A stretch of DNA of 40,427 bases from a virus (lineage: Duplodnaviria > Caudoviricetes): positions 1 through 40,427 of the IMG/VR virus record IMGVR_UViG_3300017761_004934, one strand, 5' to 3'. Position 1 is the stretch's first letter. Each line of letters opens with the position of its first letter. The notes below the pieces were generated by a model. That model worked only from the letters and a program-made list of their open reading frames with translations, was not told where the DNA came from and ran no database searches. Made by a program: the position numbers and the translations under genes. Shown here piece by piece: positions 1 to 40,427 of the stretch.

Positions 1-2
1 AG

Positions 3-61
3 AGATTCTATCGCTAAGGTTCCCATCCTTACAATCTGTGAAAGTCAGATCGACAGAATCT
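3..61. other. Three-way-junction RNA secondary structure upstream of the SPOUT methyltransferase gene
   Basis: 3-13 AGATTCTATCG pairs with 51-61 CGACAGAATCT (one A-C mismatch, which is G-U on the minus strand). It encloses TAAGG/CCTTA (15-19/27-31) and ATCTG/CAGAT (34-38/46-50), each with a 7-nt loop, and is followed by a T-rich tract. Confidence 0.45.
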
Positions 62-79
62 TTTTATTTTGGAGGTTTT

Positions 80-604
80 ATGCGAAAGACTCGTCGTGAT
101 CGTTATAATGCAAAGCTTGCAAGTGGTAAAATTAAGACATTTCCATTTTCTATTTGTGCAGTAAACTTTCAATGTGACGAAAACATCGCATATCTTATTA
201 GAACTGCTGCCTGTTTTGGTCTACAAGATGTTCATGTGATTGGGTCACTTCCAGATTATGAAGATGTTCGCCGTAAGTCTGGAACACTTCATGATTTTGT
301 AAATATTCACCAATACAGCAACCCATCTCAGTTTCTTGATTATGCCCGTCGTACTAAGATGTGTGTTATAAGTATTGAACTGACTGATGAAGCAGTTAAT
401 CTTCATAACGTAGACTTTAGCTCGTTACTTAATGAACACAAGCACATCTGTTTTGTTGTAGGAAATGAAACTACTGGCGTTCCAGCAGAAATCACCCATA
501 CTACTTCAAATGTTTATATTCCCATGCCAGGAGTAGGTGCTTGTCTAAACACAAGTCAAGCTGCTAACATTGTAATTTATGAAGCAGTCAAGCAAATGAG
601 CTAA
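80..604 (+). CDS. SpoU/TrmH-family (SPOUT) RNA 2'-O-ribose methyltransferase
   Basis: SPOUT motifs ENIAYLIRTAACFG, VVGNETTGV and IPMPGVGACLNTSQA. Start moved from 38 to ATG 80 because GGAGG lies at 71-75. Confidence 0.88.
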   Translation: MRKTRRDRYNAKLASGKIKTFPFSICAVNFQCDENIAYLIRTAACFGLQDVHVIGSLPDYEDVRRKSGTLHDFVNIHQYSNPSQFLDYARRTKMCVISIELTDEAVNLHNVDFSSLLNEHKHICFVVGNETTGVPAEITHTTSNVYIPMPGVGACLNTSQAANIVIYEAVKQMS

Positions 605-609
605 AATTG

Positions 610-652
610 CCTCCAAAAAAGTTGTGACTATTTATTCAAACAACAAAGGAGG
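610..652 (+). promoter_or_regulatory. RBS-sequestering hairpin containing a candidate late promoter
   Basis: CCTCC 610-614 is complementary to the SD GGAGG 648-652. GTTG 621-624 pairs with CAAC 641-644. ACTATTTAT lies at 627-635 between the arms. Confidence 0.5.
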
Positions 653-660
653 TTTTCAAT

Positions 661-1173
661 ATGTTGTTTTTACTATTTTTAGCTTGTAAAGAGGCCGAAC
701 AAATTCCAATTGATGGTTTTTGTGAAGATGAAGTAAGCGTTACAGAAATTGCTTACGGGCTTACTGACGAGCAAAAAGAGGTTTCACATGTAATTGAAGA
801 AGAATTCAATGAAATGGAAATACCATCCAATATTACTGCTGCTGCAATTGTAAACGCTATTGCAGAAAGTAGATTAAATCCTAATGCAATAGGTGATAAT
901 GGAAAAGCGGTAGGAGCCTTTCAATTACATAAAAATGGTTTAGGAAAAAACCTATCTGTTAAAGAAAGAAAAAATATTCATACAAGTGCTAATATTGTTG
1001 GTGTTCAAATATTAAAAAATGATAAGCTATATGAATTGGATAATAATAATGCACAAATATCATTATTATCAGAAGTGATTGCAGAAGAAATAATGAAACC
1101 AGACGATATTAAAAAGCAAAAGTTTAAAAGAAGTAAATTAGCAAGTCAGATATTTCCAGAAAGAATCTGGTAA
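661..1173 (+). CDS. Lysozyme-fold peptidoglycan hydrolase (phage tail lysozyme/lytic transglycosylase-like) with a putative lipoprotein signal
   Basis: AAAIVNAIAESRLNPNAIGDNGKAVGAFQ carries the catalytic ES and the G-x-x-Q motif. N-terminus MLFLLFLAC is lipobox-like. SD GGAGG upstream. Confidence 0.7.
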   Translation: MLFLLFLACKEAEQIPIDGFCEDEVSVTEIAYGLTDEQKEVSHVIEEEFNEMEIPSNITAAAIVNAIAESRLNPNAIGDNGKAVGAFQLHKNGLGKNLSVKERKNIHTSANIVGVQILKNDKLYELDNNNAQISLLSEVIAEEIMKPDDIKKQKFKRSKLASQIFPERIW

Positions 1174-1175
1174 CT

Positions 1176-1208
1176 AAAAACCCAAGGTGTAAAAACCTTG
1201 GGTTTTTT
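1176..1208 (+). terminator. Rho-independent terminator, probably bidirectional
   Basis: AAAAACCCAAGG-TGTAAAAA-CCTTGGGTTTTTT immediately after the stop at 1173. Confidence 0.85.
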
Positions 1209-1210
1209 AT

Positions 1211-1245
1211 TTGACACAATCTAAAAATAGATTTATACTATTTAT
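1211..1245 (+). promoter_or_regulatory. Sigma70-type promoter overlapped by a candidate late-promoter motif
   Basis: TTGACA 1211-1216, 17-nt spacer, TATACT 1234-1239. ACTATTTAT at 1237-1245. Inverted repeat AATCTA-N4-TAGATT at 1218-1233 in the spacer. Confidence 0.75.
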
Positions 1246-1265
1246 ATTAGCTCAACAGGATTTAA

Positions 1266-2582
1266 ATGGCTAAAAAAACATATGTATTAGATACTTCCGC
1301 ACTTATTACAGATACTGATTGTGTAAATGGATATGGAAATAATGATATTCTTATTCCAATTAAAGTATTAGAAGAACTAGATAAGCACAAAAAACGTCAA
1401 GATTTGGTTGGTGCAAGTGCAAGAACAGTAATTAGATTCCTAGACTCTCTTCGTTCTAAAGGTTCTTTATATGAGGGTGTAAGATTAGGTAAAGGAAAAG
1501 GTATTCTTAAAGTAAAAGGATACGATCCAAAAATGCAATTCCCACCAGAACTAGATTTGGAAGTTCCAGATCATCAAATTTTAGCTGTTGGGCTTAGTGA
1601 AAAAACAGAAAATAGAAAAGTTATTGTAGTATCTAACGATATTAACATGAGAGTTGTATGTGATTCTATTGGTATGGAATCTGAAGACTGTAACCCAGAG
1701 AAAGTAGTTGAATCAAGTTCTAGTTTGTATCACGGCTTTACAGACATTCTTGTTGATGATGAATTTATTGATAGATTCTATGCTAATGAGAGAATGGAAT
1801 TACCAGAACAAAAAGAGAAACTTTTTGCAAATCAGTATTTAATGTTGATTTCTTCTTTTGATAATAAGAAAACTGCATTAGCTAAATATGTTGGACCAAA
1901 TCAACCATTAGCAAGATTAGCAGCTTTTGGTAAGAAAGGGGTATTTGGAGTAAAACCAAGAAATAAAGAACAAAACTTTGCTCTTGATTTGTTAATGAAT
2001 TCTGACATTCCACTTGTTTCAATTGTAGGAAAAGCAGGCTGTGGTAAAACAATGTTGGCTATTGCTGCTGGGTTAGAGCAAACAGTTGGTTCAATTGATA
2101 ATAAATACTCTCGTTTGATTGTATCCCGTCCAGTTCAACCAATGGGTAAAGATATTGGCTTCCTTCCAGGCACTTTAGAAGAGAAAATGTCTCCTTGGCT
2201 TCGTCCAATTCAAGATAATCTTCAATTCCTTCTTGGAAATGACAAAGTTACCCTTGAAATGTACATGCAAAAAGGTCTAATTGAAGTAGAAGCTATTACA
2301 TACATTCGTGGACGCTCAATAGCCAACGCCTACATCATTATAGACGAGGCACAGAACTTATCCATGCATGAGATCAAAACAATCATTACTCGCGTTGGAG
2401 AGGGTTCTAAGGTCATTCTAACAGGTGACATTGAGCAGATTGATAATGTGTACGTTGACGAGATTACAAATGGTCTTACATACGTTACAGAAAAGTTTAA
2501 ACCATATGACTTAGCTGGTCATGTAACTTTGATGAATGGCGAACGTTCAAAAGTTGCAACATTAGCATCTAAAATACTTTAA
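1266..2582 (+). CDS. phoH: PIN-PhoH fusion protein (PhoH2/YlaK-like ATPase with N-terminal PIN domain)
   Basis: PIN motifs YVLDTS, VLEELD, PDHQIL and SNDINMR. Walker A GKAGCGKT. PhoH motifs DIGFLPG, YIRGRSI, IIDEAQN and TGDIEQID. Confidence 0.95.
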   Translation: MAKKTYVLDTSALITDTDCVNGYGNNDILIPIKVLEELDKHKKRQDLVGASARTVIRFLDSLRSKGSLYEGVRLGKGKGILKVKGYDPKMQFPPELDLEVPDHQILAVGLSEKTENRKVIVVSNDINMRVVCDSIGMESEDCNPEKVVESSSSLYHGFTDILVDDEFIDRFYANERMELPEQKEKLFANQYLMLISSFDNKKTALAKYVGPNQPLARLAAFGKKGVFGVKPRNKEQNFALDLLMNSDIPLVSIVGKAGCGKTMLAIAAGLEQTVGSIDNKYSRLIVSRPVQPMGKDIGFLPGTLEEKMSPWLRPIQDNLQFLLGNDKVTLEMYMQKGLIEVEAITYIRGRSIANAYIIIDEAQNLSMHEIKTIITRVGEGSKVILTGDIEQIDNVYVDEITNGLTYVTEKFKPYDLAGHVTLMNGERSKVATLASKIL

Positions 2583-2591
2583 GAGGATAAA

Positions 2592-2858
2592 ATGAGTTTA
2601 GAAACAGAAAGTGAAGTAGTAACAAAAGATAATCCAATGAAAACTTGGCTAGTTGATTATGTCGGCGAGAAGATGAACGCACAAAATGGTGAAGTTACTG
2701 TAGAGATGATTGTCGAAGCTATGTCAAAAGAATTTCCAGATTTCTTACTGCTTGTAGCGCAGGAAAATTGGTTAAGAGGTTATGAGCAAGCTTTATATGA
2801 TGTTGACTATGGAGATTTGAAGAAAAATGAACAAAATTCTTCTGGAATACATGAGTAA
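2592..2858 (+). CDS. Hypothetical protein
   Basis: 88-aa ORF with SD GAGGA, in operon context; no recognised motif. Confidence 0.7.
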   Translation: MSLETESEVVTKDNPMKTWLVDYVGEKMNAQNGEVTVEMIVEAMSKEFPDFLLLVAQENWLRGYEQALYDVDYGDLKKNEQNSSGIHE

Positions 2859-3546
2859 GTCTTCAACATCTGCAAAAAGACAACATAAGGAAAAGTTATT
2901 TTTAAATAATATTCATATTTTTATAAAAGATCAAATAATTGGTGATATAAATATAGATAATGTTTTTAATAAATTAAAACGCTCTATTCCACTACACTTA
3001 TTAAACGGTGTAGAAGCAATATATATAGGACAGTTTAAAGAACTTCAAGATAAAGAAGTAAATGCTGCTTATATGGATGGTGCGTTATATATTACTAACA
3101 TTCAACAAGACGAAGAAAATATGTTAGAAGATATAGTACATGAAGTTGCACATTCCTTAGAAGAATTAGCACAGTTTAATATGTACAACTCTGATGTAGT
3201 ACCAGATGAATTTTTAATAAAAAGACTGAAGCTTCAAAAAATACTTGAAAATAATAAATACAATACATCAAAACAAAACTTTTCTAAACTTGAATATGAT
3301 ATAAAATTTGATAAATATCTTTATGAAGAAGTAGGTTATCCTGCTTTGCATACAATGACTGTTGGTTTATTCTGCTCTCCATATGGTGCTACATCTTTAA
3401 GAGAATATTTTGCTAATGGATTTGAGTTTTATTTTATGAAAAATCGAGAACTTGTAAAAAAAGTTTCACCTCAATTATATAAACTATTAGTTGAAGTAGA
3501 AAAAGGAGAATTCTCAGAACCCACAACTGAAGATATCTCTTATTGA
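2827..3546 (+). CDS. Zincin-like metallopeptidase (anthrax lethal factor/Pro-Pro endopeptidase-like C-terminus)
   Basis: HEVAH (HEXXH) plus downstream YGATSLREYFANGFEFYF...KKVSPQLY, which supplies a third-ligand Glu. Confidence 0.6.
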   Translation: MNKILLEYMSKSSTSAKRQHKEKLFLNNIHIFIKDQIIGDINIDNVFNKLKRSIPLHLLNGVEAIYIGQFKELQDKEVNAAYMDGALYITNIQQDEENMLEDIVHEVAHSLEELAQFNMYNSDVVPDEFLIKRLKLQKILENNKYNTSKQNFSKLEYDIKFDKYLYEEVGYPALHTMTVGLFCSPYGATSLREYFANGFEFYFMKNRELVKKVSPQLYKLLVEVEKGEFSEPTTEDISY

Positions 3547-3571
3547 CCTTTAATATTGTGTGTGTTATGCT
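3543..3571 (+). promoter_or_regulatory. Sigma70-type promoter with extended -10
   Basis: TTGACC 3543-3548, 17-nt spacer, TG-n-TATGCT ending at 3571, followed by SD AAGGA and ATG 3595. Confidence 0.65.
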
Positions 3572-3594
3572 TATGAGACTAAGAAAGGATAAAT

Positions 3595-4368
3595 ATGTCT
3601 CATATTTCGTTTTCTGAACTTAAAGTTTGGAATGAATGCCCTCATAAGCATAAACTACAATACATTGATAAAGTAAAGGTATTTACATCAACTGAATTTA
3701 CATGTTTTGGAATTGCAATACACGAAACATGTGAAAAATCTCTACTTAAAGAGATAAGGGAGGACCAACTTGATGAATACTTTGAAAACAAATTCAAACA
3801 AGAAATCAACATCATTAAAAACCAAGTGGAGATTAACGAAGTATTGGTATTGGATATGGTGGCACAGGGTAAAGCAATCCTCTCTGAGCTTTATGAGAGC
3901 ATTAAAGTATACTTGGGTGAATACGAAGTAATCTCTACAGAAGAACCTTTATTTGAAAGAATCAAAAACATAGACTTTGATTATGATTTTAAAGGTTTTA
4001 TTGATTTGGTACTTAAAACATCAGATGGTAAATATCATATTGTTGATTGGAAGACTTGTTCTTGGGGTTGGGATACAAAGAGGAAATCAGATCCTATGGT
4101 AACTTACCAATTAACTTATTATAAGTATTTTTATGCTCAAAAATTTAATATTGATCCAAAGATGATTGAAACACACTTTGCTCTTCTCAAAAGAACTGCA
4201 AAGAAGAATCGTATTGAATTTTTTAGAGTATCAAGTGGAAATAAAAAAACAGAAAATGCCAATATTCTCTTGACAAAAGCAATTATAGCGATTAAAAATG
4301 GTAAGTATATTAAAAATCGTCTATCTTGTAGTGGCTGCGATTTTTATAAAACAGATTTATGTAAGTGA
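3595..4368 (+). CDS. Cas4/AddB-like PD-(D/E)XK exonuclease with Fe-S cysteines
   Basis: HISFSEL...ECP, GIAIHE, KGFIDLV, IVDWKT, QLTYY and C-terminal CSGCDFYKTDLC (1+3 Cys arrangement). Confidence 0.88.
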   Translation: MSHISFSELKVWNECPHKHKLQYIDKVKVFTSTEFTCFGIAIHETCEKSLLKEIREDQLDEYFENKFKQEINIIKNQVEINEVLVLDMVAQGKAILSELYESIKVYLGEYEVISTEEPLFERIKNIDFDYDFKGFIDLVLKTSDGKYHIVDWKTCSWGWDTKRKSDPMVTYQLTYYKYFYAQKFNIDPKMIETHFALLKRTAKKNRIEFFRVSSGNKKTENANILLTKAIIAIKNGKYIKNRLSCSGCDFYKTDLCK

Positions 4369-4375
4369 GTAATAA

Positions 4376-5626
4376 ATGAATAAAAAGATTAAAATTCTAA
4401 CTCTCTCAGATCATCCATTTTCACCATCTGGGGTTGGAACACAAACGAAATACATAGTAGAAGGCTTGTTGGCTACTGGTAAGTATCAATTCTTATCTCT
4501 TGGTGGTGCAATAAAGCACCAAGATTATAGACCTCAAAAGACTGAGCAGTGGGGTGAAGATTGGACTTTGTTTCCAGTAGATGGATATGGAAACCAAGAT
4601 ATGATTCGTTCTATTATGCGTACCGAAAGACCAGATATAATTTGGTTTATGACAGATCCTCGCTTTTGGGGATGGTTATGGCAAATGGAAAATGAAATTA
4701 GATCTAACATTCCTATGGTTTACTACCATGTTTGGGACAACTATCCTTATCCAACATTTAACCGTAAGTTTTACCTATCAAACGATCATATTGCTACTAT
4801 TTCAAAACTTACAAATGATATAATTGCAACAGTAGCACCAGAAGTACCAAGAACTTATGTACCTCATGCTGTTGATACCAATATCTTCAAGAGATTGCCA
4901 GCAGAAGAAATTACTAGGTTTAAAAAAGAAAATTTAAAGATTGAAGATGATAGATTAATCTTCTTCTGGAACAATAGAAATGCTAGACGTAAGCAATCTG
5001 GATCACTTATTTGGTGGTTTGGTCAATACCTAAAGAAAACAGGTATTAAAGCAACACTTGTAATGCATACAGACCCAAGAGATGTACATGGTCAAGATCT
5101 ACATGCCATAATGAAAGAGTTAGGTCTAGTAAATCGTGAAGTTCTCATATCAGAACAGAAAGTACCACCACAAAATCTTGCATATTTTTATAATGCTGCT
5201 GATGCTACGATAAATATATCAGATGCAGAAGGATTTGGTCTTGCTACTCTTGAATCTCTTGCTTGTGAAACTCCAATTATTGTAACTAAAACAGGTGGAT
5301 TACAAGACCAAGTAAGAAATGGAGATCAGTTATTTGGTATAGAAATAATACCTTCTTCACAAGCAGTAATTGGCTCACAAGAAGTGCCATTTATCTATGA
5401 AGATAGAATAAGTGAAGAGCAAATGGTTGGTGCTCTTGAAACATTTTCAAATATTTCAAAAGAAACAAGAATATTAATTGGACAAGCTGGAAGGCAACAC
5501 GTTATAGATAACTTTAATTTTAATGATTTTATTAATCGTTGGGATAAAATTATGACAGATACATACAATAAAGGTGTATGGTCTGAAAGAAAACACAAAG
5601 GTTGGGAGCTTAAAGAAATCGCATGA
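4376..5626 (+). CDS. GT-B glycosyltransferase (GT4-like)
   Basis: SGVGTQ, VPHAVD, NRNARRK, and AEGFGLATLESLACETPII (E-x7-E motif). Confidence 0.9.
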   Translation: MNKKIKILTLSDHPFSPSGVGTQTKYIVEGLLATGKYQFLSLGGAIKHQDYRPQKTEQWGEDWTLFPVDGYGNQDMIRSIMRTERPDIIWFMTDPRFWGWLWQMENEIRSNIPMVYYHVWDNYPYPTFNRKFYLSNDHIATISKLTNDIIATVAPEVPRTYVPHAVDTNIFKRLPAEEITRFKKENLKIEDDRLIFFWNNRNARRKQSGSLIWWFGQYLKKTGIKATLVMHTDPRDVHGQDLHAIMKELGLVNREVLISEQKVPPQNLAYFYNAADATINISDAEGFGLATLESLACETPIIVTKTGGLQDQVRNGDQLFGIEIIPSSQAVIGSQEVPFIYEDRISEEQMVGALETFSNISKETRILIGQAGRQHVIDNFNFNDFINRWDKIMTDTYNKGVWSERKHKGWELKEIA

Positions 5627-6873
5627 AAAAGAAAATACTAGTTACAGGGCCAGCACTTACTGCCTCTGGCTATGGTGAGCAATCTCGTTTTGCACTCAGA
5701 GCTTTACGTTCAAGAGAAGACCTGTTTGATATATATTTAACTCCTACCGCTTGGGGACAATGTGGGTGGATTCACGAAGATAACGAAGAAAGAAGGTGGC
5801 TAGACTCAGTTATAATGAAAACTGTTCAGTATACACAAGCTTCAAATAACCAACCACAATATGATATGTCGCTTCAAATTACTATTCCAAATGAATGGAA
5901 GAAGATTGCACCAGTAAATATTGGTTACACAGCGGGAATTGAAACCAACAAGATATCTCCACATTGGGTACAACCATCTAACCAAATGGATAAGATTATT
6001 GTTGTGTCTAATTTTGCTAAAAAAGGTTTTGATAATGGTGTGTTTACAGCAACAGATCAAAGAACTGGTCAACAGATTCCAAATTTTAAAGTAACAACAC
6101 CAATTGAAGTTGTTAATTATTCTGTTAGAAAGAATGAGACTACTGATATTAATTTAGATATTACAACTGATTTTAATTTTCTTGTTGTAGCGCAAGCAGG
6201 ACCAAGAAAAAACTTTGCAAATACTCTTAAATGGTTTGTCGAAGAATTTAAAAACGATAATGTTGGTCTTGTTTGTAAGACACATCTTGCAGGAGCTTCA
6301 CAAATAGATAGAGAGGCAATAACAAATAACATTCAACAAATTCTTGCTCCCTATAAAGATAGAAAATGTAAAGTCTATCTTCTTCACGGTGATATGACTG
6401 AAGCAGAAATGGCTTCTCTTTATAAACATCCAAAAATTAAAGCTTTAATATCACTTTCTCATGGCGAAGGGTTTGGTCTACCACTATTTGAAGCTGCTGG
6501 ATATGGACTTTCTATAATTACAACTGAGTGGTCTGGTCATACAGATTTTATGTATTGTGAAAATAAAGAAGGCAAAGTTAAACCACATTTTGCAAGAGTA
6601 GACTTTACACTTCAACCAGTGCAACCAGAAGCGTTGTGGGAAGGGGTAATTGAAAAAGATACTATGTGGGCATTTCCTGTTGGAACATCTGCCAAATCTC
6701 AAATGAGAGCGGTTTATAAAGATCATGACAGATTCCGTGGACAGGCAAAACGACTTGCCATTCATATTGAGAAAGAATTTGCAACAGATAAAATATATGA
6801 AAAATTTGTAAATTCTATTTTTAATAAATTTAAAATTGAAACAACAAATGAACTAAATGAAGTCATATTATAA
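5623..6873 (+). CDS. GT-B glycosyltransferase (GT4-like)
   Basis: SGYGEQSR, GPRKN, SHGEGFGLPLFEAA and WSGHTDF; ATGA overlap with the upstream GT. Confidence 0.9.
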   Translation: MKKKILVTGPALTASGYGEQSRFALRALRSREDLFDIYLTPTAWGQCGWIHEDNEERRWLDSVIMKTVQYTQASNNQPQYDMSLQITIPNEWKKIAPVNIGYTAGIETNKISPHWVQPSNQMDKIIVVSNFAKKGFDNGVFTATDQRTGQQIPNFKVTTPIEVVNYSVRKNETTDINLDITTDFNFLVVAQAGPRKNFANTLKWFVEEFKNDNVGLVCKTHLAGASQIDREAITNNIQQILAPYKDRKCKVYLLHGDMTEAEMASLYKHPKIKALISLSHGEGFGLPLFEAAGYGLSIITTEWSGHTDFMYCENKEGKVKPHFARVDFTLQPVQPEALWEGVIEKDTMWAFPVGTSAKSQMRAVYKDHDRFRGQAKRLAIHIEKEFATDKIYEKFVNSIFNKFKIETTNELNEVIL

Positions 6874-7873
6874 TTGTAATTTATTTGAAAATAATAACTT
6901 TTTAATTTATGAAAATTTTACTGTAGAACAAAAAGAGTTATTATTAAAAAATTATGAAGAACATAATAATAAAGCACATTTTAATAGTATCTTAGTTAAA
7001 TATGCTTGTTATTTTGAAAAAGACAAAACATGGGATAAAAATAAACCAACTATCATTATTTGTGTAAAAGATAATATACAGTTACTAGAAAAAACATTAG
7101 AAAATTTAAATTTTTTTAATGTTAAAAACATATGCAATATTTTTATTGTTGATGATAGGTCTAAACTCAGTTTAAAAAATATTACAAGAAACAATTCTTG
7201 TTCTTATTTAAGAATTGATAACGATAAAGGTTTTAATTTTTCTATGCTTAATAATATAGCTGCTTTTTTATGTTATAAATTAGGTGGAAATGAAATAATA
7301 TTGTGGAATTCTGATTTGTGGTGTGCAAATGAAGAAAATTTAATAAAATTTATACAAAGGCATAGAGAAAATAATTCTACTTTATCTGGTAGCAAATTGT
7401 TATATCCTCCAAAAAATTTATCCTTATATCAAAATGATGATAGTGAAAATATTAAAATTTATTTTCCATCAATGTCTGGAAAATGGAGAGAAACAATACA
7501 ATTTGGCGGTACAGTATGGATAAATGGTAATCCGCATCATGCTTATAGATTTAAAGATAAACACAATAATCTTGTAAATTGTGATAAAGGTGAAACATCC
7601 ATTACAGGAGCGTTTCAAATGATTAATTTAAATGACTTTATTGAATTGGGTGGTTTGAACCCAAGTTTATCAAAAAATTATCAAGATAATGATTTTTGTT
7701 TAAAACTTCTTGAAAATAAAAAATTAATTTTTTATTTTGGTAAAGATATACATTTTTATCATGATGAATCGATAACATTGCTTGCAGAAGGTAAAAATGA
7801 TAAACAATTATTTAGTGATTCTGTTTTATTCTATAAAATATGGAAAGAAAAAATAAACAACTTGGTGTATTAA
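6857..7873 (+). CDS. GT2-family glycosyltransferase (rhamnosyltransferase-like)
   Basis: IIICVKD...VDDRS, FNFSMLNNIAA, LWNSD, TGAFQMI and GGLNPSLSKNYQDNDFCLK. Confidence 0.82.
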   Translation: MKSYYNCNLFENNNFLIYENFTVEQKELLLKNYEEHNNKAHFNSILVKYACYFEKDKTWDKNKPTIIICVKDNIQLLEKTLENLNFFNVKNICNIFIVDDRSKLSLKNITRNNSCSYLRIDNDKGFNFSMLNNIAAFLCYKLGGNEIILWNSDLWCANEENLIKFIQRHRENNSTLSGSKLLYPPKNLSLYQNDDSENIKIYFPSMSGKWRETIQFGGTVWINGNPHHAYRFKDKHNNLVNCDKGETSITGAFQMINLNDFIELGGLNPSLSKNYQDNDFCLKLLENKKLIFYFGKDIHFYHDESITLLAEGKNDKQLFSDSVLFYKIWKEKINNLVY

Positions 7874-8418
7874 TGAATGTAGAAACATTTTTTGATAATG
7901 TAAAATTAATAGAATTAAATAAATTTGATGATAACCGTGGTTGGTTTCTACAATCATATGACGAAAAAATTACTGATTTATTAAAAATAAATTTTGTTCA
8001 AGAAAATATATCATTTTCACGTTTTGGAGTAGCTAGGGGGCTTCACTATCAATGGGAAAAACCTATGGGAAAATTAATACAATGTTTGAATGGTAAAATT
8101 ATAGATATTATTGTAGATATTAGAAAAGATTCTAAAACTTTAGGAGAATCAAAATTTTTCATCCTAGATAAACCAGAAAAATTATTATGGGTTCCACATG
8201 GCTATGCACATGGTTTCATTTCTATGCATAATGATAGTATTGTTAAATATATGTGTGATAACTATTATAATAAAGAAAATGAAAGTGGAATAAATATATT
8301 AGATAATGATTTACAAATTAAACAAAAATTAAAAATAAATATTGACAATATTATTTTATCGGATAAAGATAGAAATGCACAAAGCTTTTTTTCTTATTTA
8401 AAAGAGCCAAAATTTTAA
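7873..8418 (+). CDS. rmlC: dTDP-4-dehydrorhamnose 3,5-epimerase
   Basis: DNRGWF, FVQENISFS, RGLHYQ, VDIRKDS and VPHGYAHGF. Start at ATG 7873 gives TAATG coupling. Confidence 0.93.
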   Translation: MNVETFFDNVKLIELNKFDDNRGWFLQSYDEKITDLLKINFVQENISFSRFGVARGLHYQWEKPMGKLIQCLNGKIIDIIVDIRKDSKTLGESKFFILDKPEKLLWVPHGYAHGFISMHNDSIVKYMCDNYYNKENESGINILDNDLQIKQKLKINIDNIILSDKDRNAQSFFSYLKEPKF

Positions 8419-8430
8419 AGGATAAATAAA

Positions 8431-9321
8431 ATGAAATTTATAGTTACTGGTGGCCGAGGTTTTATTGGTAGTCATTTTGTAGAAGAAGTATTAAACCGAG
8501 GGGATATTGTAATAGATATTGATAAAATGGGGTATGCATCACACAAAACTTTGCCTTGGGATAACCATCGAAATTATACTTTTATAAAAGCAGATATTAG
8601 TGAAATTGATCATTTGCCATCTTGTGATATTTTAATAAATTTTGCAGCAGAAAGTCATGTTGATAACTCTATTAAAATTCCAGATGTATTTGTGAAAAGT
8701 AACATATTAGGAGTACATAATTTATTAGAGTTAGTTAGGAATAAACCATCTTATGATAGACCATTGTTCTTTCACATTAGTACAGATGAAGTATATGGTG
8801 ATAAAATAGATGGTAAATTTATAGAAACAGATAAACTTACTCCATCTAACCCATATTCTGCAACCAAAGCAGCCGCTGAGATGTTAGTATTATCTTATGC
8901 AAGAACTTATGGTTTAGAGTACGTTATCACAAGAAGTGGAAATAATTATGGAGAAAGACAATTTGAAGAAAAATTAATACCAAAATGTATATTTTCTATA
9001 AATTCTAAAAAATCAATACCAATTCATGGCGATGGTTCATATGTTAGAGATTGGACATATGTTAAAGATAATGTTGATGGAATATTAACACTAATTGACA
9101 AAAATATAAAAAATGAAACGTATAATATAGCCTCTGAAAATTATTTAACAAATCTACAAGTTGCAAACACAATTATTGAATGGATGGGTAAAGGAAAAAT
9201 ACAATTTGTAGAGAATAGAAGTGGTCAAGATTTAAGATATGCTGCATCGGCAGAAAAGTTAAAAAATATTGGATGGAATCCAAAATACATAAATGGTTTA
9301 TATAAATGGAAACAGTTTTAA
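8431..9321 (+). CDS. rmlB: dTDP-glucose 4,6-dehydratase
   Basis: VTGGRGFIGSHF, FAAESHVDNSI, STDEVYG, PYSATKA, NNYG and RDWTYV. Confidence 0.95.
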   Translation: MKFIVTGGRGFIGSHFVEEVLNRGDIVIDIDKMGYASHKTLPWDNHRNYTFIKADISEIDHLPSCDILINFAAESHVDNSIKIPDVFVKSNILGVHNLLELVRNKPSYDRPLFFHISTDEVYGDKIDGKFIETDKLTPSNPYSATKAAAEMLVLSYARTYGLEYVITRSGNNYGERQFEEKLIPKCIFSINSKKSIPIHGDGSYVRDWTYVKDNVDGILTLIDKNIKNETYNIASENYLTNLQVANTIIEWMGKGKIQFVENRSGQDLRYAASAEKLKNIGWNPKYINGLYKWKQF

Positions 9322-10001
9322 TAACTGGTGCTAGTGGTCTATTAGGTTCAAATTTGGTCAATCTTATTGATTTAAAAAAATACAACGTACTCACACCTAG
9401 CTCTACGACGCTTAACATTGCAGATGAAAGATCAGTAAATGATTATTTTATAAAAAATAATATTAATTTATGTATACATTGTGCTGCATTTAAAGATGTT
9501 ATGGACATAGAAAATAATATAAATTCTACAATTAGAGCAATCAATACAAATGTTGTTGGAACAATAAACTTATTGTATTCTTGTATAAGTAAAAATATAA
9601 AATTAATATATATTTCTACTGACCATGTTTTTGATGGGAACAAAGGTGATTATGAAATTCATGATCCAATAAACCCATTAAGTAAGTATGCAAAAACTAA
9701 AGGAGCAGCAGAACTTGTAGTGAGAACCTATGAAAACAGTATTATAATACGAACTTCTTTTTTTAATAATTATTTTCCATATGATAAAGCTTTTGTTGAT
9801 CAATGGACAACTAAAGATTACATTGATGTTATGGCTCCATTAATATTAGAAGAATGTTTCTCTGATAAAAAAGGTATAATTCATGTTGCATCAACAAAGC
9901 AAACACTATATGATATAGCTGTTAAAAGAAAGAAAAATGTACTAAAAAGTAGTATAAAAGACATATCTTTTAAAGTACCAATAGATACTAGTTTAAAATA
10001 A
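9306..10001 (+). CDS. rmlD: dTDP-4-dehydrorhamnose reductase (short form)
   Basis: ITGASGLLG, IHCAA, YISTDHVFDG and PLSKYAKTK. Confidence 0.85.
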   Translation: METVLITGASGLLGSNLVNLIDLKKYNVLTPSSTTLNIADERSVNDYFIKNNINLCIHCAAFKDVMDIENNINSTIRAINTNVVGTINLLYSCISKNIKLIYISTDHVFDGNKGDYEIHDPINPLSKYAKTKGAAELVVRTYENSIIIRTSFFNNYFPYDKAFVDQWTTKDYIDVMAPLILEECFSDKKGIIHVASTKQTLYDIAVKRKKNVLKSSIKDISFKVPIDTSLK

Positions 10002-10011
10002 GGAAATTATT

Positions 10012-11109
10012 ATGAAAACAATACCGTTATTTAAAATACATACTCCACCAAATATTGGTGCAAAATTACAAGAAATTTTTGATTCTGGATTTATATCTGA
10101 AGGCGAACAAGCTGATAGATTTGAATCAGAGTTTGGCAGCTATGTTGATAATAAAAATTGTTCATTAGTGAATAGTTGTACGTCAGCTTTAACTCTTGCT
10201 TATGTTGCTTCTAATGTGGGTATAGATGATGAAGTTATAACAACACCAATGACTTGCATGGCAACAAATGAGCCTATACACACTTTGGGAGCAAAAATAG
10301 TTTGGGCCGACTTAGACCCAACAACTGGTAATATAGACCCAGAGAGTGTAAAAAAGAGAATCACTAAAAAAACAAAAGCTATTGTAGGGGTTCATTGGGC
10401 GGGTCAACCTTTTGAAATTGATGAGATTAATACAATTGCAGCCGAACACGGTATTAAAGTCATAGAAGATGCTGCCCATGCTTTGGGAGCTAAATACAAA
10501 GAAAAACTAATAGGTAGCCATAGTGACTTTGTGTGTTTTTCTTTTCAAGCAATCAAACATCTCACTACGGTAGATGGTGGCGCTATTACTTCAAAAAATA
10601 TTAAAGATGATTTGCGTATTAAAAAATTAAAATGGTTTGGTCTTGATAGAAAATACCCACATAGCAAATGGACTCAAGATATAACCGAGGCTGGTTATAA
10701 GTTTCATATGAATAATGTAAATGCTTGCATTGGATTGGAACAAATGAAATATATTGATAATATTATTTCAAAACATAAAGAAAATTACAGATTTTATAAT
10801 AATAATATAACAAATTCAAAAATTATCAAAATGAGAGAAGAAAAACATTTAGAGTCTGCATGTTGGATATACACTATCTTAACAAAAGATAGAGAAGATT
10901 TGCAAAAGTACCTAGCGTCAAAAGGTATTGCTTCTGATGTTGTGCATGTTAGAAACGATAAATACTCTGTATTCAACAAATACAGGCTTAGCGACGATTT
11001 GTTGAAAGGTACAAATGAGTTTTGCAGCCAGCACTTAAATATACCAGTTGGTTGGTGGCTTACTGAAGAAGATAGACAATATATTGTGGATGTTTTAAAT
11101 GCCTACTGA
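10012..11109 (+). CDS. DegT/DnrJ/EryC1/StrS-family PLP-dependent NDP-sugar aminotransferase
   Basis: NSCTSAL, IEDAAHALG, FSFQAIKHLTTVDGG (PLP lysine) and GYKFHM. Confidence 0.93.
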   Translation: MKTIPLFKIHTPPNIGAKLQEIFDSGFISEGEQADRFESEFGSYVDNKNCSLVNSCTSALTLAYVASNVGIDDEVITTPMTCMATNEPIHTLGAKIVWADLDPTTGNIDPESVKKRITKKTKAIVGVHWAGQPFEIDEINTIAAEHGIKVIEDAAHALGAKYKEKLIGSHSDFVCFSFQAIKHLTTVDGGAITSKNIKDDLRIKKLKWFGLDRKYPHSKWTQDITEAGYKFHMNNVNACIGLEQMKYIDNIISKHKENYRFYNNNITNSKIIKMREEKHLESACWIYTILTKDREDLQKYLASKGIASDVVHVRNDKYSVFNKYRLSDDLLKGTNEFCSQHLNIPVGWWLTEEDRQYIVDVLNAY

Positions 11110-11860
11110 TAGTTGCAGAGTTATTGTAAACTGTTTCTTGGACGGAAGAAGCCCAAGAAACAATTCTCCACCAAATAAGATATCTGGCTTAAACTTTCTT
11201 AAACAAATTATAGAAACAGAATCAAATATTGAATCAAATACAAAATATGATTTAATAATTTTAAATCATAATACAGATTATTTAATTGGTAATGAATATA
11301 TTGATTCTATTAATAATAAAGAAATAAAAAATGGTAAAATAAGAACATTTACAACAAATAATAAACAAAGTTCTTTTGATGGGTACGATACTGCTTTTAA
11401 AAATTTTACGAATGATTACGAGAATTGGATTTTCTCAGAAGATGACCACTTGTTGTTTGCTAATAATTATTATGATATTTTTATAGAAGAATATAATAAT
11501 AATATTAAAAATAATATTGGATTTTTAGCTTTTGCACCAATAAGCACTACTTGCCCAACAACTCATAGTGGTGGTGGTTTTGGACTTTGTAAACGCGAAG
11601 ACTTGATAAAAGTATTAGAAATAAATGGAGGTAATTTACCTTCTTCAAATTGTGGGTATAATGTTACACAGTCTGAAGTATTCTTTACTCACTCATTTAT
11701 AACTATAGGAAAAAACTTAATACAACAAAATTCTTTTTCATGTTATCCTATAAATCATAGTATGTGTACTGACCATTCAGTACATAGAAATAATTCTAAA
11801 AATGATAGTGAAAATTATTTTTTTCAAGTTGGTGTTAAAGGAAACGAAAAATGGGAGTAA
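11099..11860 (+). CDS. Putative GT-A-fold glycosyltransferase
   Basis: WIFSEDDHLL (DxD-like) and HSGGGFGLCKREDL, inside the glycan cluster. Family not recognised. Confidence 0.45.
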   Translation: MPTDSCRVIVNCFLDGRSPRNNSPPNKISGLNFLKQIIETESNIESNTKYDLIILNHNTDYLIGNEYIDSINNKEIKNGKIRTFTTNNKQSSFDGYDTAFKNFTNDYENWIFSEDDHLLFANNYYDIFIEEYNNNIKNNIGFLAFAPISTTCPTTHSGGGFGLCKREDLIKVLEINGGNLPSSNCGYNVTQSEVFFTHSFITIGKNLIQQNSFSCYPINHSMCTDHSVHRNNSKNDSENYFFQVGVKGNEKWE

Positions 11861-11863
11861 ATC

Positions 11864-12430
11864 ATGCTTGGTTGGAATGAAGAAATAAAAAAACAGCTTG
11901 GTTATTGTGGAACTAATGTCTTTATTGGTCACAATACTCTGTTTGCAAATCCATCTAAAGTTTTTTTAGGTGATAATGTTAGAATTGATCCATTTTGTTG
12001 GATTAGTTGTGGGTTAAAAACTGGCAATAATATACAAATCACTTCACATGCCGTTATAGGCGGAGGTTCTCAACACACAGTAACATTAGGCGACTGGTGT
12101 TTTATTGGCTATGGTTCTAAGTTATTCTGCGCCTCAGAAGATTATAGTGGAGACTATGGACCCGTTAACGAATATTGGGGAAAAAATAAAATATTTAGAG
12201 GAGATATACAGTTTGGTGATTATTCTGGCATAGCGTCTGATGTTATGGTTATGCCAAATGTTAAGATACCAGAAGGGTGTACAATAGGAGCTAAATCATT
12301 TGTTTATACTAAAAATAGTTTAACACCTTGGAGCGTTTGGATAGGTAATCCATTAACTTTACATAAAAATAGAAACAAAGAAAATATAATTAAATTTGCA
12401 AATGACAAAGGATTTCTTAAAAATGTATGA
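11864..12430 (+). CDS. Left-handed beta-helix sugar N-acyltransferase (AntD/VioB-like)
   Basis: Hexapeptide repeats. GDNVRIDPFCWIS, ASEDYSG and LTPWSVWIGNP resemble segments recalled for the AntD/VioB subgroup. Confidence 0.8.
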   Translation: MLGWNEEIKKQLGYCGTNVFIGHNTLFANPSKVFLGDNVRIDPFCWISCGLKTGNNIQITSHAVIGGGSQHTVTLGDWCFIGYGSKLFCASEDYSGDYGPVNEYWGKNKIFRGDIQFGDYSGIASDVMVMPNVKIPEGCTIGAKSFVYTKNSLTPWSVWIGNPLTLHKNRNKENIIKFANDKGFLKNV

Positions 12431-13124
12431 TTCAAATACAATATGGGAAGAATTTTGGAAAATTGAAGACAAAACACCAATAATACAAAAAACCCATTCA
12501 AATTATTTGTCTTTATATGGCGGCACAAATTACGAACCAGATGCTTCAATTGGAATGAGTTGCTTTTTAGAGCCATGTAGAAATGAATTTAAAAATGAAT
12601 TTAAAATATTAGATTATGGCTGTGGTGCTGGTATTTTATCTAACTTTATAAGTCTAAGATTAGATAAATTTACTTACGTTGGTCTAGAACCAAACAGTCC
12701 ACATGGAGTTGAGAGAATCAATATAGCTAAAACACTATTAGACGATAATAGAGTTGAATTTGGATTCATAGAAGAGGGAAAGCTTCAGCAATTATATAAA
12801 AATAACTTTGATTGTATTGTATTGATAAGCGTATTTACGCATTTAATAATTGAAGATGTTTATTCAACATTGAATAAATTATTGCCATTTTTGAAAAATA
12901 ATAAAACAAAAATTATATTTTCTTGCTTTATTGACAATACTTATCAACTTTTATATCCACAAAATGATATAAATAAAAACTTTTATGGTGTAGTCAAAAT
13001 TACAGAGCAACAACTGCTTGAATATTCTGAAAAAAATAATATAATTCTTACTAAAGTTTGTGATTTTTTAGCTGCTGGTAATCATTGCCACAACATTTAT
13101 ACATTAGAGGAAAAGAATGAATAA
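12423..13124 (+). CDS. Class I SAM-dependent methyltransferase
   Basis: ILDYGCGAG, YVGLEP and FDCIVLISVFTHL. ATG 12423 preferred because AAGGA lies upstream. Confidence 0.88.
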   Translation: MYDSNTIWEEFWKIEDKTPIIQKTHSNYLSLYGGTNYEPDASIGMSCFLEPCRNEFKNEFKILDYGCGAGILSNFISLRLDKFTYVGLEPNSPHGVERINIAKTLLDDNRVEFGFIEEGKLQQLYKNNFDCIVLISVFTHLIIEDVYSTLNKLLPFLKNNKTKIIFSCFIDNTYQLLYPQNDINKNFYGVVKITEQQLLEYSEKNNIILTKVCDFLAAGNHCHNIYTLEEKNE

Positions 13125-13968
13125 TAAAAATTTAATGAATATTCCTTGGGTTGAATCGCCTTTATTTAATAAAATATTAAACTCAATTGACATAACTGAA
13201 GAACAAAAAGTTTTAGCATTAAAATTTAATAAAGATGGTTATGTTGTAATAGATCTAAATTTAAATGATAATCTAATTGAATCATTAAAAAATGATATCA
13301 ATAAAAACTCAAACAAACATCAAGAAAATTTTTATCACTATTCTGATAGTCCAAGAGTATTTGAAGCGTGGAAGCAATCAGAACACGTTAGGGCTATAGC
13401 AAATCATCCTAAAATAATAGAAACAATAGAATTTTTATATGGTAGGAGAACTTTTCCATTTCAAACAATAAATTTTATTAAAGGTTCTAATCAACCAATT
13501 CATAGTGATGCTATACATTTCCACACTATTCCATATAACTGGGTTGCAGCATCGTGGGTTGCATTAGAAGATATGGATGAATCTAATGGTACTTTAGTTT
13601 ATTGCCCTACGAGCCATAAATTACCAATCTTTGATTTTAAATCTCTAAATCTACAACCAGCAAAGTATGGGGAACAAGCTGAAAGTTATAAACAATATGA
13701 ACAATTTATTGAAGATGTGATTGAATCAAAAAATCTTGAAAAGAAACCTTTTATTGCTAAAAAAGGACAAGCATTAATATGGTCTGCTAATTTATTGCAT
13801 GGTGGGTTGAAAGTTACAGACCCAACAAGAACTCGTTGGAGTCAAGCAACTCATTATTATTTTGAAGGATGCGAACATTATTATGCACCCATGTTCTCCG
13901 ATCCGTTTAACAATATGTACGCAGAAAAAGATATTAAAAATAAAAATATAAGAGATTATAAACCATGA
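13117..13968 (+). CDS. PhyH-family Fe(II)/2-oxoglutarate dioxygenase
   Basis: FNKDGYVV, QPIHSD (HxD), WVALED...NGTL..CPTSH, KGQALIW..NLLHGG and RWS. Confidence 0.88.
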   Translation: MNNKNLMNIPWVESPLFNKILNSIDITEEQKVLALKFNKDGYVVIDLNLNDNLIESLKNDINKNSNKHQENFYHYSDSPRVFEAWKQSEHVRAIANHPKIIETIEFLYGRRTFPFQTINFIKGSNQPIHSDAIHFHTIPYNWVAASWVALEDMDESNGTLVYCPTSHKLPIFDFKSLNLQPAKYGEQAESYKQYEQFIEDVIESKNLEKKPFIAKKGQALIWSANLLHGGLKVTDPTRTRWSQATHYYFEGCEHYYAPMFSDPFNNMYAEKDIKNKNIRDYKP

Positions 13969-14933
13969 TTATAACTGGACTAGGTTCTTATTTGCCACCA
14001 CGAGTCTTAACAAATAAAGAAATAGAATCTTTCATAGATACTACTGATGAGTGGATACAAGAAAAATTAGGTATAAAAGAGCGTAGAATAGCCGACTCAA
14101 ACATTAGTGCATCTGATTTAGCATATAATGCTAGTATAATTGCTTTAAACGATGCAAAAATAGATGCAAAAGAAATAGACTTAATCATAGTAGCTACGTC
14201 AACGCCAGATAGGATAAGTCCATCTACTGCATGTATATTACAGCAAAAATTGAATGCATCAAATGCTGCTGCATTTGACATTAATGCCGTTTGTAGTGGA
14301 TTTATTTATGGTCTTTCAATTGCTAATTCTTTTTTAAAATCAAATACATATAAAAGAATTTTACTTGTAGCATCGGAAGTATATTCTAAAATTACTAATT
14401 GGAAAGATAGACAATGTGTTTTTTTTGGCGATGGTTCGGGTGCTGTTGTGTTGGAATTTGATGATAGTAATTTATTTGATTGTCTATTGTACGCAGATGG
14501 TACAGGAAAAGAAAATTTTACTGTAAGGGCAGGTGGATCATATATGCCAGCAAGCTATCAAACTATTGATGATAATAATCATTATTTTGATATGAATGGT
14601 AAGGCTGTATATGAAACTGGTAAGAAAGTTTTACCAGAAAGTATCTTGACATTGTTAAATAAAAACAATATATGTATAGAACAAATAAGTTATCTTATTC
14701 CACACCAACCAAGTATAAATATTCTAAAAGAAACAGCAAAAATATTAAATTTACCTTTTGAAAAAGTTGGTACATCTATGCAAGTATATGCTAATACTGC
14801 TGGTGCTTCTATACCTGTTACAATGGATTTGATGTACCAGCAAAATAAGTTTAAAACTGATGATTTATTAATTTTTGCTGCTGTTGGCTCTGGGTGGACT
14901 TGGGGTTCAGCTATTATAAGGTGGAAAAAATGA
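13965..14933 (+). CDS. fabH: 3-oxoacyl-ACP synthase III (KAS III)
   Basis: GIKERRIA, DINAVCSGF (Cys), FGDGSGA, IPHQPS (His), YANTAGAS (Asn) and GSGWTWG. Confidence 0.95.
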   Translation: MIITGLGSYLPPRVLTNKEIESFIDTTDEWIQEKLGIKERRIADSNISASDLAYNASIIALNDAKIDAKEIDLIIVATSTPDRISPSTACILQQKLNASNAAAFDINAVCSGFIYGLSIANSFLKSNTYKRILLVASEVYSKITNWKDRQCVFFGDGSGAVVLEFDDSNLFDCLLYADGTGKENFTVRAGGSYMPASYQTIDDNNHYFDMNGKAVYETGKKVLPESILTLLNKNNICIEQISYLIPHQPSINILKETAKILNLPFEKVGTSMQVYANTAGASIPVTMDLMYQQNKFKTDDLLIFAAVGSGWTWGSAIIRWKK

Positions 14934-15577
14934 AAAATCTTGTTCTCTTTGGCGCTACTGGCGGTTTGGGCTGTAAATTAAAAGAATCTTTAGCAAATAA
15001 ATATAATGTTATTTCTTTGGGTTCTAAAGATGTAAATATAGCGGATAAATTTAGTGTTGATAATTTTTTTAATTCTAACGATATTGATATTGTTCTTAAT
15101 ATGGCAGCATACAATTATGACTGTTTATTACATAAATATGATTTGAATAAAATAGAACTAGCTTCTAAACAAATAGAAGTTAACATTAATGGAAATGTGA
15201 ATATTTTATCTTCTTGTTTACCAAAAATGAGACAAAAAAAGTATGGTAGAGTTATTGCAGCTTCATCTGTTCTCGCAGATAAACCAATTATTGGAACTTC
15301 CATATATTCTGCATCTAAATCTTTTATAGAAACTTTATATAAGACAGCGGCATTAGAAAATATAAATAATAATATAACTTGTAATACTATACAACTAGGA
15401 TATTTTGATGGTGGGTTGGTGTATAAGATACAAGAGGACATACGACAAAAGATAGTTGACACCATCCCAGCAAAAAGATTGGGCACAATAGAAGAGTTAC
15501 AAAATACAATACAATATTTAATTGATACTCCATATATCAATGGAAGTACAATTAAAATTAATGGTGGATTAAACTAA
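14930..15577 (+). CDS. FabG/PhaB-like short-chain 3-oxoacyl reductase
   Basis: GATGGLG, ASS, YSASK, IPAKRLG and INGSTIKINGG. Start at 14930 gives ATGA coupling with fabH. Confidence 0.85.
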   Translation: MKNLVLFGATGGLGCKLKESLANKYNVISLGSKDVNIADKFSVDNFFNSNDIDIVLNMAAYNYDCLLHKYDLNKIELASKQIEVNINGNVNILSSCLPKMRQKKYGRVIAASSVLADKPIIGTSIYSASKSFIETLYKTAALENINNNITCNTIQLGYFDGGLVYKIQEDIRQKIVDTIPAKRLGTIEELQNTIQYLIDTPYINGSTIKINGGLN

Positions 15578-17169
15578 TGAATTTAAAAATTTTATTAATA
15601 ATGCCATATTTTGAAAGACCTAATATGGTCTTAAATGCTTTGAGAAGTATGGAAAGTGTTAATTATGATAATTATGAATTTTGTATAATTGATGATGGAA
15701 GTACACTAAACCCAATTGAAGATATTATTGAAAAATATAAATTTAATATAAAAAATTTAAAAATATTAAAAACAAACGATTCTATAGAAAATAAAATAAA
15801 AAGAGGTTCTATTCATGGTTCTTTTATGAATAGGGCAATGAGAGAGAGTAACGCAGATATTATTGTTATGATGAGCGATGATGATGCATTACACAAAGAT
15901 TATTTTAGTAACCTAAACACATTCTATAAAGCAAATAAAGATATAATGTACAGTTATTGTCACATTATCCCATTTGATCCCTTTGAACAAATCTCATGCG
16001 ATACTCTAAAACATTATAATCAAAATAAAGAATGGTCTACAAAAGCAGTATCTGGATTAAATTGGACAATCCCAATTAATCCATTTTGCAAGATTGATGC
16101 TACACAAGTTTCTTGGAGAGCCGAATGTAATAAAATTCACAACGTATGGCTTCCAGAGGAACAAACAAAAAATTTAGATGCTTCATTTTATAATGATATG
16201 TATAATAAATTTGGAAATTGTGTGTTCAATGGAGCGATTGGTATTTACAAAGGTTTACATGTTCAACAACTAACAAATAGAGAAGGAGTTGAACAATTTA
16301 AACCAGCAGATTCAAAAATTAAAACAAATTATATAAGCATTTGTACTAATTTTAAAAATGAATCAAAATATTTAAAAGAATGGATTGATTATCATATATC
16401 TATAGGTATTGAGCACTTTTATTTGTATGATAATAATAGTTCTGATGATTATAAAATAATTTTAAAACCATATTATGAAAATGGTTTCATTACATTAAAA
16501 AAAGTTGATGATGGAACAATAAAAGAAAAAGTTTATAATGATTTTATGAAAAATTATAGATTTAAAAATTACTGGATTGCTTTTATAGACTGTGATGAGT
16601 TTATAACGCTAAGAAATGATAAAAATATTAAATCATTTTTACAAAATTACGAAAGATACCCAGCAGTAGGATTAAATTGGTTGATGTTTGGCTCAGCAGG
16701 TCTAGATTATAATGAAACAAACTCAGTTTTGAATACGTTTACTAAATGCAACAATCCAAACAATAATGAACATAATAATGTTAGTTGCCACATAAAAACA
16801 ATATTAAATCCAAGAAAAGCAATACCACAATATATTAATCCACATTTTAATATATATGATACTATAATGTCTTACCCACAACCACCATTAGCAGTAGATA
16901 CTGATAAACAATTCATTACAGGACAAAATGAAAAAAATGATGGTGAAAAATATTACTTTGCGGCGACCGACCAACCAAAATTTGATACAGCTTTTATAAG
17001 ACACTTTTGGTCAAAATCAAAAAAAGAATTTTTTGAAAGAAGATTAAATGTAATTCGTGATGATAATGGTAAACAAAGATACGAAAACGAAAAACAATGT
17101 GAATTAGAGTTTAATATAATGAATAAATATTATAACGAACTTGAATATTCAAAATTTATTGGAGATTAA
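15577..17169 (+). CDS. Two-domain glycosyltransferase (GT2 + GT92/DUF23-like)
   Basis: N-half: MPYFERP, IIDDGS, MSDDD. C-half: FKNESKYLKEWIDYHISIGIEHFYLYDNNS, WIAFIDCDEF, IRHFWSKS. Confidence 0.85.
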   Translation: MNLKILLIMPYFERPNMVLNALRSMESVNYDNYEFCIIDDGSTLNPIEDIIEKYKFNIKNLKILKTNDSIENKIKRGSIHGSFMNRAMRESNADIIVMMSDDDALHKDYFSNLNTFYKANKDIMYSYCHIIPFDPFEQISCDTLKHYNQNKEWSTKAVSGLNWTIPINPFCKIDATQVSWRAECNKIHNVWLPEEQTKNLDASFYNDMYNKFGNCVFNGAIGIYKGLHVQQLTNREGVEQFKPADSKIKTNYISICTNFKNESKYLKEWIDYHISIGIEHFYLYDNNSSDDYKIILKPYYENGFITLKKVDDGTIKEKVYNDFMKNYRFKNYWIAFIDCDEFITLRNDKNIKSFLQNYERYPAVGLNWLMFGSAGLDYNETNSVLNTFTKCNNPNNNEHNNVSCHIKTILNPRKAIPQYINPHFNIYDTIMSYPQPPLAVDTDKQFITGQNEKNDGEKYYFAATDQPKFDTAFIRHFWSKSKKEFFERRLNVIRDDNGKQRYENEKQCELEFNIMNKYYNELEYSKFIGD

Positions 17170-17170
17170 A

Positions 17171-17344
17171 ATGCAACTTTCAAATCAAGCAGTAGGAGCA
17201 ATTATGATGGCTCTTCAAAAATCACTTATGGAACAATCAGATATTGTTCCAGTTATTAAAGAATTTAATTTAATTGAGACAGAAGAAGGATTGGTTGTTA
17301 CAAACCCTCCAGTTCTCTCTATGGATTCCGTAGAGCCTAACTAA
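17171..17344 (+). CDS. Small hypothetical protein
   Basis: MQLSNQAVGAIMMALQKSL...; GGAG at 17161 supports ATG 17171. Confidence 0.7.
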   Translation: MQLSNQAVGAIMMALQKSLMEQSDIVPVIKEFNLIETEEGLVVTNPPVLSMDSVEPN

Positions 17345-17604
17345 TGCCAAGATACTCTTACACTTGTACAAGCTGTGAGAGCACTGTAGAAGCCTCTCAT
17401 TCAATCAATGAGAGGCTTTCTTATTGTGACTCTTGTGGCACTGACACCTTAAAGAAAAATCTATCAATTCCAACAATAACTAAGCAACCAGAAACCAATA
17501 ATTTGACAAGTAATAAAAATGGTGCTATAGTTAAAGAGAAGATCGAAGAATTTAAAAAAGATCTTAAAGAACAAAAACAACAATTAAAGAATAGGGACTT
17601 ATGA
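17344..17604 (+). CDS. FmdB-family zinc-ribbon protein
   Basis: MPRYSYTCTSC...H....E....CDSCG matches the MP-Y-Y-CxxC...CxxCG pattern. Confidence 0.85.
   Translation: MPRYSYTCTSCESTVEASHSINERLSYCDSCGTDTLKKNLSIPTITKQPETNNLTSNKNGAIVKEKIEEFKKDLKEQKQQLKNRDL
17503..17531 (+). promoter_or_regulatory. Intragenic sigma70-type promoter upstream of the late-sigma gene
   Basis: TTGACA 17503-17508, 17-nt spacer, TG-c-TATAGT ending at 17531. Confidence 0.65.
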
Positions 17605-17918
17605 TTACTTTATCAATCTTATTGTTATTATCGATTACAATAAATGGCTTGTTATTTTGGTATACAAGAAAACTGTTAGAAAAACTTTCTGTATTTACCG
17701 AAGGCGTTATTGAATTTAGAACAAAACTGCAAGAATTGGCAGTGCATTTAGAGTCTGTTCATCAATTGGAAATGTTTTATGGTGAGCCTGTATTACAAAG
17801 GCTTATTCAACATATGAAACTTACAGTTATAGAGATAAAAATGTTTAGTGATTCCTTCATCATTAGCGAAGGTGAAGAAAAAGAGGAACCAGTTAATGAC
17901 CAAGAAAAAGCAGAATAA
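17601..17918 (+). CDS. Hypothetical membrane-anchored coiled-coil protein
   Basis: Hydrophobic N-terminus MITLSILLLLSITINGLLFWY followed by a helical region and an acidic tail. Confidence 0.7.
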   Translation: MITLSILLLLSITINGLLFWYTRKLLEKLSVFTEGVIEFRTKLQELAVHLESVHQLEMFYGEPVLQRLIQHMKLTVIEIKMFSDSFIISEGEEKEEPVNDQEKAE

Positions 17919-18576
17919 TTATTTCACAGATGCTCATGAACAAGCAATTATCAACTATGCACTGACAGATGATAATAAGATTAGAACCGAACTTTATGTA
18001 ACTTACATTGAACCAGCGTTTAATGAAATGGTGGATAAAATAGTATTTACATATAAGTTTACTACTCTTCCAAACATTGATGACCTTAGATCTGAATGCA
18101 AGATTTGGCTTACTACTATATTAGATAAGTTTAATCCTTCATCTGGCTCTAAGGCTTTTTCGTATTTTTCTGTTATTACTAAAAATTGGTTTATTCATAA
18201 AGTTAAGAAAACAGCAGAGCAAACTAAAAGAGAAGTTGGTATTGAAGACCTTACCAAAACGTCTTGCCACAAAACTCTTATTGTTGAACACAATTACTTT
18301 ATAAACAGAGAAGGAAATGAATTTTGGAGAGAGTTTTGGTATGAGATAAACAGTTGGGAACATGTAGAAATGAAAGTTAACGAAAGAAGAGTTGTAGAAG
18401 CAATTAAGATACTAATGCAAGAGCCAGATCACATTGAAATTTTTAATAAAAAAGCAATATATCTTTATATAAGAGAAATTACTGGTCTTAATACAAAACA
18501 AATTGTCAATAACTTAACAAAAGTTCGCAATAGATACAAAGACTTTAAGAATGATTGGGATTCTGGAAATATTTGA
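17896..18576 (+). CDS. Phage late-transcription sigma factor (T4 gp55-like)
   Basis: NNYFT, DDLRSEC and LDKFNPSSGSKAFSYFSVITKNWFI (region-2-like). Start at 17896 follows GAGGA. Lies immediately before the virion genes. Confidence 0.72.
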   Translation: MTKKKQNNYFTDAHEQAIINYALTDDNKIRTELYVTYIEPAFNEMVDKIVFTYKFTTLPNIDDLRSECKIWLTTILDKFNPSSGSKAFSYFSVITKNWFIHKVKKTAEQTKREVGIEDLTKTSCHKTLIVEHNYFINREGNEFWREFWYEINSWEHVEMKVNERRVVEAIKILMQEPDHIEIFNKKAIYLYIREITGLNTKQIVNNLTKVRNRYKDFKNDWDSGNI

Positions 18577-18582
18577 TAAGGT

Positions 18583-18592
18583 TCTAATTATA
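18583..18592 (+). promoter_or_regulatory. Candidate late promoter motif
   Basis: TCTAATTATA just before ATG 18595, at the head of the structural module. Confidence 0.4.
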
Positions 18593-18594
18593 GT

Positions 18595-18891
18595 ATGGCA
18601 AAAAGAAAAACATTAGATGACTATGTTCAACAAGCATTACAAAATATAGAAAAAGATAGAGAAATAACTAATGAGCTTTTGCAAGATGTTTCTCAATATA
18701 TTGGCAAAGATGAACACAGACACGCTGAAGTTGGTCATGTGGCTGCAAAATACGTTGAATCATTACAAAGATCAAATGAGCAACTAGTAAAGTTAACCGC
18801 TTTGATGATGAAAAGAGAATCATCTATATATGGTGATTTAAACGACTCAGACAGAGAAGAGATTTATAATTCTTTAAACGAGGAATCGTAA
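18595..18891 (+). CDS. Hypothetical helical protein
   Basis: 98-aa ORF between the sigma gene and the baseplate genes. Confidence 0.7.
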   Translation: MAKRKTLDDYVQQALQNIEKDREITNELLQDVSQYIGKDEHRHAEVGHVAAKYVESLQRSNEQLVKLTALMMKRESSIYGDLNDSDREEIYNSLNEES

Positions 18892-20127
18892 ATGCCTAAT
18901 GATCCTATAGATAATAAAGATAATCTAAAAAAATATATATATGGTAATTTAAACGTAGCTACTACTCAAAAAAATAGAGATAAATTATATCCAACAAAAA
19001 TTACCAATACATTTTTAAATACAATAGAAGCTGGTGAGAAGCTATTTGAGCCAAACGTGCTCGATTCTACAGGCCCGTATAGAGCTATTGTTTTAAGTGT
19101 TAGCGATGCTGCTCCTTTTGAAAGCACAGACAGCATATTATCAGTATTATTTAATTTTCCTTGGGAAACTACTAAAAAAACTGCAATAGCAAGAATAAAC
19201 GAATATCATCATGCTGCAATACCAATGCCACCAAAGTTTGATGACGGCACAGATGGTATACATCAATTTTTTATTGATATGCATGATAGATTTACATCTT
19301 TAGAACCAATCGATATTGCAGTTGGAGATATAATATTAGTTGACTACAAAGATAGAAAGAACAAAAAAGATGGATTTATAATAAAATCCATTTCAAAAGC
19401 CGATACTGCTGGCGGCGAATCAAGCCCAGGAGCACAAGAAGCTTCTGAAACATATTCTACATCTGAAAATGACGATTCGTTTCAGCCAGTACAGCCTTCA
19501 AAAACTTACAAAGCACAAAATTTATGTGGTGATTCTGCTGAAGTTATTGAAACTGCTTTAAGAATTGGTATAGAACCCGCATTACTGGCTGCATTTAGGT
19601 CTGTTGAAAGTGGAGGAGGAAGGAATCCAAATACTATAAGATTTGAGCCTCATCTTTTTAATCCTTGCTCTGGTTCAAAACAAAGAGGAAAGCCAGTGTC
19701 TGATACTCGACGTATAGGAAAGGACGGTAAAGAAGAAGGGTTTTCAAGAGAGTCTTCAGAAACTAAACAAGCAGCATTTCAAAAAGCTTTTGCAATAAAT
19801 AAACAATGTGCTTTAAATTCAACAAGTTTTGGAATATACCAAGTATTGGGTTCTAACTTTTCAGGTATCAGTAGCAACCCAGATGAAGCAGTTAGACTAT
19901 TTAATCAAGATCCTGTTGGAATATCCAAAAAATTAGTTGAAGCATGGTTTAAAAGTAATCCAATAGCAATTAGATATGCAAATGATTTAAATTTTGCAAA
20001 ATTAGCTGAAAAATATAATGGTCCATTATATGCTCAAAATAATTATGATGTATATTTAGCTGCTGCTTATGATCAAGCAATTACTCAATGTCCAGAATAT
20101 CTTGAATATTCACAATCAGAAGGTTAA
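18892..20127 (+). CDS. Baseplate hub/tail-associated protein with C-terminal N-acetylmuramidase (DUF3380-like)
   Basis: AFRSVESGGG, IRFEPHLF, STSFGIYQVLGSNF and FAKLAEKYNGPLYAQNNYD. The N-terminal YRAIVL...VGDIILVDY region is OB-fold-like, followed by an acidic Ser-rich linker. Confidence 0.8.
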   Translation: MPNDPIDNKDNLKKYIYGNLNVATTQKNRDKLYPTKITNTFLNTIEAGEKLFEPNVLDSTGPYRAIVLSVSDAAPFESTDSILSVLFNFPWETTKKTAIARINEYHHAAIPMPPKFDDGTDGIHQFFIDMHDRFTSLEPIDIAVGDIILVDYKDRKNKKDGFIIKSISKADTAGGESSPGAQEASETYSTSENDDSFQPVQPSKTYKAQNLCGDSAEVIETALRIGIEPALLAAFRSVESGGGRNPNTIRFEPHLFNPCSGSKQRGKPVSDTRRIGKDGKEEGFSRESSETKQAAFQKAFAINKQCALNSTSFGIYQVLGSNFSGISSNPDEAVRLFNQDPVGISKKLVEAWFKSNPIAIRYANDLNFAKLAEKYNGPLYAQNNYDVYLAAAYDQAITQCPEYLEYSQSEG

Positions 20128-20129
20128 AA

Positions 20130-21059
20130 ATGGCAGAAAATAAAAATATATCTTCAAAAACAAACGATAAATTAGCTAATGGCGCTTCTAGTTTTTATAT
20201 AAACAATGGAATTGGTTCAAGTTATAAACCATATCCAAAAGTAAGAAGAAATACAAGTGAAACAGAAACTTCATTGAATGTTAATTCATCAAATTCTTAT
20301 ATAGTGCTAGGTAAGGATAGACCAGCAAGTCTATTTAGTGGAGAAGGTGGTGCTGGTTCTGATAACTGTGATGCTATTGACATAGTAGCTGGCCCTTTAA
20401 ATAAGGACTTAAAATTACAAGATTCAAGTGATAATAACATATTAAGTTTTAATCCTAATTTTGCAAAAGATGCTAGTAGAATTTATATAACCCAAAACGG
20501 TAATATAGATGATTATTTTGGTTTAAGAGATGGTCTAGAATTAGACAACAATAATAAAACTAAGAAATTTGCAAGTTCAAGAGGAAAATCTGCTATTGCA
20601 CTAAAATCTGACCATATAAGAATAATTTCAAGAGAATTAATAAAGCTAGTTTCTTCTGGAACTGATGATACAGATAATAATGGAGGAGTTTGTTTAATAG
20701 CACAAAACGACGAAGATAGTTTAGAACCTATGGTATTAGGTAATAAACTAGTAAATTATTTAGATGAAAAGTTGATAAAAGTATTAACCGAAGTAATTCA
20801 ATTAATATATGAGTTTATGAATGAACAGGTTGAATTTAATTCACAAGTAATGATACATAATCATGTAAGTCCATTTTTTGGAATTGTTGTTCCTCCAAGT
20901 ATTTCTCTTGCCAGTAGAGGTGGGAAGAATCAGCTAAACCACCTTAAGACAATAATCAATTCCATAAAAACTTCATCAAATAATGAGATTGGTAACAAGA
21001 TGCCATTATTTCCAGTAAGCAAGGATTATATATTAAGTAACTATCATAAATTAAACTAA
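20130..21059 (+). CDS. Putative baseplate central spike protein
   Basis: Beta-strand-rich body (SYIVLGKDR, SRIYIT, SAIALKSDHIRII), EPMVLG and an HNH (HxH) motif near the C-terminus; located in the baseplate module. Confidence 0.55.
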   Translation: MAENKNISSKTNDKLANGASSFYINNGIGSSYKPYPKVRRNTSETETSLNVNSSNSYIVLGKDRPASLFSGEGGAGSDNCDAIDIVAGPLNKDLKLQDSSDNNILSFNPNFAKDASRIYITQNGNIDDYFGLRDGLELDNNNKTKKFASSRGKSAIALKSDHIRIISRELIKLVSSGTDDTDNNGGVCLIAQNDEDSLEPMVLGNKLVNYLDEKLIKVLTEVIQLIYEFMNEQVEFNSQVMIHNHVSPFFGIVVPPSISLASRGGKNQLNHLKTIINSIKTSSNNEIGNKMPLFPVSKDYILSNYHKLN

Positions 21060-21067
21060 ATATATAT

Positions 21068-22846
21068 ATGGCTACTCACTTCCTTTACAACGCATCGAAT
21101 CTAATAAAACTATATAGACAACCATCTTACTATACACTTGCTTTAACTGCACCAAACAACACTTATGTAACTGTATTATCAGAATTTGAAGGATCTAATT
21201 GTTCACTACATAAAATTGAATTTAATGGAAAAAATTATTATGTAGATGTAGCTGATATTAAGAGGTCCGCAAACACACCAGAATCTGCTCCTTTTGTTTG
21301 CACGATAGAGTATATTAATAATTTTATACAACCAGATTGGACAATGATGGAACCAGATGTTCCATACTATGATTCATCTGACAAAACATATACCATACCA
21401 ATAATAACAAATTATACTAAAATTGATAATAAAGAATTGTTTATAAAAGATTCAATAAGAACAGGAACAAAAAAATTACTAGACTTTTATTATAAAGATT
21501 CATCTGATGAAAATCTTGATAAACTCCTGTCTTATTTTAAATTTGCATTTTTTAAAGATTATTATGTGCGACCAATATCTAATTCTAGAATTAAAAGTTT
21601 AGTATCTATTCCAAAAAAATACTTTGATGCCGTCCCAGCTAAAGATATTCTATTAGATATACCACAAAATTCACAAGTTTTTAGTTTATCAACAAAAGAT
21701 TTAAGAAATAAACTATTCTATATTAAAAATGTTATGAATTTTTATGATAAAGCTTTATCATCTTCAAATGTGCAAATACAAAATTTTTCTTTTTCAAAAG
21801 AGTTTAAAAAATTAATTAATTTTTATCAAAAATTATATAATATATTTTCTTTAAACGATATACAAATAAAAGACAATGTAGATGAAACATTAGAAATTTT
21901 ACTAGATGAATGTGGTAGATTTCACTCTGCATCTTTAAGAGTTAATAACGTTTGTAAATATCCTTTAGTTGGCTTAAACAATTTAAGGAATAACGATTAC
22001 GGAAGAAGTCAGAGAACATTAAATTTATTTAAATATATTGATTCACTATACTTTGTTGATCCGTGTAGAATGTCGTTGTCTGATTTTGTTGAAAAATATG
22101 TTCTATATCCTCCAATCATAACAGCAGCAGCTCAAAATTTATTAGATCAAAATCAATTAGATTTTGATAAAATGCTTTCTTTTGTAAATTCTACAACTCA
22201 AACATTAAATTCAATTTCGTTAAAAACATCAATTTCAAATGAATTTGAAAATAAATACAGTTTAGAATTAAAAAAATCAATTGATCATTTGAAAAAATAT
22301 TATAGCTGGGAAAGTTTTTATGATAAAGATAAAGATATATTTAAAGATCTAAATTTTACTGAAGACCTAACTAAATTACAAAATAAAAAAACATCTGGAA
22401 CTGATTTTGAAAAATTTCAAGCTTCACTAATACCAAACAATATAGAAAATCAATCTAGACAAAGAAAAAATGCTATAAAGTTTGTTTACAGCGTACTTTC
22501 TTTAAATCAAATATTGTGTAAATTAGGACCAAAAGCTTTAAATTGTTTACTCAACCTTTTAGCTACTACTATAGGTACTAACAATGGTGTAAACAATAGT
22601 TTATCTTTAATTGCAACAACTACTTATAGCTTAGAAGAAATAAAAACTAAAGTTTTTCCATTTTTATCAAAAGAAGAAAAACAGATTGTTCTCTCTGAAC
22701 TAATGGAACAATTCTGTCTGACAAATTCAGATTTAGTAGATGTTTTAAAGAAAAGTAAAAATTTAACAAAAACAGAAATACAAAAATATAGTTCTTATAG
22801 TTTTGATATGTTAAAACAAACAATTTTAAATGAGATTATAACATGA
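21068..22846 (+). CDS. Hypothetical virion protein, possible N-terminal SH3b-like domain
   Basis: 592-aa ORF with N-terminal LYRQPS...VTVLSE...HKIEFNGKNYYV. Confidence 0.6.
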   Translation: MATHFLYNASNLIKLYRQPSYYTLALTAPNNTYVTVLSEFEGSNCSLHKIEFNGKNYYVDVADIKRSANTPESAPFVCTIEYINNFIQPDWTMMEPDVPYYDSSDKTYTIPIITNYTKIDNKELFIKDSIRTGTKKLLDFYYKDSSDENLDKLLSYFKFAFFKDYYVRPISNSRIKSLVSIPKKYFDAVPAKDILLDIPQNSQVFSLSTKDLRNKLFYIKNVMNFYDKALSSSNVQIQNFSFSKEFKKLINFYQKLYNIFSLNDIQIKDNVDETLEILLDECGRFHSASLRVNNVCKYPLVGLNNLRNNDYGRSQRTLNLFKYIDSLYFVDPCRMSLSDFVEKYVLYPPIITAAAQNLLDQNQLDFDKMLSFVNSTTQTLNSISLKTSISNEFENKYSLELKKSIDHLKKYYSWESFYDKDKDIFKDLNFTEDLTKLQNKKTSGTDFEKFQASLIPNNIENQSRQRKNAIKFVYSVLSLNQILCKLGPKALNCLLNLLATTIGTNNGVNNSLSLIATTTYSLEEIKTKVFPFLSKEEKQIVLSELMEQFCLTNSDLVDVLKKSKNLTKTEIQKYSSYSFDMLKQTILNEIIT

Positions 22847-25800
22847 ACGATGAAACCTGTTTCCCAGAAGTACAGTACAATGAACTAATACAAACTAAAA
22901 TCATTAATTCTATATTCGATAAGATTTCTGAATGTTCTAACGAAAAAGAAGTAAAAGATAAAATTAACGATTTGCTTACAGAAAAATCAAAATTAGGTTT
23001 AATCTCTTTAGAATCATTAAGAGATAGTGATGATTTTAAAGATAAAATAAATTTATTGCTTGAATGTTCATTAACTGAGGTGAATAATACAATAGGTGAA
23101 GAAGTAGATGTTTCTTACATAGTTAAGGGAATTACATCTTTTGTTTGTAATCCACCAACATTTCAATTTCCAGATATAAATATTAATTTCAATTTTTCTC
23201 TAAAAGATGTTTTTAACAAAATATTATTTGAATTAATAGACATACTTGTTCAAACAATTATGCAAATTTTACAAAAAATATTAGATGTAGTTACCAACTT
23301 ATGCGAGGGTGGCATAGAGAATCTGATTCAAGGTTACGAAAGTATATCAAATATATTAAACCAAGGTTTTGCTGATTCTTTTAACTTAAAAATAGACGCT
23401 ATACAAAAAGAATTAGAAAAAATATTTAACACATTTGGTTTTCAAGCAGATGGAAATATTATAAGGTCATCAAACTTTCCAGAATGTGATGAGAATCTAG
23501 AAAGTATTAAAAGTATCAATAATTTCTTAAATGATTTATCTATGATGCTTACTCCAAATGAAATATGCCTTTTATTAGAAGGAAATCCAAACAACTTAAC
23601 TCTAGATACTATAAAAGAATTGTTAAATTTTGATTATAAATTATTAAAATCAAGATTAAGTGATGACATAATCATAGTTGATTTTTTTGCAAAATTAGGA
23701 AGGTTTGTTCCAACTAAAATATGCAATGATATTAGACAAAGACACCAAGAGATTACAGATTCAAGATTTAGTGATGTATGTGATACAAATGAATCTACAA
23801 GAGAGACAATTCGTTCAAGATTGTTGCGTGCTGCTGGTAACTCTGACGAAGAAATTAAACAACTTTTAGAAAACGAAAGAAAAAGATACGCAGATAGATT
23901 TAATAGTTTAGCTAAATTTCTTGGAAACTATAGAAAGGATCCAAATTCTGTTTTTAACGAACTACAAACTAATATATTTTGTAAAAATGGAAAAGCAGGT
24001 TCTTTGACATTAAAGAATTTTCCACTAATTGAAAATACAGCAAAAACTGTTATTGATACTTATTTTGCAACAACCAGAAGTACTCATTTTAGAGAATCAC
24101 AAAATGTACAAGATTTATTTTTTAATAAGAAAACTCAAAGAAGAAAAGTAACTAGATTTTATAGTGCAGTACCACAAGACAAAAGAAGAATTGGAAATAT
24201 AAGAATTGAGAATGGTGAGAACGTAGATTATAAAAGAGTTCAAGCATTAGGCAATCCTTTATACTACACAGACAAAGAAGAATATGCACTTGTAGTAGAA
24301 AAATATTCACCAGATATAATATTAAATTTTACAAATGAAATATCTAAAAAAATATTTATTTATATAAATGATTATTTATCAAGAGTTGGTAATGTAATTG
24401 CACAAGGTCAAGGTTCTGATATATATGAAGATATTTTTGATGATCGCAGTATTGAAGCTGTAAGCAACGTATATAATCAGATTATAAATTCTGAGTCTCT
24501 TTTACAATTAAGTGAAAAACTGTATCAAGATTACTTTATTGGCGATAGTGCAATTGCTTATAATACTGTTTATGATTTTATAACAGAAAATCAAGTAGTA
24601 AATTATTTTTCAAACCAATTTAATTATGAAGATAAACCAAATAAAAAAGATATTTTAAAAGAAATGCTTAAATATGAATTTCAATTTCCAGAGGATTATT
24701 ATGTAGAAATTCCAAAACCAGATGGCACTCGTTTAAAAGCTATTGTGTTTGTTAACTTTGCTGGTTTTGAAACAAATTCTTTAAATTTAGAATTAATTTT
24801 AGAAAACTTTTTTCGACAAGCTACATTTATTAGACAAAATGTTAACGAAGACACATTAAGAGAACCAGATGACCGATATTATGCTTTATCGGATTATGGT
24901 CTGTCATCTTATGAAGTTAATCAATTGCCAAAAAGAGAAGTTTACACTTTAAGACAATTAAGAGTAACAAATACAGAAAATATAGATAATAGATGGTTAG
25001 CAGATATCAATAAAATAATGAAAGATAACGCAACTGAGGAACAGCCAATAGGTATTTTAGAAGAATATCAAACTTCAAACTTAATAAATTATTTAGAGGA
25101 AACCCCCAGTTTTTCTAATCAAGAAAAAACAATTAATAGCTTAGATTTAAAATATACATCTATATTTAATCAAACAAATCTAATACTACCACAAGACAAT
25201 TCAGTTCTAACAATTAATGAGCTGTACACTGACGAGCTTTCAAATATTATAAACTCTCTTGATGTTCAACAAATTGATCAAGTAAATTATTTATTAAATA
25301 AAGATTATAATATTGATAATGTTGAAAAATTAAATAAAAAAACTCTTTTATACGAAACATCAAATTTTACAAATGGCCCTTTCAGAGAAACACCAGAATC
25401 TATAAAACGACAAATAAAAGATATAGTTAATTATAAAAACGCAAACACATCTTGGCAAATTGATGCATTTAAAAGAATAACAAATCTTGATGAATCAAAA
25501 TACTATGAAAATTTTGCAAATATTTTAAACTATCTTCAAACAAACACAGATCTTGCAGTAGATATATCCAATAAAGAATTAATAAATTTAATTTTAATTA
25601 TTCCTTTTGAACAAATAATTGGATTAAAATCTGTAAAAAATAAATGTACTAACGACTATCTTAACGATCCATGTGCAATTAGTGAGGAAAATAATTTAAA
25701 CGAACCACCTATGCTAAACAAATACATTGCTGTGGCTCAAATAAGATTATTAATTAGAACTTTATGTCTCAGACAAGAACTCAAAGATTTATTGAGTTTG

Positions 25801-26793
25801 TCAAAAATAAATGCATATAACTATGTTCACAATGATGATACATATATTGAATTTCTATTACAAGTAATAAAACAAGATTTAAGAAGACTATCTGGTGCTT
25901 CTACTTTGTTTTATGACTTGATAGTGAAGTATATTGAAGAAAGTGTTGACTTATTAATCGAAACACAAAATACTTTAATTGATCCTATTTCAAATCAAGA
26001 AATTAAATTAGATCAAGAATTAAGTACAGATTTTAAAATTAGATATTTTATAAAACAAGAATATTCTCAAATATTAGATAAAATTGAAAATTTGTTTATT
26101 AGCACAGATTTAAATTTAGCAAAAGAAACAAATAGAAATATTATTGAGAATAAAATTTTACAAACAATAGATATACCAAACGAATTGAAGACTCAGTACA
26201 GAGATGTTCTACTAGAATTTATTTATCCAACTTCTAAAATTTTATCAATAATGAAAATTAATAAAATTGTAACAGTCTCTACCAAGTATAGTCAGTTTAA
26301 TTCTATATTTACATCAACTTTATTTTCTTTGAGGTCAAACATATTCACTCTTTTAACCGTAGACCCTCTATACAAAGATTGTTTTGACCCATTCTCAATC
26401 GAAGGACTTGATATAGATAGTTATAATCTTGATGCTATAGCAGATATGATAAAGAAATTTATCATACAAGCACCAATAGAAATTATTAAAGGTTTAGCAG
26501 AATCTTTTGATCCAAATATTAGAATTGCTAATCCAATAAGAAACGCAGCAGAATTTGTTTCTAAAACAACGCTGCCTTGTTTACCTTTCTCGCTTGCTTT
26601 ATTACCAGTTGGTCTAGTACCCTTTGGTTTTGGACCACCAGTTCTTCCACCTTGGGGATTTGCATATTTAGCTTTAGATACTGCTCAATTTTTACTTACT
26701 CCAAAACAAAAAGCATTAAAACTTAAAGCAGCAAAAGGAATTGGTTTATTTAATAAATTAGAAGAACTTTTTGAAAAGTCAGAAGATTGTTAG
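22843..26793 (+). CDS. Large hypothetical virion protein
   Basis: 1316-aa acidic helical ORF coupled by ATGA, with a Pro/Gly-rich hydrophobic C-terminal segment; precedes gp25. Confidence 0.7.
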   Translation: MNDETCFPEVQYNELIQTKIINSIFDKISECSNEKEVKDKINDLLTEKSKLGLISLESLRDSDDFKDKINLLLECSLTEVNNTIGEEVDVSYIVKGITSFVCNPPTFQFPDININFNFSLKDVFNKILFELIDILVQTIMQILQKILDVVTNLCEGGIENLIQGYESISNILNQGFADSFNLKIDAIQKELEKIFNTFGFQADGNIIRSSNFPECDENLESIKSINNFLNDLSMMLTPNEICLLLEGNPNNLTLDTIKELLNFDYKLLKSRLSDDIIIVDFFAKLGRFVPTKICNDIRQRHQEITDSRFSDVCDTNESTRETIRSRLLRAAGNSDEEIKQLLENERKRYADRFNSLAKFLGNYRKDPNSVFNELQTNIFCKNGKAGSLTLKNFPLIENTAKTVIDTYFATTRSTHFRESQNVQDLFFNKKTQRRKVTRFYSAVPQDKRRIGNIRIENGENVDYKRVQALGNPLYYTDKEEYALVVEKYSPDIILNFTNEISKKIFIYINDYLSRVGNVIAQGQGSDIYEDIFDDRSIEAVSNVYNQIINSESLLQLSEKLYQDYFIGDSAIAYNTVYDFITENQVVNYFSNQFNYEDKPNKKDILKEMLKYEFQFPEDYYVEIPKPDGTRLKAIVFVNFAGFETNSLNLELILENFFRQATFIRQNVNEDTLREPDDRYYALSDYGLSSYEVNQLPKREVYTLRQLRVTNTENIDNRWLADINKIMKDNATEEQPIGILEEYQTSNLINYLEETPSFSNQEKTINSLDLKYTSIFNQTNLILPQDNSVLTINELYTDELSNIINSLDVQQIDQVNYLLNKDYNIDNVEKLNKKTLLYETSNFTNGPFRETPESIKRQIKDIVNYKNANTSWQIDAFKRITNLDESKYYENFANILNYLQTNTDLAVDISNKELINLILIIPFEQIIGLKSVKNKCTNDYLNDPCAISEENNLNEPPMLNKYIAVAQIRLLIRTLCLRQELKDLLSLSKINAYNYVHNDDTYIEFLLQVIKQDLRRLSGASTLFYDLIVKYIEESVDLLIETQNTLIDPISNQEIKLDQELSTDFKIRYFIKQEYSQILDKIENLFISTDLNLAKETNRNIIENKILQTIDIPNELKTQYRDVLLEFIYPTSKILSIMKINKIVTVSTKYSQFNSIFTSTLFSLRSNIFTLLTVDPLYKDCFDPFSIEGLDIDSYNLDAIADMIKKFIIQAPIEIIKGLAESFDPNIRIANPIRNAAEFVSKTTLPCLPFSLALLPVGLVPFGFGPPVLPPWGFAYLALDTAQFLLTPKQKALKLKAAKGIGLFNKLEELFEKSEDC

Positions 26794-26803
26794 GAGATAA
26801 AAG

Positions 26804-27187
26804 ATGCCAAATTATGCGCCAAGATTACCATTAACAATAGATAAAATAGATGGTGCTTATTCTTTAGTAAAAGATTTAAAGATATTGGCACAACAAAATT
26901 TAAAAATGTTGTTATTAACAGAACCTGGGGAAAGAATCATGCTTCCATCCTATGGTGTTGGGTTAAAAAGAAGATTATTTGAAATATCTTCTCCAAGTCT
27001 TGGTGATGAAATTAAAAGTTCTATACTTCAAAAAGTTAGAATTTATTTACCATATATATCAATAACAAACATTGAAGTTCAAGAAAGTTCAACTAACCAA
27101 AATATAACTGAATATGCGTTAGAAATTAAAATTTATTATAATATTTTACCAATTAAAGAAAATGATTTATTGACTATTCAATTGTGA
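26804..27187 (+). CDS. Baseplate wedge subunit, GPW/gp25 family
   Basis: QNLKMLLLTEPGERIMLPSYGVGLKRRLFE...YLPYISI. Confidence 0.92.
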   Translation: MPNYAPRLPLTIDKIDGAYSLVKDLKILAQQNLKMLLLTEPGERIMLPSYGVGLKRRLFEISSPSLGDEIKSSILQKVRIYLPYISITNIEVQESSTNQNITEYALEIKIYYNILPIKENDLLTIQL

Positions 27188-27197
27188 ACTATTTAAT
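27188..27197 (+). promoter_or_regulatory. Candidate late promoter motif
   Basis: ACTATTTAAT in the short gap before the gp6-like gene. Confidence 0.4.
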
Positions 27198-27214
27198 AAT
27201 TGGAAACATAATAA

Positions 27215-29002
27215 ATGGCTGATAAGAAAGTACCAATAAAATATACTGCTAGAGACTTTAATTCTATAAAGAACGAATTGATAGACCACGCTAGAAGGTA
27301 TTATCCAGATACAGTAAAGGATTTTTCAGATTCGTCTTTTGCTTCTTTAATGCTGGATACGGTTTCGTATGTTGGAGATGTATTATCGTTTTACCTAGAT
27401 TATAGTGTAAACGAATCTTTGCTTAATACTGCAACAGAAAGAAAAAACGTAATGTCATTAGCTAGACAAATGGGCTTTAAAGTACCAGCAAAAGCTATAT
27501 CTTATGGTAACGTTAGTTTATATATTGCAGTTCCAGCAAACGCATCCTCTACTGGCCCAGATTCAGCATATATTCCAATTATAGAAAAAAATAGTACGTT
27601 TAAATCAACAAATGGTCAACAATATATATTGATGGAAGATGTTGATTTTAGCAATACAAATAACAGAATAGTAGTAGCAAGAGTTGATTCAAGTACTGGT
27701 TTGCCAACAAGTTATGCAATTAAAGCAAACGGTAAAGTTATGTCTGGAAGATTTAGAGAACAAGTAATAGATATTGGTTCTTTTGAAAAATTCAGAAAAA
27801 TTGCTTTAAATAGCACAAATATTACTGAGATTATAAGTATTACTGACTTAGAGGGTCACGAATATTATGAAGTAGATTTTTTATCTCAAGACGTAATATT
27901 TAAAGAAGTAAAAAATACTGATACTTCAACTATAACAAGTATTTTAAAACCAATACCAGTTCCTAGAAGATTTGTACTTGAAAGAACAATTGATAATACA
28001 TATGTCCAATTTGGGTACGGCTCAGAGAATGAGGTAACAAACGAAACAGTTGTAGACCCAGCTCAACTAGTTTTGTCTTTACAATCAAAAACATATGTTA
28101 CAAATACTTCGTTTGATCCTACAAACATAATAAAAACAGATAAACTTGGTGTTGGTCCATCTAATACAACAATAAGAGTTTTATATCTAGAGAGCGATAC
28201 AGATACTGCCAATTCACCAACAAACAGCGTTTCCACTGTTTTACAAAGAAATCTAAGATTTAAAGATAGGTTAAATCTAACAAATACTTTAGTATCGTCT
28301 GTTGCTGGTAGTTTGGAGGTAAATAACGAAGAACCAATAGTTGGAGAAGTTGGAAGTTTAGAAACTGATGAAATTAAAATTAGAACTTTAGATTTTTATG
28401 CATCACAAAATAGAGCAGTATCAAGACAAGATTACATATCTTTAGTTTATGCTATGCCAAATAAATTTGGTGCAATTAAGAGATGTAACATAATTCAAGA
28501 TCCTAACTCTTTTAAAAGAAATTTAAATCTATATGTAATATCAGAAAATGATGTTGGTAATTTAGTACAAACAAATTCTATTATAAAAGAAAACTTAAAA
28601 AATTGGTTAAATTCTAATAGAATGGTTAACGATACAATAGATATATTAGACGCAAAAATAGTAAATATAGGTATAAATTTTTCAGTTATAACTACAAAAG
28701 ATTCTGATAAATATGATGTTTTACAACAATGTTACTTAGCATTAATAGCAAAATATAATTTAAATTTTGATATTGGAGAACCATTTAGTATTAGTGATGT
28801 ATACACAACATTAAATAAATTAGATGGTGTTTCTGACGTAACAAACGTTGAAATAATAAACAAAACAAATGGTTTTTATTCAACAACAAAATTAGATATA
28901 AGATCCCAAACTTCATCAGATGGTAGATTTATAAATGTACCACATAATGTAATTTTAGAAATAAAAGATTTAAGTAGCGACATAAAAGGAACCGTTAGAT
29001 AA
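27215..29002 (+). CDS. Baseplate wedge subunit, T4 gp6/baseplate J-like
   Basis: YTARDFNSIKNEL, YVGDVLSFYLD, ESLLNTATERKNV..LARQMGF, VQFGYG and QNRAVSRQDY. Confidence 0.9.
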   Translation: MADKKVPIKYTARDFNSIKNELIDHARRYYPDTVKDFSDSSFASLMLDTVSYVGDVLSFYLDYSVNESLLNTATERKNVMSLARQMGFKVPAKAISYGNVSLYIAVPANASSTGPDSAYIPIIEKNSTFKSTNGQQYILMEDVDFSNTNNRIVVARVDSSTGLPTSYAIKANGKVMSGRFREQVIDIGSFEKFRKIALNSTNITEIISITDLEGHEYYEVDFLSQDVIFKEVKNTDTSTITSILKPIPVPRRFVLERTIDNTYVQFGYGSENEVTNETVVDPAQLVLSLQSKTYVTNTSFDPTNIIKTDKLGVGPSNTTIRVLYLESDTDTANSPTNSVSTVLQRNLRFKDRLNLTNTLVSSVAGSLEVNNEEPIVGEVGSLETDEIKIRTLDFYASQNRAVSRQDYISLVYAMPNKFGAIKRCNIIQDPNSFKRNLNLYVISENDVGNLVQTNSIIKENLKNWLNSNRMVNDTIDILDAKIVNIGINFSVITTKDSDKYDVLQQCYLALIAKYNLNFDIGEPFSISDVYTTLNKLDGVSDVTNVEIINKTNGFYSTTKLDIRSQTSSDGRFINVPHNVILEIKDLSSDIKGTVR

Positions 29003-30441
29003 TGGCAATAAAAAGATATTTAGCTGATTCCGATACAACAATAACAAATGCTTATAAAGCAAATCTAACTAGCACTGGTGTTAGTGGAAATATGGGTTTA
29101 TCTGATATTCTAGAGATATTTAAAATATTTGGACAAGCTAGCTCTGGTTCTTCAGAATTATCTAGAATATTGGTTAAGTTTCCAGTAGATCAAATAGTTT
29201 CAGATAGAAATGCAAATTTGATTGCAAGTTCTGGTTCTGTAGAGTGGTATTTAAAACTTTATAATGCAAGACACTCTCAAACATTACCAAAAAACTATAC
29301 CCTAACTGTATCAGCAGTATCTAGATCATGGGATGAAGGATACGGTTTAGATATGGAAGAGTATAGTGATATTGGTTATGCAAATTGGATATCAGCAGCA
29401 TCATCTTCTAATTCTGGTATAACTAACTGGACAACTTCTGGTGGCGATTATCACACCACGCCTACATCATCTCAATACTTTTCAAATGGCACTGAAGATT
29501 TGATTATTAATGTTTCAAACATAGTAGAACAGTGGATTAATAATACAAAACAAAATTATGGTTTTGGTATTAAATTATCTTCAAGTCACGAAAATGCATT
29601 GCAATCTTTTTATACTAAAAAATTCTTTGCAAGAGGTACTGAATTTTTCTTTAAAAGACCAGTTCTAGAAGCACGTTGGAATTCTGTAAGAAAAGATAAT
29701 AGAGGACATTTTTATGCAAGTAGTTCGTTAGCATCAGCCCAAGATAATCTAAATACAATTTATCTTTACAATGTTGTTAGGGGTCGTTTGGCTAACATAC
29801 CAGCAATTGGAACTGGTAACATCTATGTAAGGGTGTTTGACGATCCATCTGGCAACAATACAATTACAGCAACACCAAATAATCCTATAACTGGTGGATG
29901 GGTTTCTACTGGCATTTACTCGGCTTCTTTCGCATTGAACACGACAGCATCAGAAGTATTTGATCGTTGGTTCAATAGCACACTTACAACCTGTTTCCAC
30001 ACAGGTTCAATAGACGTTTATGATTTGGATTCACAAGATTATAACCCAACAAATCGTTATGTTGTTTCTTGTACGAATCTTAAAACAAGTTATTACTCTG
30101 AAGAACAAGCAAGATTCAGATTGTTTGTTCGCAAGAAAGATTGGCAACCAACTATTTATACAGTAGCAACTAATTTCATTCCATCTGAAATGATAGAAAG
30201 TGCGTCATATAAATTGGTTAGAGTTATTGATAATTTAGAGGTTGTACCTTATGGAACAGGTTCTACAATGCATACTGGTCTTTCATATGATGTTTCTGGA
30301 AGTTATTTTGATTTAGATATGAACACTTTAGAAGCAGGTTATTCATACCAAATTAAATTAGCATTTTACGATGGTTTTACAAATAATTGGAAAGAACAAC
30401 CAGATACATTTAAATTTAGAGTAGAAAAGAATGAGTCTTAA
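29002..30441 (+). CDS. Virion structural protein with DNRLRE-like beta-sandwich
   Basis: ADSDTTI, SRILVKF, VSRSWDEG.G, W...GGD, VEQWI....NYGFGIK and RPVLEARW. Confidence 0.6.
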   Translation: MAIKRYLADSDTTITNAYKANLTSTGVSGNMGLSDILEIFKIFGQASSGSSELSRILVKFPVDQIVSDRNANLIASSGSVEWYLKLYNARHSQTLPKNYTLTVSAVSRSWDEGYGLDMEEYSDIGYANWISAASSSNSGITNWTTSGGDYHTTPTSSQYFSNGTEDLIINVSNIVEQWINNTKQNYGFGIKLSSSHENALQSFYTKKFFARGTEFFFKRPVLEARWNSVRKDNRGHFYASSSLASAQDNLNTIYLYNVVRGRLANIPAIGTGNIYVRVFDDPSGNNTITATPNNPITGGWVSTGIYSASFALNTTASEVFDRWFNSTLTTCFHTGSIDVYDLDSQDYNPTNRYVVSCTNLKTSYYSEEQARFRLFVRKKDWQPTIYTVATNFIPSEMIESASYKLVRVIDNLEVVPYGTGSTMHTGLSYDVSGSYFDLDMNTLEAGYSYQIKLAFYDGFTNNWKEQPDTFKFRVEKNES

Positions 30442-33400
30442 AGATATTTTTTTAAAAAATACAAATATCATAAATCAAGTAAGTTCTAATGAAATTGAAC
30501 AAGATTTAGAATCTAAAGGTTATTTAACTGAGTATAAAATTGATAAAGATCAATTTATACCAACAGTTGATTTTGAAGATCCTAAAAATTTTGTATTTTT
30601 TGGCTCAGCAAGAAAGCTTTATTTAAGTGCAATTTCTAGAATTTATAATACATACCCATATGATGGTTCTAAGTCTGAAAAATTAAATTGGCAAAATTCT
30701 TCATCTTATTTTGATAAGTGGTTTTATGAAAATAAATATCCTAAATCAACTGGTTATGCTGTTTTTTCTGGAAATGGTTGGACTACTAAATTAGGTTCTA
30801 CAATTAGTGGATACGGCGAACCAACTACTAAAGAATATATACAAGTCAAAGGTGGACCAAATAACTATTCTAATACTACTTTATTAGAAAATTTTCCATA
30901 CTCTAATATTTACGATTCAAATACTAATAGACTTTCTAATTTAAGATTAAACTTAAATAGTGGTTCTACAATAGAGTTTTGGTTAAATAAACAATCTTTT
31001 AATACTTCAAATACAGAAAAAGAAGTAATTTTTGATTTGTGGAATGGTCAAACTTCTTCTAGTAATGATTATGGAAGATTAACTATTGAATTATCTGGTA
31101 ATACTTCTTCTCCATTTTATGTAACATTACAATCTGGTTCTTCTGGTTTTTATAACCAACAAATTAATTCAACATTAACAACATCATCTTTATCTAATTG
31201 GCATCATTATGCATTTAGTTTCTTAAATAACGAAACTAGTGGTATTGATGTAAAATTTTACTATGATGGAACTTTAGTTTCTACATCAAATTATGGAACT
31301 TCTGTTGGTGAAGTTGGTAAAACTTTAATAGCAAACATAGGAGCATTAAGGACAGCACCATCTGGTGTTATGTCCGTATCTGAAGGTTGGGGTAAACTTT
31401 CTGGTTCTATAGATGAATTTAGATATTGGAAAACAAAAAGAAACTCACAACAAATAGCAAGATATTGGTGGAATAACATTGATGGTGGTTCAAATAGCGA
31501 TGATTATAATACAAATATTGGTGTTTATTATAAATTTAATGAAGGTATAACATTAAATGATTCAAGAGATTCTGTAGTATTAGATTATTCTGGTAGAATT
31601 TCAAATGGTCGTTGGGTAGGTTACAATTCAAATTCAAGAAATACAAGTTCTGCAATAACGTTATACTCTGGCAACGACTATGCAGAGCAAGCAGATCCAA
31701 TTATATATTCTACACATCCACAGGTTGAGGCAGCAATCAATGAGTACACTACCTCTGGTTCATCCCATGACTTTAATAATCCATCTTCAATTTATAATTC
31801 TTTACCACAATGGATACTTGACGAAGATGCAGAAAATGGCGAAATACTTTTAGAATTAGTATCAATTTTATCAAGTTATTTAGATAAATTATATATTCAA
31901 ATAAAAAGTTTAAATTCTTTAAAAAATCAAAATAATTTTATTTCTGGTTCATTACAGAAACCATTACCATACTCTAAAGAATTACTTACTTCTTCTGGTT
32001 TGGTTTCTCCAAGTTTATTCATAGATGCAAATGTATTTGAATCTATATTATCTAGAACTGATTCTGAGCAATTTGAAGAAAAATTAAGTGATATAAAAAA
32101 TATCATATATCAAAATATATATTCAAATTTAGTAAACATATATAAATCGAAAGGAACGGAAAAAGGTTTTAGGAATCTACTTCACTGTTTTGGTATAGAT
32201 GAAAAATTAGTTAACATAAATCTTTATAGTTCAAATGTAGAATATCAATTTAAAGATAATTTTGAAAATATTTCTATAAAGAAAAAAATGGTTGATTTTA
32301 ACAATGCTGACAGAAGAGCGGCTACTGTTTATCAATTTAAAGATTCTACTAATTCTAACAGCAAATCTTATTTTACTGGCTCAACAGAACTTCTATATGT
32401 TCCAACTACAATAGAAGCAGAAGTATATTTTCCATTATTGCAATTAAATTTTGATGATTCATATAAAAGTGAAATATTAAATTCATCTTTATTTGGTATG
32501 CACACTGCAATTAATAATGCAGATGACTTAACTTGGAATACAAATGATTATGCTAATTTTCAAGTTGTTAGTAATAAATTAGATTACTTATCTAAAGGTG
32601 CATACTTTTCTTTAAGTTCATCAAACCCCTATCCAATACCGCTATTAACATCTTCATATTATTATGATGTATATGATAATACAAAGTGGAATTTTAGCGT
32701 TACACTAAAACCAACAAAAGAATTTAATAACTTTATATCTGGAAGCGTAATAACATCAAGCACTTCAACGACACCAGATATAAATTATGAAATAATATTC
32801 TCTGGCTATAATCTTATGGCAGATAGTGTTGTTAATGAATTCTCTGTTTCTTCTTCAATTTCTTATAATGTAGCTAAGAATTTTATTTTATCAAATAAAA
32901 GATTATATGCTGGTACAGAAAGAACAAACTTTACTGGTTCTGTAATAACCAATTCAGACGTAAGAGTTAGCGATATAAAGTATTGGTTAAAGGATTTGTC
33001 TAGAGAAGAGCAAATAGCTCATTCAAGAGATTTAGAAAATTATGGTTCTATAAATCCATTATATAATTCGTTCTTTTACAATTTAAGTTCAAGTAATTTT
33101 TCTTATATTCAAAATAAAACTTTATTAATGAATTTAAATTTTGAATATGTAACCGCATCAGATTCAAATGGACGTTTTACTGTAATAGATGCTACTTCTG
33201 GAAGCTCTACGAATTCTTACAATTACCCAGCTTGGCTGAGTGCCTATGCAAATTCTCATTACACTGCAAGAGGAGATTTCTTCAATACTAATGGTAGTGA
33301 CGTTGTAGATGTAAATTATGTGGTATCAGCTAGACAAAGACTACCAGAAGTAATTAATAGTTCTGATATGATCAACATCTTAACACAAGATGATGATGTG

Positions 33401-36286
33401 TTTACTAGAGAGTCAAGACCAGTTAAATATCAAATAAATTTTGAAAAGAGTATGTATCAAACAATTTCTAGCGAAATGCTAAAAATGTTTGCAACAATAA
33501 AAGATTTTAATAATTTAATTGGTAATCCAATTTACAAATATAGACAAGAATATAAAGATCTTAATTATTTAAAACAAGTATTTTTTGAAAATGTTGGGAA
33601 CGAGCCAGATTTAGATAAATATTTAGATTTTTATAAATGGTTTGATTCTTCACTTGGTTCGTTCTTAATTCAGCTTACTCCAGCTTCTGCTGATACATCA
33701 AATGGATTATTAAATGTAATTGAAAGTCATATACTTGAACGCAACAAATATCAACATAAATTTCCATCTCTAGAGTTTAGGCAAAATGATTTAGAAGCTG
33801 GTGCTATTTCAATCAATAGACACCTTTACAATTGGCGTACTGGTTACAGACCAATTAGTAATCTTGAGAATGAAAATTGTTTTTATTGGAATCAAAGAGC
33901 TGAAAGAGCAGTTCCACCAATTTCATCATCAAATGCTAGTGTTAATACTTCAAGAACAAACATTCTCAATGTTTCTTTGCAAGTATTAAACAGGTCTTTT
34001 ACAACTCCTTATCGTTTTGATATTGAACAATCTAAACAAATTAAAGGCGGTGTAAATTTTGAAGTAAATAAAAATATAGATTTTGCTTCAATTGCTGTTG
34101 CGCCACATGGGCCTTTAGATACAGATAGTGTAGTTAATGTTCCAGCAAATTATCTTGTTTCATTAATTGAAAATACATCTTCATTATTGCAAGATTGTAA
34201 TGATGTAACAAATCCAAATAAAAAAATTAAATATTACTTTAATACAATACAAGGAAGAGATTATATATCATCTTCGCTTGCATATGGTGAAGTACTAAAC
34301 AGCAAAATAGCATTACCATTTAACGTTGTAAGCGGATCAGATAATAGCGGTTATCAAACTCAAGTATCCAATCAGTTTATGAGTGGTGCAATAATAACCA
34401 ACATACATAATGATACATATGGTTCTATGAATGAAATATCAATTCAAGGACCATTTACAAATGCTTGGGTTGGTGGTCGTCAATCAAGACACATTAAATT
34501 AAACAGCGGAGCAGATAGTTATCTCAATAGGCCAGAAGCTTGGAAAATACTTTTAGGAATTGGTAGTTTTACTGGTTCTTATCAAACCGCACTTGGAATA
34601 GTTGGAGCAGATTATCCATTCCCAGAAGGTAATCCAGATGATCCTTCTTATCCTGTTCGTACTCATTTAAGAGCTACATATCTTAGAGAAGAAACTGCAA
34701 AAAGACCAGTAAATATTAAAAATATTCAATCAACAACCAGTTCTGCCGTATTAGGTAATTATTTTAATACTTATGAAGTTTTGCATACATTTGGTGCTAC
34801 CTCAAACAATAGAATGCTTGTTGACGCTGTTAACCCATCAAATGCTAGTGAATTCTACAGAATTTTAAGAACAGATACTGATGGAAGAGTAGATTTTGAG
34901 TTACCAATAATTCCAAAATCTCAAACTGTTATTAAAAATATATTTTCTGCTCCTGGCGATTACAGAACAAATTCAAGAGGATATTTAAGCAGATACTCAG
35001 AAGAAACTTCACCATACAATGTATTACCATTTAGAAATAGAGACATAATTGGTACAGGTAGAGGTAATAGAGATTTAAGAGGTGCAACAAGCGATTCTGT
35101 ATATGTACCAAATATAGTTTCTGGTTCTTTAAGAGATTACAATAGTTTAGTATGTTATTATTCTGAATTTGGTGGTACTGTTTCTGGGTCTAGTGGACAA
35201 CTTCCCTCAATACACAAAGTAAATAGAAATACATTATTTACAGTAGCATACTCTGGCTCAACCATAGTTAGAAAACTTGATTATGACAATGGATTTATAT
35301 CACATGCAATACCACAATCTGACGAAGGTTATTCTTGGATTACTGCATCTTTAGCAACAAATACTTCTAGAAGATCAGTGTTTGCTGCTGGTGGTAGATT
35401 AGGTCCACCACGTTTATTTAGTAGATTCACTACCGCATCTGGAAGCACTTCTGAATTTATAGTTAATACATTTGTATCTTCAAGTGGTATAGGATCTTAT
35501 TTTGATACAATTGGCTTAAATGGTAGAATGTTTCCAGAAGATATTGCTGATATTTCTCTTGGCGGCAAATCACAGTTTATACCAATTAATTTTGTTGGTT
35601 TAAATACTTTAGTCTATGAGACTTCTTCATACACTACTTTGGGTCAAACCGTAACTGATTACGCTATATTTGTTAATGCAACTTTTGTCGATACAGTAGC
35701 ACCAAACAAAAATGCTGTGTTTACTGCACTGCTACAACATAGAGGCGGTTCATATGGTTACCCAATATTCAAGCAATTAAGAGTTGGAGAACACAGAGTA
35801 GCTAGAAACATTAAAGAAGATAATTATATATCTATAGATAAAGGAAGAAATCTTAGAACCTCTTTTGGATCAAGACCAGTATTTTATGAATTAGGTGTAC
35901 AATTATTTAAAGAGCCAACATTAGAGTTAAACTCTTTACCACTCATAATTAATATAAAAGATGTTAATCTACCAAACGAAGAGAATAATATAAAATTAAA
36001 AATTAGTTATGAAAATATAATTAAAAATTTCTCAAATACTGATTTAAATAGTGTTCTAAATTTGCCTAGATTTAAAAATGAAGTTACAATTTATGATACA
36101 ATATTAACTTTACAAAATTTAGATAATACTAGATATATAATTGATAATGTTGAATATCAAACAGTAATATTACCAAATCCACAAAATATTACATTTGAAA
36201 CTAACAGAGAAAGAACTTCATTTAATTTTAATTGGAAAAATACAAGAGAAAATAGAAGAAGATCAAACGTAAATAATATATTTTAG
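30431..36286 (+). CDS. Giant baseplate/virion protein with LamG (concanavalin A-like) domain and gp7-like segment
   Basis: TIEFWLNK, WHHYAFSF, FYYDG and GSIDEFRYWK (LamG). IYKSKGTEKGFRNLLHCFG is a gp7/P2-I-like wedge motif. Ser/Thr/Asn-rich. Confidence 0.75.
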   Translation: MSLKDIFLKNTNIINQVSSNEIEQDLESKGYLTEYKIDKDQFIPTVDFEDPKNFVFFGSARKLYLSAISRIYNTYPYDGSKSEKLNWQNSSSYFDKWFYENKYPKSTGYAVFSGNGWTTKLGSTISGYGEPTTKEYIQVKGGPNNYSNTTLLENFPYSNIYDSNTNRLSNLRLNLNSGSTIEFWLNKQSFNTSNTEKEVIFDLWNGQTSSSNDYGRLTIELSGNTSSPFYVTLQSGSSGFYNQQINSTLTTSSLSNWHHYAFSFLNNETSGIDVKFYYDGTLVSTSNYGTSVGEVGKTLIANIGALRTAPSGVMSVSEGWGKLSGSIDEFRYWKTKRNSQQIARYWWNNIDGGSNSDDYNTNIGVYYKFNEGITLNDSRDSVVLDYSGRISNGRWVGYNSNSRNTSSAITLYSGNDYAEQADPIIYSTHPQVEAAINEYTTSGSSHDFNNPSSIYNSLPQWILDEDAENGEILLELVSILSSYLDKLYIQIKSLNSLKNQNNFISGSLQKPLPYSKELLTSSGLVSPSLFIDANVFESILSRTDSEQFEEKLSDIKNIIYQNIYSNLVNIYKSKGTEKGFRNLLHCFGIDEKLVNINLYSSNVEYQFKDNFENISIKKKMVDFNNADRRAATVYQFKDSTNSNSKSYFTGSTELLYVPTTIEAEVYFPLLQLNFDDSYKSEILNSSLFGMHTAINNADDLTWNTNDYANFQVVSNKLDYLSKGAYFSLSSSNPYPIPLLTSSYYYDVYDNTKWNFSVTLKPTKEFNNFISGSVITSSTSTTPDINYEIIFSGYNLMADSVVNEFSVSSSISYNVAKNFILSNKRLYAGTERTNFTGSVITNSDVRVSDIKYWLKDLSREEQIAHSRDLENYGSINPLYNSFFYNLSSSNFSYIQNKTLLMNLNFEYVTASDSNGRFTVIDATSGSSTNSYNYPAWLSAYANSHYTARGDFFNTNGSDVVDVNYVVSARQRLPEVINSSDMINILTQDDDVFTRESRPVKYQINFEKSMYQTISSEMLKMFATIKDFNNLIGNPIYKYRQEYKDLNYLKQVFFENVGNEPDLDKYLDFYKWFDSSLGSFLIQLTPASADTSNGLLNVIESHILERNKYQHKFPSLEFRQNDLEAGAISINRHLYNWRTGYRPISNLENENCFYWNQRAERAVPPISSSNASVNTSRTNILNVSLQVLNRSFTTPYRFDIEQSKQIKGGVNFEVNKNIDFASIAVAPHGPLDTDSVVNVPANYLVSLIENTSSLLQDCNDVTNPNKKIKYYFNTIQGRDYISSSLAYGEVLNSKIALPFNVVSGSDNSGYQTQVSNQFMSGAIITNIHNDTYGSMNEISIQGPFTNAWVGGRQSRHIKLNSGADSYLNRPEAWKILLGIGSFTGSYQTALGIVGADYPFPEGNPDDPSYPVRTHLRATYLREETAKRPVNIKNIQSTTSSAVLGNYFNTYEVLHTFGATSNNRMLVDAVNPSNASEFYRILRTDTDGRVDFELPIIPKSQTVIKNIFSAPGDYRTNSRGYLSRYSEETSPYNVLPFRNRDIIGTGRGNRDLRGATSDSVYVPNIVSGSLRDYNSLVCYYSEFGGTVSGSSGQLPSIHKVNRNTLFTVAYSGSTIVRKLDYDNGFISHAIPQSDEGYSWITASLATNTSRRSVFAAGGRLGPPRLFSRFTTASGSTSEFIVNTFVSSSGIGSYFDTIGLNGRMFPEDIADISLGGKSQFIPINFVGLNTLVYETSSYTTLGQTVTDYAIFVNATFVDTVAPNKNAVFTALLQHRGGSYGYPIFKQLRVGEHRVARNIKEDNYISIDKGRNLRTSFGSRPVFYELGVQLFKEPTLELNSLPLIINIKDVNLPNEENNIKLKISYENIIKNFSNTDLNSVLNLPRFKNEVTIYDTILTLQNLDNTRYIIDNVEYQTVILPNPQNITFETNRERTSFNFNWKNTRENRRRSNVNNIF

Positions 36287-36294
36287 GGAGCAAT

Positions 36295-39138
36295 ATGAGC
36301 ATAATTATAGCAAGTCAGAGTGTTTGGCCGTTAGATGGAAGATATAATTTTACCAGCACAACACCAACAACTGGTTCTTCACTTGGGGAAGGACTGTTGC
36401 AGAATAATTATTCTTTTTTAACAAGCTCTGGTTTAAGCAATTTTACTTCTTCTATTGCCTATTTTTACAAACATACTCTTCCATCAAGAATAAGTATTAA
36501 ATCTAAATCTGGATTATCAAGTATTGTAACATCTTCAACTAGTTTACCAACAGATCTTATGTTTAACAATTCTGCAAACTGGGATGTTGCTGATCAAGCT
36601 GGTAAGGGTCCGTATTACGATTCATACGAAGAATGGCTAGGTGAAGCAAAATATGCAACAAAAGATTTCTCTATATTACCAGAGTATAAAATAAGTGATG
36701 CTGGTTTAAGATTTTATAACGATAACACAATTGATTTAACAGAAGGAGATGAATCCTTTCTTTCTATTACAGGTGCTTACTACAGCAGCTCAATAGAACA
36801 AAATTTCTATGAAACATATGCTCATTCTGAAAACAACGAAAAACTTTTACAAATAATTAAACAACTTCCAAATGGAGTTGGAAAAATTGATATTAGTATA
36901 GATGCACTAATAAAATTTAATCCATATGAAGGATTCTATCCTGTAGAGCGAACAGTACAATTAGCATCATTATTCTCTTCTTCGTATGCAGATGATTTTA
37001 ATTATTCTAAAAATGGTGTTACTACTACTTCATCAGTAGAGAAAAAAGCTTTATTAGGAAAAGCTATACAACCATTTTATGCTCCTGGTATAATGTATAA
37101 TACTATAAAATCTGGTATTTCTGTTGATTATCCATTAATTTCTTCTAGCTTTTCTTATAATACTTCACCAAGATTTTATGATGGAGTAGATGAGAAAAAT
37201 TATGTAATTACAAAAGATAGATTTGATTATAGATTACCATTTGATGCAATAGTTTATCCAGAACAATATTATGATTCAGCAGTAGATATGAATCCAAATC
37301 CATCTGGTAATTTTGGTTATACTGCTTCTTTTATAGATGTTAGAGGTAATACATATTATTCTCAAGCAGTTTCTAACTTTCTTGGAGAAGTAGAAAATTT
37401 TTATCTAGCAAAAAATAGAATAATAATAAGACCAAATACTATAGGTACTAGTGGATTTGTTGGTGGAGATGCTGTAAGCAAAATTAATATTGATAGTAAT
37501 AAAATAGGAAAAACATATTCTGCTTTAATACAACTTTATAAAACAACTGATTATAACGTTAGACCATCACCAGTAAGATTAAGAACCAATACTTCTTCTG
37601 CTCCAACACCACAAAGTTTTGATGAAGAAAGTATAACAATGTATTCTTCACCCTCTGCATTTGGTCCACCTTGTGGCGGCGGTCATAATAACAACAATAT
37701 TAGTGGTGTTATTGATGCTTGTAATGGATATAATTCTCCATTTACACCACCATATTATGATGGAGCCGCATGGGCATTTATAGATTTTACTCCCCTAGCT
37801 GCTGGCACATATACTATGTCCGATATTTTAAATTCTTCTAGTATAACTTACTTAAGATATGAATTTCTTTCAGCAAGTATTTCAGATGGTTTTGGTTATT
37901 ACTATGGAAATAGCATAACCAAAGATGAACCACAAGGATGGAACAATATAAACGAAAATGCTATGCAACTTGATTCTTCTGTTAAAATATATGAATCTAA
38001 CGATACTTGGATAATAGAAAGCAAATTTGAAACACCTATTTTAAATTTTGATCCAAATTTTACAGATAACAGTCCATCTATAACACTAAAAGGTGATATA
38101 CCAACTGACTCTTTAGTGCCAAGAGGAATGTGGCACCAATATGGTAAAAAACCATCCGATGATGAAGGAATTTTTATAAAAATATCTGATATACCAAATT
38201 CATATAAAAAATATGGAAGTAGAAGTTCTGTTAGGGTAACTGGTACTGTTTATGCGGCTCCTTCATTAACAGGTTCTTTGCTTACAGAAATATTAAGATT
38301 TGATGGTAATAAGAAAATAAAACTAGGAAATGTAAGACCACAGAAGATACTTTCAGAAGCAATTGTTGCTATTCCTTTTACTATTAAAAATAATAAAAGA
38401 GAATTTTTTACTATTCCTTTACATTATCAAGTCCCATCAGAACTTATAAAATTTGATAATGGAAATGGTTCTTGGGCATCTGATGAAACAAAAAAGAACT
38501 TTCAAGATTGTTCGTCAATTATAACAAAACAAAAAAATCTAATGGATAGATATGCACTACCACCACACCTTAACTGGTTAAAATATGACGTTCCAAAATA
38601 TTTAATGTTTTTAACTGAGATTAATGAAACAGTAAACGAACAAGATCTTATAGATATGTGGCAAAATGTTTTACCATCAATAGGTACATTAGAAAACTGG
38701 AAACTTAAAAATATTGAATTTAAAAATATTCCTATTCAATTATTTAACGATAGGTTACCAAACTACTTGTCAGAACCAGTATACGATACTATAACCGCCG
38801 ATGTAGGAGATACATCAATTGGTGGTACAGAAACTGGTCTATCTCAACGACAACAAGTTGTTGTAGGTACGGTAGATACTGAATATATAATTGGTGATTC
38901 TGCTTTGATAGATTATACAATGTTAGATAAGATTGATAATCTACAATGGTTAATTTTTAAAGTAAAAAAACTAAGCAAATCTGATTATTCTGCCGCAACA
39001 ACCACAGAAGAACAAGCTAGAGGTTACGGTGGAGGCGGAGGCGCACCAGTTTCTAATACATTAAAATATCACAATTGGCCTTATGATTATTTTTCATTAA
39101 TTGAGAGTGCAAAAATTAAAATTAAATACAAGAACTAA
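36295..39138 (+). CDS. Large Ser/Thr-rich virion protein, possibly the C-terminal part of the preceding gene
   Basis: 947-aa ORF with GGGAG upstream and a composition similar to the upstream ORF; ends YHNWPYDYFSLIESAKI. Confidence 0.7.
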   Translation: MSIIIASQSVWPLDGRYNFTSTTPTTGSSLGEGLLQNNYSFLTSSGLSNFTSSIAYFYKHTLPSRISIKSKSGLSSIVTSSTSLPTDLMFNNSANWDVADQAGKGPYYDSYEEWLGEAKYATKDFSILPEYKISDAGLRFYNDNTIDLTEGDESFLSITGAYYSSSIEQNFYETYAHSENNEKLLQIIKQLPNGVGKIDISIDALIKFNPYEGFYPVERTVQLASLFSSSYADDFNYSKNGVTTTSSVEKKALLGKAIQPFYAPGIMYNTIKSGISVDYPLISSSFSYNTSPRFYDGVDEKNYVITKDRFDYRLPFDAIVYPEQYYDSAVDMNPNPSGNFGYTASFIDVRGNTYYSQAVSNFLGEVENFYLAKNRIIIRPNTIGTSGFVGGDAVSKINIDSNKIGKTYSALIQLYKTTDYNVRPSPVRLRTNTSSAPTPQSFDEESITMYSSPSAFGPPCGGGHNNNNISGVIDACNGYNSPFTPPYYDGAAWAFIDFTPLAAGTYTMSDILNSSSITYLRYEFLSASISDGFGYYYGNSITKDEPQGWNNINENAMQLDSSVKIYESNDTWIIESKFETPILNFDPNFTDNSPSITLKGDIPTDSLVPRGMWHQYGKKPSDDEGIFIKISDIPNSYKKYGSRSSVRVTGTVYAAPSLTGSLLTEILRFDGNKKIKLGNVRPQKILSEAIVAIPFTIKNNKREFFTIPLHYQVPSELIKFDNGNGSWASDETKKNFQDCSSIITKQKNLMDRYALPPHLNWLKYDVPKYLMFLTEINETVNEQDLIDMWQNVLPSIGTLENWKLKNIEFKNIPIQLFNDRLPNYLSEPVYDTITADVGDTSIGGTETGLSQRQQVVVGTVDTEYIIGDSALIDYTMLDKIDNLQWLIFKVKKLSKSDYSAATTTEEQARGYGGGGGAPVSNTLKYHNWPYDYFSLIESAKIKIKYKN

Positions 39139-39143
39139 TTATT
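39134..39143 (+). promoter_or_regulatory. Candidate late promoter motif
   Basis: ACTAATTATT overlapping the stop codon, before AGGA and ATG 39161. Confidence 0.4.
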
Positions 39144-39160
39144 TTACAGGAAATTTATAA

Positions 39161-40225
39161 ATGTCTTTCTTTAACTCAAAAGAAGAAGTTCTTGATATTC
39201 AGTTAACTCAATATGGAAAACTTTTATATTCTAAAGCAAAGTTCAAACCAATGTACTATGCTTTTTTTGACGATGATATAATTTATGATTCACAGTATAC
39301 AAATAATACAGAATCACAAAATTTAATAGAAACTAGAATACAAGAAGAAACGCCATATATAAAAACAATATCTTCTTTAGTAGGATGCGAAACAAATCTT
39401 CAAAGCTTAAACGAAGAAATATATAATAAAAATAATATTTTTAATTTTACTAAAATATTAGGAACTTCTGACTTAGATTATAACTATGCTGCATCTTGGA
39501 ACATAAATTTATTAAAAGGAACTATAAAAGATTTTAAAAATTATTTTACTGGTTCTAATAACCTAAATGTTAATGTTCCTCAAATAGATACTTCGGTTGT
39601 CTATGAAACTAGTGTTGTTGATGATTTTGTAACTTTAAGAGGAAGAATTACAAATAGCAACGTTCTTACTGTAGAAGAATATAATTTATTATTAAATTCA
39701 CCTAATGGATTTTTTAATGCTGTTGAAGCAAGCAAAGAACTAATAATTAACGAAAAAAGAGATCAAAAAAATTATAATAACTTTGACTTATCTGATATAT
39801 TTGCTGATGGCTCTGCTGTATTAGTAGAGCAAAAAACACTATTAGTTGATATTGGTGAACTGTATACGCAATTAGATAATGATATGTTTGAGATAGAAGT
39901 ATTTCGCTACGATAAAGATTCGGAAGGGCAAGATATTTTAACTAAATTGTTTTTTAAACACAAAGCACCTTCAATAGTCAATAATATACTAATGGATGAA
40001 ACCTCAGAAAACTATTTTTTATTAGATAATTCCTATGTAGAATATTATTTTGATGTTTTTGCAGATAACGAAATAGATAATGAAACTGTTTGTAACTTTA
40101 TCAGTCCAACACAAAACAGTAGAAACACAATGGTTTCTGTTGTTGCTTGCGATGAAACTATTAATCAGAAAACAACAAATAGTCTATATGCTACAGCAGC
40201 AAAACCAAACGGAGATAATTGTTAA
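39161..40225 (+). CDS. Hypothetical virion structural protein
   Basis: 354-aa ORF starting MSFFNSKEEVLDIQLTQYGK...YYAFFDDDIIYD, in the structural module. Confidence 0.7.
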   Translation: MSFFNSKEEVLDIQLTQYGKLLYSKAKFKPMYYAFFDDDIIYDSQYTNNTESQNLIETRIQEETPYIKTISSLVGCETNLQSLNEEIYNKNNIFNFTKILGTSDLDYNYAASWNINLLKGTIKDFKNYFTGSNNLNVNVPQIDTSVVYETSVVDDFVTLRGRITNSNVLTVEEYNLLLNSPNGFFNAVEASKELIINEKRDQKNYNNFDLSDIFADGSAVLVEQKTLLVDIGELYTQLDNDMFEIEVFRYDKDSEGQDILTKLFFKHKAPSIVNNILMDETSENYFLLDNSYVEYYFDVFADNEIDNETVCNFISPTQNSRNTMVSVVACDETINQKTTNSLYATAAKPNGDNC

Positions 40226-40227
40226 AA

Positions 40228-40427
40228 ATGTTTGCACCATCTATAAAATTTACTAATATATTGATAGAAAATGGTGGCAAACCTTTAGTTGTTTCTAATC
40301 CTCACATTGATTCTGATGCTGAGACAACAACAAATACTGGTTCTCAAAATTTATATAAATTAACTATAAAATTCTCAGTACTTGATCAATATAATGATAG
40401 TGGTGTTGCTTCTTGGATAGAAGATGA
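40228..40427 (+). CDS. Partial CDS truncated by the window end
   Basis: ATG 40228 opens MFAPSIKFTNILIENGGKPLVVSNPHIDSDAE...SWIED with no stop before 40427. Not in the supplied ORF track. Confidence 0.7.
   Translation, partial: MFAPSIKFTNILIENGGKPLVVSNPHIDSDAETTTNTGSQNLYKLTIKFSVLDQYNDSGVASWIED

Follow-up and report, generated by a model that had tools for sequence, protein, structure and literature searches.

The closest described counterparts of this locus come from both bacteria and viruses. As described in PMC3927599, the viosamine island of Pseudomonas syringae comprises vioA, B, M, R, S, T and acp, and VioM is a methyltransferase acting at O-2. AntD of the Bacillus anthrose pathway is the protein in PDB entry 3vbn, according to PMC6031040. 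Among aquatic phages, cyanophage S-SCSM2R is reported to carry 22 such genes, 13 of them for glycosyltransferases (GTs) (PMC12801897), and pelagimyophages carry GT-rich hypervariable islands (PMC7029224). As far as the targets are described, the cyanomyophage, pelagimyophage and moraphage papers propose the host surface or DNA, and the moraphage paper also virions (PMC12801897, PMC7029224, PMC12619734). Because large phage glycan clusters had already been published, an earlier note on the present DNA, which called its locus far more elaborate than typical phage systems, overstated the case. Our literature search, by titles and abstract openings in a collection that lacks most subscription papers, turned up neither a phage acyl-viosamine pathway nor an S/T-G-S sequon.

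Here, we analyzed a cassette from a freshwater phage. Judging from its genes, we give about even weight to the reading that it is an allele behind a core GT4 pair and specifies a glycan of rhamnose and an N-acylated 4-amino sugar, likely on the phage's own particle proteins.

Gene content and the variable slot

The window, that is, the whole stretch of 40,427 nt analyzed, contains 14 adjoining ORFs at 4376–17169, all on the + strand, with spacings of -40 to +12 nt measured from the first start codon. The ORF layout and the family matches agree with the 14 contiguous genes described earlier. The cassette, its neighbors and two candidate acceptor proteins are as follows.

3595..4368, +, PD-(D/E)XK nuclease (PF12705); conserved left neighbor of the GT4 pair, a marker outside the pathway
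4376..5626, +, core GT4a (GT-B; PF00534, phrog_2170), candidate priming transferase
5623..6873, +, core GT4b, candidate for the priming or second transfer step; conserved genes end here, ahead of the variable slot
6857..7873, +, GT2-type transferase, candidate rhamnosyltransferase; a homologue matches PF00535
7840..8418, +, RmlC 3,5-epimerase; TIGR01221 above cut-off, H66/H124 motifs, start probably ATG 7873
8431..9321, +, RmlB-like NDP-glucose 4,6-dehydratase; TIGR01181 below cut-off, STDEVYG and YxxxK motifs
9306..10001, +, short RmlD-like 4-reductase; PF04321, TIGR01214 below cut-off
10012..11109, +, DegT-family PLP sugar aminotransferase, predicted to act at C4 from PDB profile matches and the upstream neighbors of relatives
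11099..11860, +, GT-A-fold glycosyltransferase with no Pfam family (model and Foldseek); may transfer the acylated amino sugar
11864..12430, +, AntD-like left-handed beta-helix N-acyltransferase; best structural relative 3vbn (AntD)
12396..13124, +, class I SAM methyltransferase (Pfam); start probably ATG 12423
13117..13968, +, PhyH-family Fe(II)/2-oxoglutarate dioxygenase; intact H129-D131-H228 triad
13965..14933, +, FabH-like ketosynthase, HQPS subfamily; triad C110-H247-N277, TIGR00747 above cut-off
14894..15577, +, SDR closest to acetoacetyl-CoA reductase (FabG/PhaB-like; 4kms); start probably ATG 14930
15577..17169, +, fusion of a GT2 domain and a GT92-like domain (Pfam); the GT2 part stands alone in other modules
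17141..17344, +, small conserved ORF at the right edge of the variable slot; directly after GT4b in empty alleles
29002..30441, +, baseplate-region protein, candidate acceptor; 5 [S/T]GS vs 0.7 expected, structural role inferred from position
30431..36286, +, large baseplate/tail-region protein, candidate acceptor; 15 [S/T]GS vs 2.6 expected

The earlier count of about six GT domains is correct because both ORFs without a Pfam match (6857–7873 and 11099–11860) are also glycosyltransferases. On inspection, the catalytic motifs are intact across the cassette enzymes. No tRNAs were found. Moreover, Pfam and NCBIfam searches identified no RmlA nucleotidyltransferase in the window; the record is a 40-kb fragment, and the host could supply RmlA. 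The GC content of the cassette is 27.6%, vs 32.9% and 28.7% for the flanks. The entire cassette, with the same flanks, also occurs on a separate contig (L171), at 39–78% amino acid identity. Sequencing runs X4, X8 and X9 each cover 30/30 bins of the 2500–15700 stretch, and X17 covers 19/30; one X4 contig bridges 6529–10058, and among the listed pieces none spans the whole stretch. The flank-like GC, the second contig and the run coverage rule out a chimeric bacterial insert.

A large group of aquatic myophages shares GT4a and GT4b as core genes; the remaining 12 genes fill a hypervariable slot. The 14 genes are thus not the single unit for which they had been taken: the first two belong to the clade core, and the other 12 form a swappable allele. 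The PD-(D/E)XK nuclease lies upstream of GT4a in 80/80 loci, and GT4b directly follows GT4a in all 74 loci having downstream sequence. A GT4a relative is encoded by 287 of 297 pattern-matched viral stretches, and relatives also occur in immuto, Mel-JY01 and RM378. Both slot anchors are present in 29 loci with 26 distinct contents, of which 5 are empty and 21 are filled with 2.7–13.8 kb. When these contents were compared, 70% of 210 pairs had no protein cluster in common, and the maximum Jaccard index was 0.19. Other alleles encode GDP-fucose, nonulosonate, heptose, uronate, carbamoyl, sulfate-activation and methyl functions. In particular, L087 matches the window at 97.1% identity along 11,410 nt from 17168, while its 4.2 kb upstream are unrelated; near-identical downstream sequence beside different slot genes indicates that the slot has been swapped between close relatives. 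The cassette is one allele of a slot whose content varies among phages like bacterial serotype loci. The earlier note had missed the hypervariable nature of this slot.

Predicted sugar and acyl chemistry

RmlC scores above its equivalog cut-off (TIGR01221, 157.7 bits vs 155.75), and the RmlB-like (TIGR01181, 313 vs 365) and RmlD-like (TIGR01214, 102 vs 224) proteins are supported at the family level; the latter is short, as in relatives (230–246 aa). Because RmlB and RmlD fall below their equivalog cut-offs, the nucleotide may be dTDP or UDP, and the product may be rhamnose or 6-deoxytalose. The order of the GT2-type gene at 6857–7873 followed by rmlC-rmlB-rmlD recurs in L016/L166, L056 and L171, and this type of GT2 gene also occurs without rml genes nearby in L021 and L122. 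In Foldseek, the model of the 11099–11860 product (pLDDT 88.9) resembles GT-A-fold enzymes, among them RmlT, TarP and SpsA, and its FxEDD motif is invariant.

Besides this clade, distant GT4-pair phages and T4-like phages carry the amino-sugar module. Across 18 de-duplicated close loci with the left-handed beta-helix (LbH) acyltransferase, it comprises DegT in 17, PhyH in 15, SDR in 15, GT-A in 14, GT2 in 10, the methyltransferase in 9 and FabH in 4 (absent from 14); SDR is absent from 8 of 10 distant modules. The DegT profile matches 4zwv/4xau best (E 3e-68), followed by CalS13 (2e-60), QdtB (1e-43) and WecE-type enzymes (5e-24). We take 4zwv/4xau to be enzymes of an aminopentose pathway, which counts against viosamine. 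DegT scores below every NCBIfam cut-off, with PseC as the best model, and the upstream neighbor of its viral relatives is RmlB-like in 14 of 20 distinct cases. C3 amination is disfavored by the weak FdtA match on RmlC (26.9 vs 166.9 bits), and no separate 3,4-ketoisomerase gene, which a C3 route needs, is present. Among solved structures, AntD matches the acyltransferase at E 2e-32 to 4e-33, about 20 orders ahead of the next best (3.5e-12); their identity is modest, and Gly occupies the position of AntD Ser84. An acyltransferase closest to AntD, together with a DegT subfamily usually found after a 4,6-dehydratase, makes an N-acyl-4-amino-4,6-dideoxyhexose the likely product, and this amino sugar is probably viosamine.

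FabH scores 326.6 bits against TIGR00747 (cut-off 292.1), and the best PDB match of the SDR is the acetoacetyl-CoA reductase-like 4kms (E 8e-25). A single-sequence FabH scan of viral contigs was blank, which reflects a sensitivity limit since other scans found viral FabH homologues; FabH matches in the 'phages' collection, mostly small or unannotated records, were excluded from use. AcpP had no match in 360 loci or in the window, and neither the window nor the surroundings of 42 viral modules contain an ACP-like ORF; the control was positive. FabH has E217, N252 and I260 at the positions of E. coli K214, R249 and K257, and the SDR has N146 in place of R172, all of which we take to be ACP-binding residues in the E. 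coli FabH and the reductase. Bacteria also encode this FabH, and in 24 of 80 bacterial loci the same SDR comes next; sugar genes lie nearby in 17 of these 24. We infer that the acyl group is a 3-hydroxybutyryl made by a CoA route, possibly hydroxylated further. AntA, an enoyl-CoA hydratase, supplies 3-hydroxy-3-methylbutyryl-CoA for anthrose; no cassette ORF matched an enoyl-CoA hydratase in Pfam or NCBIfam.

The SAM methyltransferase has no PDB match better than E 0.008. The nearest folds of PhyH include SnoN, a sugar epimerase and the top match, and phytanoyl-CoA hydroxylase; its intact H-x-D triad excludes a halogenase. PhyH had no role in the earlier note and is among the most constant module partners (15/18; L362, apparently the window's own contig, was excluded from PhyH counts). 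Of the viosamine and rhamnose enzyme logic proposed earlier, the family-level part stands (AntD-like acyltransferase, DegT matches, no ketoisomerase, and counterparts of the P. syringae FabH, VioS, and FabG-like reductase, VioR), but the likeness does not extend to a viosamine island, with no ACP and FabH optional (4/18).

In the proposed pathway, RmlB would convert host dTDP-glucose to the 4-keto-6-deoxy intermediate, from which RmlC and RmlD would form dTDP-L-rhamnose. DegT would form dTDP-4-amino-4,6-dideoxyglucose (viosamine); amination at C4 is probable, and the gluco configuration is somewhat less so. HQPS FabH would supply acetoacetyl-CoA with no dedicated ACP, the PhaB-like SDR would reduce it to 3-hydroxybutyryl-CoA, and the AntD-like enzyme would, somewhat more probably than otherwise, move this group to N4. 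PhyH may add a further hydroxyl to the acyl group, to which we give slightly less than even weight, and O-methylation of the sugar by the methyltransferase is an evenly balanced possibility. In the cytoplasm, GT4a/GT4b would then attach the first sugar to Ser/Thr of [S/T]-G-S sites in proteins of the tail, baseplate and capsid, and the cassette GTs would lengthen the chain, with the acylated sugar as cap. A cassette swap would alter the virion glycotype.

Candidate target and alternative readings

The glycan target is likely virion proteins because the cassettes lack membrane proteins, the DNA of a relative lacks a sugar-modified base, and [S/T]-G-S is enriched. None of 1258 cassette ORFs (159 loci, redundant) has three or more predicted TM segments; among the bacterial control loci, 15 of 17 encode a protein with at least four. 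The relative immuto 2-6A has a syntenic cassette, and its DNA nucleosides are dA, dC, dT and fdPreQ1 only (bioRxiv 2023.04.13.536721).

Where a phage has both the GT4 pair and a filled slot, [S/T]-G-S is directional, enriched about 2–6-fold and concentrated in tail-region proteins. Genome-wide observed/expected ratios are 2.90, 1.94 and 2.97 in G007, G008 and G009, and those of the structural regions are 5.64 in Mel-JY01, 3.46 in immuto and 0.43 in T4. The ratio is 1.14–1.41 in records without the pair (G010–G013). SGT and TGT are not enriched in G007–G009, and the motif is encoded by 39 codon combinations. In G007, the sheath has 9 sites (1.2 expected), the major capsid protein 4 (0.9), and the portal and terminase 0. 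The structural role of most motif-rich proteins rests on position because they have no family match: in the window, the 29002..30441 product belongs to a virus-only family with a weak CBM96 lead, and the 30431..36286 product is presumably structural, given its place downstream of the wedge genes and the synteny with immuto. A need for a filled slot is ruled out by G016, whose slot is empty and whose motif is kept (10 vs 1.4 expected in one protein). A five-genome empty-slot subclade retains 0–2 sites in that protein yet is still enriched 1.4–2.7-fold in 4/5 regional samples. In G015, the motif is not enriched in the sheath and capsid, and T4-like phages with the same amino-sugar module lack both the GT4 pair and the motif. 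Motif enrichment is confounded with ancestry, and the motif could be structural.

The same chemistry might instead place sugars on host surface glycans (LPS O-chain, capsule or glycoproteins) during infection, blocking superinfection or altering grazing. This is the reading offered for similar pelagimyophage and cyanomyophage clusters as described in PMC7029224 and PMC12801897; the HQPS FabH-SDR pair derives from bacterial Wzx-type clusters, and soluble GTs could modify the host's lipid-linked intermediates from the cytoplasmic side. We consider it unlikely: no flippase, polymerase or GtrABC-type protein occurs among the 1258 cassette ORFs, host-specific acceptors are hard to reconcile with a GT4 pair that is core in relatives with different hosts on record, and G007 is a sheath-bearing, probably lytic myophage with little time for surface remodeling. 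Rather unlikely as well is glycosylation of virion proteins elsewhere (for example, at protein termini or TPTPS-type linkers), with [S/T]GS as a structural turn motif of the clade. The directional motif occurs in unrelated proteins (sheath, capsid and spikes) and is absent from T4, portal and terminase, and the empty-slot subclade, whose GT4b is divergent, has replaced it at homologous sites, which argue against a structural turn; its retention in G016, several sites fixed at homologous columns, and a 910-aa G009 protein with 89 TP[ST] repeats favor one.

Hypermodification of phage DNA with glycans against nucleases would accord with phage GTs known for this activity (Pyle 2024, via PMC12619734), with the nuclease gene adjoining the GT4 pair and with a weak match of GT4a to 'GT4 in conflict systems'. 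However, immuto 2-6A DNA contains no glycosylated nucleoside (bioRxiv 2023.04.13.536721), and no hydroxymethylase, TET/JBP or DpdA match was obtained in the window or in 76 scanned proteins (75 from the 167 ORFs of G007), making this highly improbable. G007 has two ordinary DNA methylases. It is also quite improbable that the amino sugar is not of the viosamine type (another nucleotide sugar, a C4 epimer or, in place of a glycoconjugate, a diffusible small molecule). The sub-threshold DegT scores led by PseC, the 6/20 DegT neighbors that are not RmlB-like and SnoN as the top fold match of PhyH point that way, against which stand the AntD-like partner, the RmlB-like majority, the six GT domains that share the operon and the lack of an exporter.

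Returning to virion proteins as the target, the fullest form of the proposal is tentative, and we hold it to be less probable than its negation: a complete serotype-like protein O-glycosylation, widespread in large aquatic myophages, in which the GT4 pair would recognize [S/T]-G-S as a sequon in capsid, sheath and baseplate proteins and the swappable cassette would set the outer glycan. This allele would add a dihydroxy-acyl viosamine cap by a new ACP-free FabH/PhaB/AntD/PhyH module mobile between unrelated phage lineages. If true, phage particle glycotypes vary like bacterial O-antigens, and the large 'LPS gene' clusters of aquatic phages, usually assigned to host modification, would be explained. 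Glycoengineering would also profit from a soluble glycosylation system that uses a three-residue sequon and can draw on many sugar modules. The virion-glycan question is directly testable because relatives with the same core pair and motif are in culture (immuto 2-6A and Mel-JY01).

Comparison with known systems

Similar to the P. syringae island as described in PMC3927599, the locus clusters an aminotransferase, acyltransferase, FabH, FabG-like reductase, methyltransferase and GT, matching at the family level, and a rhamnose chain capped by acylated viosamine is predicted. Unlike that island, it has no ACP, an optional FabH, an added PhyH dioxygenase, rml genes in the same operon and a phage owner. 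With the Bacillus anthrose pathway (PMC6031040, PMC9614988, as described there), it shares AntD as the closest solved acyltransferase relative (3vbn and variants) and, as predicted, a CoA-thioester acyl donor and N4 of viosamine as acceptor; anthrose bears 3-hydroxy-3-methylbutyryl, whereas FabH and the SDR here indicate a C4 acyl group.

The mimivirus cluster likewise makes rhamnose and N-acyl, O-methyl viosamine for the virus's own particle, which here is predicted from genes; in contrast, mimivirus is a eukaryotic virus using UDP sugars, a simple N-acetyl and a bifunctional epimerase/reductase, according to the accounts in PMC4691112 and PMC9614988. Mycobacteriophages also encode GTs, which modify virion proteins (Freeman 2023, via PMC12619734); the soluble GTs here are known from genes. 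The mycobacteriophage system has few GTs, with glycans reported at capsid and tail-tube C-termini, and is described in PMC12619734 without its own nucleotide-sugar pathways, a swappable slot or an internal motif. Finally, the cyanomyophage, pelagimyophage and moraphage clusters are also large, variable GT and nucleotide-sugar clusters of big aquatic myophages, described in PMC12801897, PMC7029224 and PMC12619734 without an acyl-amino-sugar module, fixed slot or acceptor motif, and the Immutovirus immuto 2-6A has the same PD-(D/E)XK-GT4-GT4-...-DegT layout.

Gene content and surroundings of the cassette

The cassette comprises 14 ORFs that adjoin or overlap on a single strand, and the following positions in the window are referred to below:

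4376–17169, + strand: cassette
4376–5626, + strand: GT4a, core glycosyltransferase
5623–6873, + strand: GT4b, core glycosyltransferase
6857–7873, + strand: glycosyltransferase
11099–11860, + strand: predicted glycosyltransferase (GT-A)
13117–13968, + strand: PhyH
17141–17344: small conserved ORF

Pfam, NCBIfam and PHROGs agree with the gene families named in the earlier note. Additionally, ORF 6857–7873 is identified as a glycosyltransferase by a homologue that matches GT2 in a profile search, while ORF 11099–11860 is predicted to be one from an AlphaFold model (pLDDT 88.9, built on a 17-sequence alignment) that resembles GT-A enzymes. Based on Pfam and PHROGs, the flanks are phage-type, with PhoH, a nuclease, a muramidase, and gp25 and gp6-like wedge proteins. 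The complete relative G007 (184 kb), whose GT4a is 87% identical to that of the window, shows the same gene order together with a terminase, portal, major capsid protein and tail sheath. From these features we conclude that the window belongs to a myophage, whose genome is probably similar in size to that of G007. The sequencing runs containing window DNA are mostly labelled freshwater metagenome, and the closest cultured phages, Flavobacterium phage immuto and Microcystis phage Mel-JY01, show 31–35% identity.

The cassette is a real feature. The earlier note had considered that it might be a chimeric bacterial segment, which is contradicted by continuous GC without a break at the cassette, by a second contig and by run contigs. 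The separate contig L171 (65–75% nucleotide identity) holds the entire cassette between corresponding flanks, with the methyltransferase/acyltransferase order exchanged and one additional ORF. Moreover, contigs of runs X4, X8 and X9 cover 30 of 30 bins of 2500–15700, with no single contig across this entire stretch, and one run contig links GT4b to the rml genes.

Several neighboring genes were also observed. ORF 38–604 encodes a SpoU/TrmH-family RNA 2'-O-methyltransferase that only the closest relatives share (L001–L004, L063, G007). ORF 2827–3546, a conserved clade gene with weak, below-cut-off zincin-like peptidase matches (ATLF, 23.6 bits; Peptidase_M90), probably encodes a small metallopeptidase-fold protein. 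The 242-aa product of 17848–18576 has no family match and at least 594 viral relatives; it is a strong clade marker and possibly a sigma-like factor. In Mel-JY01 (L082, 83441–84932), GT4a is annotated as two neighboring ORFs, reflecting a split gene or a sequencing frameshift.

A fixed slot and its predicted acyl amino-sugar module

GT4a relatives occur in 287 of 297 pattern-matched viral stretches. Among the best 80 of these 287, a nuclease gene lies upstream of GT4a in 80/80, and GT4b follows GT4a in all 74 loci having downstream sequence. The right flank of the slot, the hypervariable stretch between GT4b and ORF 17141–17344, is as conserved as the left (594 of 600 scanned stretches). The 29 loci with both anchors include 26 of distinct content, 5 empty and 21 holding 2.7–13.8 kb, and 70% of 210 allele pairs have no common protein cluster. 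In the scanned set (100 of 522 cluster representatives and 59 further ORFs), the alleles encode Gmd/Fcl, NeuA/B/C-type and heptose-type enzymes, UDP-sugar dehydrogenase, carbamoyltransferase, APS kinase, C- and O-methyltransferases, and GT families 2, 4, 6, 7, 10, 11, 15, 25 and 29. Furthermore, from 17168 on, locus L087 and the window share 97.1% identity, while the 4.2 kb of L087 upstream is unrelated. A serotype locus behaves in this way. Other alleles (L093:7595–9202, L039:18932–20527, L160:6293–7021) carry, variously, a terminal glutamine synthetase with a SAM-lyase-family gene, a carbamoyltransferase, or an APS kinase; these genes may be stray passengers or may point to additional unusual decorations of the glycan.

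For the aminotransferase, the best matches are 4zwv/4xau, which we take to be AtmS13, and CalS13, all presumably C4 enzymes. Of 20 distinct ORFs (250–400 aa) immediately preceding its viral relatives, dTDP-glucose 4,6-dehydratase is the best match for 14 and PseB for 1, and 5 have no match at 1e-45. The nearest relative of the SDR is acetoacetyl-CoA reductase. FabH belongs to an HQPS subfamily and keeps its catalytic triad, and three of the four basic residues that we presume to bind ACP are absent; an E. coli AcpP query found no match in the window or 360 other loci. The best solved relative of the acyltransferase is the 3vb* series, which is AntD according to PMC6031040. PhyH is phytanoyl-CoA hydroxylase-like by profile and SnoN-like by fold; we infer that it hydroxylates the acyl group, although it may instead oxidise or epimerise a sugar. 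The predicted N-hydroxybutyryl-viosamine residue would have a calculated mass of 231.11, rising to 245.13 with methylation and to 261.12 with hydroxylation in addition.

Among 80 bacterial FabH loci, mostly of Bacteroidota, the SDR follows FabH in 24, of which 17 have sugar genes nearby; several scanned FabH-SDR loci encode Wzx-type flippases and LbH (AntD-like left-handed beta-helix) or GNAT transferases. PhyH occurs in 1 of the 80. De-duplication reduced 42 phage LbH loci to 28. The 18 close loci contain DegT (17), PhyH (15), SDR (15), GT-A (14), GT2 (10), methyltransferase (9) and FabH (4), and the 10 distant ones FabH (8), PhyH (6) and SDR (2). Similarly, 79 metagenome PhyH loci (not de-duplicated; L362 excluded) contain LbH in 67 and SDR in 61. 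These frequencies indicate that PhyH is an integral and apparently phage-typical partner of the module, and that the FabH and SDR roles can fall to the host. T4-like phages likewise carry the module; in L168 it lies between uvsY and the gp47/46 region. Another, more remote type of LbH (L350–L358, L400–L441), accompanied by PhyH plus either FabH or SDR and often followed by a short DegT-like ORF, is a sister acylation module.

Probable target of the predicted glycan

Three lines of evidence favor virion proteins as the target: soluble cassettes, the DNA of immuto, and enrichment of the candidate acceptor motif [S/T]GS. None of 1258 cassette ORFs has three or more predicted TM segments, whereas 15 of 17 bacterial control loci encode a multi-pass protein. 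Immuto 2-6A has a syntenic cassette (DegT 38% identical to that of the window), and its DNA showed dA, dC, dT and fdPreQ1 only. In the window, the proteins of 29002–30441 and 30431–36286 contain 5 and 15 [S/T]GS against 0.7 and 2.6 expected, with at most one in each cassette enzyme. Tail and spike proteins of immuto are rich in the motif as well, as are the Mel-JY01 structural region (5.64-fold) and, genome-wide, G007, G008 and G009 (1.9–3.0-fold). The motif is weak where the GT4 pair is absent (four records, 1.1–1.4), in LR756508, where GT4a alone was found (1.5), and in T4 (0.43); it is intermediate in RM378 with its weak GT4b match (1.9). The excess is directional and protein-level.

In the window and in ten further genomes of the clade, the 29002–30441 orthologue has 3–10 sites; in a five-genome subclade whose slot is empty and whose GT4b is short and divergent, it has 0–2, and the homologous sites are replaced. 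However, this loss is a single evolutionary event, and four of the five genomes remain 1.4–2.7-fold enriched regionally. Moreover, the motif persists in G016 although its slot is empty, the sheath and capsid of G015 lack enrichment, and T4-like phages carry the module without the motif.

Further observations concern the motif and its carriers. The empty-slot subclade (L545–L550, G014, G019–G021, G023) has a GT4b of 385–389 aa and reduced [S/T]GS, and G014 has collagen-like PQG repeats in its place. Mel-JY01 has the strongest excess observed despite its GT4a annotated in two ORFs. At 30431–39138, whose two ORFs form a single fused protein in several relatives, [S/T]SS is likewise in excess (18 and 9 against 5.5 and 2.0 expected), so in the lineage of the window the motif may extend beyond [S/T]GS. 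In G009, a GT4-pair phage, a 910-aa protein (L475:8933–11662) with 89 TP[ST] repeats resembles a mucin-like linker and is a second candidate acceptor.

Comparison with known systems

Large phage glycan clusters (PMC12801897, PMC7029224, PMC12619734), viosamine pathways of Mimivirus (PMC4691112, PMC9614988) and virion glycosylation in mycobacteriophages (cited in PMC12619734) have been described. In the literature searched, we found no description of the fixed slot, of an acyl module that has PhyH and lacks an ACP, or of the [S/T]GS motif. We consider the chances evenly balanced that the combined mechanism, a rhamnose and N-acyl-4-amino-sugar glycan on the phage's own particle proteins, is correct. 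The earlier note had likened the cassette to the P. syringae viosamine island, and the common enzyme logic holds at family level; the likeness does not extend to the acyl carrier, as the island described in PMC3927599 contains an ACP and no PhyH, whereas the phage module has PhyH and no ACP. The cassette is predicted to work as a viosamine island or an anthrose operon would, yet it is a member of neither.
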